From an uncultured bacterium (lineage in GTDB: Bacteria; Patescibacteriota; Minisyncoccia; Moranbacterales; UBA2206), in the NCBI GenBank assembly GCA_903937035.1, contig CAIZXS010000023.1, forward strand, positions 1,188 to 65,187: a DNA stretch of 64,000 bases. The letters are read 5' to 3'. The translations under genes were made by a program, and so were the position numbers. Of this stretch, positions 1-64,000 are shown in pieces (position 1 is the stretch's first letter; the number at the start of each line of letters is the position of its first letter). The notes under the pieces are model-generated. The model was given only the letters and a program-made list of their open reading frames with translations. It had not been told where the DNA came from and did not search any database.

Positions 1-2359
1 TATGCAGCGTCAGATATTTTTTGTGCGATTTTTTAGCAAGAGATTTCTCGATCTCTCCCCCACTATCCGGGAAAAAAACGATATTTCTTATTCCAGACTT
101 GTCGATTGCAATTGCTAACTGCGAGAAATCATACCCACGATTCAGCCCTCCTAGAAAGATTGTCTCTGTGTCAGGCAAAGCTAACAGCGCCGCTATTGTC
201 GACTCGGGTGTTGTTGAGATTGCATCATCATAAAATTTTATTTTTCCAAATTCGCCCACAAACTCCAATCGGTGCGAAAGACCTTTGAAATTTTCAATGC
301 CTTTTTTAATTGCAAGTTTCGAAATACCCAAAGAATTGGCAACAGCAATCGCTGCTTTAGTATTCTCCCTATTATGCACTCCCAAAAGCGGAACTTTAAT
401 ATCGCCCAAAATTACAGTACTAAAATCCTTTGCATTTGCAGTCCCTGACCATTTTTTCAACTCCTTGTTTTTTCCATTAAATACGAACGCGTCTTTGGCA
501 TCTTGAAAATTGATAATATTTTTTTTCGCCGCATAGTATTTTTCAATACTACCATGAAAATCCATATGCTCAGGAAAAAGATTGGTTGCAACGGCAATCC
601 GCGGAGAATATTTCAAGTCATCTAACTGATAGCTAGAAAGTTCCACCACAAAAATTTCATCCGCGTCAATAGGTCTCAGAAGGACTTCGAGCATAGGACT
701 GCCAATATTACCAACCAGACACACTTTTTTCCCCGCTTCCTTCAAGATATTATAAATCAGTGAAGCTGTCGTGCTCTTGCCCTTACTCCCTGTCACTCCA
801 ATTGTGATATTTTTTACTTGCGAAAAGAACAAATTCGTTGCGGTTGTATATGGAATTACTAGAAGCTCTTTATTGATACCTGGCGTTTTTATGGCCAAGT
901 CAAAGCTCTTTTGTCTTTTTAGATAATTTTTATCAGTCGTTTTATCCGCGACATCAATCTTTACTTTGGGAAAATATTTCTTGAGATATTTTTCACTTAC
1001 CACGCCCTCCTTGCCATACCCCAAGATTAAAACATGCTTAGCGCCATATAATTTAAACTCGGCTGGCAACGTTTCCGCAGTATTCGCCGTCAAAACTTTT
1101 TCCAAAAGTTTCCCAGGATTCTTTACTTTACCAATAAACTTATTCACAACAAAGCTATCTCGAAATTTGTCTTTAGCTAAAAACAAGGCTGCTCGTGCTT
1201 CGTCAAATGTGCCCACACAATCAAAAGGCTTCATCTTCCCATAGCCTAAGATATCAGAAAATACCGCTAATAATTTTTCATCTTCATATAAATTTTTTCC
1301 AAAAATTTTCACCAATTCCTTTTTTTCAAGGAATGCTGAAAGCAATGTCCAGACAAAAACACATTTAGGACACTCACCGCACCAAAGCGTTTTTGGTCGC
1401 TCCTTTTTAACACGAAAATTCCGATTACAACTCGTGAAAAAGGGAAAATATTTCTCATATCTCGCAAACATCTCCACAATACGAATTTCATAATAGGGAC
1501 GCAAGAGGGAGAAATACAAAATATCTGGACAAATAAATTTCTTAGCATAATCCTGAAAAAGCTTTTCAAATTCTCCCGACTTGCTCCATTGATGATTGAC
1601 TTCTTCTCCGAGATAATCAATATTTCCAAAATTACTGCTATATTCATTACCTACGATCACATATGCGTAATCATACAAAACAGCTGACAAATAGCCTAAA
1701 AAAGCAAAAATAGCCGAGATCGGGATATGACCGTTATAGGCCCCCGGAAGCTCTCCAAAGATTTTCTCGTCCATCTCTCTTGAAATTACCAACTCACCAA
1801 TTTTCAACTTGCTTATAACCGTCCTAGAAATTTGATCATCTTTTTGCGTCTCAATGAGTAGCGCTGTAATATCTAGCCCGTGAGATTTCAAAAACTCCGC
1901 AGCAACGATAGAATCCTTTCCGCCACCAACGCCAACCAGCGCCCTATCTCTCATCTTCATTCTCTGCGCCACTGGTTTCACATTTTTCCCAAAAGGAAAT
2001 TTAATCAAATTTCGCGAGTCAATCTTATTGCGATAAAAAAATTCTCCCAAGCCCTTGCGATAAACCACGTCCCAAAAATCTGCCTGTTCTTTTGAAAGCG
2101 TAAATGCTGTTTTGATTTTTGGCGGACAATATGTCTTATAGTAACTTATGCCCAAAATAAGCTGCAGGCCTGTCAGCAAATTTTCTAAAAGCTCGGCCGG
2201 AATCTTTTTGACTGAAAAATTTTGCGGGAAAATAATGCTTTCCGAGAATCGAATCGCTTCCTGATTACCAAACGTTACTAAATAATCAAAAACAACCCTG
2301 GCTTTTTCTGGCTCCAGGGTAATTTCTTTAAATTCAAATGTTTTGGGGATTGGCTTCAT
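1..2359 (-). CDS. murD: Fusion protein, 3'-partial: an N-terminal ~375-aa PP-loop ATP-pyrophosphatase/QueC-like domain joined in frame to UDP-N-acetylmuramoylalanine--D-glutamate ligase MurD (MurD part begins at internal Met at 1234)
   Basis: Manual translation of the minus strand from ATG at 2359-2357 gives one uninterrupted frame to position 1. The N-terminal part has a PP-loop-like motif (ALVGVGGGKDSIV) and a QueC-style Cys cluster (FTSCN...x13...WCGECPKC). From Met at 1234 the sequence is MurD: Rossmann KHVLILGYGKEGV, P-loop GVTGSKGKSTTASL, LFPEHMDFHGS, and the C-terminal domain. It is missing from the ORF track because it runs off the window edge. Confidence 0.7.
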   Translation of the reverse strand, partial: MKPIPKTFEFKEITLEPEKARVVFDYLVTFGNQEAIRFSESIIFPQNFSVKKIPAELLENLLTGLQLILGISYYKTYCPPKIKTAFTLSKEQADFWDVVYRKGLGEFFYRNKIDSRNLIKFPFGKNVKPVAQRMKMRDRALVGVGGGKDSIVAAEFLKSHGLDITALLIETQKDDQISRTVISKLKIGELVISREMDEKIFGELPGAYNGHIPISAIFAFLGYLSAVLYDYAYVIVGNEYSSNFGNIDYLGEEVNHQWSKSGEFEKLFQDYAKKFICPDILYFSLLRPYYEIRIVEMFARYEKYFPFFTSCNRNFRVKKERPKTLWCGECPKCVFVWTLLSAFLEKKELVKIFGKNLYEDEKLLAVFSDILGYGKMKPFDCVGTFDEARAALFLAKDKFRDSFVVNKFIGKVKNPGKLLEKVLTANTAETLPAEFKLYGAKHVLILGYGKEGVVSEKYLKKYFPKVKIDVADKTTDKNYLKRQKSFDLAIKTPGINKELLVIPYTTATNLFFSQVKNITIGVTGSKGKSTTASLIYNILKEAGKKVCLVGNIGSPMLEVLLRPIDADEIFVVELSSYQLDDLKYSPRIAVATNLFPEHMDFHGSIEKYYAAKKNIINFQDAKDAFVFNGKNKELKKWSGTANAKDFSTVILGDIKVPLLGVHNRENTKAAIAVANSLGISKLAIKKGIENFKGLSHRLEFVGEFGKIKFYDDAISTTPESTIAALLALPDTETIFLGGLNRGYDFSQLAIAIDKSGIRNIVFFPDSGGEIEKSLAKKSHKKYLTLH

Positions 2360-2366
2360 CTTAGGT

Positions 2367-3938
2367 TTAGCGCTTAATCACACGCCCATTCCTGTTCCCG
2401 TTATACACAGAATCAGCAAGCACGATTTCTCCATTGACCATAACAAACTCAACTCCTTGGGAGTATTGATAGGGATTTTCAATTGTAGCTGAACTTTTAA
2501 GCTTATCCCGATCAAGAATCACTATATCAGCAAAATAACCTTTTTTCAAGACCCCTCTTTTTTTAATGCCAAACTTTAATGCTGGCGCTGATGTCATTTT
2601 GCAAATTGCCGATTCCCAGGTTAAAAGTTTCTCTTTTTTAACATATTTTTCCAATACCTTAACAAATGCTCCAAAATTACGCGGATGCACTCGCTCTCCT
2701 GTTTTGGCATGAAAGATGTCATATCCCGAGCCATTCGTTGCAATAAAAGATAGTGGGTGCGCGATAGCTTGTCTCACATTCTCTTCGCTCAGAACCTCCA
2801 CAGAAGTGACCACCATGCCCTCAGAGGCGACTAAGATGTCTATAATTACCTCCTCAACAGATCTTTCCTGACTTTGCGCAATTTCAGAAATACTATGTCG
2901 CGCCAAGGTTTTGTTGAGTGGAGAAATAGCAATCTCAATCTTAGAATAGTCGAAATCTGATTCGCGCATTTCATCGATTATTTTAGCTCGAATAACTGGA
3001 TCCTTCAATCGATGAAGCATTATTCTTTTCCCCCCTTCTGAAATCCAAACCGGCAAAAAAGAATACAAAACTGATCCCGTTGAAGTATAGGGATAGACAT
3101 CAAAGGTCACGTCAATTCCCTCTTCTTTTGCTTTGCCAATCAAATCCAACACCTCGCCCATCTTTGACCAATTCTTTTCCCCAATAACCTTCAAATGTGA
3201 AATTTGCAATCTTACGCCCGATTCCCTAGCAACACGAAGCGCCTCCTCAATCGCTTCAACAATATCTCCTTGCTCCGATCGGATATGTGTCGCATACACC
3301 CCTTTATATTTCTTTACAATTTTGGCTAGTGTCAAAAGCTCATCATAAGGAGCTAGTCTTGCATGGGAATATATTAACCCTGTCGACATCCCAAGCGCTC
3401 CCTCTTTCATAGCATTCTCTAGCGATTTCTTTAGGGCCTCAATCTCTTTTGGTAAAAGACTGCGCACCTCATCACCAATGACTCCTCGACGAAGCGTAGC
3501 GTGCCCGACTAACGTTGCAAAATTTAATGAGATCTTCTTTTCTTCAAGAACTGAAAATAATTCCTCAACTTTCAACCAACTAATATTGATTTTTTTAACA
3601 TCCACCCATTTTTGAATCGCATCAATCGTTGCCGGAGTTGCCAATGGCGCGAGTGATGTCCCGCAATTTCCACCAACAATCGTTGTAATGCCTTGATATA
3701 TCAAACTTTCCAAGTGAGGATTCAAAAAAATCCGCCAATATGTATCACTGTGGTTATTTACATCAATAAATCCAGGGCAAACCATCTTACCCTGAGCATC
3801 AATCTCAACACTCGCTCGCTCATCGCCCAATTCTCCAATTTTTCGAATCTCGTCCTCTTGAATGCCAATATCTGCCCGAAATGCCGCATTTCCAGTTCCA
3901 TCAATAATATTAGCATTTTTAATAATTATATCGTACAT
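2367..3938 (-). CDS. D-aminoacylase / N-acyl-D-amino-acid deacylase family amidohydrolase
   Basis: Motifs GFIDVNNHSD and GGNCGTSLAP match metal-dependent D-aminoacylases. It lies 7 nt upstream of the PP-loop::MurD gene on the same strand. Confidence 0.7.
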   Translation of the reverse strand: MYDIIIKNANIIDGTGNAAFRADIGIQEDEIRKIGELGDERASVEIDAQGKMVCPGFIDVNNHSDTYWRIFLNPHLESLIYQGITTIVGGNCGTSLAPLATPATIDAIQKWVDVKKINISWLKVEELFSVLEEKKISLNFATLVGHATLRRGVIGDEVRSLLPKEIEALKKSLENAMKEGALGMSTGLIYSHARLAPYDELLTLAKIVKKYKGVYATHIRSEQGDIVEAIEEALRVARESGVRLQISHLKVIGEKNWSKMGEVLDLIGKAKEEGIDVTFDVYPYTSTGSVLYSFLPVWISEGGKRIMLHRLKDPVIRAKIIDEMRESDFDYSKIEIAISPLNKTLARHSISEIAQSQERSVEEVIIDILVASEGMVVTSVEVLSEENVRQAIAHPLSFIATNGSGYDIFHAKTGERVHPRNFGAFVKVLEKYVKKEKLLTWESAICKMTSAPALKFGIKKRGVLKKGYFADIVILDRDKLKSSATIENPYQYSQGVEFVMVNGEIVLADSVYNGNRNGRVIKR

Positions 3939-3942
3939 TTTT

Positions 3943-4941
3943 TTATTTATTACTAATATATGCAGCCATTTCTACAAGCCGATTAGAATAGCCCCATTCA
4001 TTGTCATACCAACCGACAACCTTAACCAAATTGCCATTAGCCATCGTAAGTGGAAGGTCTACAATTGCGCTATGCGCATCTCCTTTAAAATCCATAGACA
4101 CTAATCCCTCATCAGTTACTGAGAGAATTCCCTTCATATCATTTTGTGCTGCATCACGAAAGGCATTGTTCAATTCATCTACCGTTGCATCTTTCTTTAA
4201 ATTACAAATAAAATCAACAATGGAAACAACTGGAGTTGGAACACGCAGAGAGATTCCATCCAGCTTACCCTCCAAATGTTTCATAACCTTGCCCACAGTT
4301 TTTGCTGCACCGGTTGTTGTTGGAATAATACTAAGAGCTGCTGCCCTTGCTCGTCGCAGATCTTTATGTGGCAAATCCAAAATGCGCTGATCATTTGTGT
4401 AGGAATGAGTAGTGGTCATAAAACCTTTCTCTAAGCCGAAATTATCATCTAAGATCTTAATTATCGGAGCGAGACAGTTGGTCGTACAAGAACCATTGGA
4501 AATAATCGCTTCGGACGGATCATACTCATTTTCATTAACCCCTAAAAGATAAATTGGAATATCATCTTTTGGTGGCGCACTAAGAATCACTTTCTTCGCG
4601 CCAGCCTCTAGGTGCTTGCTTGCTTTTTCTCGATTCTCAAAAACTCCAGTGCATTCAAGAACAATGTCAATTCCCAACTCTTTCCAAGGTAATTTTTCAG
4701 GGTCCTTCTCGGAAAAAAATTTGATCCTAGTTCCATCTATGATTAATTCTGAATTTTCCTCATCCACATTTACTTCATGAGCATAGCGACCGTAACTAGA
4801 GTCATATTTAAAAAGATGCGCAGCAGTCTTGAGATCAGTAAGATCATTGATCGCGACTACTTCCAAATCTTCTTTTTCAAAGGCGATTTTTAGACTTGGT
4901 CTACCAATTCGACCAAAACCATTGATTGCAATTTTTGTCAT
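3943..4941 (-). CDS. gap: Glyceraldehyde-3-phosphate dehydrogenase
   Basis: INGFGRIGR, SNGSCTTNCLAP, WYDNEWGYS. Start set at MTKIAING; the longer MLHVAYY extension in the ORF track is read through the upstream CATG-heptad element. Confidence 0.95.
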   Translation of the reverse strand: MTKIAINGFGRIGRPSLKIAFEKEDLEVVAINDLTDLKTAAHLFKYDSSYGRYAHEVNVDEENSELIIDGTRIKFFSEKDPEKLPWKELGIDIVLECTGVFENREKASKHLEAGAKKVILSAPPKDDIPIYLLGVNENEYDPSEAIISNGSCTTNCLAPIIKILDDNFGLEKGFMTTTHSYTNDQRILDLPHKDLRRARAAALSIIPTTTGAAKTVGKVMKHLEGKLDGISLRVPTPVVSIVDFICNLKKDATVDELNNAFRDAAQNDMKGILSVTDEGLVSMDFKGDAHSAIVDLPLTMANGNLVKVVGWYDNEWGYSNRLVEMAAYISNK

Positions 4942-5018
4942 GTAGTATGCAACATGTAACATGTAACAATTCTCCTTTTGAGCGTTGCTTCATATTTCAT
5001 GTTTTGTATTATGTAAAT
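4939..5018 (-). promoter_or_regulatory. Bipartite CATG-heptad element upstream of gap. The proximal part abuts the ATG (minus-strand reading TTGTTACATGTTACATGTTGCATACTACATG); a degenerate distal part reads CATGAAATATGAAG
   Basis: 7-nt periodic YTACATG repeats adjoining the start codon, as found at dfx, adk and rpmB. Confidence 0.5.
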
Positions 5019-5020
5019 TA

Positions 5021-5293
5021 TTATACTTCAATATCTGTTATCTTCCAGCTATCCCCCGCTACTTTTTTAATTACAAAGGCCACATTCTCAAATTCCGTAT
5101 TTTTTGCAATACTTGCAAGACCAAACTGCAAATTTTCAACACTAATATCTTCTGTGTGTTCCGGATGACCATCATGCGCCAAACTAATCAAACCAATTTC
5201 AAGATTAACTTTCTTTATTTTCGTCAATGACTTTTCCTTGGCTATCGCGCCAAGCTCATCAATTACTTCTTTTGCCAATATGAAATCATGCAT
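5021..5293 (-). CDS. HypA-like hydrogenase nickel-insertion protein N-terminal domain, lacking the C-terminal CxxC...CxxC zinc finger
   Basis: From the MHD start it aligns with the HypA N-terminus (MHE...L...L...A...KV..V.L.IG). There is no Cys in the C-terminal half. Confidence 0.4.
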   Translation of the reverse strand: MHDFILAKEVIDELGAIAKEKSLTKIKKVNLEIGLISLAHDGHPEHTEDISVENLQFGLASIAKNTEFENVAFVIKKVAGDSWKITDIEV

Positions 5294-5318
5294 ACCGATT
5301 CTTACTTTAACAATTAAC

Positions 5319-5693
5319 CTAGCTGACCCAAAGACCATGAACATTGCAATAAGCCCTCGCTGCAAGGTGCTCTGCCTCCAAGAAAAACTCCACCTGAGGC
5401 TCTGATCCCGGCTCTAGATATTTGCGATATACCCGATGTTCCGTAACAACCTCAATCCATTCAATATAATGTTCACTCTCCATTGGATGAGTAATCTCTC
5501 CGACACGTACAATCACGCCAGTATCATTTCTTTCAATCGTTGGCTTATGTTTCTCCACTCCCTCGTCTTCTGTTTTGGCAAATTGCTGCTCCATCGGGGC
5601 CCCACAGCAAACCAACTCCCCCGCGCCCCCATGTGTCATTTCAACTATGTTCCCACAAATGTTACACTTGTAGATTTGATTTAGTTCAGTCAT
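5319..5693 (-). CDS. dfx: Desulfoferrodoxin (2Fe superoxide reductase)
   Basis: Desulforedoxin-like N-terminus YKCNICGNIVEMTHGGAGELVCCGAPM. SOR domain with EKHKPTIE, HPMESEHYIEWIE and AYCNVHGLW. Start set at MTELNQ. Confidence 0.9.
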   Translation of the reverse strand: MTELNQIYKCNICGNIVEMTHGGAGELVCCGAPMEQQFAKTEDEGVEKHKPTIERNDTGVIVRVGEITHPMESEHYIEWIEVVTEHRVYRKYLEPGSEPQVEFFLEAEHLAARAYCNVHGLWVS

Positions 5694-5824
5694 AGTTATG
5701 TAGCATGAAACATGTAGCATGTAACAATTGAATGCTTCAAGCTTCGTGCGTGTTAAATAATTTTTAATCTTGTCCATCTCCCCCTTGCTCTCTCTGTTTT
5801 ATGTTTCATGTTTCATGTTTCATG
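5691..5824 (-). promoter_or_regulatory. Bipartite CATG-heptad element upstream of dfx. The proximal part reads AATTGTTACATGCTACATGTTTCATGCTACATAACT+ATG; the distal part is (CATGAAA)x3, 67 nt further upstream
   Basis: Direct read of the sequence. The distal array is the reverse complement of a (TTTCATG)n array, so it is inverted relative to the proximal YTWCATG heptads. Confidence 0.55.
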
Positions 5825-5825
5825 A

Positions 5826-7085
5826 CTAATGCACCGCGCAAGAAATGCACGGATCATAGGCACGAATGAACGCGCGCAACTTTTTTTCTTTTTCCTTATC
5901 TTTTAATTTCAAGATTTGAGGAATATATGCGGCGATATCATCTTCCAGATTAGACAAGAACTGAGCGGTTGGAGTAATGATGTTCACGTTTTTAACATAA
6001 CCCTTGGCGTCAACATCGACGTGATAATAGAGTGTTCCGCGTGGCGCTTCCACTGCTGCCGAACCCTCACCTTCTTTAATGGTATATTCTTTTGTCACGA
6101 CTTCTTCCAAATCACTGCTTAACAGCTCCAACATAATTCTTCTTGATTCTTCAATCGAATGAATGACTTCTACCATCTGCGCTAGAATATTATGGAAAGG
6201 ATTATAATCGGGGAAGTTCCATCCCAGACTTTTCAGATATTCTGAGGCCTTCAATCTTAACTTAACTCTATTATTGTTTATTCGCGCAATCGCTCCTATC
6301 ATATAGCTCTTTCCATTGTGCTCCACTCTTTTAATTATCTCGTTCTGTTTTTGCAGTTCCAAAAAGTTAGCTTCAAATTTTTCCACTGGGATATGCAAAC
6401 CAAAATTGGAAATTATATCCCCATCATAAATCGCATATTCTCCTCTCTTGTCCAGTGAAACATATTCAGTCTCTCGCGAAAAATCTGGTATTTTGATGCC
6501 GCGAAAAAATTCCCCTAGCTCCAATGCTATTTGCAAAACATCCTCTGAATTTTTAAGTATTCCTTTTAATAATTCCCTGTCTGGAGCCTTCTTAAACCCA
6601 CCCACCTCATTGGTCAGCGGATGCACAACCCTCCCACCAACCACCCTCACTATCTCCATTCCGAATTCACGAAGTTTGATTGCTTTCTTCGCCTCTTCAG
6701 GGTATTTACTCACGAGCTCAATGTCATTATCCATATCCAAGAAATCAGCTAGAGACAGAAAAAAGAGATGCAGTGAATGAGAATGAATGAACTGCGCATA
6801 TTCCATAAGTGTTCGCAGCTTTTCCGTCTCATATGTTACAGTTACGCCCATGGCATTTTCTAGAGCCTTAATCGAAGTAAGATTGTGTACGACAGGACAA
6901 ATCCCACAAATACGTTGAGCAACAAGAGGCATGTCCTTATACTCCCGCCCAACGAGAACGCCTTCAATAAGACGAATTCCCTCTTGCACCTGCAACTTGG
7001 CCGATTTAACATCACCCTTTATCACGCTTGCCATAAAGCCAGCATGACCTTCCATTTTTGCGATATGATTTATTTTGATATTCAT
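5826..7085 (-). CDS. [NiFe] hydrogenase large (catalytic) subunit, cytoplasmic group 3 type
   Basis: N-terminal RICGICPVVH. The C-terminus has DPCISCAVH, and the protein ends at that His with no C-terminal extension. Confidence 0.9.
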   Translation of the reverse strand: MNIKINHIAKMEGHAGFMASVIKGDVKSAKLQVQEGIRLIEGVLVGREYKDMPLVAQRICGICPVVHNLTSIKALENAMGVTVTYETEKLRTLMEYAQFIHSHSLHLFFLSLADFLDMDNDIELVSKYPEEAKKAIKLREFGMEIVRVVGGRVVHPLTNEVGGFKKAPDRELLKGILKNSEDVLQIALELGEFFRGIKIPDFSRETEYVSLDKRGEYAIYDGDIISNFGLHIPVEKFEANFLELQKQNEIIKRVEHNGKSYMIGAIARINNNRVKLRLKASEYLKSLGWNFPDYNPFHNILAQMVEVIHSIEESRRIMLELLSSDLEEVVTKEYTIKEGEGSAAVEAPRGTLYYHVDVDAKGYVKNVNIITPTAQFLSNLEDDIAAYIPQILKLKDKEKEKKLRAFIRAYDPCISCAVH

Positions 7086-7129
7086 GATTTAATTATACTT
7101 TATTTTTTGCAATAAGACTAGAAAAGAAC

Positions 7130-8068
7130 CTATTTAAAGTTGCAAGTAACCTTTAGCGCATTCAGATCTTCCATCGAAAGCTGCGGATTTTCCATATTTT
7201 GATCAGAGAGCAAATAATACATAATTGATTTAGGATCATCAACATGTCCAATCCCCAATGCATGACCTAATTCATGCACGATCGTTAGTCGCAGATCAGC
7301 AGTTTGTTTAAATTGATAGATATTGATTTCTATCCCGTCATAGAGTCCCTTTTCAAACTCTCGTCCGCCACCATATTTAATCTTATATGTTGATACACTT
7401 GCATTATACTCATTTACAACGCTTTTTTCCTTCGAAACCAGAGCATTTGTCTTTCCAGCCAAACTATTCACCTCCATTCGCTCTTTCTCAAGTTTATCAT
7501 GCAAGTCTCCTAGTGCATTTTTATCCGATTTCAAATCATCATATTTATCATCAGATATTCCGCCATGCTTGTTCCAATAATCCACTTCGTCATTATATTT
7601 TTTCAATTTTTTTTCATATTCTGTAACATTTTGGTTGTATTTAGCGACTTTTTGCGCATATGTCCCACTGAGGTCTTCGTATTGGTTGGCAATTTTTTTG
7701 TGTGACGCCTCTAGCTGTTCAAGACTTTGAGACAGCTCGTCCGCCTCATTAGACGCAGATTGCCGTTCATCAAAAATCAAATTAATTTTAAACTGAGACT
7801 CAGGGTCATACTCAAATAGATTTCTCCCGGATTGTCGATCCCAAGTCTTTTCCGCATCTTTCGCTACAAGCAAGAGATCATCAGTGCTCAAATTAAATCT
7901 CGGGTCAACTGTACCGATGGTATATCTAAATGGCTTAAGGCAAGACAAATTTATTCCAGTAACCTTCTGGATTTTTTCTTCTACTACCAGCTTATTTTGA
8001 GAATACACTCTCCAAAAAGAAAAAGCGATAATAGCGATAATAGCGAAATAATAAAAAAATTTCTTCAT
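7130..8068 (-). CDS. Membrane-anchored metzincin-type zinc metalloprotease with an internal ~130-aa coiled-coil insertion
   Basis: Motif HELGHALGIGH (HExxHxxGxxH) followed by a Met-turn SIMYY. N-terminal TM helix FFYYFAIIAIIAFSFW. K/E-rich heptad-like segment in the middle. Start chosen at MKKFF, which has an upstream GAGAGGA. Confidence 0.6.
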   Translation of the reverse strand: MKKFFYYFAIIAIIAFSFWRVYSQNKLVVEEKIQKVTGINLSCLKPFRYTIGTVDPRFNLSTDDLLLVAKDAEKTWDRQSGRNLFEYDPESQFKINLIFDERQSASNEADELSQSLEQLEASHKKIANQYEDLSGTYAQKVAKYNQNVTEYEKKLKKYNDEVDYWNKHGGISDDKYDDLKSDKNALGDLHDKLEKERMEVNSLAGKTNALVSKEKSVVNEYNASVSTYKIKYGGGREFEKGLYDGIEINIYQFKQTADLRLTIVHELGHALGIGHVDDPKSIMYYLLSDQNMENPQLSMEDLNALKVTCNFK

Positions 8069-8177
8069 TATTGTCCTCTCGACGGACTGTCCGCCCGTGA
8101 GTTTTTTATCCCACTTTTTAAAAATAATTGGCACAAATCTAAAATTATGCACCATAGCGGACTGTCCGCTTTTAATT

Positions 8178-9134
8178 TTATCTTTTTGCTAGCTTATCCT
8201 TCCTTTCTCTCTCTTCTAAATCATCCCTGAGTCCAAAAATTTCAGTCATGTTCTGGAACTGTTCATCACTCATCATGCTTTTTAGCATCATGCGCATCGC
8301 ACTAACATTCCCCGTTGCTCGAAGCCCGCGACAACCCTGGCATTGCGCACGCGAACTTGGACAAGTTGCGTTGCATCCGCCCAAAATCATCGGCCCAAAA
8401 CATGGCTTCTTATCCAGAAGCAAACAACGATTGCCCGCTTTTTTGCATTCCACACAAACTGGCTGATCGGGAATAAGCGGGACATTGCCTTTGAGCAGTT
8501 CTGGGATATATTGCAAAAATTCTTCCCCATTGATGGGACAGCCTGGAAAAACAAAATCCACTTTCACAAAATTATCCAACTCTCGAATCGCTGGATTATT
8601 AATTCCTTGCAAATATTTATAAACATGTTTTATCGTGCTCACACCTTCGTGATAATTTTTCATTTCCGGAATTCCGCCCATCGCCGCGCAGTTTCCAAGA
8701 GCTACGAGTATCTTTGCTCTTTTTCTTGCTTCAAGTAGCGTTTTCTCATTTTCTTTCGTCACAGGATTTCCCTCAATGAGAACCAAGTCTAACATTCCGC
8801 CATCATCCTCCCAGTCTTCAATCAGCCGGAAATCAACCAGCTCAATTATTTCTGTTAGTGCCAAAAAGCGCGTACCAAGATCAAGCAGGACAAACTGGCA
8901 ACCCTCACAAGAAGTCAGACTAATAATCGCTACACGTGGTTTTCCGCTGGCTTTTTTTTCTACCACTTTTGTTTTCGCTCCTGATACTGCTGTTTTCTTT
9001 ATCACCTTAGTCTTGACCACTGCCACTTTTTTTATTGCTTTCGCTTTATCTGTCACTGCCTTTTTCGGTTTAGCTTTTTTTGTTTCTGGTTTATTTTTAA
9101 TTACCATTGTTTTAGAAATATAATTTAACTTCAC
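8178..9134 (-). CDS. [NiFe] hydrogenase small subunit (NuoB/Oxidored_q6 fold) with a ~65-aa Lys/Ala/Val-rich N-terminal tail
   Basis: SLTSCEGCQ, ALGNCAAMGGIP, GCPINGEE, plus distal Cys clusters. The tail reads KKAKPKKAVTDKAKAIKKVAVVKTKVIKK. Confidence 0.85.
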   Translation of the reverse strand: MKLNYISKTMVIKNKPETKKAKPKKAVTDKAKAIKKVAVVKTKVIKKTAVSGAKTKVVEKKASGKPRVAIISLTSCEGCQFVLLDLGTRFLALTEIIELVDFRLIEDWEDDGGMLDLVLIEGNPVTKENEKTLLEARKRAKILVALGNCAAMGGIPEMKNYHEGVSTIKHVYKYLQGINNPAIRELDNFVKVDFVFPGCPINGEEFLQYIPELLKGNVPLIPDQPVCVECKKAGNRCLLLDKKPCFGPMILGGCNATCPSSRAQCQGCRGLRATGNVSAMRMMLKSMMSDEQFQNMTEIFGLRDDLEERERKDKLAKR

Positions 9135-9209
9135 AGCTCTATTCTAGCACATAACAACCATAAATTAAATAAGGGCCGATCATTTGATCTGCCCTTATCG
9201 AAAAACGAC

Positions 9210-9896
9210 TCATTTCTTAACGAAGTGGAGTGGAGAAAGAATTTTTCTGCAATCAACAACACCTCTCCTTGCACATGCTCCATAAATAAGTGAGCTAACT
9301 GCCTGCTCTTCTAGAACAGGCCCATAGATTCTTTTCTCACATGAACTGATTATATAGCCATAGCGAGTAAAAAACATAGGTCCTGCTTCAAGAATATCGG
9401 CATTACCGCAAAGAAGTTGGAGATGCGTAAAGATAACCTCCGCTCCGTTATTGAAATATAAGCCAGAATACCCTTCACCTTTTTTCTCTTTTTTAATTTT
9501 TATCGGCAGAAGCAACCTGAAAAGAAGGAGCGCCATAGCAGCACCATTAACGAAACCCTTCTCTCGAAGATCTGCCTTCACGTACTCAGCGCATTCATCG
9601 CCGCCAAAGAAAAGCGCCACCGTTACACCATCAATATTGGCTTTTCCTAAGTTTTTAGTAAACGCCGCAACTCGATCTTTCACCCCCGCTTCCAATGGGA
9701 AGATTTCTGCAAAGCGCTCTAATGAAAGCATCTTTGGTGCTACAATTAACTCTGCTTGTAGAAGATCGCATTTTTGATTCTTCTTTTCTTTGCGAGCCAT
9801 TTCAACAGCCGCAAAAAGTGCCACACCATTTGGAGTAATTTTCATAGCTTCTCCCTTCGATATAATTTTAAAGGCTTTTTGGCCTATTTCTATCAA
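9210..9896 (-). CDS. Hypothetical protein between hypF-like and the hydrogenase small subunit gene
   Basis: 228-aa ORF with no motif I can assign. Its position suggests a hydrogenase-associated role. Confidence 0.3.
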   Translation of the reverse strand: MIEIGQKAFKIISKGEAMKITPNGVALFAAVEMARKEKKNQKCDLLQAELIVAPKMLSLERFAEIFPLEAGVKDRVAAFTKNLGKANIDGVTVALFFGGDECAEYVKADLREKGFVNGAAMALLLFRLLLPIKIKKEKKGEGYSGLYFNNGAEVIFTHLQLLCGNADILEAGPMFFTRYGYIISSCEKRIYGPVLEEQAVSSLIYGACARRGVVDCRKILSPLHFVKK

Positions 9897-9976
9897 TTTC
9901 GTAAAGTACCCGATATTGCCATATTAAGCAATGTCCAATAATTACCTATCCTGCGACATTTATCGCCATCTGTCAA

Positions 9977-11314
9977 GTGCAACAAAAAAAATCCTCCATG
10001 CTATACTATTCTCATCATATGAACACCCACCCCTTCCCCCAAAAAACCAAGCAGACTATCCTCGCCCTCGGCGCCGAATCCGAAGGAAATTTCTGTTTTT
10101 TTGCACAAAACAAAATTTATTTTTCGGAGAATTTTGGTGATCTCTTGAAAGAAAAAAACTGGCAAAAATATCAAGCGGCGGTTTTGGAATTTTTGAAAAA
10201 AAATAAATTCAAACCGGACCTACTTCTCACCGACCTACATCCTCTCTATTTGACTTCGGTTTGGGGCAAAGCTCTAGGTAAAAAATACAAAGTTAAGCAT
10301 ATTCAAGTTCAACACCACCTAGCGCACCTTTTCTCAACTATCGGCGAAAAAATCATATTAGATACTAAATACCAGATACCAGATACCATTTACGGGATTG
10401 CTATGGATGGAACGGGCTATGGAACTGATGAAAAAATTTGGGGAGGAGAAGTGTTTAAAATCAAAAATCCCATGCCTACCGGCAGGCAGGAAAAATCAAA
10501 AATAAAAATTATCGAACGAATCGGCCATCTTGAAAATCAAGTCTTGATCGGTGGAGATTTAGCAATAAGAGAACCGGCGCGAATGTTGATTAGCATTTTG
10601 GATAAGGTATTGTTACCCCCTCCTTACCAAGGAGAGGGGTTGGGGGTGAGGTTAAAGAGCAATACACAAAGAAAAAATACTACTTACCGCTTCGTAAAAA
10701 ACTACTACACCAAAAACGAATTTGAGTTAATTTACGCCCAGCTCCAGCAAAATTTCAACTGCCTCGAAACTTCCAGCACCAGCCGAGTCCTAGATGCTGT
10801 TTCGCTACTTTTAGGTTTTTGTGAAAATGAGAGAAAATACAAGCACGAACCGATCGCTCCGCTAGAAACCAACTCCACAAGACCCTATGTGGATTTAAAA
10901 CCAAAAATTATACTTTCACAGGGCAAGCGAGTTTTAAACACGACTTTTTTGTTTGAATATTTAATTAAAAATTTGCATAAAGATAAGAAGCGCCTAGCTG
11001 CAACTGCACAACTCTATGTCGCTCGGGGATTATATGAACTCATAAAAAACAGTTGTCATCCTGAGCGAAGTCGAAGCCTGCCTGCCGGTAGGCAGGGATC
11101 TACCTGCAAATACCACCAGCGATATTCTACAGAAGATTCTTCGACTCCGCTGCGCTGCGCTCAGAATGACATTTTTATAGCCGGTGGCATCGCCAATAAC
11201 AAAATTATTTCTGTATATTTAATTTCCCAAGGTGCTTATGCAAGCAAAGAGATCCCCCGCGGCGACGCCGGGCTTTCTTTTGGACAGATTATTTGCTACT
11301 TACTTTCAAAGTAA
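9977..11314 (+). CDS. hypF: HypF-like carbamoyltransferase, Kae1/TsaD-like C-terminal domain only. It lacks the acylphosphatase, Zn-finger and YrdC domains and carries in-frame insertions
   Basis: VQHHLAHLFS (HypF HHxAH motif), ILALGAESEGNFCF, FIAGGIANN. Internal palindromic 16-mer at 10475-10490 and a MITE-like insert at 11055-11170. Confidence 0.6.
   Translation: MQQKKSSMLYYSHHMNTHPFPQKTKQTILALGAESEGNFCFFAQNKIYFSENFGDLLKEKNWQKYQAAVLEFLKKNKFKPDLLLTDLHPLYLTSVWGKALGKKYKVKHIQVQHHLAHLFSTIGEKIILDTKYQIPDTIYGIAMDGTGYGTDEKIWGGEVFKIKNPMPTGRQEKSKIKIIERIGHLENQVLIGGDLAIREPARMLISILDKVLLPPPYQGEGLGVRLKSNTQRKNTTYRFVKNYYTKNEFELIYAQLQQNFNCLETSSTSRVLDAVSLLLGFCENERKYKHEPIAPLETNSTRPYVDLKPKIILSQGKRVLNTTFLFEYLIKNLHKDKKRLAATAQLYVARGLYELIKNSCHPERSRSLPAGRQGSTCKYHQRYSTEDSSTPLRCAQNDIFIAGGIANNKIISVYLISQGAYASKEIPRGDAGLSFGQIICYLLSK
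10475..10490. repeat. Palindromic 16-mer CCTACCGGCAGGCAGG; reverse complement of the 16-mer at 11077-11092
   Basis: Exact inverted match ~600 nt apart inside the hypF-like ORF. A related hairpin, CTGCCGACAGGCAG, lies at 55633-55646. Confidence 0.6.
11055..11170. mobile_element. MITE-like element with terminal inverted repeats GTCATCCTGAGCGAAGTCGAAG / CTTCGACTCCGC..CTCAGAATGAC, inserted in frame within the hypF-like CDS
   Basis: The ends match the intergenic copy at 52587-52714 and the centre differs. It contains the hairpin CCTGCCTGCCGGTAGGCAGG. The host ORF stays open, with encoded insert ...HPERSRSLPAGRQGSTCKYHQRYSTEDSSTPLRCAQNDIF... Confidence 0.65.
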
Positions 11315-11320
11315 CTTATG

Positions 11321-12364
11321 TCAGCATATCCGCGGAATCAACTTTCCTTTTGGCACTTCAATTTTTTTCTCACTACCAAGCTTAGTCTTGAGCCATACAC
11401 CATTGCCTTTTGAAACTACCCCCGTAATCTTAGCCTCACGATTAAATTTCCTAAGAATTTCAATTACTTTGTTGCTGTCTTTTTTTGCAACCGTTGCCAC
11501 AAATCTGCCCTCGGACGGAAAAGAAAACTTATCAATGCCCAAAAGCCCAGAAAGCGCCACGGTTTCCTTGGCAAAAGGTAAATTATTTTCTTCAAGTACG
11601 AATCTCATTTTAGATTTTTCCGCCATTTCGTTGAGCACCGCCGCCACTCCACCACGCGTCGGATCTTTGCAAGAAGTGAGATAGGGTAAGATACTTTGAA
11701 TTTCGGCTGTTACGGGCTGGCAATCACTTTTTATTTTTGTCCGATAATTAAAACGACTAGCCAAAAGCGCCACGGCGTGTTCGCCCAGATTGCCGGAAGC
11801 AATGATCACATCGCCCACTTTTGCTCCGCCATTTTCAATAACCTTCTTAGCGAGCCCCACGCCAGAAGTCGTAATTTCAATCTTGTCAATTTTGCCTTTT
11901 TCGGTCACCTTAGTGTCCCCCGTCACAATCGGCACACCGGTCTCCTTGGAAATTTTTCCAATTGACTGCATTATTTTTTTCAAATCTTCCAGGGGAAAAC
12001 CTTCCTCAATCACAACACTGAGTGATATTCCAATCGGCAGCGCGCCCATCACCGAGAGATCATTAATCGTCCCGCAAATGGCGATTTTCCCAATGTCTCC
12101 GCCCGGAAAAAAAATTGGATCCACAATAAACGCATCAGTTGTGAAGACTAATTTTTCCTTTCCCAGATCATATACAGCCCCATCATCTTTGGTATTTTCC
12201 CATTTTTTTGACACAAGGAAAAACTTCCTAATCTCAGAGATAAGCTTTGATGACTTTTCGCCTCCGCCACCATCTTCCAATTCAATAAATTTCTTTTTAA
12301 ATTTTAAATTGTCATTTTCCATTTTGAGATTTACATTTTCAATTATTATATCGATACTCCACAT
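11321..12364 (-). CDS. hypE: Hydrogenase maturation factor HypE
   Basis: GGDIGKIAICGTINDLSVMGA; C-terminal PRIC. Start chosen at MWSID, which has an upstream GGAGGGGAG. Confidence 0.9.
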   Translation of the reverse strand: MWSIDIIIENVNLKMENDNLKFKKKFIELEDGGGGEKSSKLISEIRKFFLVSKKWENTKDDGAVYDLGKEKLVFTTDAFIVDPIFFPGGDIGKIAICGTINDLSVMGALPIGISLSVVIEEGFPLEDLKKIMQSIGKISKETGVPIVTGDTKVTEKGKIDKIEITTSGVGLAKKVIENGGAKVGDVIIASGNLGEHAVALLASRFNYRTKIKSDCQPVTAEIQSILPYLTSCKDPTRGGVAAVLNEMAEKSKMRFVLEENNLPFAKETVALSGLLGIDKFSFPSEGRFVATVAKKDSNKVIEILRKFNREAKITGVVSKGNGVWLKTKLGSEKKIEVPKGKLIPRIC

Positions 12365-13379
12365 TACAACTCCCCTCCACCGAAACCATGCAAGCCCCCT
12401 GTGGGCTATTCGGCGTGCAAACTTTCCTAAACAGTAAACAATCTTTTGGCTCAAGAAGTCCTTGCAAAACCAATCCGCACCTGCAAGCACTTGTTTTTGG
12501 CCTTATTTCTTTTTTTATTTTTTCGATCAATTTCCCATGCACAAATTCCGCATCTTGTGCCTGATATTTTTTTCGAATTTTTAGTCCAGAATTCTTGATT
12601 TCTCCAAGGCCTCGCCACTTCGCATCACTAACTTCAAAAACTTCGTTGATTAACTTTAGCGCTTTTTTATTTCCTCCCTTTTTCACTAGCCTACCGTAAG
12701 CATTTTCCACACGAGACTTGTTTTCCAAGATCTGTGTAAGCAGCACATTGATTGCAACTAAAACATCTTCACCAGAAAAACCAGCCACGACCTGAGGGAT
12801 ATTGAATTTTTGATAGACTTCTGTGCCAATTATGGCACTCACATGCCCCGGATCGATAAAACCGTCGACTCGGATTTTTTTGTTTTCAAGAAGTGCTTGC
12901 ATCGCCGGAGGAAAGAGTTTATGGGCACTATAAACCGTGAGCCCTTCTTTTATTGCCCAGGCCGTCATTCCCGTCGTCGTTTCAAAACCAAGCCCAAAAA
13001 AAACTAAACCCAGCCCTTCTCTTTGTAACTCAACCGCCTCAGTAATTGAATAAACGATCCGTACATCTGCGCCGCTCCTTCGCGCTTCCTCAAGACTCAT
13101 CGTGCTCCCCGGAACTTGCATCGTATCGCCATAAACAGCAATTGGAATTCCTGTCAGTGCAAGACCAACAACAATATCAATGTCTGATTGATCCGTTACA
13201 CAAACCGGACAACCTGGCCCGGAAACAAGGGTAATGTTTTTCGGCATCAGTTTTTTAATTCCATGTTCCGCGATCGTCTGCGCGTGTGTCCCACAGAGCT
13301 CCATGAACCGCAAAGGTCGACCGATCTGGGTCGCCTTTTTTTGAATATCATCTATGACTTTGTCCGTGGTAGGTTGCAT
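12339..13379 (-). CDS. hypD: Hydrogenase maturation factor HypD
   Basis: MELCGTHAQ, GPGCPVC, FETT, C-terminal Cys cluster. Confidence 0.95.
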   Translation of the reverse strand: MQPTTDKVIDDIQKKATQIGRPLRFMELCGTHAQTIAEHGIKKLMPKNITLVSGPGCPVCVTDQSDIDIVVGLALTGIPIAVYGDTMQVPGSTMSLEEARRSGADVRIVYSITEAVELQREGLGLVFFGLGFETTTGMTAWAIKEGLTVYSAHKLFPPAMQALLENKKIRVDGFIDPGHVSAIIGTEVYQKFNIPQVVAGFSGEDVLVAINVLLTQILENKSRVENAYGRLVKKGGNKKALKLINEVFEVSDAKWRGLGEIKNSGLKIRKKYQAQDAEFVHGKLIEKIKKEIRPKTSACRCGLVLQGLLEPKDCLLFRKVCTPNSPQGACMVSVEGSCNVEYRYNN

Positions 13380-13380
13380 A

Positions 13381-13584
13381 TTACTTTTTCCCCAAATACC
13401 CCATCATCTCTTTTGCATATTCATCATCCATTTTTTCAATCGCAAAACCAGCATGCACCATAACGTATTCACCAATCTTAGCATCCACTAATGAAATATT
13501 GATTTCTTTTTCAATACCATTAAAATCAACTGTCGCCAGTTGATTTTTAATTGCCATAATTTTTCCTGGAATCGCGAGACACAT
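13381..13584 (-). CDS. hypC: Hydrogenase maturation factor HypC
   Basis: MCLAIPGKI N-terminus, 67 aa. Confidence 0.9.
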   Translation of the reverse strand: MCLAIPGKIMAIKNQLATVDFNGIEKEINISLVDAKIGEYVMVHAGFAIEKMDDEYAKEMMGYLGKK

Positions 13585-13593
13585 AGGCCTTAT

Positions 13594-14634
13594 CTAAGCT
13601 TTAATTTTCATTTTCCCCGCTACAATATTTCCTCTATCTCTCACCAACCTCACCACTTCTCGCTCCGATAGGACATAGTCCAAATATTCATTCTTGCGAA
13701 CTTTTTTATAAATTTTAGAAGAAATAAAAAACGTGCAAATATTTTTTGGATCAATTTTTTCTTTTCGAGCATATTCAGTTCTGATATTTTTAATAATCTC
13801 GTCTTCCTCATTTCGCTCTTTTTCTTCTAATTTTATTATTTTTTCAAAACCTAAATCAAAAAATATTTTTTCAAAATTTTGCTCGTGAGAAATATTTTTC
13901 AACTGCTCACTTATTTTTCCGTCCATTTCTAAATCGATGACCGCCACAGAAAACTTTTTCAAATCATCCAAGTCTTTAATTATTTTTGAAAAATCGTTTT
14001 GATCAGTGAGTGCCGCCACAGGACACGCCTCAACACATTTTCCACAAAAACTACAATCCAGCACCTTTTCATATGGCGTCCCGACGACAACATCTCCTGC
14101 GCGATGATTGAAGCCAAATTTTTGCTCCGGACAGATATTAATACATCTTCGGCATTCCACACAAAACTCGGAATTCCTCGAAATACAAGGATTTTCATTT
14201 TCCACAACTACTCGCGACCAATTATCTCTGAGCAATTTTTGCTCTTCGGAACTAGTCATTTCGCCACGCCTGGGCACAAAATGGAAGTTTTCAATTCTAT
14301 ATTCCTCGGCTAATTTCTGCAAATCACACAATCTATTTTTCTTGCAAGTAGCGCACTTCCCCGCATGATCCGCCCATAAAAGCTCTAAGTTAATTCGACG
14401 CGCCTTGGAAATTTTTTCACTCTCAGTCACAAGATCCATATCCTTACAAACTTTTGTATTGCAAGACGTAATAAGACGCCCACTATTTTCCACCACGCAA
14501 ACGCGACACAAACCTTCATGCGAATATTTCGCACCGCAAAGCGTGGGAATTTTTATTCCCTCACGCATGCAAACTTGGAAAATAGTTTCCCCCACTTTCG
14601 CAGCATATTTTTTGTTATTGATTTTGATTTGCAT
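13594..14634 (-). CDS. HoxU/NuoG-like iron-sulfur subunit (N-terminal 2Fe-2S ferredoxin plus 4Fe-4S domains)
   Basis: CxxxxC..CxxC 2Fe-2S pattern near the N-terminus, several CxxCxxCxxxCP ferredoxin motifs, DHAGKCATCKKNRLCDLQ. Confidence 0.8.
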   Translation of the reverse strand: MQIKINNKKYAAKVGETIFQVCMREGIKIPTLCGAKYSHEGLCRVCVVENSGRLITSCNTKVCKDMDLVTESEKISKARRINLELLWADHAGKCATCKKNRLCDLQKLAEEYRIENFHFVPRRGEMTSSEEQKLLRDNWSRVVVENENPCISRNSEFCVECRRCINICPEQKFGFNHRAGDVVVGTPYEKVLDCSFCGKCVEACPVAALTDQNDFSKIIKDLDDLKKFSVAVIDLEMDGKISEQLKNISHEQNFEKIFFDLGFEKIIKLEEKERNEEDEIIKNIRTEYARKEKIDPKNICTFFISSKIYKKVRKNEYLDYVLSEREVVRLVRDRGNIVAGKMKIKA

Positions 14635-14637
14635 AAT

Positions 14638-15825
14638 TTATTTTAAAATTCCTAGTTTATCAATAGCATTTCGCACTGCCGTGGCAGCAAATTTTCCCAA
14701 TGGACAAAAAGTTGTATTCTCTAGTGTCCACAAAATATCATTTAGTGCTTCCTTGTCACGATCAGCTATCTCACCATCTACTAAGCGTTCGGCAATCTCA
14801 TGTAGGCGAAAAGTCCCCTCACGGCATGGCACACATTTTCCACATGATTCTCGCCTGAAAAATCCGGTCCAGGATAATAATAGATCATAAATATCAGCAG
14901 TCCTGTCCACTACCAAAATTGCGCCTGACCCTAGAATTGGCCCACCTAGCTCTTTTTCTAGATATATTCCTCCAGATGCACCACCAACTTGGGCGAACCA
15001 AAATTCCTTACCATCCTGCATTCCTCCTCCCAATTTAGTAATTGCCTCATCTATCGTAGTAGCGATTGGAGCCTCAAACACACCCATATTCTTAACAGAC
15101 CCACCAAGCACAAATAATTTTGTAGCGCACTTGAGATACTTTTTTCCGCCATTTTGGATAATCCAGGGAATGCTAGCAATCGTTTCAGCATTATTCACTA
15201 CCGTAGGTTTTCCAAAAAGTCCACATTCCGTTGGATAAGGTGGCCGCATTTTTGGCTCTCCGCGATTGCCTTCGATGGAACTCAAGAGTGCTGTTTCTTC
15301 TCCGCAGATATAGGCTCCGGCGCCAGAAAAAATTTCAATCTCTAGTGAATATTTTGAGCTCAATATTTTTGTCCCTAAAAATTTACGCTCTTGGGCCTGC
15401 AAAATTGCTCGCGCTAAAACTTCCTTTGCTTTTTCGTAATTTCCATTGAGATAGATATAACTTTTTTTTGCACCAATCGTGAGAGCAGAAAGAACTAACC
15501 CTTCCAAAAGTAAATGCGGGTTATTCTCTGCAATTAACCGATCCTTATACGTCCCCGGCTCTGATTCATCCAGATTACAAACAAAATATTTTTCACCTTT
15601 CTGCGCGGAGACCATTTCCCATTTCACTCCCGTTAAAAAGCCCGCCCCACCTCGCCCAGAAAGTCTCGATAATTTTACTTCTTTCAATGCGCCTTCTGAA
15701 TCTGATTTTTCAATGAATTCTTTGAGCGCCTCATAACCACCGACAGAAACATAGTCCTCTATCTTTAAAGGATTAATTTTGCCCCAATGTTCGGTGATAA
15801 TTTTTATATTATTCATATACTTCAA
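14638..15825 (-). CDS. HoxF/NuoF-like NAD(H)-binding flavoprotein subunit (51-kDa type)
   Basis: GRGGAGF, CNLDESEPGTYKDR, ESCGKCVPCREGT. Confidence 0.9.
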   Translation of the reverse strand: MKYMNNIKIITEHWGKINPLKIEDYVSVGGYEALKEFIEKSDSEGALKEVKLSRLSGRGGAGFLTGVKWEMVSAQKGEKYFVCNLDESEPGTYKDRLIAENNPHLLLEGLVLSALTIGAKKSYIYLNGNYEKAKEVLARAILQAQERKFLGTKILSSKYSLEIEIFSGAGAYICGEETALLSSIEGNRGEPKMRPPYPTECGLFGKPTVVNNAETIASIPWIIQNGGKKYLKCATKLFVLGGSVKNMGVFEAPIATTIDEAITKLGGGMQDGKEFWFAQVGGASGGIYLEKELGGPILGSGAILVVDRTADIYDLLLSWTGFFRRESCGKCVPCREGTFRLHEIAERLVDGEIADRDKEALNDILWTLENTTFCPLGKFAATAVRNAIDKLGILK

Positions 15826-16274
15826 ACATACTCGCCCAGAATTCGATGCACACTACTCACGGTTACTTTTTCAAAAACTTTCCCATTTACAATCATAATT
15901 GGCCCCTCAGCACATCGACCAAGACAGCTGTTTTTTTCCAAACGTACTTTTGGATTAAATTCATCACCAGCCTTAATTCGAAAATAATTTTCAATTTCTT
16001 GGATAATTTCAGCCGAGGAGCCTAAAGCACAATCCCCGCTAGAGCAAACCTTAATTTCCAAATTAGCTGGTTTTCTAGTTTTAATCAAATCATAAAAACT
16101 AGCTACTTCGCAAATTTTCGCTAGCGACAGCCCAAAATACTCCGCAACAATTTCCGCATCTTTGCTGCCAATAAACCCAAAAACAGCACTAATTTTTTTC
16201 AGCACTGGCAATAAATTTTGCACTTCCGGATCATATGAAACTAATATTTTTTCTACTGTCACATTGTTTTGCAT
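15822..16274 (-). CDS. HoxE/NuoE-like thioredoxin-fold 2Fe-2S subunit (24-kDa type)
   Basis: CSSGDCALGSS ... CLGRCAEGP. Confidence 0.85.
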   Translation of the reverse strand: MQNNVTVEKILVSYDPEVQNLLPVLKKISAVFGFIGSKDAEIVAEYFGLSLAKICEVASFYDLIKTRKPANLEIKVCSSGDCALGSSAEIIQEIENYFRIKAGDEFNPKVRLEKNSCLGRCAEGPIMIVNGKVFEKVTVSSVHRILGEYV

Positions 16275-16395
16275 ACATTGATTATATCACGTAAAAAACA
16301 AAAACTGAAGCGCAAGGCCCCAGCTTTTCTGATGCTCATTTTTCTTTTGCCCTATAATATTCTACCTACTTTTTGGACCGAGCGACCTACTAGCA

Positions 16396-17259
16396 TCAAA
16401 CCTTGCCATCACTACCAAATATCTTCATCTTATATTTAACAGTCTCTTTTACTGCGTCCTGAGCCCCACCCAAAAGCTTTCTCAAATCAAATCCTAACTC
16501 ACCCTGACCACTGACGGAATTAATCAGATTATTAACAAAGGCGATACGAATAGCAGTGTCCACATTGAAACAGCTAACGCCATTTTTTATTGCCTCCACG
16601 ACCTTTCCATTCTCCCAATCTGACGCTCCATGCAAGACAAAAGGAAGAGCACAATTCTTATTAATCATCGCCATCCGATCAAAATCTGGCTGAGCTCTTT
16701 CCTTGAGAAACCCATGTGCATTTCCAATCGCCACCGCAAGAGCATCAATTCCAGTCTCTTCAACAAATACTTTCGCCTGAACAGGATCGGTCATATACTT
16801 ATCCCAATCAATATCTCCCATCTGAGCCTCACCGAGATAGGGCACACTGCCCAGCTCCCCCTGGACATCCACCCCACTCTCATGGCAAAACTCAACTACT
16901 TTTTTTGTTATCTCCAAATTATCAGCAAAGACTTTTCGAGATCCATCGTACATAACGGAGGTGAATCCGATCGCAACTGCTCGCTGGATTATTTCCAAAC
17001 TTTTCCCATGATCAAGATGAATCCCAATCGGGATTTCAGCAGCATAAAATTCAGCATCATTTTTTATCAAATGGAAAATCCCCCTTCCTCCAGCATATTC
17101 CATCGTTTTCTCCGTTACTTGGATAATCACGGGAGAGCGCATTTCCTTTGCTGCTGCCACAATCGCCCGCGTCGTCTCAAGATTAACAGTATTAAATGCT
17201 CCTACAGCATAACTACCTTCTTTTGCTTTTGTCAAAATTTCCTTGACTGAAGTAATCAT
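16396..17259 (-). CDS. fba: Class II fructose-bisphosphate aldolase
   Basis: HLDHG, GNAHG, GELG. Confidence 0.9.
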   Translation of the reverse strand: MITSVKEILTKAKEGSYAVGAFNTVNLETTRAIVAAAKEMRSPVIIQVTEKTMEYAGGRGIFHLIKNDAEFYAAEIPIGIHLDHGKSLEIIQRAVAIGFTSVMYDGSRKVFADNLEITKKVVEFCHESGVDVQGELGSVPYLGEAQMGDIDWDKYMTDPVQAKVFVEETGIDALAVAIGNAHGFLKERAQPDFDRMAMINKNCALPFVLHGASDWENGKVVEAIKNGVSCFNVDTAIRIAFVNNLINSVSGQGELGFDLRKLLGGAQDAVKETVKYKMKIFGSDGKV

Positions 17260-17270
17260 AAATTAAATTA

Positions 17271-18053
17271 TTATCCATTAATTATCCTAGCTATTTTCAA
17301 AAACTCCCTCGGCGCCAACGATTCCCTCCCAATCAGAGCACCCTCCATTCCACTTTCAATGCACGCCTGTCCTACAGTCTTCACACTGACCGATCCACCA
17401 TAAATTATACGCATTTTCTGAATCATATTTTGAGAAAAATTCCGTGACAGAATTTTTTGAATCAAAACTTTTGCCTCCATAATCTCATTGCTTGTCGGGA
17501 TACTGTCTGATCCAACTGACCAAATCGGTTCATAGGCTACGACTATTTTTTCCAACTTTCCTGGAGCCACGCCAGCGAAAGCTTCTTTAATTTGCCTGGT
17601 TATTACATGCATTGTCTCGCCAGATTGCCGCTCTTCCTTCGTTTCACCCACGCATATTATTGGACTAAGACCATTTTTAAGACTTGCTAGCACTTTTTGA
17701 TTGATTGATTGATCATTTTCAAAAAAATACTTACGTCTTTCACTATGACCGATAATCACATATTCTGAGCCGAAATTTTTCAGCATTACTGGTGAAATTT
17801 CTCCCGTATACGAGCCCTTTTCTTCCCAAAAACAGTTTTGCCCGCCTAGCGCAACTTTTTTTCCTAGCACCTTTCCGAAACTTTCCAAGTGGATTGCCGG
17901 CGGACAAAGTACAATTTCAGCATTATTTATTTTTTTTCCTGCTAATTCTTTTTTAACCGCACCGAGATACGTCTCTCGCTCAGCTTGAGATAAGATATTC
18001 ATTTTTAAGTTACCGATAATTATTTTTTTCATACTTGTTTTTTCTTTAACCAT
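17271..18053 (-). CDS. tpiA: Triosephosphate isomerase
   Basis: GHSERR, AYEPIWSVGS, YGGSV. The real start is probably the internal MKKIII. Confidence 0.95.
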   Translation of the reverse strand: MVKEKTSMKKIIIGNLKMNILSQAERETYLGAVKKELAGKKINNAEIVLCPPAIHLESFGKVLGKKVALGGQNCFWEEKGSYTGEISPVMLKNFGSEYVIIGHSERRKYFFENDQSINQKVLASLKNGLSPIICVGETKEERQSGETMHVITRQIKEAFAGVAPGKLEKIVVAYEPIWSVGSDSIPTSNEIMEAKVLIQKILSRNFSQNMIQKMRIIYGGSVSVKTVGQACIESGMEGALIGRESLAPREFLKIARIING

Positions 18054-18676
18054 TCTTTTGATATTTTAAATATCGCTGGCAAAACCGAAACCGCAATTAT
18101 TCCCATAATCACAATAGAAAAGTTATCTCTGATAATCGGGATATTACCAAAAAAATACCCTGCCAAAACAAAACCAAAAACCCAAACGAAACCTCCGGAA
18201 ATACTATACAAAAGAAATTTTTGATATTCCATTCTCCCAATTCCCGCCACAAACGGAGCAAATGTCCGAATAATTGGCATAAATCGCGCCAAAAAAACGG
18301 TTTTTCCTCCGTGCTTGTGATAGAATTCTTGTGTCTGGTCAATATGAGTTTGATTAACGGGAATATATTTATTATCAACAATTTTTTTTCCAAAATAAAA
18401 TCCAACCCAATAATTAATATTATCCCCAAGAAAAGCTGCTGCCCAAAGGAGTGGAGCAAGTATCACAATATTAAATGATCCAGTGGCCGAAAACATTCCC
18501 GCCGCAAAAAGAAGCGAATCTCCGGGCAAAAATGGGGTAAAGACAAATCCGGTTTCCGCAAAAACAATCGCAAATAAAATGCCATAAGTCAAACTTCCAT
18601 AATTAGCAATAATTTCTCCCAAATGAACATCTACATTCAAAATAAAATCGATAAAACCCATAAAGCTAAATTTCAA
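18029..18676 (-). CDS. DedA/SNARE-associated family membrane protein
   Basis: Multi-TM protein with the FLPGDS motif. Confidence 0.85.
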   Translation of the reverse strand: MKFSFMGFIDFILNVDVHLGEIIANYGSLTYGILFAIVFAETGFVFTPFLPGDSLLFAAGMFSATGSFNIVILAPLLWAAAFLGDNINYWVGFYFGKKIVDNKYIPVNQTHIDQTQEFYHKHGGKTVFLARFMPIIRTFAPFVAGIGRMEYQKFLLYSISGGFVWVFGFVLAGYFFGNIPIIRDNFSIVIMGIIAVSVLPAIFKISKEWLKKKQV

Positions 18677-18684
18677 TTATTAAT

Positions 18685-19704
18685 CTAAATCTCCCTTAGA
18701 TACTCCGCTGCATCTTCTGGACTAATCGTGACGATTTCAATTCCCGTTGAAACTTCAAATCCTGCCCAAATGTTCAGCTTCGGCAAAATTTCAATATGCC
18801 AATGATAATGTGGGTAATCTTTGCCATCGCAGGGTGATGTATGGATATAGAAATTAAAATCAGGATTATTTAGTGCTTTATCCAGCTTGGCAATCGCTTT
18901 TTGCAAAGCCTCTCCTCCTGCCATTTTTTCCACCTCAGTCATCCTCTCGAAATAGGGCTTGTGCTTTTTTGGCATCACCCACATTTCGAAATTAGACCGC
19001 GCTGCGAAAGGACAAAACACCACAAATTCCTCATTTTCAAAAACAATTCTTTTTTGCACCTCCCTTTCCCATTCCAACATTGCACAATAAACACATTGCT
19101 TATTTGCCTTGTGATACTGTTCGGCTCCATCCAACTCAGACTTCACATAAGGAGAGATTATTGGGATTGCCATCAGCTGTGAATGTGGATGTGAAATTGA
19201 AGCACCAGCCCGCTTTCCATGATTGTGAAAAATATCGATATAATTTACCGACTTCTTATTCATCAAATCAATATAGCGTGATTGGTATGCGTCCAAAACT
19301 TCCGCCACCATGATCTGCTCCATCCTCCCGATATGCTTATCATGATCCCTTGTCACAATCACCTCGTGATAACCGACACTATCCATCCAAAAATAAGGGC
19401 CCTCCTCTTTATGCGTAATCTGTCCTCCTGTCGGACGCGAAAAAGCGGGATACTTATTAGGAAAAACTCGCAAGCTCCAATCATCATCACCCGTTCCATA
19501 AAGCAACACGTCCTTTTCTTGGCCAGAAAGCTTCGGATCACAAAACAAGCAATTAGAAGCATCCTCCTGACCATCGTCTTCCATCTCTTTTTTCGCAAAC
19601 TCATCGGGCCGTTTCGCGCGAATAGTCGACACAACAACCCAATCTCCAGTTATTAGGTCTTGCCTCAATTCAGTCGATTTTGTTTTATTTTTTTCTTTTT
19701 CCAA
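18685..19704 (-). CDS. galT: Galactose-1-phosphate uridylyltransferase (HIT family)
   Basis: CLFCDP...HPHSQ, HWHIEI. Confidence 0.85.
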   Translation of the reverse strand: MEKEKNKTKSTELRQDLITGDWVVVSTIRAKRPDEFAKKEMEDDGQEDASNCLFCDPKLSGQEKDVLLYGTGDDDWSLRVFPNKYPAFSRPTGGQITHKEEGPYFWMDSVGYHEVIVTRDHDKHIGRMEQIMVAEVLDAYQSRYIDLMNKKSVNYIDIFHNHGKRAGASISHPHSQLMAIPIISPYVKSELDGAEQYHKANKQCVYCAMLEWEREVQKRIVFENEEFVVFCPFAARSNFEMWVMPKKHKPYFERMTEVEKMAGGEALQKAIAKLDKALNNPDFNFYIHTSPCDGKDYPHYHWHIEILPKLNIWAGFEVSTGIEIVTISPEDAAEYLREI

Positions 19705-19774
19705 GCTATTACAAACGCCAAATATTTAACACTCGAATACTCCAAAAAAGGTGTTATGTGCAAAACATTTGACT

Positions 19775-20524
19775 CTATTTTTTTATATTATATTTTCCTC
19801 CCCATAGCCGCATTCGTGTTTTTAATAAATCCCAAAGAACTTGAAAATAACCATTTGGTCCCGTGAGGCTCACTGTTGATCCAGCTTCATTTAGCCATCT
19901 CACTGGCATCTGTTTAATCTTAAAGCCAAGCTTCTTGGCCAGTACAACTAATTCAAAATCAAACCCAAATCGATCAACAACCATACGACTTGCTACTGCC
20001 TGGGCGGCTTTCGCATTCAACATTTTGAATCCACACTGCGTGTCTGGATAGCCCCAAAGACCAAGAACAATCCTAATCGCCCAATTACCAGTATCACCGA
20101 ATATTTCCTTCCATTTGGCTTGATGTATCTGCACATAAGCTCCATCAATATCTCGAGAACCCATCACAACATCAAAACCTTTTTCAAACTCAGGGAGAAA
20201 TGTGTCAAGATGAGTAATCGATGTTGATCCATCAGCGTCAAAAAATAACCGATACTCACCCACCGCCTCCAATAATCCCTGTCGTACAACATAACCCTTC
20301 CCATGATTTTCTGGATTATCGATAACCTTAAAATTTTCAAATCTACCCTGGTAAGTCCGAGCCAGTTCGGCAGTATTATCAGGAGAGCCATCAACCACAA
20401 CAACGATTTCATAACTATACGATTTATCCTTAAAATAATTTTCACATTCCTCCAGATTTACACCAATTCTTTTCCCCTCCTTATAGGCAGGTATAATAAC
20501 AGAAAGATACACTTTATTACTCAT
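19775..20524 (-). CDS. GT2 family glycosyltransferase, polyprenol-phosphate sugar transferase-like
   Basis: LSVIIPAYKEG, VVDGSPD, FDADG. Confidence 0.85.
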   Translation of the reverse strand: MSNKVYLSVIIPAYKEGKRIGVNLEECENYFKDKSYSYEIVVVVDGSPDNTAELARTYQGRFENFKVIDNPENHGKGYVVRQGLLEAVGEYRLFFDADGSTSITHLDTFLPEFEKGFDVVMGSRDIDGAYVQIHQAKWKEIFGDTGNWAIRIVLGLWGYPDTQCGFKMLNAKAAQAVASRMVVDRFGFDFELVVLAKKLGFKIKQMPVRWLNEAGSTVSLTGPNGYFQVLWDLLKTRMRLWGGKYNIKK

Positions 20525-20622
20525 GATTTTGACAAAAATATTACTGCTTAAGCATCACCATCATTGTAGCATAAAAAACCCAAAGATGAAACAATTTAGC
20601 ATAAAAATCTTCTATACCCACA

Positions 20623-23001
20623 CTATTCCAACTTCCCCTTGGTAATAGAAAAATCAATTGGAAGATTAGGAGTCACACCGGAGCCATGGGTTGGCGTTAC
20701 TCGAAAATCAGCCTCTCCCTTAAGCGGAATGCGTTTAATCAGATCAAGATTTTCCAATTTATTAATTTGCAAATATTGATCAGATACCGTGTAGAGATTG
20801 TTATCAATATATAGCGAGCGCTTCAAGCCATTATCATAGTAATTATTACTTGATCCCGAATCAATTCCACTGTTCTGGCTGATTTTTCCTTTCAGTTTAA
20901 ATCCGCTATTATCAACACTAAAAACCGCGACGCCATTGAATGAATTCTGCCACGAAGTTGGCATACCAATCGAATTATCCATCAGTGTCACTGGAATTAC
21001 CAATAAATTCTTTTCACGCGAGAAAAGAAAGGCCTTATGATCAAAAAGAGCTAATGAATCGCTACCAGCCGAGCCAAGTTCATATTTATCAATCTCGCGA
21101 GGGCTAGAAACGTTGCTAACATCAAATAGTGAAAGTTTAAGTCCTTTTGTCGTCACTGATCCAGCGCTATTTTCCTCTGTTTCTTTTCCAAGGCCAATAA
21201 GCGTCGTGTCATCATAAGGATGGAGATAGCTAGAAAAACCAGGGACCTTTAACTCTCCAAGAACCCGAGGATTCCTAGTATCCTTCAGATCAATCACAAA
21301 TAAAGGATCTGTTCGCTTATACGTCACAAGATAGGCACGATTTTGCATAAATCTGGCCGAATAGATACGCTCTCCTTTTGCCAAATTCTCTACGCTGCCA
21401 ACCACGCGCAAATTAGCATCCAAAACATAGAGATTACTATACGATTGATTTTGACTAGAACCCTCAGGAAGATTTGTCGGGCTAGAAATTTTCGCCATCT
21501 CTTCTCCCCCAAAATTACTAGAAAAATAAAGCGGAGAAAAGACCTGACTCTTAGTTGTAGCTATGCGGAAATTCCCATTACCATCTTCATCCATCGAGAA
21601 CTGATTGAGTGCTGCCCCAGTTACTTCGCCGAAATTTTTATATTCAATTTTATTTTTATCGATAGCTATCTTATGGATAACCGTTTTTTCCAATTCTTTA
21701 GAAATGTCTGTATATTTTTTTTGCATCTCACCAGACAGTTCTTTTTCCGCCTTCTTTTCTTCCTCATCGGGCAAAGAAGCCAAATAGCGCTCTACAACTA
21801 CACTAATTTTGCTCATTTTCTCCCGCTCACTTAAAATAGAGCCGTCCACAGCTTCAATTTTCTCAACCCTTTCTTGATCTTTCACGCTGAGGCGAGTTAA
21901 AAGCAAATCTTTCGCCATACCCATAAATAGATCGTATTCGCTCAAATGTTTCGTATATGTGATATATAAATTATTCTGCGACGCATAAAAATTTTGTTCA
22001 CCAGACAATAGATAAACTTGATTTGTCACATCACTTTTTTCATCATCAATGTTCACAGCAGCCACATTCACCATATTTATCGACTCATATGGCATATCAA
22101 AATAATAAACATCTGGACACTTGGGACATTTAGCCAAATTCTGACCCGTATATAATTCTTTTCCACTATCAAGTATCCTTGGCACAGGCATTTCTCCATC
22201 ATAATACTGCGCATAAGTCGAGGTAAGGAAATAAACAAAGCCACCAATCATCCTCGAATTCAGATAACTTCCTTCAAAATCTAAATCGCGAATCTGCTTT
22301 GGATTTTTGCGATCCGTAATATCAAAAACCTTAAAAAATGAGTAAGGAGATTTACGCTTAAAACCACGATAATAATCCATCGTCACAACATCTTGATCTC
22401 CGCCAAAAATCACAAGACGATTTCCCTTTAGATAAATGCTTTGTGGGTTAGATTTAAATTCAATTTTTGACTCCACACCGGCTACAGAAACTGGATTTGC
22501 CTTAGTAATAAAAAGAGTTTTATCCGCCACGCTGTAAATGTATTCTCCATCGGTCTTCACTAAATCAGCCTCATCTACACCAGCCACCTGAATATTTGTT
22601 TGGGAATAATCCCCAGAACCAGTGTCGAGCGAAGACTGCGCGCTTTTTTCCGCCATCGGAGTAGCGACGTTTCCAGCAAAACTATCATACATCATCCTTC
22701 CGCCGAAACTATTATTAGAAGAATTGCTTTCCACGAACGCCTGAAGCTCCTCGTAATTAGACATTTTTTTAATCTTAGACTCATTTTTCAGTTTTTCTGC
22801 AAGTGAAATATTCTTCGCGTTTAAACCGTTCATTTGAGTGGTCTCCTTTGCCCCCCTATCATTTTTAGTATAAAAGTAGTTTTGAGCAATCAACAGTGCA
22901 AAAAATAAAAAAGCCAAAACTGGCAAAATTATTTTCATCCTTTGGTCCTTTTTTTCAACTACTACAATATTATTATCTTCCAATTTATTTCCAGTTTCCA
23001 T
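20623..23001 (-). CDS. Secreted/membrane-anchored protein with a beta-propeller domain (COG4880/Beta_propel-like)
   Basis: N-terminal TM segment; QVAGVDEADLVKTDGEYIYS signature; 792 aa. Confidence 0.55.
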   Translation of the reverse strand: METGNKLEDNNIVVVEKKDQRMKIILPVLAFLFFALLIAQNYFYTKNDRGAKETTQMNGLNAKNISLAEKLKNESKIKKMSNYEELQAFVESNSSNNSFGGRMMYDSFAGNVATPMAEKSAQSSLDTGSGDYSQTNIQVAGVDEADLVKTDGEYIYSVADKTLFITKANPVSVAGVESKIEFKSNPQSIYLKGNRLVIFGGDQDVVTMDYYRGFKRKSPYSFFKVFDITDRKNPKQIRDLDFEGSYLNSRMIGGFVYFLTSTYAQYYDGEMPVPRILDSGKELYTGQNLAKCPKCPDVYYFDMPYESINMVNVAAVNIDDEKSDVTNQVYLLSGEQNFYASQNNLYITYTKHLSEYDLFMGMAKDLLLTRLSVKDQERVEKIEAVDGSILSEREKMSKISVVVERYLASLPDEEEKKAEKELSGEMQKKYTDISKELEKTVIHKIAIDKNKIEYKNFGEVTGAALNQFSMDEDGNGNFRIATTKSQVFSPLYFSSNFGGEEMAKISSPTNLPEGSSQNQSYSNLYVLDANLRVVGSVENLAKGERIYSARFMQNRAYLVTYKRTDPLFVIDLKDTRNPRVLGELKVPGFSSYLHPYDDTTLIGLGKETEENSAGSVTTKGLKLSLFDVSNVSSPREIDKYELGSAGSDSLALFDHKAFLFSREKNLLVIPVTLMDNSIGMPTSWQNSFNGVAVFSVDNSGFKLKGKISQNSGIDSGSSNNYYDNGLKRSLYIDNNLYTVSDQYLQINKLENLDLIKRIPLKGEADFRVTPTHGSGVTPNLPIDFSITKGKLE

Positions 23002-23033
23002 AATTTTATTTTAAAATATTTTATAGTACCATT

Positions 23034-23753
23034 CTAGCACATCTTTAAATATTTTTCCCGCTCTTTCTGATCAAACTTTTCTATCGCATAGCGCAGGGCG
23101 GTTCTGGGCATATTTCCGGCATATTTATCCAAAAATGCTACCTCAACTTTCCTGTCTCGCTTGCCAATCTCTCTAAGCATCCATCCCACCGCCTTATGAA
23201 TCAAGTCATGTTCATCAAAGAGCAAGGACCTAGCTATCCTTAAGGCATCAGTAAAGTCACCTTTTTTAATAAAACCGAAAGTCGAAAGCATTGCAACGCG
23301 CCGCACCCAAATATTTTCAGACCCTATCAATTCATACAAAGCAGCCTTGTCTTTCTCGAAAAAATAATCTCCAAGAATTTGTGGGGCAGAAAGATCGACC
23401 AAATCCCAATTATTCACTCTTTTTAAATTACGCAGATAAAAGTTAGCGATCCGCTTCTTTTCTTTCAAATCTCCATTTTGATATTTCATAACCAAGATAG
23501 CGATGGCCATGAAGCGCAGCTCATGCACTTTTTGCCTTAGCAAATATTGCAAATCAATAAAATTAACTTCTTGAAAATATTTTCGTGCAACAATTCTTTG
23601 TTTTGGCACAACAATTCCCCAGAAAATATCCCCTTCGCCATATTCGCCTTTGCCCGTCTTAAAAAATCCTGCCAGAATTTTAGCCTTGATAGGATTTTTC
23701 AGTTTTTCTGCATCAGCTAGGAGATCTTTTAAACAAGCCATAAAAAAAATCAA
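23034..23753 (-). CDS. DNA alkylation repair protein, AlkD/AlkC-like HEAT-repeat glycosylase family
   Basis: GWMLREIGK; helical repeat protein of ~240 aa. Confidence 0.75.
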   Translation of the reverse strand: MIFFMACLKDLLADAEKLKNPIKAKILAGFFKTGKGEYGEGDIFWGIVVPKQRIVARKYFQEVNFIDLQYLLRQKVHELRFMAIAILVMKYQNGDLKEKKRIANFYLRNLKRVNNWDLVDLSAPQILGDYFFEKDKAALYELIGSENIWVRRVAMLSTFGFIKKGDFTDALRIARSLLFDEHDLIHKAVGWMLREIGKRDRKVEVAFLDKYAGNMPRTALRYAIEKFDQKEREKYLKMC

Positions 23754-23768
23754 AACTGAAATAAATAC

Positions 23769-25349
23769 CTACATCTTCTCCGGCGCGCTAATCCCAATCA
23801 ATCGCAAAGTTTCACCCAAGACGACTTTGGTCGCACTGACCAACTCCCTTCTCGCTGCCGCCAAACTCCTTTCTTCATCTAAAATCCGACAAGCGTGATA
23901 GAAGCTGTGGAATTTATCAGCCAGTTTAATAGCATAATGTGTAAGCCTATGAACTTCAAAATTCTCAGAAATCTCTAAAACTAAATCGGGAAAACGCATT
24001 AAATGGCGAATAAGCTCAACCTCTTCCTTGGCCATAAGTTGTGAGTAATCAGCTTTTGCTACAGCCTCCTTTTCTGTTTTTCGTAAAATCCCCGCCATTC
24101 GAGCATGGGCATATTGGACATAGAAAACTGGGTTTTTGTTAGATTTTTCGCGTGCTAAATCAATGTCAAAAATCATTGGAGAATTAGCACTGTAGGCTAA
24201 GAAAATAAACCGCACAGCGTCTCTTCCAACCTCATCAAGTAAGTCTTCTAGGCAAATATATTGACCCTTGCGCTTTGACATTTTAAATTCTTCGCCATTC
24301 TTAATTACAGTCAGATTCTGAGTTAGAAGTACTCTTACTTTCCCTGCATACCCAAAGGCCTCCATCGCACCCTCCACTCTTTTGACGTCACCATGATGAT
24401 CTGCACCCCAGATATCCACAGCTAAATCAAATCCTCTCTTTTTCAATTTATTTAAATGATAAGCAATGTCTCCTCCGAAATATGTTATTTCTCCAGTAGT
24501 CTTTCTAATCACGCGGTCCTTTTCATCACCAAATTTTTCCGCACGAAACCACAGTGCGCCCTCCTTCTCGTAAAGGAAATCTCTTACTCTTAACTCTTCA
24601 AGAGCTTCTTCCACCTCACCACTTTTATGCAATGAGCTTTCTCGAAAATACTCATCAAAATTAACACCCAGACTTTCCATCGCCGGCTTAATCATTTCTT
24701 CCAATATTGTCTTTGTCGCCTCTTGCCCCACTAAAAAAGGATCCAGTTCTTTATTTTTATTCGCCAGCATATCGATATACTCTCCTCGGTATTGAGCCTC
24801 CTCATTTTTGAGGATAGAATGACCTAAAATTTTAATTTGATTGCCAAAATCGTTCACATAATATTCTCGCCAAACAGAATAACCACTTTTTATAAGAATA
24901 TTCGCAAGCACGTCGCCAAGCGGCCCACCACGACCATTGCCAAGATGAATCGGTCCAGTCGGGTTAGCACTTACAAAATCCAAATGAATTTTAGTCTTAT
25001 TCCCCAAAACGTTATTGCCGTAATTAGCACCAGAATTAATAATTTTTTCAATTTCACCTCCACGCGCTTCCGCGGACAAGCTAAAATTAAGAAAGCCCGC
25101 ACCTGCTACCTCAATTTTGGAAAATATCCCCTTTTGAGAATCATCTTTCTCTAGTTCGGTCTTGATATTCTCAGCAATTCTAAATGGGTTCTCTTTTACT
25201 TTCTTGGCCAATCTGAGAGCCACATTGGTCGAATAATCGCCAAATTCTTCTGGTGGATAGTTGATCTCAAAATCCGTCCTCGAAAGCAAAACATCCGGAT
25301 AAATCCGGGAAAAAATAGCTTGTAATTTTTCAATCAAAAAATCTCTCAT
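23769..25349 (-). CDS. argS: Arginine--tRNA ligase
   Basis: HLGNGRGGPLGD, KMSKRKG. Confidence 0.95.
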   Translation of the reverse strand: MRDFLIEKLQAIFSRIYPDVLLSRTDFEINYPPEEFGDYSTNVALRLAKKVKENPFRIAENIKTELEKDDSQKGIFSKIEVAGAGFLNFSLSAEARGGEIEKIINSGANYGNNVLGNKTKIHLDFVSANPTGPIHLGNGRGGPLGDVLANILIKSGYSVWREYYVNDFGNQIKILGHSILKNEEAQYRGEYIDMLANKNKELDPFLVGQEATKTILEEMIKPAMESLGVNFDEYFRESSLHKSGEVEEALEELRVRDFLYEKEGALWFRAEKFGDEKDRVIRKTTGEITYFGGDIAYHLNKLKKRGFDLAVDIWGADHHGDVKRVEGAMEAFGYAGKVRVLLTQNLTVIKNGEEFKMSKRKGQYICLEDLLDEVGRDAVRFIFLAYSANSPMIFDIDLAREKSNKNPVFYVQYAHARMAGILRKTEKEAVAKADYSQLMAKEEVELIRHLMRFPDLVLEISENFEVHRLTHYAIKLADKFHSFYHACRILDEERSLAAARRELVSATKVVLGETLRLIGISAPEKM

Positions 25350-25447
25350 ATAAAGCCAGTATAGCTTAAAAAGCGAATAAAATCAATGCATTTAAGCAAA
25401 ATGCGAGTCTTTGAGCTCAATAATTAATCGAGCGCTGTGCTAAATTT

Positions 25448-26521
25448 TTATTGAATCAATCTAAAAGAGCTTTTCGCTTTAATAATAACGGAAAAAGGAG
25501 TTCCGTATAAATTATCCACTTTATTAATGGGATAAAAGATACACATCTCTGAACCGATCTGTTTAGCATTAAACTTAAACAAATACCCCTTGTCAGTACA
25601 CGCATTGAATAATCCACTTGCCCTGCAATCCAAATCACTGAGAAACCATGCCCCCCGGTCAATAATAACTGGTCCCGATAGACAAGCAGCCTCTAATTTT
25701 GAGGCGGCGTGTGATGACCATGTTAGATACACAGAACTGGGCACGCTAACGACTGAAACACTAGCGCTAACTTCTCCTGAGGCACAATTTTCAATCCTAC
25801 CGCCAGGAGTATATTTGATCCCATCCCAACAAGAGTTGCCAAGACAAGTATTTTTAGCGCATTCGGAAGTGTCCCCCTTCCAATCAACCAATTGATACAG
25901 ATTTTCCCCAACAAAATTTTGACCAACCATGCTCAAATGCAAATGGCCACCATCGTCGTATTTGGGCAATAACGTGTTGACGCGTTGTGGGTCTTCTAGG
26001 CGCACCTTCATGTCAATCCTATAATCAACATCAATTGCCGAATTCGCAATCCAACTATTTACTGAATCTGCAATCAATTGCCTTTCAGATGAATAATGAC
26101 TACTATCACCCTTAAAAGGAATTAAATTAACTGACACAACCTTAATTCCCGCCTCATGAGCCATGGTGTACATAATCTGAAGTCGCTCCTCAATCGATTG
26201 AGCGGGAATATGCTGACCAACATCATTTATACCGCCCCAAATTATAACATAGTCAGGTTTAGCAGTTAAAATATCAGCCTCAAATCTACCAAGCATTTCT
26301 ACTGTCGTATTTCCACCCCTGCCTTTATTGACAACCAAATAAGAAGAGCCCAATAAAACATTCAGCTTTCCCGTATAAGAAGGCGCCAAATCATTTCCAG
26401 CAGTCAGACTGTCCCCAATAGCATATATCTTCGTTAAATTACTGGCTTCCACAGCCGAGCAAGATACAAAAAAACAAACCACAACAACAAAAAAAAATAT
26501 TCCAAATAAACTTTTACCCAT
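25448..26521 (-). CDS. Secreted SGNH/GDSL hydrolase with a Cys-rich C-terminal domain
   Basis: GDSLTAG, GGNT, GINDV, DGGHL; N-terminal signal/TM. Confidence 0.8.
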   Translation of the reverse strand: MGKSLFGIFFFVVVVCFFVSCSAVEASNLTKIYAIGDSLTAGNDLAPSYTGKLNVLLGSSYLVVNKGRGGNTTVEMLGRFEADILTAKPDYVIIWGGINDVGQHIPAQSIEERLQIMYTMAHEAGIKVVSVNLIPFKGDSSHYSSERQLIADSVNSWIANSAIDVDYRIDMKVRLEDPQRVNTLLPKYDDGGHLHLSMVGQNFVGENLYQLVDWKGDTSECAKNTCLGNSCWDGIKYTPGGRIENCASGEVSASVSVVSVPSSVYLTWSSHAASKLEAACLSGPVIIDRGAWFLSDLDCRASGLFNACTDKGYLFKFNAKQIGSEMCIFYPINKVDNLYGTPFSVIIKAKSSFRLIQ

Positions 26522-26579
26522 TTTGTTTTAAGCTAAATAGTTCCGTATGAATATATTCTATCACAGAGAAGAGATAAAC

Positions 26580-26999
26580 TCACAGACTTCTTTTCTCCAT
26601 CCAGCTATTCAAAATTATCCGCGCTGATTCGGCGTCATCAAAGCGATTGATATCCCGAAGACCTTTTTCTTTCAAATTCTCTCTGGCAATTTTTGTTGAA
26701 TACATTTCGTCCTGATATTCAACGGCAATTTTTGCTGTTTTTTCCAAATACTGACCCAGCTTTTCTCCAGCATAGGCTGTTTCCTTGCGATTGATTCTAG
26801 CGGGAATGCCAATAATAACTTGCTCGATTTTTTCTTTCTTAATTATATCTAAGATATTTTCTAAAAAATTTTTGTCATTTGCGACAACACCATAAGCAAA
26901 AGCAATCCGCGTTTCGCTATCAGCAATCGCCAGGCCAATTTTTGACTCACCATAATCAACACCGAGATAATATTTTGTTTTGGTTGAATCTTTTGGCAT
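26580..26999 (-). CDS. ruvX: Holliday junction resolvase-like RuvX/YqgF
   Basis: YLGVDYGESKIGLAIAD. Confidence 0.9.
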   Translation of the reverse strand: MPKDSTKTKYYLGVDYGESKIGLAIADSETRIAFAYGVVANDKNFLENILDIIKKEKIEQVIIGIPARINRKETAYAGEKLGQYLEKTAKIAVEYQDEMYSTKIARENLKEKGLRDINRFDDAESARIILNSWMEKRSL

Positions 27000-27011
27000 A
27001 AATATAAATAA

Positions 27012-27221
27012 TTGTCATCCCCGCGACCGCGTGCCGCCTTAGCTTTAGCGGTGGAGCAAGGCGGAGATCCAGGTTCCACTAGTTTTAAACTCTGGAAAAT
27101 CGAATTATAAATCTTTTAACTTCTATTTTTTAACTAACAAATCCTGTTTTTCTTTTTTTTATAGCCTGAGGTGCCTGGGTCCCCGACTTCTCGAGGATGA
27201 CACTGTGCTAAACTCTAGTTA
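27012..27221. repeat. Candidate degenerate MITE-like element or structured non-coding region between ruvX and map
   Basis: Its right end (reverse complement TGTCATCCTCGAGAAGTCGG) resembles the MITE terminal repeat. Its left end begins TGTCATCC, inverted. 7-bp stem CCGCCTT...AAGGCGG. No tRNA features. Confidence 0.3.
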
Positions 27222-27969
27222 AAATCTCAACACCATTTTTTGTGACCACAATAGTATCTTCAAAATGCGCACTAAGCCTTCCGTCTTTCGTCGCATATGT
27301 CCAACCATCCCCCAATACCTTTATATAATGAGTGCCCGCATTAATCATCGGCTCAAGCGCTAGCGTCATTCCTTCCTGCAGAATTATTTCTCGCATCGCA
27401 GAGGAATAGTTCGGAATTTGCGGATCTTCATGCAATTCCCTGCCTACTCCATGCCCAACTAATTCGCGCACCACGGAAAAACCCTGCAATTTAGCGTGCT
27501 TCTCAACTGCCTTCCCGTAATCACTCAATTTTGATCCAGCTTTGATTGTCCCCAATCCTTCATCAAGGCATTCTCGAGTTGTATCTAAAATTCTCTGCGC
27601 TTCAGTCGAAATCCTCCCAACGGAATATGTACGAGCCATATCAGTAATCATGCCTTTATACGTCATCCCGATATCTATTTTTACTAAATCACCATCATGA
27701 ACAATCCTACTTTTCTTGGGAATACCATGCACGATCTCATTATTTATAGAGGTGCAAATAGCGGCTGGAAAGGCATTACCCGGAGCTCCATAGCCCTCAA
27801 AAATTGGAAATCCTCCATTATCAAAAACAAGCTTTCTTGCTAGCTTGTTAATCTCGAAAGTATTTTGCCCGGGAATAATTATACCGCTTAATTGCTCCAT
27901 AATCTGAGCTAACAGTTTTCCGCCTTCGCGCATCGCATCTATTTCTTTTTTTGATTTGATGATAATCAT
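27208..27969 (-). CDS. map: Methionine aminopeptidase type I
   Basis: Conserved metal-ligand context (D..D..H..E..E) and overall match to map. Confidence 0.95.
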   Translation of the reverse strand: MIIIKSKKEIDAMREGGKLLAQIMEQLSGIIIPGQNTFEINKLARKLVFDNGGFPIFEGYGAPGNAFPAAICTSINNEIVHGIPKKSRIVHDGDLVKIDIGMTYKGMITDMARTYSVGRISTEAQRILDTTRECLDEGLGTIKAGSKLSDYGKAVEKHAKLQGFSVVRELVGHGVGRELHEDPQIPNYSSAMREIILQEGMTLALEPMINAGTHYIKVLGDGWTYATKDGRLSAHFEDTIVVTKNGVEILTRV

Positions 27970-28601
27970 AGTATTTTTAAAATATCCTCAAAAACTTCAT
28001 TTGGACTTTTAGATCCATCAATTCTGGAAACCAATTTCTTATTTTCAAAATATTCAATCACTGGAATCGTTTCCTCCATAAAAATACTCAATCTTTTTTC
28101 AATACCTTCCTTCGTATCATCCACTCTTTGGACCAACTTCCCGGAGCATTTTAAACAAATAAGATTTTGGTCATCCTCTTTCAAGACTACCGCTTCTTTG
28201 CATTTTTCGCAAGAAAACCGCTTTCCAATTCTTTTCAGCGACTCCTCTTTAGAAATATCCACAAAAATAACTCGATCAATCTTCCGGCCAAATTCCCCCA
28301 GTGCTTGCTCAAAATATCCTGCTTGATCAATATTTCTTGGAACTCCATCGAAAACGACTCCCTGTTCCCGTCCGAGATCATCAAGGCGAATATGCAAAAT
28401 TTCTCGCAATATTCGACTTGGCACAAGCGTTTTTGTCACATTCTGAATCTCGTAAACCTCACGCCCCAAAGGAGTGTCTAATTTAGCAACTTGACGCAAA
28501 GCGCAGCCAGTATCAAAATGATCCAAGCCAAATTTTTCTGCCAAAAGTTTTGCCTGTGTGCCTTTGCCTGAGCCTTGGGGACCCAAAATCACTAAATTCA
28601 T
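27966..28601 (-). CDS. adk: Adenylate kinase (zinc-lid type)
   Basis: GPQGSGKGTQ; lid CEKC...CLKC. Start set at MNLVILGP; the ORF-track extension MRRSLFCQNCYMVHAICY is read through the upstream element. Confidence 0.95.
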   Translation of the reverse strand: MNLVILGPQGSGKGTQAKLLAEKFGLDHFDTGCALRQVAKLDTPLGREVYEIQNVTKTLVPSRILREILHIRLDDLGREQGVVFDGVPRNIDQAGYFEQALGEFGRKIDRVIFVDISKEESLKRIGKRFSCEKCKEAVVLKEDDQNLICLKCSGKLVQRVDDTKEGIEKRLSIFMEETIPVIEYFENKKLVSRIDGSKSPNEVFEDILKIL

Positions 28602-28704
28602 ATAACATATAGCATGAACCATGTAACAATTCTGGCAAAACAAACTTCTCCGCATTAAGATTTAAGAGAAAGTTGTTTCATGTTTCATGTTTCATGCTGC
28701 ATGA
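28599..28704 (-). promoter_or_regulatory. Bipartite CATG-heptad element upstream of adk, immediately after the secY stop. Distal part CATGCAGCATGAAACATGAAACATGAAA; 43-nt spacer; proximal part AATTGTTACATGGTTCATGCTATATGTTAT+ATG
   Basis: Direct read of the sequence; same architecture as the dfx and rpmB copies. Confidence 0.55.
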
Positions 28705-29979
28705 TTAAAAGCCTTCATAATCCCGCATCGCGAGTTGTCCTTGCACCTGCTTGATTGTTTCAATCACAACCGAAACAACGATTAAGAGTCCAGTTCCACC
28801 AATAGAGATAGACCCGATATTAGTAAAGCTTTCCACAAAAAAAGGCAATATTGCGATAAGACCTAAAAAAACTGCGCCAGAAAGAGTAATCCGATTCATA
28901 ATACGATAGAGATAATCAGCGGTATTTTTTCCTGGACGAATTCCGAGAATGTAACCACCTTGCTTTTGCAAACTTTCAGCAATTTTATTTGGATCAAAAA
29001 CAACTGCGGTATAAAAATAAGTAAAGGCGACAACAAGAATAAAATAAAACAACCAATAGAACCAATTGCTTGGAGAAAAAAGCGCACTCACCTTCACAGC
29101 CAAGTTGGCAAGAGTAGTGTTGGAACTTTTCGTAAGAAAATTAGCAATCATTCCTGGAAAAAGCATAATAGAAAGTGCGAAAATAATCGGAATCACGCCA
29201 GCCTGATTGATGCGCAGTGGCAAATGCGTTGAAGTTCCGCCGTACATTTTATTACCCTTAATTCTTTTTGCGTAAGAAACGGGCATATTGCGCTGCCCCT
29301 CTGTCATAAAGACCACAGCAGAAATTGCCAAAATCAAAATAGCACCCAAGATCAAATAAGTAAAAATTTGTGACGAATCCGCTGTCGCATAAGTCTTGGC
29401 TATTGTCGAGGGAATGGCAGAAACGATTCCAGCAAAAATGATGAGCGAAACTCCATTGCCAACACCTTTTTCCGTGATTAGCTCGCCTAGCCACATAAGG
29501 AATATCGTTCCGGCAGTGGCAATTACCATCATCGAGATCACGCTTGTCGCTCCAGTCGCGGCAATAATTCCTTGCGAACGAAAAAGTGCAATCATGCCAA
29601 AAGTCTGCATCGCAGCGAGAGGCACCGTTGCCCAGCGTGTCCATTGATTAAATTTCTGTCGCCCAGCCTCTCCCTCTTCCTTATATATTTTTTCCAATGT
29701 TGGAACAATCATCGTAAGCAGCTGCATGATAATCGAGGCGGTAATATAGGGTCCCACGCCAAGCATTACCAGGGAAATACTCGACAATCCTTGCCCAGAA
29801 AAAAGATTAAGTAAACCAAAAAGCTCATTGCTCTCAAAAAATGCCTTGAGCCGATCCTGATCAACACCAGGGATAGGAATGTTGGCTGCCAAACGAAATA
29901 CGACCAAAAGAGCCAGAATAAAAAATATCTTATTCCTGAGCTCTTTAATACGAAAGATTTGAGTGATTTTAGCTAGCAT
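28705..29979 (-). CDS. secY: Preprotein translocase SecY
   Basis: 10-TM SecY sequence. Confidence 0.97.
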   Translation of the reverse strand: MLAKITQIFRIKELRNKIFFILALLVVFRLAANIPIPGVDQDRLKAFFESNELFGLLNLFSGQGLSSISLVMLGVGPYITASIIMQLLTMIVPTLEKIYKEEGEAGRQKFNQWTRWATVPLAAMQTFGMIALFRSQGIIAATGATSVISMMVIATAGTIFLMWLGELITEKGVGNGVSLIIFAGIVSAIPSTIAKTYATADSSQIFTYLILGAILILAISAVVFMTEGQRNMPVSYAKRIKGNKMYGGTSTHLPLRINQAGVIPIIFALSIMLFPGMIANFLTKSSNTTLANLAVKVSALFSPSNWFYWLFYFILVVAFTYFYTAVVFDPNKIAESLQKQGGYILGIRPGKNTADYLYRIMNRITLSGAVFLGLIAILPFFVESFTNIGSISIGGTGLLIVVSVVIETIKQVQGQLAMRDYEGF

Positions 29980-30001
29980 ACCCTAGTCACTGCTTTATTT
30001 T

Positions 30002-30457
30002 TTATTTCTCCAATTCCTCAACCTTCACCTCGCCACCCGCAGATATAATCGCTTTTTTGACTGTAACGCTCACAAAGATTTCTTTTTCAAAGATAAACTT
30101 TTTTGTCAGTTTAGCATTTCCGAGAACTTTTATTCCCAAGGGAATATTTTTCCGTGCGACAAGTTTCATATTCACCAAAGACTCCACACTGATTATAGCA
30201 CCATTTTCAAAATTCTTTTCGATGTCCGCAATTTGCACGATACTTCTTTTTTTAGTTCTCGAAGTGAAGCCACGTTTTTTCTTCATGTGATCAATCAGCG
30301 TTGAGCGTCCACCTTCAAACAAAGGATCAACATGTGCGCCAGAGCGCGCTTTTTGTCCCTTATTTCCCTTGCCGGAATATGTGCCTTTTTTGCCTCCACG
30401 TCCGATGGTTTTTTTCTTCTTCCTCGGCTGGCTCATTTGTAAATCTTGTCTTAACAT
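30002..30457 (-). CDS. rplO: Ribosomal protein uL15
   Basis: GRGGKKGTYSGKGNKGQKARSG. Confidence 0.9.
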   Translation of the reverse strand: MLRQDLQMSQPRKKKKTIGRGGKKGTYSGKGNKGQKARSGAHVDPLFEGGRSTLIDHMKKKRGFTSRTKKRSIVQIADIEKNFENGAIISVESLVNMKLVARKNIPLGIKVLGNAKLTKKFIFEKEIFVSVTVKKAIISAGGEVKVEELEK

Positions 30458-30484
30458 AAAATTGTAATATCAAATTGCGTATAA

Positions 30485-30988
30485 TTAATTGGCTTTAGCG
30501 ATTCTTTCCTTTCTTGTCTTTGATTCACTCAGCATTCCCAAGGCTTCCACAGTTGCCCGTGCCACATTAAGCTTATTAGCTGTTCCAAGGGACTTAGAAA
30601 CAATATCGCGAATTCCAGCGAAATCAACCACAGCGCGCACTGCCCCTCCAGCCACGATACTTCTTCCTTCCTTAGCTGGTTTCAAAATTACTTTTGCGCT
30701 GCCTTTTTTGTGATGCACTTCGTGTGCAATCGTATTATTTTTAATTGCAACAGTAATCATATTTTTCTTAGCATCATCAAAAGCCTTGCCAATTGCATCT
30801 GTCACATCCGATCCTTTGCCGACTCCAACACCAACCTTGCCTTTGCGATTTCCGATTACAAGAGTTGCGCGAAAACGAAATCGTCTTCCTCCCTTCACCA
30901 CGCGAGTAACACGGGCAAGATCCAGGAGTTTTTGTTCAAATTCCGGCTTTTCTTTTTTTCCTCTAAATTTTCTATCGTTCTTTGCCAT
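30485..30988 (-). CDS. rpsE: Ribosomal protein uS5
   Basis: Sequence match to uS5. It directly precedes rplO with no L30 gene between them. Confidence 0.95.
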   Translation of the reverse strand: MAKNDRKFRGKKEKPEFEQKLLDLARVTRVVKGGRRFRFRATLVIGNRKGKVGVGVGKGSDVTDAIGKAFDDAKKNMITVAIKNNTIAHEVHHKKGSAKVILKPAKEGRSIVAGGAVRAVVDFAGIRDIVSKSLGTANKLNVARATVEALGMLSESKTRKERIAKAN

Positions 30989-31010
30989 ATAGTTTAGTAA
31001 CTAAAAGAGT

Positions 31011-31358
31011 TTAAAATTTTAAGCCGCCTTCTCTGGCGCCTTCAGCCAAAGCTTTGACTTTTCCATGATATCTATATCCTGCTCTATCAAAAACTACTTC
31101 CGCGATTTTCTGTTCTAAGCATTTCGTAGCAATGAGCATTCCAACTGCCTTCGCCCCCGCAACATCATTTTTCACGTTTGCTGCTTTCGTATCAGCTGCT
31201 ACAAGCGTCTTTCCTGCTACGTCATCAATTACTTGAGCTTTCATTGAAAGCAAGCTACGAAAAACATTCAGTCGTGGCACGCTAGCAGATCCAGAAATCT
31301 TAGCGCGCACGCGTCTTTTTCGGTGTAATCTTAAATTGTTTTGGCTAATTTTATTCAT
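31011..31358 (-). CDS. rplR: Ribosomal protein uL18
   Basis: Sequence and position in the spc cluster. Confidence 0.9.
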   Translation of the reverse strand: MNKISQNNLRLHRKRRVRAKISGSASVPRLNVFRSLLSMKAQVIDDVAGKTLVAADTKAANVKNDVAGAKAVGMLIATKCLEQKIAEVVFDRAGYRYHGKVKALAEGAREGGLKF

Positions 31359-31377
31359 CTTCGTAAAAATATATTAC

Positions 31378-31920
31378 TTATTTGGCTCCAGCTTTCTTTC
31401 CAGCTTTTCGCCTAACTTTTTCTCCCGCATAGCGAAAGCCCTTGCCTTTATATGGCTCAACTTTTTTCAAATCCTTTATATTTGCTGCAAATTGCCCAAC
31501 CGCTTGCTTGTCAATTCCACTAATAAGCAGCCCATTATTCTCTTCCAGTTTTGCCACAATTCCATCAGGAATCTCAACTTCAACTGGATGAGAGAATCCA
31601 AGTGCCATCACAATTTTCTTGCCTTGAATCGCCATGCGAAAACCGACACCTTGAAGCTCCAACTTTTTCTCATAACCAGCGCTCACTCCAATAATAATAT
31701 TATTAACAAGTGAACGAGTCAGACCCCAAATTGCATTAGAACTACCATCTTCCTTGGCTTTTTTGACAATGATCGTTCCTTCAGATATTTCTACTAAGGC
31801 ATCCGGATGAACATTTAAAGTGAGCTCCCCTTTGGGGCCTTTTGCTTTTAATACATCCCCCTCGAGTACCACAGTCACTCCGTCAGGAATAGCTATTAAT
31901 TTTTTTCCGATTTTACTCAT
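31378..31920 (-). CDS. rplF: Ribosomal protein uL6
   Basis: Sequence and position. Confidence 0.95.
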   Translation of the reverse strand: MSKIGKKLIAIPDGVTVVLEGDVLKAKGPKGELTLNVHPDALVEISEGTIIVKKAKEDGSSNAIWGLTRSLVNNIIIGVSAGYEKKLELQGVGFRMAIQGKKIVMALGFSHPVEVEIPDGIVAKLEENNGLLISGIDKQAVGQFAANIKDLKKVEPYKGKGFRYAGEKVRRKAGKKAGAK

Positions 31921-31947
31921 AAAATTGATCTGCTCTTTAAATGTAAA

Positions 31948-32352
31948 TTACCACACCTCACAAATATACTCCCCGCCTAATCCTGTCTTTTTCGCATCAT
32001 GATCAGTCATCACGCCCTTGGAAGTAGAAATAAGCGCAACGCCATAATTATTTTTAACGCTTCTAACATCCTTACTTTTAACATAAATTCTTTGCCCTTC
32101 CTTGCTGATTCTTCTGATTCCCTTGATTGCTGGTGTTTTATTTGTATTAGAAATGATATAATATTTCAAAGTTATTTTTATCACATCAAAATCACCCTGC
32201 TTTTCTTTCGCAACGGCTTCGACGAAACCTTCTTTTTCCAAAATCTTAGCTAAAGCCATTTTTAACTTAGAAGCACTAATGGTGACAGTTTTATGTTCTG
32301 CCATCTGAGCATTCCTAATTTTGGTTAACATTTCTGAGATTGGGTCTAACAT
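31948..32352 (-). CDS. rpsH: Ribosomal protein uS8
   Basis: MLDPISEMLTKIRNA. Confidence 0.95.
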   Translation of the reverse strand: MLDPISEMLTKIRNAQMAEHKTVTISASKLKMALAKILEKEGFVEAVAKEKQGDFDVIKITLKYYIISNTNKTPAIKGIRRISKEGQRIYVKSKDVRSVKNNYGVALISTSKGVMTDHDAKKTGLGGEYICEVW

Positions 32353-32425
32353 ACTCTTTAAAATTCAAAATTTAATATCAAATCAAACTATACAATTACT
32401 CTTAATTTATTCTAATGAAAAATCT

Positions 32426-32611
32426 CTACCAGCTTGATCGCTTTACGCCAGGCAATTGCCCAGTACTAGCAAGCTCTCGAAAGCAGATCCTGCAGAGATC
32501 AAACTTGCGCATATAACCATGTTTTCTTCCACATTTCCAACAACGTCTCACGATTCTCGTGGAAAACTTTGGTTTCTTTTTTGCTCTAACTTCAACTGAT
32601 AATTTGGCCAT
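32426..32611 (-). CDS. rpsZ: Ribosomal protein uS14, zinc-binding type Z
   Basis: 61 aa; [20 protein letters not shown]. Confidence 0.95.
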
Positions 32612-32644
32612 TTTGCTCTATTTAATACTTATTATAAAAACTCT

Positions 32645-33193
32645 CTATTTATCGCGCTTCTCAAGAGGAAATCCGAGTAATTTGAAAAGCATCATTCCTT
32701 TTTCTTGAGTCTTTGCGTTCGTCACGACATTCACCTGCATTCCGAAAGTAGTCTTAACCTGCTCCGGGAGAATTTCTGGGAATATGAGGTGTTCCTTGAT
32801 TCCAAGATTAAGATTTCCGCCCTTATCCACTGATCCCAGTTTGATTCCATGAAAGTCTCTAATACGTGGAATAGAGGCGCCAACCAATTTTTCCAAAAAA
32901 TCCCACTTTCTCTTTCCGCGCAGAGTCACCTTGATTCCAATTTCCAACCCTTCTCTTGTCTTGAAGCCAGCAATTGACTGCTTTGCTTTTGTCATTACTG
33001 GCTTTTGCCCGGTAATCGCCTTTAGGGAATTAAAAATATCAGTGACCAAAGCAGAATCTTTAATGAATTTTCCAATTCCAACATTAACAACCACCTTTTC
33101 AATTTTTGGCACTTGCAAAACATTGCTCAGATTAAGACTTTTCTTCATTTCTGCGGCTACTTCGGTCTTATATTTTTCGTAAATAGTTGACAT
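32645..33193 (-). CDS. rplE: Ribosomal protein uL5
   Basis: Sequence and position. Confidence 0.95.
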   Translation of the reverse strand: MSTIYEKYKTEVAAEMKKSLNLSNVLQVPKIEKVVVNVGIGKFIKDSALVTDIFNSLKAITGQKPVMTKAKQSIAGFKTREGLEIGIKVTLRGKRKWDFLEKLVGASIPRIRDFHGIKLGSVDKGGNLNLGIKEHLIFPEILPEQVKTTFGMQVNVVTNAKTQEKGMMLFKLLGFPLEKRDK

Positions 33194-33218
33194 ACTTGTC
33201 TTTTAATTAACTTCTAAA

Positions 33219-33524
33219 TTAAATTTCTGCTTGACATTTCTTGCATACCCGGACCTTCTTCTCTCCCTCTGTTTTGTAAGCAATTCTTGAAGGCTTTCCA
33301 CACTTAGGGCAAACTATCATAGCATTAGAAATATCAATCTTTCTTGGTATCTCCACTCTTTGACCTTTTTCTCCTTCTTTTCTAGGTTTATTGTGTTTTT
33401 TGAGCATATTCAGACCATCCACAACTACTTTTTTCTCTGCAGGATAGACACGCAGAACTTTCCCAGTTTTGCCACTGTCTTTACCTGCAAGCATCTTGAC
33501 TAAATCGTTTTTCTTAATTTTCAT
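33219..33524 (-). CDS. rplX: Ribosomal protein uL24 with a C-terminal CxxC...CxxC zinc ribbon
   Basis: N-terminal KOW motif (KDSGKTGKVL); C-terminus CPKCGKPSRIAYKTEGEKKVRVCKKC. Confidence 0.9.
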   Translation of the reverse strand: MKIKKNDLVKMLAGKDSGKTGKVLRVYPAEKKVVVDGLNMLKKHNKPRKEGEKGQRVEIPRKIDISNAMIVCPKCGKPSRIAYKTEGEKKVRVCKKCQAEI

Positions 33525-33558
33525 ATAATTATAACTGCATCTTAAATCGTTTTCTTAT

Positions 33559-33924
33559 TTATAATACCTCTGGAGCAAGAGAAGCAATCTTAGCATATCC
33601 TCTATCTCTAATCTCTCTGGCAATTGGGCCAAAAATTCGAGTCCCCTTTGGTTCTTTGGCTTCCACAATCACAGCAGCATTTTCATCAAAACGAATATAT
33701 GAGCCATCCTTTCGACGAAACTCTTTTCTTTGGCGAACAATCACAGCCCGTACCTTATCACCCTTTTTCACCATTCCTCGAGGCTCAGCTGATTTAACGC
33801 TTGCAACGATAATGTCCCCAATTTGAGCAAATCTTCTTTTGCTTCCACCGAGAACCTTGAAGCATTTAATAACCTTAGCGCCGCTATTATCAGCTACATT
33901 CAATTTTGATTCTGCTTGTATCAT
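33559..33924 (-). CDS. rplN: Ribosomal protein uL14
   Basis: [17 protein letters not shown]. Confidence 0.95.
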
Positions 33925-33928
33925 ATAT

Positions 33929-34180
33929 TTAAACTACTCGATAATTTTTATCCTTGCTAATTGGCTTGCATGGAACAATTTCCACGGTATCTCCAATCTT
34001 AAATTTATTCTCCTCATCATGAGCCTTGTATTTCTTGGTTGAACGGTATTTCTTCTTGTATTTAGGGTGCGTTTTAAGAGTATCAACGGCTACAACTATT
34101 GTCTTTTGCATCTTGTCAGAAACAACAACGCCCTTTTTGCGTGTAATGATCTTGGTTTTTTCAACTTTTTGACTATCCAT
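33929..34180 (-). CDS. rpsQ: Ribosomal protein uS17
   Basis: Sequence and position. Confidence 0.9.
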
Positions 34181-34190
34181 AAAATTATCT

Positions 34191-34415
34191 TTAAACTAAC
34201 TTATCTTCCTGACCAATTAATGTTATAATCCTAGCAACATCACGCTTGGCAGTCCTGATCTGTCTTATCCCCTTTACTTGCTTTGTTGCCAGCTCAAATC
34301 TGAATTTGCGAATACCTTCTTCTTTTTCAGCAAGAAGCTTTTTTAGTTCGGCAATATTTTTTTCTCTCAATTCCTTGATTTTCATAACAATATTCTTATT
34401 CCTCTTTAGTAACAA
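34191..34415 (-). CDS. rpmC: Ribosomal protein uL29
   Basis: Sequence and position. Confidence 0.85.
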
Positions 34416-34809
34416 ATTTAGTTTTCAAATTTAACTTATGAGATGCAAGTCGCATAGCTTCCTTTGCAATCTCTATTTTCACACCATCCATCTCAAACAT
34501 AACAGTCCCAGGCTTCACCACAGCAACAAAATGATCCACAGCTCCCTTTCCCTTACCCATTGGAGTTTCATCACCCTTTTTTGTCATTGGCTTATCAGGA
34601 AAAATCCGAATCCAAATCTTTCCTCCTCTTTGCACATATCTTGTCATCGCGCGACGAGCAGCTTCAATCTGCCTTGAGGATACGAGACTGGCGCTAACTG
34701 CTTTCAAACCAAAACTACCAAAACTGATTGAGTTCCCTCGCATTGCATTGCCACGGATTGCTCCGCCTCTCTGCACTTTTCTATGTTTTACTTTCTTTGG
34801 CATCAACAT
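34396..34809 (-). CDS. rplP: Ribosomal protein uL16
   Basis: Sequence and position. Confidence 0.95.
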
Positions 34810-34821
34810 ACGCTTTTTACT

Positions 34822-35481
34822 TTAATTCGTTTTTTTAGTATCAAACACTTCACCCTTATAGAGCCACGCTTTCACTCCGATTGCTCCATATGTTGTAAAC
34901 GCTGTCGCTCTAGCGAAATCAATATTCGCTCGCAATGTGTGAAGTGGTAATGTTCCCTTCGAAAGCCACTCTCTTCGTGACATCTCAGCTCCACCCAATC
35001 TTCCTGACATCTCAATCTTAACTCCTTTGATCATGGTATTTTTCATGGCTTGCTCCAGCATCATTTTCATCGCCCTCCTAAATGGGATTCTTTTCTCTAG
35101 TTGCTCCGCAACATTCTGAGCTACAATCATGGCACTTTCTTCAAAGTTCTTGATTTCTTGTATTTCAATTCTCAGATCAGCTCTTCGATTACTTTTAAAA
35201 AAAGTGTTTTGAATATAGTGCTTAATATCTTCGACTCCGCTTCCACCGCGTCCAATTAAAACTCCTGGACGAGCAGTCTTTATAATAATCTTCACGGCCG
35301 CTTGAGATCTTTCAATTTCAACTTCACCAATAAAAGCTGCTTTCCATTTTTTCATCACTTCCAAGCGAATCTCAATATCTTGCTTGAGGTTTTTATTATA
35401 ATCTTTTTTGCTGAACCATTTGGATTTCCAATCTTGAGTGATTCCCAAGCGCAGTCCAACTGGATTTACTTTATGTCCCAT
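34822..35481 (-). CDS. rpsC: Ribosomal protein uS3
   Basis: KH domain; sequence and position. Confidence 0.95.
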   Translation of the reverse strand: MGHKVNPVGLRLGITQDWKSKWFSKKDYNKNLKQDIEIRLEVMKKWKAAFIGEVEIERSQAAVKIIIKTARPGVLIGRGGSGVEDIKHYIQNTFFKSNRRADLRIEIQEIKNFEESAMIVAQNVAEQLEKRIPFRRAMKMMLEQAMKNTMIKGVKIEMSGRLGGAEMSRREWLSKGTLPLHTLRANIDFARATAFTTYGAIGVKAWLYKGEVFDTKKTN

Positions 35482-35503
35482 AGGTATTTGCGTTTAAATA
35501 AAT

Positions 35504-36079
35504 TTACATTGACTTCCGTCTAAATATCTTATTTTTCCAACTCTTCGGTTCTTCGGCAGTTTTCTTCGTCTTGTCCGCACTCTTTGTTTTGACTTCAGCT
35601 ATCTTTTCTGTCTTAGCATCCTTGACCTCATCTTTCTTCTCTTCTTTTTTTCTTTCCTCTTCTTTTCTCAGCTCTTGAGTTGCTTTTTTAACTTTTTCAG
35701 CTTTTTCTTTCTCCATCTGATCCTTACTCTTCCTATCCTTGCCTTCAACTCTTTCTTCTAGGACAATCCGCACCTTCGAAGTTCTTTTTAAAATCTGTCC
35801 GGCACGGCCATATGCTTTTGGCATCCACCGCTTAAGCGTTGGTCCAGCACCGACGACCGCGTCTAATACATAAAGATTGCTTTTCGAAAGGCCAAAATTG
35901 TTCTCAGCATTGGCAATAGCACTCAATAAGAGTTTTTGCATGTACCCGCTAGTTTTCTTAATCGCTACATCAAGTTGAGCAACCGCCTCGATAGCGTCCA
36001 TTCCCTTAATCAAATCAGCGACCAATTTCACTTTGCGCGGAGAGATTCTTAAATTGTTTAATTCTGCTGTAACTTTCAT
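35504..36079 (-). CDS. rplV: Ribosomal protein uL22 with a ~70-aa K/E-rich C-terminal tail
   Basis: L22 core followed by EEERKKEEKKDEVKDAK... Confidence 0.9.
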   Translation of the reverse strand: MKVTAELNNLRISPRKVKLVADLIKGMDAIEAVAQLDVAIKKTSGYMQKLLLSAIANAENNFGLSKSNLYVLDAVVGAGPTLKRWMPKAYGRAGQILKRTSKVRIVLEERVEGKDRKSKDQMEKEKAEKVKKATQELRKEEERKKEEKKDEVKDAKTEKIAEVKTKSADKTKKTAEEPKSWKNKIFRRKSM

Positions 36080-36091
36080 GTGATTTCTCTA

Positions 36092-36436
36092 TTATTTCTT
36101 CTTAGTAGTATCTGACGCCTTGGCAGCCTTAGACGCATCAGCTTCTTTTTGTTTCGCAGCTGTTTCCATTTCCTTTTGCATCTTGCCTCCGTGCCGAGTA
36201 AATTTACGTGTTGGGGAAAATTCTCCGAGTCGGTGCCCTACCATCTCTTCTGTCGGGGTTACGGAAATAAATATTTTTCCATTGTAGACACCAAAAGTAA
36301 AACCAACCATTTCCGGAGAGATAACTGCTGCGCGAATCCATGTCTTTATCACGCTTCGATCTCCTGGCTTCTTATCAAGCACTTTTTTGATTAATCTTTC
36401 GTCCACATAAGGACCTTTTTTCAGGCTTCGTGTCAT
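36092..36436 (-). CDS. rpsS: Ribosomal protein uS19 with a short charged C-terminal tail
   Basis: S19 core plus the tail [20 protein letters not shown]. Confidence 0.9.
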
Positions 36437-36439
36437 ATA

Positions 36440-37273
36440 TTATTTCCGCTTAACTCTTCTTTTGATTATATACTTATTGCTATATTTTTTCCTCTTTCTT
36501 GTCTTCTTTCCAAGTGCTGGCTTTCCCCAAGGAGTTTTAGGATGTTTAAGCCCGATTCCTTGGCGTCCTTCGCCTCCTCCGTGTGGATGATCAACTGGAT
36601 TCATCGCCGATCCACGAACAGCGGGGCGTTTATTAAGCCAGCGACTCTTACCAGCTTTTCCAAGATTTATAGAATTACTTTCGAAATTGCTAGCTTGTCC
36701 AATTGTTGCATAGCATTCATTGCTAACGAGTCGGATTTCCCCAGAAGGCAATTTGATCTGAGCTGTTTTATCATCCACAGCCGTAAGACTAGCTGAGCTT
36801 CCAGCGCTTCGAACAATTTGTCCACCATGCCCTGGAAACAGCTCCAAATTACAGATAGTCGTTCCAACTGGAATATTTTTTACCTTAGCACGATTCCCCG
36901 GCTTTACTGGAGCATTTTCCGCAGACATCACCTCTTGTCCCTCTCGCATTCCTTCTGTCGCTAAGATATAACGCTTTTCCCCATCAGCATAATTCACAAG
37001 AGCAATAAAGGCTTTTCTGTTGGGGTCTTTTTCGATTGCAGCTACTCGTCCAGGTATACCAAGCTTGTCTTGTAAAAAGTCTACAATACGATATCGCTGT
37101 TTATTTCCACCTCCCTGATGACGAACTGAAATTTTTCCATGTGAACGCCCAGCTAATTTACCTTGTTTTGCTAAAAGGGCTTTTTCCGGCTTTTTCTTTG
37201 AAATATAATCAACCTTAACAATCGACATATTTCGACGTCCAGCGGTATTTTTTTTGTAAATCTTAATTGCCAT
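36440..37273 (-). CDS. rplB: Ribosomal protein uL2
   Basis: Sequence and position. Confidence 0.95.
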   Translation of the reverse strand: MAIKIYKKNTAGRRNMSIVKVDYISKKKPEKALLAKQGKLAGRSHGKISVRHQGGGNKQRYRIVDFLQDKLGIPGRVAAIEKDPNRKAFIALVNYADGEKRYILATEGMREGQEVMSAENAPVKPGNRAKVKNIPVGTTICNLELFPGHGGQIVRSAGSSASLTAVDDKTAQIKLPSGEIRLVSNECYATIGQASNFESNSINLGKAGKSRWLNKRPAVRGSAMNPVDHPHGGGEGRQGIGLKHPKTPWGKPALGKKTRKRKKYSNKYIIKRRVKRK

Positions 37274-37294
37274 ATTTGCACTCTTTAGACTAAA

Positions 37295-37609
37295 TTATTT
37301 TCCTTCAAAAACATCAATCTTATTACCTTCCTTTAGTGTTACGATAGCTTTTCTGTAACCTGGCTTCCAACCAGGAATTCTTCCTCGACTACGAAATTTT
37401 CTTGGCACACTAACAGTGTTAACCTTTTCAACCTTAACATTATAAATCTTTTCAATTGCCATCTTAACTTGCAATTTAGTCGCACGAGAAGATATTTTGA
37501 AAATATATTTATTATTCTCAATAAGCACAGTGGCCGCTTCAGTTACAATCGGCTCAATGAGAACTTTTGAGAGAATATTTTCTTGATTGGGGTTTACGTT
37601 ATTTTCCAT
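37295..37609 (-). CDS. rplW: Ribosomal protein uL23
   Basis: Sequence and position. Confidence 0.9.
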   Translation of the reverse strand: MENNVNPNQENILSKVLIEPIVTEAATVLIENNKYIFKISSRATKLQVKMAIEKIYNVKVEKVNTVSVPRKFRSRGRIPGWKPGYRKAIVTLKEGNKIDVFEGK

Positions 37610-38250
37610 TATTTTAATTCAGCTTGTTTATACTTTTCCTCGAGATACATTACAGACTCCTTGCTCATAAATAAATTCTTGTTTCTTAGCATATCAAGAA
37701 CATTGAGTTGTGGTGTTAAAATATTTTCTACCTTAGCAAGATTTCTACTTACAATACGAAATTCTTTCTCAGAATCACAAAAAGCCATCAAAGTTTTGCC
37801 TTTAATTTTGAAATTCAAAAGCATCTCGGCAACTTGTTTAGTCTTCTTCTGCGAAAAACTCAACTTATCAATCACAAAAATCTCCTGATCCTTAAGTTTT
37901 CCACTAAGCACGGTTGCAATCGCCTTTTGATTCATCTTCTTGTTGATCTTTTGTTTGTAGTTTCTGTCATTGCTTGGTCCGAAAACAACGCCTCCTTTTT
38001 TCCAAAGCGGAGTTCTTCTTGAACCAACACGAGCGCGACCCGTTCCTTTTTGCTTCCAAGGCTTTATTCCGCTACCAGCTCTTTCTCCTCGAGTTTTCGT
38101 ATCTGCGAGCACCTGTCTCTTGTTAGCATCCATTGCTACAACGATTTGATGAACTAAATCGTCATTTTTTGGCAAACCAAAAACAGAATCAGAAATTTGC
38201 ATTTCCTCAATTTCTTTCCCTTCAAGATTGTAAACCTTTAGTGTTGCCAT
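37609..38250 (-). CDS. rplD: Ribosomal protein uL4
   Basis: Sequence and position. Confidence 0.95.
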   Translation of the reverse strand: MATLKVYNLEGKEIEEMQISDSVFGLPKNDDLVHQIVVAMDANKRQVLADTKTRGERAGSGIKPWKQKGTGRARVGSRRTPLWKKGGVVFGPSNDRNYKQKINKKMNQKAIATVLSGKLKDQEIFVIDKLSFSQKKTKQVAEMLLNFKIKGKTLMAFCDSEKEFRIVSRNLAKVENILTPQLNVLDMLRNKNLFMSKESVMYLEEKYKQAELK

Positions 38251-38260
38251 ACTTTTAAGA

Positions 38261-38815
38261 TTAGATTGCTTTAATTTCCACTATTCCGCCTGGAATACCC
38301 GGAACTGCTCCTTTTATACCTAATATATTCTTTTCCACATCAATAAAAACCACCTTCAAGTTTTTTGTTGTTATTCGCTCTCCACCCATTCTCCCTGCCA
38401 TTCGCTTTCCTTTCACCACGTGCTCTGGGAAACCAGAACCGATTGATCCAGGAGCGCGCAAGTCATGCTTATGCCCATGGGAAGCGCATCCGCCCTTAAA
38501 GCCATATCTTTTGACTACACCCTGAAATCCTTTTGCCTTACTTGTTCCACTGACAATCACCTTCTCGTTAATTTCAAAAATAGAAACATCTACAACATCA
38601 TCTTTTTTAAGTTCACTTCCTTCAACGCGGAATTCTTTCTTCTTTGATTTATTTTTTGTCTTAGCAATCAACATCTGGACAGCACTATAGCCATCTTTCA
38701 CCTTCTCCTTGATCAAAGAAACTTTTGAACCACACTCCAAAAGAGTCACGTTCAATGCGCCTTTTTCATCATAAATCGTTGTCATTCCAATTTTTTTTCC
38801 TAAAATGAATTTCAT
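38261..38815 (-). CDS. rplC: Ribosomal protein uL3
   Basis: Sequence and position. Confidence 0.95.
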   Translation of the reverse strand: MKFILGKKIGMTTIYDEKGALNVTLLECGSKVSLIKEKVKDGYSAVQMLIAKTKNKSKKKEFRVEGSELKKDDVVDVSIFEINEKVIVSGTSKAKGFQGVVKRYGFKGGCASHGHKHDLRAPGSIGSGFPEHVVKGKRMAGRMGGERITTKNLKVVFIDVEKNILGIKGAVPGIPGGIVEIKAI

Positions 38816-38827
38816 TGCTTTTCTTTA

Positions 38828-38858
38828 AATAAAATAAAAAACGGCTCAATACCAGCCG
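38828..38858 (-). terminator. Intrinsic terminator-like hairpin between rpsJ and rplC (minus-strand reading CGGCTGGTATTGAGCCG + TTTTTTATTTT)
   Basis: 5-bp GC-containing stem with a 7-nt loop, followed by a T-run on the coding strand, inside an unusual 140-nt S10-L3 spacer. Confidence 0.45.
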
Positions 38859-38954
38859 AAAACCCCTCTCAAGGTTCAAGAAATTTCTTTCTTGGCTAGA
38901 TTAGTATCCTATCGACTCATGAAAGTCGTCTGGACTTTAACTAGATATCTCTAA

Positions 38955-39281
38955 TTACATTTTAATTTCTATATCCACTCCTGCTGGCAAATCCAGATTT
39001 GTCAAACTATCAATCGTCTTTGGTGTTGGGCTCATGATATCAATAAGACGTTTGTGAATTCTCATTTCGTATTGATCACGGGCATCCTTGTGCACAAAAG
39101 TCGATTTGTTGACCGTAAATTTGCGAATTTCTGTCGGCAATGGAACTGGTCCTACGACGCTTGCGCCAGATCTCTCAGCTGTTTCCACAATTTGACGGGC
39201 TGATTGGTCAATAATCTTATGATCATAAGCCTTGATCTTAATTCTGATTCTTGTTTTTACCTCTTCTTCATTCTTTGACAT
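38955..39281 (-). CDS. rpsJ: Ribosomal protein uS10
   Basis: S10 sequence. ATG at 39281; the ORF-track first codon is TTG. Confidence 0.95.
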
Positions 39282-39555
39282 CAATTTGTTCGAATTTTTA
39301 ATCCTCCTTCGCCCCGAACACTCGGGTCTATGGCGGGACGAGCTCGCTGGTTAACCCTTTCTAGTATCTAGAAACAATTAACTTAAAACTTGCTCTGGAG
39401 TTAAACTTTTTTATTATAAAACTAACAATTTCCTCTATAATCTGGCCCTTGCCCCTACAATAAAATATCTTAGCATGGAATATTTGAACAGTCAAATTTT
39501 ATGCTTTTTATCCTACTTTGAGCAGAGCCAGACAAAGAAAAAACTCGTTTATTGA

Positions 39556-40749
39556 CTATTTTACAATCTTAGTAGCAACACCAGCGCCTACTGTTCTTCC
39601 GCCTTCTCGGATTGCAAAACGCATTCCTTCCTCCATAGCAACAGGAGCTCCTAAGACAACCTTAAAGCTTACAGTGTCTCCAGGCATTACCATTTCAGTT
39701 CCCTCTGGAAGCATAACCTCCCCAGTCACATCAGTAGTTCTAACATAAAATTGTGGCTTATAACCTTTAAAGAAAGGAGTATGTCGTCCACCTTCTTCTT
39801 TGGTAAGGATATAAACTTCACATTCAAATTCTGTGTGAGGAGTGATTGATCCTGGCTTAGCGAGGACCTGACCTCTTTCAACATCTTCCTTTTTGATTCC
39901 ACGAATCAAAATTCCAGCATTATCACCACATTCCCCTCTATCAAGCGTTTTATTAAACATTTCAATTCCAGTTACAACTGTTTTTTGAGTTGGGCGAAGT
40001 CCGATAATTTCCACTTCTTCATTAATATTGATCACACCTCTTTCAATTCTTCCAGTCACAACAGTTCCGCGGCCTTCAATTGTAAAAATATCTTCGATTG
40101 GCAAGAGAAATGGCTTATCCATTTCACGAACTGGATCTGGAATTTTTGAGTCAAGTGCCGCAATCAAGTCAATAACAGGCTTTGCAGCTTCTTCTTCAGC
40201 TGATTTAGACTCTAGGGCTTTAAGGGCTGAACCACGAATAACGATTGCATTATCTCCGTCAAACTCATATTTTGTCAAAAGTTCTCTCACCTCTGCCTCA
40301 ACTAGGTCAACCAACTCCGCATCATCCACCATATCAACCTTATTAAGGAAAACTACGATTTCTGGAACACCCACCTGCTTAGCCAAAAGAATGTGCTCTC
40401 GAGTTTGTGGCATAGGACCATCAGTCGCAGCTACAACTAAAATAGCTCCGTCCATTTGAGCAGCACCTGTGATCATGTTTTTGATGTAGTCAGCATGTCC
40501 TGGGCAATCAACATGAGCGTAATGCCTCTTGTCAGATTCATATTCGCAATGTGCAGTGGCGATTGTAATTCCACGCTCTCTCTCTTCTGGAGCTTTGTCA
40601 ATTTCATCAATACTCTTTTCCTTGGCATGTCCCAAGAAACTGAGAACATGAAGGATTGCCGCAGTCAATGTCGTTTTTCCATGGTCAACATGACCGATAG
40701 TTCCAACATTAACATGAGGCTTGGTTCTTGCAAATTTTTCTGCTGCCAT
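39556..40749 (-). CDS. tuf: Elongation factor Tu
   Basis: [21 protein letters not shown]. Confidence 0.98.
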
Positions 40750-40928
40750 ATGTTTGGTAACTTACGCATAGTTATTGTGGTGACTTCTTTTTAGAAAAAA
40801 AATCAATCCCGCAACAGCTTGCGATTTTTTGTTATTATTAAATTTAATTAGATTTTAACACAACGTCTACTCTACCCTAAAAAAATACTTTTGACAAATA
40901 AAAAATGTTCTCAAACTGTGGATAACTC

Positions 40929-41213
40929 CTATGACTGAAGAACACTCTCATAGCGCACCTCGTCATTCTTTATCTCACCCAGAGTTTCCAGTTCAATTTC
41001 AACTGCTTTGTCTTCTTCCTGAGAAAACTTCCAACTTGCAATATCGTTGTTTATCTTATCAACTAATTCTTGCTTTGTCAACCCCAAAACTCCCTCTTGT
41101 TTAATTTTTCTAAATTCTCGCAAAGTGAGTAAAATGTAGTGCTCATCCTGGTCTTTAATCACCGCTCGCCCGCCCAAAAGTTCCAACGCTTCTTTCAGTT
41201 TTTTATCCAACAT
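40929..41213 (-). CDS. Hypothetical small acidic protein
   Basis: 94-aa ORF between purQ and tuf. A hairpin plus T-run follows it downstream. Confidence 0.3.
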   Translation of the reverse strand: MLDKKLKEALELLGGRAVIKDQDEHYILLTLREFRKIKQEGVLGLTKQELVDKINNDIASWKFSQEEDKAVEIELETLGEIKNDEVRYESVLQS

Positions 41214-41327
41214 AAAAAAGTCAGCTACTTTATTATTTCTTCAATCAAATCTTATCGCAGATGTTATTTTGTGTCAATAGTGCTTTTATTAAATTATGCA
41301 AAAATTGCACCGCTAACTTATTCGTGC

Positions 41328-41371
41328 CAAAAAAAGAAGAACCCCGCCCAGTCATTTGACTGAGGGGGTTC
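41328..41371 (-). terminator. Intrinsic terminator after purQ (GAACCCC...GGGGTTC long hairpin, then T-run on the minus strand)
   Basis: ~14-bp imperfect stem GAACCCCGCCCAGTCA/TGACTGAGGGGGTTC, followed by CTTCTTTTTTT. Confidence 0.6.
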
Positions 41372-41394
41372 ATTCCTCCTTAATAAAATTTAAT

Positions 41395-42039
41395 TCATAC
41401 GGTAGACATGCCACTTTTGAAAATTAACTGACCGTCCGGATTGTCATATGGCCTCTCTGGGTGATCCATGAGAACCGCTATAAGGCCAGAGTCGTCCGTA
41501 ATCATAGCAATTTTTCCCCCGTTGGGAGAAGCGCCAACATATTCCATGACCACATTAAGATCTCCGTCTCCCGTAAATCTTCCATATCCATGAGCGGAAG
41601 GAAACGAGAGCACTCTTCCCTCCAATCCCTTTGTCCAAACACAGTGAGACGGAAGGACTCGATGTCGACTTGGTCGACTGCGAAAAACCTTGGATTTATT
41701 TTGGATCATAGCCACACCAGCTCCGAACAATCCTGACCGAACAAGAGTTTGGTCACCGTTACAAATTCCGAGCATAGGAACTTTTGCTTCCTCAAGAAGC
41801 CCGAAATAATCCTCCAGAAAAGTTGCCACCGATACACCGGTTTCAAGATGATCACCGAAAGAAAATCCACCTGGAGCAATAAACAGGTCGCAATCTGTGA
41901 TCCGCTCCTTTTTATGATAGATGTCCCAAAGAAAAACCAAACGCGGATTGCCCCCGGCTAATTCTACCGCTGCCATTGTCTCTTCTTCACAATTAGTTCC
42001 TGGCGCATAAAGCACTGAAACCTTTTTTCTTGTTTTCAT
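41395..42039 (-). CDS. purQ: Phosphoribosylformylglycinamidine synthase glutaminase subunit PurQ
   Basis: Class I GATase: GICNGDQ, MDHPER. Start at MKTRKK forms an ATGA overlap with the purL stop. Confidence 0.85.
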   Translation of the reverse strand: MKTRKKVSVLYAPGTNCEEETMAAVELAGGNPRLVFLWDIYHKKERITDCDLFIAPGGFSFGDHLETGVSVATFLEDYFGLLEEAKVPMLGICNGDQTLVRSGLFGAGVAMIQNKSKVFRSRPSRHRVLPSHCVWTKGLEGRVLSFPSAHGYGRFTGDGDLNVVMEYVGASPNGGKIAMITDDSGLIAVLMDHPERPYDNPDGQLIFKSGMSTV

Positions 42040-44804
42040 GCGACCATTTCCTCCATTGCATTTTTGCCCCAAAGTGCCTGTTGAAAAGTTCCATTCCAGG
42101 CAGCTCTGAGAAGATTAAAATTGAGTTTATTCCCTTGAACGGTTATGCCTTTTCTTGGCACGATTGTACCAATAATCCTGGGTTTGATTCCGGGGAAAGT
42201 CCTTTGCAGGTCACCAACAGCATCCCGTTTAACTTCAAGAAGGACGGCTCCAAAACTTTCCGGAAAAAGATCCTGACAAAGTATTGTTTCGAAGCCGAAT
42301 CCCGATGCTTCCACTCCCTCAAAGAGGCGCAGAAAAATTCCGCCCCGATTGATAGGTACCGCCGATTCAATCATGCCGCTTTGGGAAAGATGAAACAATT
42401 GGCTGAGATAAAATCCCGGATCAATTGAAAGCATACTTTCCAAGCGCGCTCCTGAAATACCCAGTGCTGATGACAGAATCGATCCATCTAGCCGCGTTGC
42501 TTGCGGGCCAACACACACCAAAACATTCCCGGGTTTTTTCCATTGATGTAATAATAACTTTTGAACATTCCGAATTTTCCCCATTCCTGTGATACAAACA
42601 CCAGGAAGAACACAGACTATCTTTCCTCCGAAAGTTCCCCGTCCCGATGAACTGTCTTTTCCGACCATAAAGGGGGTTCCGGTTTTGATTGAAAGACTCG
42701 TAATCGCCTTAACCTGCTCCCGCAGATACCAGCGCGCTTCCGGATCATCACCATCGGTGTAAAAGTTATCCGCCAAAGCAATATCGCCAGGATAAACTCC
42801 GGCCGCGACTTGCGTCACCAATGTATCCATCATGGCATTTTCTGCCGCCCGTACAGGATCGACTTCAAATTGCCAAGGTGAGAAACTGAGGCTGACAGTA
42901 AGCCCTTGATTTTTTCCATAAACAGGCCTCAGCGCAGCTAAAGAAGACGCAACATTATAGTTACTACCATAAAGTGGTCCCTGCCAAGTTATCCCCTGGA
43001 CAGTTGAGTCATATCTAGTAGTTGCTTTCGCCTGATTGCAAACATCAAAATGCCCCACCACTGAAAGCCCCATATTCATGACGTTGGATTGGTCAATTTT
43101 TGGATGAGCCATTGTGTCTAATTTGATTTTCGGTTCCACCACTTCAATCATATCCAACGGACATTCATCAAAAAAGGCATAAGGCACGTCGATACAAATT
43201 TCGCCGGACATTTTCATTTCCAGAGAAAATTCCTGGTTTTTGTCATAAAACATTTGAAAACATCCGCTGTCGGTAAACAAACCGATTGGCGTAGCTTCCA
43301 AGCCATATTTGGCGTATATTGCCATTGCCTCAGCATATTTTTCCGGCTTTACCGCATGCGCAAAGCGTTCCTGACTTTCTGAAATTGCAATCTGCCAGTT
43401 AGCTAGACCAGCGCATTTTAATTTCACGAGAGCCAAATTGCAAATAAAACCGCCAGAATTATCTTCGTTTTTAGCCATTTCCCCAAACGCCGACGGGATG
43501 CCATGTGCGCCAAAGTCATTCCGAGCACTCAGGCATCCAGTGTCCCTCAATTCTAATCCAGCTCGCATCATAAGTTGTTCGATAAATGGCATGCCGATTT
43601 GAACATGGGTTGCGTCGCCAGTGTCGGTCTTTTCCGTGATTCCACCAGAGCTAACTGTCGCTCCGTGAAGTCCATCATTACCCGTTTTACCTCCAACCAA
43701 TACCGCAATATCTCCGACCCGCGGCTTACCTTTTGTAGCTGCTTCGCGAATAGTAACTCCCACTGATCCACCAAGCGCAAATGGCTTTCCGCTGTAATTC
43801 GGATGTGACATCATTCGGGCAAGCATCATTGGAATTCCCATTGGATTTCCGTAATCAGCAATCGCCCGCACGGTTTCTCGTCCGATAAGTGCTGCTGTCA
43901 AAGTTTTGCCGGTAAATTCCGGATGGCGCAAACGCTCCAGTTCGCCAATAACCGTCATTTCAATGTTTCCAATTGGTTTGGCGCCCAGACCATTTTCAAA
44001 GATATCCCGCAAAACTCCGCCCAGCTTTGTCATTTGTCCGCCGTAGGGCTCTTTTTGAGTCGGCGAATTATGCGTTTCCAGTTTGAATAGAATACACAAT
44101 CCGTCATAGAAATCCCAGACTCCGGCATTATCGACAAATGCGGAAATAAGATTGGGGTTGCCAATTTTTTCCGTCGCCCCTTTGAGCAATTTAAACAGCT
44201 CAAGACTCTTCCATAGATCATGAAAGCAATGCCCAGACCAAGAGCCCGCGAAAGTTTCCAGTAAAACGTCCGTTACACTTTCCAGCTTTAATCTTTCTTG
44301 AAACTCCACCAGCTTTTTCATCTTGCTTAGCGACAGATGCATTTCACGCTTCTCGCTAAAGTCGCAAAGTTCCTGATCACTCATAGACCGAAGGTCATAG
44401 CGTTGCATTGATTGACGCACACCACGTGGCTTTAATGTTTCCAAAATTGGCTCGTCAGTAAAAGCGGTATGAACCAGCTTGTTTACATACAAGCCGTTCA
44501 TTTTTTTACCATAATAGCGGTAGCTGACTTTAGCTGCCACAACGTTTACTCCCTTGTGAGCACATAGCTTGATGATGCTTTCCTGCTCCGGATCAATGAC
44601 CGCGTTGTTATACATAACTTCTTTAAATCCACGCTTAGCTGTTTTTTTCGGCATTCGATCAATAACTCGCATCGTTTCCGGATTAGCCAGCACGGAATAC
44701 AGCACGGAAAGATCCGGCGCTTCACCATCAATTTCCAAGTTGATAATTTTGAAAACGTCTGGGCGCTTTTTTTTCGGCGCCACAATAATTCGGTGAATAG
44801 ACAT
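42036..44804 (-). CDS. purL: Phosphoribosylformylglycinamidine synthase PurL with a ~170-aa N-terminal extension (possibly PurS-like)
   Basis: PurM-like duplicated domains; the TFAGSWSGHCFHDLW region matches the PurL N-terminal motif. 922 aa versus ~740 for typical small PurL. Confidence 0.85.
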   Translation of the reverse strand: MSIHRIIVAPKKKRPDVFKIINLEIDGEAPDLSVLYSVLANPETMRVIDRMPKKTAKRGFKEVMYNNAVIDPEQESIIKLCAHKGVNVVAAKVSYRYYGKKMNGLYVNKLVHTAFTDEPILETLKPRGVRQSMQRYDLRSMSDQELCDFSEKREMHLSLSKMKKLVEFQERLKLESVTDVLLETFAGSWSGHCFHDLWKSLELFKLLKGATEKIGNPNLISAFVDNAGVWDFYDGLCILFKLETHNSPTQKEPYGGQMTKLGGVLRDIFENGLGAKPIGNIEMTVIGELERLRHPEFTGKTLTAALIGRETVRAIADYGNPMGIPMMLARMMSHPNYSGKPFALGGSVGVTIREAATKGKPRVGDIAVLVGGKTGNDGLHGATVSSGGITEKTDTGDATHVQIGMPFIEQLMMRAGLELRDTGCLSARNDFGAHGIPSAFGEMAKNEDNSGGFICNLALVKLKCAGLANWQIAISESQERFAHAVKPEKYAEAMAIYAKYGLEATPIGLFTDSGCFQMFYDKNQEFSLEMKMSGEICIDVPYAFFDECPLDMIEVVEPKIKLDTMAHPKIDQSNVMNMGLSVVGHFDVCNQAKATTRYDSTVQGITWQGPLYGSNYNVASSLAALRPVYGKNQGLTVSLSFSPWQFEVDPVRAAENAMMDTLVTQVAAGVYPGDIALADNFYTDGDDPEARWYLREQVKAITSLSIKTGTPFMVGKDSSSGRGTFGGKIVCVLPGVCITGMGKIRNVQKLLLHQWKKPGNVLVCVGPQATRLDGSILSSALGISGARLESMLSIDPGFYLSQLFHLSQSGMIESAVPINRGGIFLRLFEGVEASGFGFETILCQDLFPESFGAVLLEVKRDAVGDLQRTFPGIKPRIIGTIVPRKGITVQGNKLNFNLLRAAWNGTFQQALWGKNAMEEMVA

Positions 44805-44822
44805 TATTCAGCTCCTTTCCCC

Positions 44823-45626
44823 TTAAATAGCATTGGGGTGATTATGCATTTCCGCAATCCAAACAACCTTTCTTCCATCATCATTTTTCACAACCTGGAG
44901 CCGTTTTTCCGCAAAAAGCTGGATACAAGCTGGAAACAATAAATATTCCTCCTGTAATCCTCTTTTCTTGACTTCGTCCAGCGTGTCTCCAGTGTAAATC
45001 GGAAATGTCCGCTGGCCGATGATCGGTCCAGAATCCTCGCCGTAGTCCACAAAATGCACAGTGCATCCACCGACCCTACAACCATGACGAAAGGTATCGC
45101 TATAGCCATCAGTTCCGGGAAATGCCGGCAGCAATGCCGGATGAATGTTCATGATTCGCATATCGTCGCCCTGATTCATATTATCGATGAGGTACGACGT
45201 ACAGATTTGCATGAATCCGGCAAGCACAAGAAGGTCTATCTTCGCTTCCCTGATTTTCATTAACAACTCGGTTTCCGCCACAACTTTCCAGCAAATATGT
45301 TCGAGTTGCTTTTCCTTATCCCCATTAAAAAGCTCATGGACATAAACGCTTTTCTCGAATACCGCCTGAACCAGATCGCTGTTCGAATAATCATTACTCA
45401 AACAAGCATGCTTCAGGTTATCCCGAAATACCCGATAGTCCACGACAAAAGTCGGTATTTCTTGGCCTCTCGCCCAAACAAGTCCGCCCGCATCTGGATT
45501 ATCAGCACCGACAAAAACAACGTCGGCATCCACCAATCCATCTCTGCAAGCATTTACAATCGCTTGCATATTCGTTCCTCCACCGGAAATCAAGATCCCA
45601 ATTCTCAGTTTTTCTTTCATGCCCAA
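44823..45626 (-). CDS. purN: Phosphoribosylglycinamide formyltransferase PurN (with insertion)
   Basis: IGILISGGGTNMQAI, NIHPALLPAF; AAGGAGA Shine-Dalgarno upstream. Confidence 0.9.
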   Translation of the reverse strand: MGMKEKLRIGILISGGGTNMQAIVNACRDGLVDADVVFVGADNPDAGGLVWARGQEIPTFVVDYRVFRDNLKHACLSNDYSNSDLVQAVFEKSVYVHELFNGDKEKQLEHICWKVVAETELLMKIREAKIDLLVLAGFMQICTSYLIDNMNQGDDMRIMNIHPALLPAFPGTDGYSDTFRHGCRVGGCTVHFVDYGEDSGPIIGQRTFPIYTGDTLDEVKKRGLQEEYLLFPACIQLFAEKRLQVVKNDDGRKVVWIAEMHNHPNAI

Positions 45627-45909
45627 TTCTCCTTTTCAACTCATTATTATGATATTCAACATAGTCCGCCATATACCCAAACAGAATTTTCTAAAAAACT
45701 CTTCTGTTGTTAAAGAATGGAAAACAAAAAAGCCAACCCTCCTTAGTGGTCTAGCTTTTTGTTTTATGCCTATACCATAGCAAATTGAGGCTAGACGTCA
45801 AATAGAGCCAAAAATCAAGGCCAATACAAGACACCAGTCTTTGCTAGAAATTTTTCATGACATCAAAAATAATCTAGCCATGCCAGCTTCTCCCAAGGTA
45901 AGAAGATAA

Positions 45910-47517
45910 TCATTGGGCACCTGTAACTCTAAAATGATCCTGCGACATTTCAAATCGAGAAATCAAATCTTTGTTTTTCTCATTACGCTTAAGAAAAATA
46001 ATTGCATAATCATCTGCAAAAACTGGTGCCCACTCGGGGTCTTTTATTCTTTTCACCAAAAACTCTTGTCCCCAATTAGTGCCATCACTAGTGGCAAAAT
46101 AAATTGCATTAAAAGCATATTCCTTAGACACCCGATTCCAAATTTCATTATTTTCTTGCATTGGAATATAGACTTCTTGAAAAAACACATCAGCATAGGC
46201 TTCTGGTCGATTATCCACAAACACTCTCTCCTGAGGAAAAAGATGAAAAATTAAGTAGCCACCAATATCATAGTTATTAAAAATTGGCCCGGAAAGATTA
46301 TTGGCTTTGAAAAAGATAGCTGAGGCATTTTGAGCTTGCGTTTGGACTGTGGAATTAACTCTATCCTCACGCAATAACTTCCCTTGAAACAGATAGCTAG
46401 AAAATAGAAAAAATAGAGAAGCCAAAGAAAAAACAATAATCTTAGCCCAACCATCATTGAGATTAACTTTATTTCTGAGACCAAATTTTAAGCCATAAGC
46501 AATCGCCGGGAGAGCAAGGTAACCAAACAGGGCAAAATTACGCAAAGCACTCCAACCCAAGATACTAACTACAATTGAAAGTCCCAAGAGAGGCCAGTTT
46601 ATTTTTTTTCGATTGGTCAAAAACAACAAAACAATACTAGCTAGAAGAATAAATAAAACTATTTTAAAAATTAAAAGATTAGGATTATTAATAAACCCAA
46701 TTCTCGTCAGAAAACTAACCGACTGATTTTCCAGCACGCGATAACCGTAATTGCGGAAAATGTTCAAGGGATAAAGTACCGCTTTCAAGCCGAAAGGATT
46801 AGCTAAGCTTGCACTAAAAGATAAAATTAAGACAAAAAACAACGTCTTGAATTTTGACCAGTCTTTTTCTCGCAGCGTATCAATGAGAAATAGACCAATA
46901 AGTCCAAGACCAAAAATAAAATAGATATGCAAATTGACCCACAAAAAACTTAGCACCGGCAAAACAAAAAGTATCCTTTTTTTCAACTCGCCTTCTTGGA
47001 ACTTCCAAAGCAAAATAAAATATATAGCCGCAAAAAAATAACTAAACACTTCCGGCCGGATTTCTGTTCGTTCTCCAATAAGCGGAATAACTAGCACCGC
47101 CGAAAGCGTTGCCAATGCCAATCCCGCGAATTTCTTCGTCTCAAAGAATAAAAGACCAAAAGTCAAAAAACTCAGCGCCACATAAAGAAAAGATAAACCG
47201 GAAAGTCCGGTAACCTTCCAAATCAAATAAAAAACAACGCCTGAGCCCCAGTGATGGTTAATAAAGGGAGTGTCAGGATAAGTATAGGAATATAAGTTTG
47301 TGTCAGGAATTTGATGTGTTTCAAAAAAATAGCGCCCGTTTTCAATGTGGCGGCCCAAATCAGTGATTACCAAATTAACCGGTTGTGCCAAAAAAACGCC
47401 CAGCCAAAAAAGCAGCAGTGCAAAAACGAATAGCGCACCCGCATTTTTTTCGATTTTTTGCTTCAGCCTAAAAAACCACAAACTGATTTTAGGAAAGTTT
47501 TGTTCATCTTCTTGCAT
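45910..47517 (-). CDS. Polytopic integral membrane protein, possibly a GT-C-type glycosyltransferase or DUF-type
   Basis: 535 aa with >10 predicted TM helices; no diagnostic motif. Confidence 0.4.
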   Translation of the reverse strand: MQEDEQNFPKISLWFFRLKQKIEKNAGALFVFALLLFWLGVFLAQPVNLVITDLGRHIENGRYFFETHQIPDTNLYSYTYPDTPFINHHWGSGVVFYLIWKVTGLSGLSFLYVALSFLTFGLLFFETKKFAGLALATLSAVLVIPLIGERTEIRPEVFSYFFAAIYFILLWKFQEGELKKRILFVLPVLSFLWVNLHIYFIFGLGLIGLFLIDTLREKDWSKFKTLFFVLILSFSASLANPFGLKAVLYPLNIFRNYGYRVLENQSVSFLTRIGFINNPNLLIFKIVLFILLASIVLLFLTNRKKINWPLLGLSIVVSILGWSALRNFALFGYLALPAIAYGLKFGLRNKVNLNDGWAKIIVFSLASLFFLFSSYLFQGKLLREDRVNSTVQTQAQNASAIFFKANNLSGPIFNNYDIGGYLIFHLFPQERVFVDNRPEAYADVFFQEVYIPMQENNEIWNRVSKEYAFNAIYFATSDGTNWGQEFLVKRIKDPEWAPVFADDYAIIFLKRNEKNKDLISRFEMSQDHFRVTGAQ

Positions 47518-47640
47518 AGCTGGATTATACCAAACAAGTCATATTTAAACAAAAAATGCTATTCACAATTTCACACTCCATAAACAAAGGGTTATGATGA
47601 AATTCACCATAACCCTTAATGCAGAATCATTGCGCGACAA

Positions 47641-47952
47641 TTATTCTCGCCGCTGCAATTCAGTGGCCGGATTACTCAATACTCCTTCAAGCTTATCGGC
47701 CATTTTTTCGAACGATTCCTGCTTATTCCTGTCGTGAATATAACCATCGACAAGAGCCATTTCCAAGGTGTGTTCCCTGACAAAACTCGCGACATCATAA
47801 GTATCGGAAAGTTTTCCAAGCCTGCTCAATGCAGCCAGGCAACGCCCCCTTACTTGCGCTATTTTTTTTTGGCGAGACATGCGGTTGATAAGCCACACAA
47901 CACCTTTAATCAATAGAAAGATTAATCCTATTATTATCAAAATATTCCACAT
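47641..47952 (-). CDS. Hypothetical membrane-anchored small protein
   Basis: N-terminal TM helix; 103 aa. Confidence 0.3.
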   Translation of the reverse strand: MWNILIIIGLIFLLIKGVVWLINRMSRQKKIAQVRGRCLAALSRLGKLSDTYDVASFVREHTLEMALVDGYIHDRNKQESFEKMADKLEGVLSNPATELQRRE

Positions 47953-48116
47953 ACACCATCCCTCCCCTCATAAATTTTGCAATTGCGTTTATTCGCGCCT
48001 AATTCCAAAAAAGAACAAAAAATCCGCTAGTTTCCCAACAAACCTTAATTTAACATAGGCAAAACTAGCCAAAAAGTCAATAGACTGGCCGCATAAATAA
48101 CCGCAACTCTCTTTTG

Positions 48117-48146
48117 AACAAAAAAAACAACCCCTCCCGGAGTTGT
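48117..48146 (-). terminator. Intrinsic terminator after fusA
   Basis: On the minus strand: ACAACTCCGGGAGGGGTTGT hairpin followed by TTTTTTTT. Confidence 0.55.
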
Positions 48147-48175
48147 CTTTTAAAAAAAGTTTACAAATTTTAAGA

Positions 48176-50263
48176 TTATTTCTTCCCTCCCGAAATCTCT
48201 TCCGCCACGTTTTTTGGCACTTCGGCGTAATGGGAAAATTCCATCGCATAGTTGGCACGACCTTGTGACATTGAACGAAGTTGTGTTGCATAGCCAAACA
48301 TAGAAGAAAGCGGCACTTCGGCATCGATAATTTTCACACGCGCATTGCCTTCTCCACGGTCTCCCATTTCTTTGATGATTCCACGCTTAGCATTAAGATC
48401 TCCAACCACATCACCCATAAAGTTTTCTGGTGTAATGGTTTGCACCTTCATAATTGGTTCGAGAAGCATTGGTTTAGCCCTTCGACATGCTTCTTTAAAC
48501 GCCATTGATCCGGCAATTTTGAAAGCCGCCTCTGAGGAGTCCACTTCATGATATGATCCATCATAAACTGTCGCTTTGATGTCCACCATTGGGTAACCCG
48601 CCACCACCCCAGAGTCCATCGCTTCTTTGGCACCCTTCTCAATTGGAGTGATATATTCTTGCGGGATGATTCCTCCTTTGATTTCACTAACAAATTCAAA
48701 GCCCTTGCCCGCTTCTTGCGGTTCAACGCGCATCCAACAATGTCCGTATTGTCCACGACCTCCAGATTGTTTGATATATTTACCTTCCGCTTCCGCTTTA
48801 ACACGAATCGTTTCACGATAAGCCACTTGTGGTTGTCCAATATTGGCTTCCACCTTGAATTCACGCTTCATCCGATCCACAATAATATCCAAATGCAACT
48901 CGCCCATGCCAGAAATAATTGTTTGGCCCGTTTCTTCATCGGTACGCACTTTGAAAGTTGGATCTTCTTCGGCTAGCTTTCGCAAAGCAAATCCCATTTT
49001 TTCTTGGTCAGCTTTCGTTTTTGGTTCAATCGCAATCGAAATCACTGGTTCTGGGAAAGTGATTGTTTCCAAAAGCACTGGTTTTTCAATATCGCAAAGA
49101 GTGTCTCCGGTTGTCGTATTTTTCATTCCGACGAGTGCGCCAATTCCACCAGCATAAATCTCCGAGATTTCTTCACGGTGGTTAGCATGCATTTGCAAAA
49201 TTCGTCCGATGCGTTCTTTTTCATTTTTAGAAGAGTTCAAAACATATGATCCCGCCTTCAAGACTCCGGAATAAACGCGGAAAAAGGTCAGCTGTCCAAC
49301 ATATGGGTCGGTCGCCACCTTAAAAGCCAAAGCGGCAAAAGGCGCATCGTCTTGTTGCTTTACTTCAATTTCAATTGTTTCGTCGCGAACATCCGTTGCT
49401 TTAATGGCTGGCACATCCAAGGGGGAAGGAAGATAATCGATAACGGCATCAAGTACTAATTGAACGCCCTTATTTCGCAAAGCTGTTCCAGTGAACACTG
49501 GCACCAATTTTGTGGCAATTGTTGCACGACGAATGGCTGCCTTCAATTCATCTTGCGAAATTTCTTCGCCATTTAGAAATTTTTCTGTGAGCGCATCATC
49601 CGTTTCAGAAACTTTTTCCACCATTTTTTCTCGCCATTCTTTCGCTTTATCCAAAAGTTCCGCAGGGATTTCTCCTTCAATCACTTCAATACCCATTTCA
49701 CCTGCAAAAGTATAGCCCTTCATTTTGATGAGATCCACTACACCAGCAAAATCGCCACGCTCTCCGATTGGAATTTGCAAGGCGACAGCGTTTGGAGTCA
49801 AACGATCCCAGATGGTTTTGAGGGCATAATAGAAATCCGCCCCTTCTTTGTCAATTTTATTAATAAAACAAACGCGTGGTACGCTGTATTTGTCCGCCTG
49901 ACGCCACACAGTTTCCGATTGAGGCTCCACCCCTTCTTTTCCATCAAACACGACCACACCGCCATCTAGAACGCGCAGTGACCGCTCAACTTCAACTGTA
50001 AAGTCCACATGTCCCGGAGTATCAATAATGTTCACCTGACAATCTTTCCAAAAACAAGTTGTCGCAGCTGAAGTAATAGTAATTCCACGCTCTTGCTCTT
50101 GTTCCATCCAGTCCATCGTGGCTGCGCCCTCATGCACTTCACCGATTTTGTGAGTAACTCCAGTATAGAACAAAACGCGCTCAGTCGTGGTAGTTTTTCC
50201 CGCATCGATATGCGCGATGATTCCGATATTACGATACTTTTCAATTGGATATTGTCTAGCCAT
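48176..50263 (-). CDS. fusA: Elongation factor G
   Basis: [17 protein letters not shown], full length 695 aa. Confidence 0.98.
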
Positions 50264-50289
50264 TTCTTTTTGTTTATAAGAATTTAAAA

Positions 50290-50757
50290 CTAAGCGAAGT
50301 GAGCAAACGCCTTATTAGCATCCGCCATTCTGTGCACATCATCTCTCTTTTTCATTGCTGCGCCAGTTTTGTTGGAAGCCTCAATCAACTCATCAGCCAA
50401 TTTTTCTGCCATTCTCTTGCCTTTTTTTGAAGAAATTGCGGCTTTAAGCCAACGAATCGCCAATGTTGTACGTCTTTCACCCAAAACTGGAACTGGAACT
50501 TGATAGTTGGCACCACCAACACGACGAGATTTCAACTCAACGAGTGGTGCGACATTTTTCAAAGCTTGTTCGAAAATGTTCAGTCCGCCTTTTTTGGTTT
50601 TTTCATGAATAACATCAAATGCTTCATAAACAATCCGTTCAGCTGTAGTTCTCTTGCCATCTTGCAAAATACTATTAATAAATTTACCTACAAGTAAATT
50701 ATCGTATCTTGTGTCAGGCTTAACATGCTTTTTAAATACTCTTTTTCTTCTTGCCAT
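50290..50757 (-). CDS. rpsG: Ribosomal protein uS7
   Basis: Sequence and position. Confidence 0.95.
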
Positions 50758-50870
50758 AATATTTATCCCCTACCACCTTCTCACTCATAATTACAATGTG
50801 GCTGGGTAATGTTCTTATAAATTATTTATATACTAAATTAGAATTCAAAAACTGAAAAAGTGGTGAGGGA

Positions 50871-51290
50871 TTATTTCTTATCTTTCTCCACCTTAGCGCC
50901 ATATTTACTGCGACCTTGTTTGCGATTCGCCACTCCGGCGCTATCCAAAACTCCTCGCACGATATGATAACGCACACCAGGAAGATCTTTTACGCGACCT
51001 CCACGAAGCATTACGATGGAATGCTCCTGCAGGTTATGTCCGATTCCTGGGATATAAGCAGTTACTTCCATTCCATTTGTAAGACGAACTCTAGCAATCT
51101 TACGTAAAGCCGAGTTTGGTTTTTTAGGTGTAGTAGTACTAACCTTCAAACATACTCCGCGCTTAAATGAGCTATTTGTAAGAACTGGCTTATTTTTCAA
51201 AGTATTAAAAACATGCTTAAAGGCAGGTGTTTTTGATTTACTCTTCAATGATGTTCTGGACTTTCGCTTTAATTGATTGATTGTTGGCAT
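50871..51290 (-). CDS. rpsL: Ribosomal protein uS12
   Basis: PTINQL...PNSALRK...GVRYHIVRG. Confidence 0.95.
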
Positions 51291-51508
51291 TTTATGAGAT
51301 CTTTACTAATTATGAATCAAGTGAATATACGGATAATCTAAGCCCAGCTAAAAGCTTGATTTGGCGCATTTTCGTCGATTTCACAGTTTGCAAAAAATAA
51401 TTTAACTTAAAATATCTAAACATTATCACACTCGCAACTCCTAGTGAGTATAATAAAAAAACTGCCAGTTGTCTAGCAAAATAAGCATAAACGACAATTG
51501 AATATATG

Positions 51509-52198
51509 TCAAATCGCCACCCGCAAAAAGGCGTTAATTGCCGTGCCCAGAAAAACGCGCAAAGGAGAGGAAAAAAAGAATATAAAAAACAAAAGCATAA
51601 TAAAGCCAAACTGCTCAAGCATCGCCTGAGTTTCAATTTTAATCGGAAAGACGGAAAACAAGATCTTGGATCCGTCAAGCGGTGGGATAGGGATCAAATT
51701 AAAAAAAGCCAAAAAAACGTTAATAATAACCACGATAATCAAGAGTTCATAAAATATCGCCCCGACTGATCCAGCAATAACGCCTGAAACTGTCGACCAT
51801 TCATTAAAGTGATTAATAATATCTTTCTTCAAATGCAATGGCAACGCGATAAATCTCGCTCCTAGCGCGGCCAAAAAGGCTACTGTTAAATTTATCCCGG
51901 GTCCCGCCATAGCAACAAGCGCTGGTCCCCATTTCTGATTTTTCAAATTATAGGGATTATAAGGCACTGGTTTTGCCCAGCCAAAAGCAAAGCCAAAAGA
52001 AAGATACATAAAAAGCGGAGCCAAAAATGAGCCAACCAAATCAAGATGACTAAAGGGATTAGCAGTAAGGCGTCCGGCATATTTAGCAGTATTATCCCCA
52101 AGCCAAAGCGCCATCAGCCCATGAAAAACTTCATGGATGATTACGGAGTAAAGCAAAATGGCAACATAAAAAACGATTAACACCACATCATTAGACAT
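51509..52198 (-). CDS. M50 family (site-2 protease-like) zinc metalloprotease
   Basis: HEVFHGL (HExxH) and NLIPIPPLDGSKIL in a multi-TM protein. Confidence 0.85.
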   Translation of the reverse strand: MSNDVVLIVFYVAILLYSVIIHEVFHGLMALWLGDNTAKYAGRLTANPFSHLDLVGSFLAPLFMYLSFGFAFGWAKPVPYNPYNLKNQKWGPALVAMAGPGINLTVAFLAALGARFIALPLHLKKDIINHFNEWSTVSGVIAGSVGAIFYELLIIVVIINVFLAFFNLIPIPPLDGSKILFSVFPIKIETQAMLEQFGFIMLLFFIFFFSSPLRVFLGTAINAFLRVAI

Positions 52199-52260
52199 AC
52201 ATTTTCTTGCTAAAATTATATTCCTATGCTACCTTATATCTTGTAATAAATCAACCAATT

Positions 52261-52354
52261 CATGAAACATGTAACATGAAACACGCAACAAGAGAATCAC
52301 TTCTCTTCGCTGGATACCGCGTGCTACATGCTATATGCTTCATGCTACATGTCT
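52261..52354 (+). promoter_or_regulatory. Bipartite CATG-heptad element upstream of rpmB. Distal part CATGAAACATGTAACATGAAACACG; 36-nt spacer; proximal part TGCTACATGCTATATGCTTCATGCTACATGTCT+ATG
   Basis: Plus-strand copy of the element family; it causes the artefactual [10 protein letters not shown]-terminal extension. Confidence 0.55.
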
Positions 52355-52528
52355 ATGAGTCGAGTTTGTGAAGTTTGCGGACGCGGTCCAGGAACAGGGC
52401 ACACCGTCAGCCATTCTAATGTAAAAACCTTGCGAAAATTTCAAATCAATTTGCAAAGCAAGAAAATTGACGGCGCAAAAACTAGAGTTTGCACCCGTTG
52501 TATCAAAACTGCTAACAAAGAAAAGTAA
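52355..52528 (+). CDS. rpmB: Ribosomal protein bL28 (zinc-binding form)
   Basis: [22 protein letters not shown]...RVCTRC. Confidence 0.85.
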
Positions 52529-52586
52529 TTTTCTTTTCGTGAAAACTAAAAAATCCTCCTTGCGAAAGCTTGGAGGATTTTTTTGT

Positions 52587-52714
52587 GTCATCCTGAGCGA
52601 AGTCCGTACTCGGACACAGTCGAAGGATCTGCTAGCGGTAATCGTAGTTTTTACTATTTACCACAACACTAGCAATAATTGAAAGCAGATTCTTCGACTC
52701 CGCTCAGAATGACA
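52587..52714. mobile_element. MITE-like element, intergenic copy (terminal repeats GTCATCCTGAGCGAAGTC... / ...AGATTCTTCGACTCCGCTCAGAATGAC)
   Basis: Its ends match the copy at 11055-11170 and the centre differs (contains GTCCGTACTCGGAC hairpin). Located between rpmB and ndk. Confidence 0.65.
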
Positions 52715-52757
52715 ACTATAATTGTTTTTACTACTGATATCGTCCGTCTTATTTAAT

Positions 52758-53369
52758 CTACTCCAAAATCCCATCCAAATTTACGTCATACAAAATCTGC
52801 TCCTGGATAAGACGGTAATTAATAATCTCTTCTGGCGTAAACCAGAGTGCAATTTCTTTTTCTGCCTCCTCCGATGATTCACTACAATGGATTAAGTTGC
52901 GCACAGCTCTTCCGTCTACGCTCGTAATTTCATATGAATCTATCGTTAAATCTCCACGAATTGTTCCCACATCCGAAGTTGTTGGTTCAGTTGTACCGAC
53001 TATTTTTGTCACAACACCAGCCGCCTTGTTGCCCTCCCAGATCATGGCGACAACTGGACCAGACGTCATATATTTAACTAAAACTTCAATAATTTCCTTG
53101 CCGTAATCAATTGCGCTTTTGTCTACAGTCAAACCATTAGCTTTCCGCTCTTCAATGCTACGACTGCCTTTTTTTTCATACCACGCATCATCTTTATTAT
53201 AGTGCTTCCAACATCTCTCTGCGTCTAAAACTGTCAATTTCAAACTAACTAGTTTTAGCCCTGTACGCTCAAAGCGTTTAACCACCTCTCCGATTAAACT
53301 ACGCTGCACTCCATCAGGTTTAATGAAAACCATTGTTCTTTCTTTTTTTGGATGTCTCTTTTGCTCCAT
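52758..53369 (-). CDS. ndk: Nucleoside diphosphate kinase (with insertion)
   Basis: FIKPDG, NLIHCSES. Likely start at the internal MVFIKPDG (around 53333). Confidence 0.85.
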   Translation of the reverse strand: MEQKRHPKKERTMVFIKPDGVQRSLIGEVVKRFERTGLKLVSLKLTVLDAERCWKHYNKDDAWYEKKGSRSIEERKANGLTVDKSAIDYGKEIIEVLVKYMTSGPVVAMIWEGNKAAGVVTKIVGTTEPTTSDVGTIRGDLTIDSYEITSVDGRAVRNLIHCSESSEEAEKEIALWFTPEEIINYRLIQEQILYDVNLDGILE

Positions 53370-53399
53370 ACTATTTTTAATAAAATAAATAATTATTGC

Positions 53400-54437
53400 T
53401 TATTCCTTACTTGCCTCCACCTCCAACTCCGCCACTTTCTTAAATATTCCCTTCGCAATTTCTGCTTGAATTTTTTTGTCACTTTTCAAAAACGCCTTGG
53501 CTGGCTCGCGACCAACTCCCAATTTAACTTCTCCGTAAGTATAGGAATTGCCTTTTTTGGTCACCACCTCATATTTCACACCAGTGTCTAAAACATCTCC
53601 TGCAGCCGAAATTCCTTCGTTATACATGATATCAAACTCGGCCGTCCTGAAAGGTGGCGCTACTTTATTTTTCACAATTTTCACTTTTGTCCGATTGCCC
53701 ACGATATCTTCGCCTTTTTTGATTTGCGCGCTACGTCTCACTTCCACGCGCACTGAAGCATAAAACTTCAAAGCGTTTCCTCCTGTCGTTGTTTCTGGAT
53801 TACCAAAAACCACACCAATTTTCATTCTAATTTGATTGATAAAAATCACGGTACAATTGGATCGAGAAATGATCGCCGTCAGTTTACGCAATGCTTGTGA
53901 CATCAAACGTGCTTGACGTCCCATGTGACTATCGCCCATGTCTCCTTCGATTTCTGCCTTTGGCACGAGTGCCGCCACACTGTCCACTACAACCACGTCA
54001 ATTGCTCCAGAATTGACCAGCGCATCCACGACATCAAGCGCTTGCTCGCCATTATCTGGTTGAGAAATCAAAAGATCATTTATATTCACTCCGATTCTTT
54101 TGGCATATTCAGGATCAAGTGCATGCTCCGCATCGATAAACGCAGCTACTCCACCAGCACGCTGCGTATTGGCGATAATATGCAAAGTTAAGGTTGTTTT
54201 CCCTGAAGACTCTGGCCCATATACTTCCACCACGCGCCCTCTCGGGATTCCTCCAATGCCCAAGGCTAAGTCTAGCGAAATTGAACCAGTCGGGATTGAA
54301 GCCACATCAACATGCTTAACATCTCCCAGTTTCATGATCACACCTTCTCCAAATTTTTCTCTAATTTCAGACACAACATTATCCACGCCCTTTTCTTGCT
54401 CTTTGTTTTTCCCCTCCTTTTTTTCTTCGTCTTTCAT
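53400..54437 (-). CDS. recA: Recombinase RecA
   Basis: GPESSGKTT, full-length RecA core. Confidence 0.98.
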
Positions 54438-54542
54438 AATAGTTTTGTTAGTTTATTATTATTTTCTCAAACTATCTACTAAGTAAATTTTGTTTATTTC
54501 CCCTCCCCCTCTCAGAAGAAAAGAAAGCTAACCTTAGTAATT

Positions 54543-55565
54543 TTACTGCTTTTTATCTCCTTTTGCAAAAACAACTCCCTTTATTGCTCCGATTTCCTTC
54601 CCTAGCGTCCCTTTTTCTTCACCATTAAGCTTGATGTAAGTTGCATTTGCCTGTCCGGAACTAATAGTAATTTTATCATGAGCACTAAATTTTTGCACAG
54701 CGCCAGCAAGGACCGTCCCACTAAAAATCAAATTGCCATCCGCTTCAGCACTAATCCAAACTGGTCCTGGATCAACTCTAAGCTCAATTTGAACCGCCAT
54801 ATCATCCGCTTGCAAAACATCTTGGCCGGATGAGTCATTAGCTATTCCCTCTTCTTTTTGCGAATCAGCACTTTCATCAACATATTTCGATTGTACTGTA
54901 ATATTTTCTGCCGCCTCCTTTTGAAATTTATTCACCGCCCTCACATGTATAACATTTATCCCTGATTGCACAGAAATATCTTCTCGAAATTTACCATCGT
55001 CGTCAACTAAAACAAGCTGATCATTGATAAAAACTCGCGCGTCTTTATCGGTTTTCCCTTCAAGTAAGACAGTTTTACTATCTACCTGAGAATTTGAACC
55101 AGGATTAAGAATAATCAAGCGTGGAGTATCAGTGAGTGACCCAGCTTCTCTGTAGAGATAGAAAAATACGCCCAGCACAAGGATACCAACAAAAAATAGT
55201 ACTATCTTTTTTGGTGTAAAAACAAAGGTAGAAATATTGAGCGGCTTTATCTTGGATTTTTTCTGATCAGGATTCTTGCTTTTTTCAAGATTTTTTTTTA
55301 TACCCTTTTCTTTTTCGAAAAGCTTCACAAGGCTTCTCTCGTCAACACCCAAAAAATCACCATAACTCTTCAAAAATCCGCGCACATAAACGTCCGCAGG
55401 AAGTTCATCATACCTACCCTCTTCTAGGTGCTGCAAATATTCCACCCGGATTTTTGTAACACGCGACACCTCATTGAGAGCAATCCGCTTGTCGCTGCGC
55501 AGCTTACGCAGCTTCTCGCCAAGCGTCAGAGTGCCAACTTTTCTTTTTGTGAAGCCATTAGTCAT
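54543..55565 (-). CDS. RodZ-like cytoskeleton protein (HTH_XRE, TM, DUF4115-like C-terminus)
   Basis: N-terminal HTH LTLGEKLRKLRSDKRIALNEVSRVTKI, a single TM, and a C-terminal beta-rich domain. Confidence 0.7.
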   Translation of the reverse strand: MTNGFTKRKVGTLTLGEKLRKLRSDKRIALNEVSRVTKIRVEYLQHLEEGRYDELPADVYVRGFLKSYGDFLGVDERSLVKLFEKEKGIKKNLEKSKNPDQKKSKIKPLNISTFVFTPKKIVLFFVGILVLGVFFYLYREAGSLTDTPRLIILNPGSNSQVDSKTVLLEGKTDKDARVFINDQLVLVDDDGKFREDISVQSGINVIHVRAVNKFQKEAAENITVQSKYVDESADSQKEEGIANDSSGQDVLQADDMAVQIELRVDPGPVWISAEADGNLIFSGTVLAGAVQKFSAHDKITISSGQANATYIKLNGEEKGTLGKEIGAIKGVVFAKGDKKQ

Positions 55566-55671
55566 AACTTAATAAAATAAAAAACATAGATTAACTCAAA
55601 ACCTTTGTTTTATGTTTTTATCTTTATTTTTTCTGCCGACAGGCAGATATTTTTGTTTTTTTTATTTTGCC

Positions 55672-58089
55672 CTACATCTCCCATTTGTCCCGCTTTTCTT
55701 GATCACTCACATCATCATTATAGACCGTTCCAACTTCTTCGGGAAGCCCATAGATTTCTCTTGGCTTAGCACCATCAGACGGACCAACGACACCCTTCTC
55801 TTCTAGGATATCCAATAGTCTCGCTGCCCGCGCATAACCCACACGCAGGCGTCTCTGCAAGAATGATGCGGAAGCCTTCTTGGACTGCAAGATTTCTTTT
55901 TTTGCAGCTTCATATAAATCATCATTGTTCTCATCACTGAAACCGTTAAAATTATCCAGCTCAGTTGCTGTGGATATGGATTTTCCCGCCGTGATTTCTT
56001 CCGCATCATCTTCGGTTATATCCTTGCTTTCGTTTTCTTCTTTAATAAAATTCACAATCTCTTTTACCTCTTTTTCCGTCACAAAGACACCTTGAATTCT
56101 TTGTGGTTTGGGAGAATTTGCACTCAGATAAAGAGAGTCGCCATTGCCCAGTAGTTTTTCTGCTCCAGCCATATCCAAAATGGTACGCGAATCAATTTGC
56201 GTTGCCACTTGAAAAGAAATTCTGGTTGTAATATTGGCTTTAATAAGTCCGGTAATCACTTCCACTGAGGGACGCTGAGTTGAAACAATCAAATGAATTC
56301 CCACCGCACGCGCCATCTGAGCAATTCGCACAATCGCACCCTCCACTTCTTTACCATGGCTACCCATCAGATCAGCAAGTTCATCCACGACAATCACGAT
56401 GTAAGGAATGTTGCTATAATCCTCCTCGCTCACCTCGCCAGTTTCTGCGTCAACCAATTTTCTTTTCTCACCTCTTTTGAGTTTCTCCTTGAATGAAATA
56501 ATATCTCGCACGCCCGCTTCTTGAAATAGCTTGTACCGCTTCTCCATTTCACTGACCGCCCATTTCAAAGTATTAACAACCTTAGCATTCTCCACGATTA
56601 CTGGCGTAAGCAGATGTGCGATACCATTGTAGAGTGACAGTTCGACTCTTTTCGGATCAACCATGATAAATTTCAGATCTTCGGGGGAGTTTTGATATAA
56701 AAGCATTGTGATAATCGAATTGACACAAACCGATTTCCCCGTTCCCGTTGCACCAGCAACCATAAGGTGTGGCATCTTATCCAAGCTACCAAAAATATAA
56801 TTGCCACTCACATCTTCACCCAGCGCAATGCTCAGATTAGACTTTCTATTTTTGAAGTCCTTGCTTTCCAAAATTGAACGCAAGCGCACAAAAGAAGAAC
56901 TCTTATTTGGAACCTCAATACCTATGAGAGATTTTCCTGGAATTGGCGCCTCAATTCGAATTGGAGCAGCCAGGGCCAAAGAAAGATCGTTTTGCAGAGC
57001 CAATATTTTAGCAATCTTAACTCCGACTGCTGGACGAAAACTATATTGCGTCACAGAGGGACCAGTTTTAATTTCGCCTCTTTCAACTTCAATTCCAAAA
57101 TTACGCAAAGCATCCTCGATCAGTTGTGCATTCAAATCCACATCGCCTCCCTTTGCTACGCCAGTCGCTTTTTCCAAAATATCCACTGGTGGAAATTTCC
57201 ATTTCAACGCTCTCGCCTTTTTCTTTGTCGAATGGCTAGAATTTTCATCTGACAAGGTTTTTTTAGAAAAAAGCAAATCTCCTTCCTCTTCATCATCAGA
57301 TAGCTCGGATGAGATAAATTGATCTCGCCCTTCGACAAATTTTATCTTCGCGATATTCTCTTTTGCCAACATTTCAATTTCCTTCTGCTCATCACGCACC
57401 AGCTCTAGCTCACTCTGTCCAATTCCTTCCGTGTCGTTCTGCATTTCTTCTACGTCATTCTGTGTTTCAAATTCTGTGTTGTTCTGCATTTCTTCTACAC
57501 CTTCTTCTGTGCTCTTTCTCTTGAAGCGCTCAATAAAACTAACGATAGAAAATTCAAAAGCCGTAATCACACCCAACAAAAGAAGTGCCATAATAACCAC
57601 TAAACTGCCAGCATTGCCCAAATATTTTATAGAAAAATAGGCCACAGCATAACCAGCATAGCCACCACCCCTCCCGGCCTCAGCGACTGCCTGCATCTTA
57701 GAAGGATCAAAAAACCAGTGAAAGAGTCCGGTTATACTAACAAAAACAACAAAAAGACCAGCTAATTTTGTAACATAAAAAATTGTTTCCTTTCTAAAAA
57801 AGAGCACGACACCTGCCAAAACCAAAAAGAGCGGAAAAATTAACTTCGCCCAACCGATCGCTTGTCCAATCAATCTATTTAAAAATTCACCGACTACACC
57901 AGCATACCCAAGGAAACCCAGGGCCGTCAAAACAGCCAAAGTAAACAATATTACTCCAGCCACATTTCTTCTGACGTCCGAGGAAAGAGAAAAGTCGAAT
58001 TTGCTTTTTGGCTCATCGCCAGTCTCATTTTCTTTTATTTTTTTCCCATTTGAACTATTTTCTTTTTGCCCGTTTTTTCTTCGTCCCAT
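55672..58089 (-). CDS. ftsK: DNA translocase FtsK/SpoIIIE
   Basis: N-terminal TM helices; motor domain with AGATGTGKS Walker A; C-terminal gamma wHTH. Confidence 0.95.
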   Translation of the reverse strand: MGRRKNGQKENSSNGKKIKENETGDEPKSKFDFSLSSDVRRNVAGVILFTLAVLTALGFLGYAGVVGEFLNRLIGQAIGWAKLIFPLFLVLAGVVLFFRKETIFYVTKLAGLFVVFVSITGLFHWFFDPSKMQAVAEAGRGGGYAGYAVAYFSIKYLGNAGSLVVIMALLLLGVITAFEFSIVSFIERFKRKSTEEGVEEMQNNTEFETQNDVEEMQNDTEGIGQSELELVRDEQKEIEMLAKENIAKIKFVEGRDQFISSELSDDEEEGDLLFSKKTLSDENSSHSTKKKARALKWKFPPVDILEKATGVAKGGDVDLNAQLIEDALRNFGIEVERGEIKTGPSVTQYSFRPAVGVKIAKILALQNDLSLALAAPIRIEAPIPGKSLIGIEVPNKSSSFVRLRSILESKDFKNRKSNLSIALGEDVSGNYIFGSLDKMPHLMVAGATGTGKSVCVNSIITMLLYQNSPEDLKFIMVDPKRVELSLYNGIAHLLTPVIVENAKVVNTLKWAVSEMEKRYKLFQEAGVRDIISFKEKLKRGEKRKLVDAETGEVSEEDYSNIPYIVIVVDELADLMGSHGKEVEGAIVRIAQMARAVGIHLIVSTQRPSVEVITGLIKANITTRISFQVATQIDSRTILDMAGAEKLLGNGDSLYLSANSPKPQRIQGVFVTEKEVKEIVNFIKEENESKDITEDDAEEITAGKSISTATELDNFNGFSDENNDDLYEAAKKEILQSKKASASFLQRRLRVGYARAARLLDILEEKGVVGPSDGAKPREIYGLPEEVGTVYNDDVSDQEKRDKWEM

Positions 58090-58167
58090 AAAACTAGTTT
58101 AACACAGATTTGAAAAATATAAAAAGCCTCTTTTGAAAAGGCTTTTTATAATAACTTTCTCTACTTT

Positions 58168-58317
58168 TTAAAAAAATCCAGTATTACTTAGGAAAGTAAT
58201 TGTTAGCGCTGGCATCAAAGCCAGGAGGATTGCGAAATTCATCGTTTCCGACTCCTGATGCTCAGCCAATCTGGCTTCGCAATCTGGACATTCGCATTTT
58301 TTTTCGAGCTGTTCCAT
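58168..58317 (-). CDS. Small 49-aa Cys-rich single-TM protein (MEQLEKKCECPDCEARLAEHQESETMNFAILLALMPALTITFLSNTGFF)
   Basis: Hand-translated; below the ORF-track size cutoff. Followed by a hairpin plus T-run at 58124-58147. Confidence 0.25.
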   Translation of the reverse strand: MEQLEKKCECPDCEARLAEHQESETMNFAILLALMPALTITFLSNTGFF

Positions 58318-58377
58318 ATTTTTGTTTTTGTCCAAGCTCGAGAATTAAACTCCCGATCACTTGGATTTTTTAATATA

Positions 58378-58406
58378 AATAAAAAGAAAGCGGGCTCACC
58401 CGCTCT
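58378..58406 (-). terminator. Intrinsic terminator after the response-regulator gene
   Basis: Minus-strand hairpin AGCGGGTGAGCCCGCT followed by TTCTTTTT. Confidence 0.55.
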
Positions 58407-58464
58407 CTTTATTACCTTTATAGTATACACCATCTAAATGAAAAAGTCAAGCATCCGTCGACGA

Positions 58465-58911
58465 CTAGCAACCCACTCCCAGCAAATCTTTTGCTTCCCT
58501 CGATAAATCACTCGGCGTAATACGTGTTTTAACAAAAAAGGCCTGTATGCCCATTTGCTCCACACGCTTTTGCGTTTCTTCATCAACTGACGCAGAGAGA
58601 ACGATAATCGGAATATTCCTAGTTTTTTCCTCCATTCTCAGTTTCGCCACCACTTCTTCTCCATTCATAGCTGGCATCACCATATCAATGATGAGCAAAT
58701 CAAAATCTTCGTGCATCGCCTCCTTAATTCCCCAGGCACCATTTCTTGCAGCAGAAACAGAAAAACCATCCTGCTTTAATTTTCCCCCAAACATTTCAAT
58801 GAAAACCTCCTGGTCTTCAATAATCAGAATTTTTTTACTTTCAGTTTTCTTTGTTTTATTTTCCATAGTGCTTTCAATCAAGAAACTTACTATGCTACCC
58901 CCATCCTCCAT
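58465..58911 (-). CDS. Stand-alone response regulator receiver (CheY-like)
   Basis: KILIIEDQ...DLLIIDMVMP...IPIIVLSA...K; no output domain. Confidence 0.9.
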   Translation of the reverse strand: MEDGGSIVSFLIESTMENKTKKTESKKILIIEDQEVFIEMFGGKLKQDGFSVSAARNGAWGIKEAMHEDFDLLIIDMVMPAMNGEEVVAKLRMEEKTRNIPIIVLSASVDEETQKRVEQMGIQAFFVKTRITPSDLSREAKDLLGVGC

Positions 58912-59037
58912 TCCTTATAATAAAAATATAGCAAGCATCGAAGTTTAACGCAAGCAGCTATTTACATAGAGAAAATTGCTTTTATCTCGCAGCTAAACTA
59001 AAATTAATTCAGTCAATAAAACTCTAAGTCATAAAAA

Positions 59038-59568
59038 ATGGAGCAACTAATTCTAGTCAACAAGCAAGATGAGCCAATTGGTTTCCAAGAAAAGCTGAAA
59101 GCACATCAATTGGGCCAACTACACAGAGCCTTTTCCATTTTTGTTTTCAACCAGAAAGGTCAATTATTGCTGCAAAAAAGAGCACGAAGCAAATATCATT
59201 GCGGAGGCCTATGGAGCAACACTTGCTGCGGACACCCAAGACCCAATGAAGAGTTGGAAAAAGCAGCTCATCGCAGACTCAAAGAAGAGTTAGTCTTTGA
59301 TTGTTCTCTCTGGAAAGCTTTCGAATTTATCTATAAAATCAAATTTGAAAATGAGCTTTGGGAAAATGAATATGTCCATGTCATCTTTGGCCAATACACA
59401 AAGTCACCAATACTCAATCCAGAAGAAGTTTCTGACTGGAAATGGATCGATCTATCAACTCTCAAAAGGGAAATTCGAGCCAACCCCAAAAAATTCACCT
59501 ACTGGCTAGAAAAGGAGTTATCCAATCCTGAATTCATGTCCCGCTTTAAGAAGATAAAATCGCACTAG
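59038..59568 (+). CDS. idi: Isopentenyl-diphosphate delta-isomerase type 1 (Nudix)
   Basis: HRAFSIFVFN...LLLQKRARSKYHCGGLWSNTCCGHP. Confidence 0.9.
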   Translation: MEQLILVNKQDEPIGFQEKLKAHQLGQLHRAFSIFVFNQKGQLLLQKRARSKYHCGGLWSNTCCGHPRPNEELEKAAHRRLKEELVFDCSLWKAFEFIYKIKFENELWENEYVHVIFGQYTKSPILNPEEVSDWKWIDLSTLKREIRANPKKFTYWLEKELSNPEFMSRFKKIKSH

Positions 59569-60668
59569 CATTCCCTTTCTAGTAAATAGTCACTAATACC
59601 TAGGATAAACGATTTGCCTTTTTCGCGGTAATTTTGGCGAGAAATAATCTTTTTTGAATCCAGGATCAAGTCCTTGGCATAGTTTACGCAATAATCATAA
59701 GCACCAGTCTTAAGCATTATCTCCTTGATTCGATTAACAGTCTTTTCTGACATATTTCTAGCACCTAAATTTTTCATGATAAAAGCACCCTCCTCTTTTG
59801 TTGCCAGCTCTAAAGCTTTTAGCAATAGCAATGTTTTTTTACCTTCCTTCAGATCAGAACCAGTTGGTTTACCGAATTTTTCTTTTTTCCCAAAAAGTCC
59901 CAAGATGTCGTCTTGAATATTAAAAGCTATTCCTAGTGGTTCAGCATAAGATTTAATTTTATCAATTTCGCGATTAGTCGCGCCAGCTAGGACGGCACCA
60001 ATTCGCAAGGGAACTTCGATAGTATAAGCTGCGGTTTTCAACCTGTATATCTTTAGCGTCTTTTGAAGCGTACTTTCCGGAACAATCTCGCAATAACTTG
60101 ACTCCGAATCAATTATTTGGCCAAAAGTCGTGTTTCGGATTACCCGATTCAATTCATAGCTCGCCCTGGTTTTATTTTCAAATTTAACCTCCGCCAAAGC
60201 CATGTTTGCTAGTGCGACACAAACGTCCCCGACCAGAATTGCCGCCGATCGTCCAAAATGCTCTTTTTCTTTGATGTTTTTTCCAAAAGAAAACTTTTTC
60301 TCTCCCATTTTTTCAAAAATTTTATGTACAGTATCCTCCCCTCTTCGAAGCTCATCCCGATCGACAATATCATCATGGATCAATAAAAATGACTGCACCA
60401 ATTCCATGGCCATTGAAGCTCGCAGCAAATCTTTGCCTGGTTTTTCTTTTGAAAAACATAAAAAACCATAATAGATAAGCGCCGCCCGTATGCGCTTTCC
60501 GCCCCTCAAGCTGAAATCTTCCAGTGCAGAAATGGCCGCGCAAGCAGTCTCATCAATGTCCTTGCATTCATCAAGTTGCCTTGCAAAAAACAATCCCAAC
60601 TCTTTGTCTACAACTTTTTTATACGCCTTCAATTTTACAATCGCCTCCTTAGCAAGATTCTTATTCAT
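59565..60668 (-). CDS. Polyprenyl diphosphate synthase (FPP/GGPP synthase family)
   Basis: FARM motif LIHDDIVD and SARM motif NIQDDILG. Confidence 0.9.
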   Translation of the reverse strand: MNKNLAKEAIVKLKAYKKVVDKELGLFFARQLDECKDIDETACAAISALEDFSLRGGKRIRAALIYYGFLCFSKEKPGKDLLRASMAMELVQSFLLIHDDIVDRDELRRGEDTVHKIFEKMGEKKFSFGKNIKEKEHFGRSAAILVGDVCVALANMALAEVKFENKTRASYELNRVIRNTTFGQIIDSESSYCEIVPESTLQKTLKIYRLKTAAYTIEVPLRIGAVLAGATNREIDKIKSYAEPLGIAFNIQDDILGLFGKKEKFGKPTGSDLKEGKKTLLLLKALELATKEEGAFIMKNLGARNMSEKTVNRIKEIMLKTGAYDYCVNYAKDLILDSKKIISRQNYREKGKSFILGISDYLLEREC

Positions 60669-60714
60669 TTATTTGACCAATTAACCATTTATCATTTTCA
60701 CTATACCACGCACA

Positions 60715-61578
60715 TCATTTTCCCCAAAATAACCAGATAATTCCGATATAAAACAGGAGCGAGATAAAATAGAATATCGGTGTGAGAGCTAGAAAAAACA
60801 TCCCAATAAAAATCAACGAAACAATTGAAAAAGAAAACCACTTCCGCGGAAGAACCCCAAAATCGAACAGGTCATATTCGATAATATTAAAAGCAATGAG
60901 CACAATAAAAATTAGGTTGCCAAGAATAAAATAGGGGGAAATTTCAATGCCTATATCCGTCACCACATTTAGCACGTCTATAATTTCATAAGCCACACTC
61001 CACAATACGGAAAACATTATGGCGAAAACCAAAAGTCGTATTTGCGATTTGTTACTATATCGCACAAGAGTATTGCGATACCCCTTGAGAAGTATGCAGG
61101 AAGCCCAAATAGCATAACCCACATTAAAGATGAGGCTAGGAAAGATATACCAGCCAACATTGGTGATGCACGTACTTGAGTCATACGTGCCAACGCCAAA
61201 TCCACCAGCCACAGCAAAAACAGTAAGGAATAATGGCAAAGCAAAAATCAATTTCTTTTTCCAAATCAATTTCTCTCCCACAAAATCATAGGCAAAATAC
61301 AAAATAAACAGAAAAATGAAATCTGCTAAATAGGATAAACGTGAAAAAACATAACTAACTAAGGGACTCGTCGTTTCCCATTGCACCAAATCACCAAGTG
61401 TCCAAAGAACAATTGCTAGCATAAAATAAAAAGCATTCCGATTAACAGAATGCTCTTTGTTTTTAAATAAAATACTGATAGCAACAACAAGGCCCAAGAT
61501 AATCACTGAGCTATAAGAATAAACGATAAATAATGGTACGTCAGTTGGACACATATATTTGCACTTAGACGGTATCAA
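60715..61578 (-). CDS. Stand-alone 7TM membrane sensor-like domain protein, paralog of the adjacent histidine kinase N-terminal domain
   Basis: N-terminus MIPSKCKYMCPTDVPLFIVYSYSS aligns with the kinase N-terminus MICPTYPDPQYLIFSSDVPALLYYSHLP; similar TM topology. Confidence 0.6.
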   Translation of the reverse strand: MIPSKCKYMCPTDVPLFIVYSYSSVIILGLVVAISILFKNKEHSVNRNAFYFMLAIVLWTLGDLVQWETTSPLVSYVFSRLSYLADFIFLFILYFAYDFVGEKLIWKKKLIFALPLFLTVFAVAGGFGVGTYDSSTCITNVGWYIFPSLIFNVGYAIWASCILLKGYRNTLVRYSNKSQIRLLVFAIMFSVLWSVAYEIIDVLNVVTDIGIEISPYFILGNLIFIVLIAFNIIEYDLFDFGVLPRKWFSFSIVSLIFIGMFFLALTPIFYFISLLFYIGIIWLFWGK

Positions 61579-61640
61579 CCGAAACTAAACTACCACCACA
61601 TTTTCGATTCTATCCTACACCTGCTTTTCATTTTTAGCAA

Positions 61641-61678
61641 ATAAAAACCAGCTATTTCTAGCTGGTTTTCTTTTTTAG
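61641..61678. terminator. Bidirectional terminator-like hairpin between the histidine kinase gene and the 7TM paralog
   Basis: AACCAGCTATTTCTAGCTGGTT flanked by an A-run and a T-run. Confidence 0.55.
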
Positions 61679-61695
61679 GCCAATGCAAGCTTTAT

Positions 61696-63519
61696 CTACC
61701 CATTCCTCTCCAAAGTCTCTTTTTCTTGCTCCAGCGGGAGCTCAAGAATGAATTTCGTGCCCATGCCGGCGCCGGGTGATTCAATCCAGACTCGGCCGCC
61801 ATTGGCAGTTGTGATCATTTTCACCACATAAAGCCCAAGGCCCGTACCACCCGTATTGAGTCGCGTAATATCTTTACCACGGGAAAATTTTGCAAACAAA
61901 TAGGGAATTTCTTCCGCTGGGATGCCAATACCAGTATCAGACACAGTCACGCGCAGATGTGGCGCAGAAAGACAGTTCACTTGATTCTTTTTGCACAATT
62001 CAACAGAAAGCGTTACTCCACCCTTTATGGTATATTTGAGCGCATTATCAACTAAGTTAGAAATCACTTCGCGAATTTTTGCTCCATCGATTGTCAATTC
62101 CGGCAAAATTTCAGCCGGGACACGATAATCCAGATAGAGATCTTTATCCTTAGCCTTAAGCGCCAAATTGTTGATCACATCTTGACAGAGCTCTCCAATT
62201 TGTTGCTTTTTAAATTCAAATTTCATACTGCCCGATTCGATGCGCGACACACTTAAGAGATCTTCCACGAAAGCAATTTGCTGGTTATTGGCGTTATAGA
62301 TATTTTCCACCGCGCTTCTTTGCTCGGCGTTCAACTCTCCATATGAACCTTCCAAAAGCATTGACGAATAACCCTTAATTGGCGTTGGTGGTGTGCGCAG
62401 TTGGTGCGAGGCCATGGAAACAAACTCTGTTTTGGCATTATCCAATTTTTTAAGCTTATCGTTAGCCACCGCAAGACTATCAGAAATTTTCTGCAATTGA
62501 TCCTTTCTTTCGCTAATTTCCTTGTTAGCCACCTTGAGTTTTTTGTTACGATTTTCAATTTCCTTGTTTCGTTTTTCAATTTCTGTGTTAGCAATTTCCA
62601 GTTCCTCCCTCTGTTCGATCTCTTTTTTAACCGAACGTACCAATATCCAACCAAAAATCACCACGATTACCAAGGTGATCGCAGTGAGAACCCTATTGGT
62701 GTTATTTTGAATGAAAGCAAATTGAGAGCCAATGATGATAATAAGTAAAACAACAAGTGCCTGAGCACCAATTAGTTTAACCTCAAAAGCTTTGAACTTT
62801 ACGATTAAATAGGCAATCATACCCATAAAAAAAACCATCCCGAAGAGTCCATATTGGTCAAGCGAATAATCAGTCGTTGCGCCATTTTCAATTAAATAGC
62901 TTGCTAAAAATCCAGTCACAAAAAATGTCAGCAAAAAAAACTCGATTCCAAAAGCCATTATTATTAGTTGTTTTTTGAATGAATTTTCAACTTTCCGGTA
63001 TCTGTTAATTGCTAAAATCAAAGCCCACACAAACATTAAAAGTCCAATTCCATAGTAATAATTCGTGAAATAATGTCCTTCCAAGGCGGAACAGCGAGGA
63101 ACATTAAAGCCTGTGACATTATGGCTAGTTGAGGTTAGAAAAATAACTGGAAGTAAAAGTAACATAAAAATTATCTTTTGAGGGAGACCCACATCCTTCT
63201 TATCAATAAAAACGTATAAAAAATACACTGAGAGAATATAAACAAGCGCGTAGGCTATTCCAAGTAATGACCAAGCTAGCATTATATTGCCACTGTCGTT
63301 GCTGGTCCAGGTTATCAGATTTAAAAATGCCCAGAACGAAAAAGTGATTGAAATCGACAGTAAAATCTTATTTAGCAAAGAATGTCTATTATTATAATAA
63401 ACAAAAAAACCAATCAACAGTGAAATGATTATTGCCGGTAAATGGGAATAATAAAGCAACGCCGGAACGTCAGAGGAAAATATTAAGTATTGCGGATCAG
63501 GGTAAGTTGGACAAATCAT
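61696..63519 (-). CDS. Sensor histidine kinase with an N-terminal 7TM sensor domain, coiled coil, HisKA and HATPase_c
   Basis: SHQLRTP H-box, DNALKYT, DTGIGI, GGTGLGL. Confidence 0.9.
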   Translation of the reverse strand: MICPTYPDPQYLIFSSDVPALLYYSHLPAIIISLLIGFFVYYNNRHSLLNKILLSISITFSFWAFLNLITWTSNDSGNIMLAWSLLGIAYALVYILSVYFLYVFIDKKDVGLPQKIIFMLLLLPVIFLTSTSHNVTGFNVPRCSALEGHYFTNYYYGIGLLMFVWALILAINRYRKVENSFKKQLIIMAFGIEFFLLTFFVTGFLASYLIENGATTDYSLDQYGLFGMVFFMGMIAYLIVKFKAFEVKLIGAQALVVLLIIIIGSQFAFIQNNTNRVLTAITLVIVVIFGWILVRSVKKEIEQREELEIANTEIEKRNKEIENRNKKLKVANKEISERKDQLQKISDSLAVANDKLKKLDNAKTEFVSMASHQLRTPPTPIKGYSSMLLEGSYGELNAEQRSAVENIYNANNQQIAFVEDLLSVSRIESGSMKFEFKKQQIGELCQDVINNLALKAKDKDLYLDYRVPAEILPELTIDGAKIREVISNLVDNALKYTIKGGVTLSVELCKKNQVNCLSAPHLRVTVSDTGIGIPAEEIPYLFAKFSRGKDITRLNTGGTGLGLYVVKMITTANGGRVWIESPGAGMGTKFILELPLEQEKETLERNG

Positions 63520-63575
63520 TTTTTATTTTTTATTTAATTATCTTTTATCGTACCAAAAAACATATAAGCTTAATA

Positions 63576-63953
63576 TTAATGATTCTGCGTAAATCCATTT
63601 ATCAAAAGAAACAAGCTGTCCTTAAAACTCAAATCTATGAACAACCTACTTAATATTATACCACCTTTTGCCTGAAAGGAAACACCATCAAAACGGACTG
63701 TAATTTGACCATCTTGCCCACTCAAGGAATCCTTTTTAAACATTGCGCCTCTTAGCTCTATTCTTTTTTCCCCAAGATAAAAATAACAATAAACTCCTGG
63801 TTCGATATAAGGATATGCCATAATCTTATTGAAAATATCCATCGCTCGCTCATTTTTCCAATCAACAAGACGATATGCTTCATATTTTCCGGTCATTGAA
63901 GCTAGCGACTCATCTTGTTCATACGGGACAATTTTACCATCAAGATAATCCAA
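63576..63953 (-). CDS. Hypothetical protein
   Basis: 125-aa ORF with no assignable motif. Confidence 0.3.
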   Translation of the reverse strand: MDYLDGKIVPYEQDESLASMTGKYEAYRLVDWKNERAMDIFNKIMAYPYIEPGVYCYFYLGEKRIELRGAMFKKDSLSGQDGQITVRFDGVSFQAKGGIILSRLFIDLSFKDSLFLLINGFTQNH

Positions 63954-64000
63954 GACATCGATATTGAGATGTTTCTTTAAAATACGATCTATTTTACGTT

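Follow-up and report, generated by a model that had tools for sequence, protein, structure and literature searches.

We analysed a 64-kb stretch of DNA (the window) from a Moranbacteria (Patescibacteria) genome, in which secY, adk and the spacer between them all lie on the minus strand. By homology of SecY, the window belongs to Candidatus Moranbacteria/Moraniibacteriota (Patescibacteria). The secY gene spans 28705..29979 and ends with a TAA stop codon at 28707-28705, and homology together with independent gene calls set the adk start (MNLVILGPQGSGKGT) at the ATG at 28601-28599. The secY-adk spacer of 102 nt is occupied throughout by a bipartite element built from 7-nt units. Together with the secY stop codon, the mRNA strand reads TAA-T-CATGCAG-CATGAAA-CATGAAA-CATGAAA-CAAC, then 43 nt of interior, then TTG-TTACATG-GTTCATG-CTATATG-TTATATG, in which the final ATG is the start codon of adk. 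An initial annotation of this DNA had described a bipartite element at the junction, and its coordinates and anatomy proved exact when the sequence was re-read.

The distal (mRNA 5') arm, at 28673..28704 on the minus strand, had been said to begin in the first nucleotide after the secY stop, and it does: T-CATGCAG opens at the base adjoining the TAA (28705..28707, minus strand). This arm is a period-7 array of 3.3 units with 100% matches, as also reported by Tandem Repeats Finder (period 7, 3.3 copies, 100% matches at 28674-28696), which returned period-7 arrays at all sites. The proximal (mRNA 3') arm, at 28598..28629 on the minus strand, is built from the heptad variant YTACATG and closes with TTATATG-A. 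It was thought to abut the adk ATG and in fact supplies it, the ATG of the last heptad being the start codon (28599..28601, minus strand). Between the arms lies a variable interior, or loop, of 43 nt (28630..28672, minus strand) with a small inverted repeat of its own (28638-28650 / 28666-28678). The motif CATGAAACATG, counted at one mismatch or fewer, occurred 13 times where 1.99 were expected, a count reached in none of 100 shuffles. The element has at least three head-to-tail 7-nt units, above chance and in non-coding DNA, which is the definition of a heptanucleotide tandem repeat, and it carries terminal inverted repeats without coding capacity, as do MITEs and other dispersed palindromic repeats.

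The arms at 28598-28629 and 28673-28704 are inverted repeats of each other (32 nt, 75% complementary), a relation that the initial annotation had overlooked. They look like direct repeats since CATG is palindromic, and both arms of the CATGAAA-type family carry ACATG on the same strand. The proximal arm complements the distal arm apart from about one mismatch per heptad: AAACATG in the 5' arm faces YTACATG in the 3' arm, so that the helix is broken roughly once per heptad. Because the two arrays are inverted repeats, the whole spacer is able to fold as a single long imperfect hairpin, with a predicted RNA stability of -30 kcal/mol (z = -2.5). In a wider predicted fold, the secY UAA pairs with a UUA that lies 4 nt upstream of the adk AUG.

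The secY-adk locus was base-for-base identical in four other independent assemblies, and the source samples JGI 3300045649, 3300045651, 3300045653 and 3300045654 contain it in identical form. Identity across five assemblies excludes an assembly artefact and indicates that the number of units is not hypervariable on that scale. The possibility that the proximal array is translated, as a leader peptide or an N-terminal extension of adk, was rejected because homology to adk begins only at the last ATG. The in-frame ATGs within the arrays had misled the open reading frame listing, which extended adk, gap and dfx each too far through the 3' arm (adk through the array, up to 28655). The frame of the proximal array is the same in all four copies in the window, which is uninformative because any three consecutive heptads supply one in-frame ATG.

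Further copies in the window

Motifs of the CATGAAACATG type cluster at only four places in the window, which we designate copies A, B, C (the secY-adk copy) and D. The assertion that the same element occurs elsewhere was therefore correct, and the three further bipartite copies lie at 4939-5012, 5693-5828 and 52259-52354. Copy A (4939..5012, minus strand) lies upstream of gap (start ATG 4941-4939) and combines a proximal array, TTACATG-TTACATG-TTGCATA-CTACATG, with a degenerate distal array. Copy B (5693..5828, minus strand) runs from the stop codon (TAG, 5828-5826) of a hydrogenase large-subunit-like gene to the start (5693) of a desulfoferrodoxin-like gene, dfx, and its arms, at 5693-5726 and 5795-5828 on the minus strand, are 34 nt long and 79% complementary. 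Copy D (52259..52354, plus strand) lies on the opposite strand from A-C, before rpmB (ATG at 52355), with no co-directional upstream gene; its arms, at 52261-52286 and 52319-52344 on the plus strand, span 26 nt and are 81% complementary. A weak promoter-like site was seen upstream of copy D, at 52192-52219, and would place D in the rpmB leader.

The predicted folds of all four copies were more stable than those of shuffled sequence (z from -2.5 to -4.4). Their interiors range from ~20 to 70 nt and are mutually unalignable; that of the secY-adk copy could be aligned with the others only at AATTG beside the 3' arm. Loops this dissimilar are unlike the products of recent transposition. The order of the arms in copy D is set by the plus-strand rpmB and not by the absolute orientation of A-C.

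A consensus scan for sigma-70-like sites (-35/-10, 16-18 nt spacing) found none on the minus strand at 28599-28704 and none on the sense strand of copies A, B and D. The secY-adk spacer held no intrinsic terminator-like site, and its AT-rich stem runs directly into the adk coding sequence. Rfam covariance models gave no hits at gathering score in the whole window, and within 28500-28800 they gave just microRNA-type hits at chance level (E = 1.9-6.4). Fold stability showed no asymmetry between sense and antisense strands across 39 elements (sense better in 21 vs 18; Wilcoxon p = 0.5), nor were G-U pairs enriched on the mRNA-sense strand (70 sense vs 89 antisense). With no RNA-specific signature, the pairing may be kept at the DNA level or through arm-to-arm copying.

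Elements of the same architecture in relatives

We compared the window with the surroundings of secY in ~80 genomes, a total of 1.38 Mb (L-numbers are labels of those loci). The architecture recurred at the secY-adk junction of relatives with a heptad that varies: AATTTCT in L001, CATGAAR in L002, TACGAAT in L003 and L004, AATTTTC in L005, AACGCAT in L006, TAGCTTA in L010 and AATGTTG in L040. The gap is just 12-20 nt in L008 and L012. The more distant relatives L014 and L015 have a classical terminator at secY-adk, followed in L015 by a TATAAT-like box.

Across this set, tandem arrays of period 7 numbered 120, vs 13 of period 8 and 5 of period 9. Of the period-7 arrays, 45% had an inverted partner within 220 nt whose score exceeded the 95th percentile of a control with shifted flanks. 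Some 40 bipartite elements with many different heptads were found across many Patescibacteria groups, and similar ones occurred on contigs labelled NC10/Methylomirabilota and Zixiibacteriota. Among the bipartite elements listed, the 5' arm usually opens no more than ~5 nt from a stop codon, whereas 0-27 nt separate the end of the 3' arm from the start codon downstream. Where the heptads lack a palindromic core (AGGTAGT/CTACAAC, GTCAAAA/TTTTGAT and GTTCCGA/GGAACTT), the arms are related solely as reverse complements, so the feature common to the elements is the potential to form a hairpin and no shared word. A single locus, L027, held at least six unrelated heptads within 21 kb.

One mismatch per heptad was rejected as a general rule: the distances between helix interruptions range across 4-8 nt without a marked peak at 7, and the pattern does hold in the AAACATG vs YTACATG family. 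CATGAAA arrays were found in metagenome contigs with a GC content of 0.26 to 0.70, the majority without an inverted partner. The 120 metagenome hits lay on contigs too short and diverse for reliable gene calls. As for carriage by phages, an 18-mer was present in only 7 viral contigs.

Occupancy of operon junctions

In a junction-by-junction table of occupancy for 12 Moranbacteria loci, L001, L004, L005 and L009 had long hairpin spacers dispersed among many of their ribosomal-protein junctions, and the window and L008 had almost none. L001 and L005 carry them at six to eight junctions of the S10-spc region. The junction most often occupied was secY>adk: of 10 Moranbacteria loci with adk at that position, ~9 carry an element; this could mean selection for an element at that site, against a purely selfish view.

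Copies at different gene junctions in relatives were 88-99% identical overall. L001 has four copies at four different junctions that are 88-97% identical, loop included, and L005 has several that are 90-94% identical, again with the loop. The rpsJ>rplC copy of L004 and the rpsC>rplP copy of L005 share 99% identity over 111 nt; the two genomes are ~90% identical over 10-11 kb of very conserved region. Between L002 and L004, which are 91% identical, occupancy differed at no fewer than five junctions, four of them filled in L004 only. A solo left arm stands at one junction of L002 and is absent from L004, the family at secY>adk is CATGAAR in L002 vs TACGAAN in L004, and an insertion at adk>map in L004 parts two genes that overlap in L002. 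The four copies within 64 kb and the variable occupancy in relatives are the multi-copy, presence/absence behaviour of MITE-like repeats.

Comparison of filled and empty junctions in L002 and L004 showed that insertions begin immediately 3' of the stop codon. We found no target-site duplication at the four window copies or in filled-vs-empty comparisons, fuzzy boundaries making this weak evidence. No transposase-like open reading frame was seen by eye among those of the 64-kb window, and a search for an autonomous parent element with a gene-sized interior returned none, since the inverted arrays found 0.3-4.5 kb apart belong to small elements of one family that lie near each other. In three families in relatives, loop-containing copies at different junctions all share one orientation, which is little informative because the genes at those junctions also all run the same way. 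Only copy D, which follows its own plus-strand gene, is informative. The base composition of the arms was discarded as a marker of orientation: a hairpin whose first arm is A-rich reads so from either strand, and orientation can be told only from loop sequences or arm variants.

Predicted occlusion of start codons

The genome is almost without Shine-Dalgarno sites, and its upstream regions are simply AT-rich, so the accessibility of start sites should matter. We computed an opening energy, the ensemble cost of unfolding positions -15 to +12 around the start codon, for 54 starts. The median was 6.0 kcal/mol. The predicted cost was 13.1 kcal/mol for adk (rank 2 of 54), 11.7 kcal/mol for gap (rank 4 of 54), 9.9 kcal/mol for rpmB (rank 7 of 54) and 8.9 kcal/mol for dfx (rank 9 of 54). 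On these in-silico energies, the four starts preceded by an element are unusually occluded (exact rank-sum P = 4.9e-4).

A terminating ribosome was modelled by requiring its footprint at the upstream stop codon to stay unpaired. On the secY stop, the modelled ribosome lowered the opening cost of adk from 11.7 to 7.6 kcal/mol, near the genome median, and for dfx the cost fell likewise to near the median, from 10.8 to 6.0. Upstream of gap (copy A) there was no unmasking (11.8 to 11.5). The model does not apply to copy D and rpmB, which have no upstream gene.

The initial annotation had named a translational element among the possible functions, and this part is plausible given that the adk start is the second most occluded of the 54; the direction that it proposed, an uncoupling of adk from secY, is probably reversed. 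The predicted hairpin brings the secY stop codon and the adk start together, and placing a model ribosome on that stop codon unmasks adk; both results point to translational coupling. Any effect of the element on adk, as far as the folding model indicates, is thus probably one of coupling or damping, the opposite of uncoupling.

Discussion

The bipartite element between secY and adk is a heptad-built foldback repeat that belongs to a widespread and dynamic class in Patescibacteria. Judged by sequence, heptad foldback repeats of several families are common in Moranbacteria and other Patescibacteria. Their multiple copies, their position flush with stop codons and their rapid gain, loss and replacement argue for a repeat that is dispersed and MITE/REP-like, and against a conserved secY-adk regulator. 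On balance we favour, with some reserve, the reading of the secY-adk element as a foldback intergenic repeat of this MITE/REP-like kind whose effect on the mRNA would be start masking or translational coupling.

The element combines properties of systems described separately, and is best filed as a heptanucleotide repeat and a dispersed palindromic (REP/MITE-like) element in one, outside any defined family. Like the STRR, TAACTGA and Nostoc repeats, it has a 7-nt unit in three to five tandem copies, is intergenic and ends at or overlaps a start codon, and like them it can stand inside ribosomal-protein operons, beside genes that lack a Shine-Dalgarno site. By its title, a 1997 paper by Vioque concerns STRR sequences within cyanobacterial RNase P RNA. 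The STRR, TAACTGA and Nostoc repeats are described mainly as single direct arrays of one genome-wide unit, whereas the Moranbacteria elements are complementary, inverted pairs that run from stop to start, with many units per lineage. Beggiatoaceae, cyanobacteria and Bacteroidetes are known to have heptanucleotide repeats in tandem that run up to a start codon, also in ribosomal-protein operons with few ribosome-binding sites (PMC4679880). The paired inverted tandem arrays of hepta- and octanucleotides in Geobacter metallireducens, which are annotated as putative IHF/HU sites, have a similar form: two opposite-strand arrays of short units at variable distance, present in multiple copies and sometimes within an operon, as between proB and proA (PMC2700814). 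They differ in belonging to a distant phylum, in their units and in being an annotation only, without analysis of hairpins, turnover or translation (PMC2700814).

As dispersed repeats, the elements resemble REP/BIME, Correia (CREE), ERIC, Rickettsia palindromic elements and MITEs, which are small, non-coding, hairpin-forming and intergenic, often lie right after stop codons and vary in presence among relatives. Members of that group are co-transcribed and affect mRNA stability or translation, an effect that we only infer for the secY-adk element. They are set apart by the tandem-heptad arms that vary by family and the unrelated interiors of the window copies here, and by the lack of any target-site duplication in our comparisons and of a RAYT or transposase in the 64-kb window. 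Eukaryotic foldback (FB) transposons, like the Moranbacteria elements, have long inverted arms that consist of short sub-repeats in tandem, and both arms and loops vary in length; unlike them, FB transposons are far larger, and some copies have an associated transposase. Integron attC sites and triplet repeats of the HutP/TRAP type were dismissed for reasons of anatomy: attC core sites are absent, the genes on either side are housekeeping genes, and the units are heptads that vary from family to family. A literature search found no paper that joins Patescibacteria terms with 'miniature inverted-repeat'.

A first alternative, an internal control point as the initial annotation had it, would be a promoter or an RNase processing site (for example, for RNase III) that separates adk-map from the ribosomal-protein/secY transcript. 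The secY>adk junction is a natural operon boundary, with its terminator in L014 and its terminator and TATAAT-like box in L015, and most Moranbacteria examined have a hairpin element there. An imperfect duplex of ~30 bp is also the kind of substrate that RNase III can cut. The promoter, however, finds no counterpart in the consensus scan, which gave no sense-strand sigma-70-like match in any of the four copies, nor was a terminator-like site seen. Elements of the same type stand between tightly co-expressed ribosomal-protein genes of relatives, their interiors are not conserved, and relatives with gaps of 12-20 nt manage without one. These short gaps, the unrelated heptad families and the appearance and disappearance of elements at other ribosomal-operon junctions tell against a dedicated control point, which we consider unlikely. 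We attach little probability to a reading in which the heptad arrays are protein-binding sites that set adk expression and the pairing of the arms is incidental, the binder being either an RNA-coating Csp- or S1-like protein with a footprint of ~7 nt or a DNA-looping nucleoid protein. Such roles have been proposed for similar arrays, with Csp, S1 or CsrA as candidates for the TAACTGA direct heptamer repeats by the start codons of Beggiatoaceae (PMC4679880) and IHF/HU-type proteins for the paired inverted arrays of G. metallireducens (PMC2700814). In Nostoc, deletion of a heptamer repeat altered reporter expression, with the mechanism left open (bioRxiv 10.1101/2022.06.06.494920). The ACATG common to both arms on the same strand would also suit a binding site. 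No candidate protein was identified, however, and the many unrelated heptads in one small genome (L027) mean that binding would need many specificities or none; arms that lack a palindromic core and are related solely as reverse complements indicate that the complementarity is not incidental.

Neutral replication slippage, by which heptads would expand in situ in AT-rich spacers with neither movement nor effect, is in our view very doubtful. It draws on the report that, among the long simple repeats of prokaryotes, heptanucleotides are the most abundant class, an abundance for which polymerase slippage has been invoked (Mrazek 2007, as summarized in PMC4679880). It also accords with CATGAAA arrays that span so wide a range of contig GC, mostly unpaired, and with an adk start ATG that belongs to the last heptad. 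Yet slippage alone yields no paired complementary arrays, and 45% of the period-7 arrays are paired where the control threshold allows 5%. It leaves unexplained how copies almost identical even in their loops come to lie at separate junctions and in separate genomes, and how one family has replaced another between genomes that are 91% identical, and it sits poorly with a number of units that is stable over five assemblies.

For the favoured reading, a foldback repeat with an effect on translation, we propose the following course of events. The element would be transcribed as part of the secY-adk mRNA, and its arms would pair into an imperfect helix of ~30 bp that closes the entire spacer and sets the secY stop codon opposite the adk start. 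This would mask the adk start, in a genome where start regions that are AT-rich and free of structure take the place of Shine-Dalgarno pairing. A ribosome terminating on secY would melt the base of the helix and expose the start, so that adk translation would depend on that of secY or would simply be damped. This resembles structure-mediated translational coupling as outlined in a biophysical model (PMC4538824), in which structure at a downstream start is melted by the ribosome that finishes upstream, and our in-silico results for adk and dfx match it; the usual cases have short gaps and Shine-Dalgarno sites, whereas here a ~100-nt spacer would be closed by one long repeat-built helix in a nearly Shine-Dalgarno-free genome. 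From the modelled energies, an effect of the element on adk translation is plausible. A bolder proposal goes further: heptad foldbacks would be a distinct, undescribed kind of prokaryotic mobile DNA that inserts directly after stop codons, ribosomal-protein operons not excepted, in one orientation without target duplication, and that Shine-Dalgarno-less hosts have co-opted as stop-to-start coupling helices. We regard this as speculative and improbable.

The superoperons of ribosomal proteins rank with the most compact and best conserved loci of bacteria, yet some ultra-small Patescibacteria genomes tolerate many hairpin repeats of ~100 nt there. These repeats are exchanged between species that are ~90% identical. 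Their tolerance in the superoperon and their exchange imply that the intergenic DNA of streamlined genomes is far more dynamic than gene order suggests. If stop-to-start helices set coupling, they would offer sequence-independent tuning of expression ratios within operons of organisms without Shine-Dalgarno sites, and a handle on the clustering of heptanucleotides at start codons in several phyla that papers from 2009-2022 left open. If the reading as a mobile class is true, it would give a testable function to the start-adjacent heptanucleotide repeats of cyanobacteria, Beggiatoaceae and Geobacter.

Related repeats in other genomes

The foldback elements of the window, each formed by two inverted heptad arrays, are not the only palindromic repeats in this lineage. 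Moranbacteria relatives carry a second palindromic family, with GC-rich ends and units that are not heptads, which occupies the rplO–secY junction in three genomes (L002, 9756–9967; L004, 9882–10000; L005, 9836–9964) and a different junction, rplV–rpsC, in a fourth (L001, 3270–3574). Its ends read ATCCCGCACCAATT ... AATTGGTGCGGGAT in L005 and L001, and ATCCCGTACAAAATT ... ATTTTTACGGGAT in L002 and L004. Heptad elements also differ between relatives: adk and map overlap in L002 (around 11990) but are parted in L004 by a foldback element of the TACGAA type, another heptad family (12016–12100), and the adk C terminus and map N terminus adjoining the L004 element also differ between these two genomes.

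Five metagenome contigs (L094, L192, L195, L201 and L131) contain very long heptad arrays with a unit that changes stepwise from one end to the other, as in the series CATGAAA, CCTGAAA, CCTCAAA, CCCCAAA. Some of these contigs hold many distinct heptad families, and GC content among them reaches 0.6.

CATG and other repeats within the window

CATG is rarer across the whole window than base composition predicts (173 observed versus 218 expected), yet elements A–D are all rich in it. A restriction-modification or methylation system specific for CATG could be relevant here. A further period-7 array, 4.1 copies of AGATACC on the plus strand (10360–10388), has a unit unlike that of elements A–D and apparently sits in coding sequence, inside a long ORF (9977–11314); no inverted partner was noted. 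A tandem repeat with a unit of 45 nt (or 21 nt) lies at 57410–57498, within an 805-amino-acid ORF on the minus strand (55672–58089).

Copy D, the element upstream of rpmB, is preceded on the plus strand by a mini-ORF of six codons (ATG CTA CCT TAT ATC TTG TAA; 52226–52246), which starts just past a weak promoter-like site (52192–52219) and ends 14 nt ahead of the 5′ arm. This mini-ORF may well be a chance occurrence.

Gene content and gene starts

Both in the window (30002–30988) and in locus L081 (614–1600), rplO (L15) directly follows rpsE (S5) with a gap of 27 nt; no rpmD (L30) gene lies between them and rpmD is therefore absent, which fits the assignment to Patescibacteria. Elsewhere in this Moranbacterium, genes resembling those for NiFe-hydrogenase, Hyp maturation factors and NuoE/F cluster at 5021–9134 and 9977–15825, accompanied by a desulfoferrodoxin-like gene; all were recognised by eye, on their translations only.

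Almost none of the listed gene starts in the window is preceded by a Shine–Dalgarno-like GGAG, the upstream sequence being merely AT-rich. The ORF listing extends adk, gap and the desulfoferrodoxin-like (dfx-like) gene too far, by 7–28 codons (28602–28655, 4942–4962 and 5694–5777, respectively), because in-frame ATGs occur within or upstream of the 3′ arms of the elements. Such ATGs are a pitfall for annotation.
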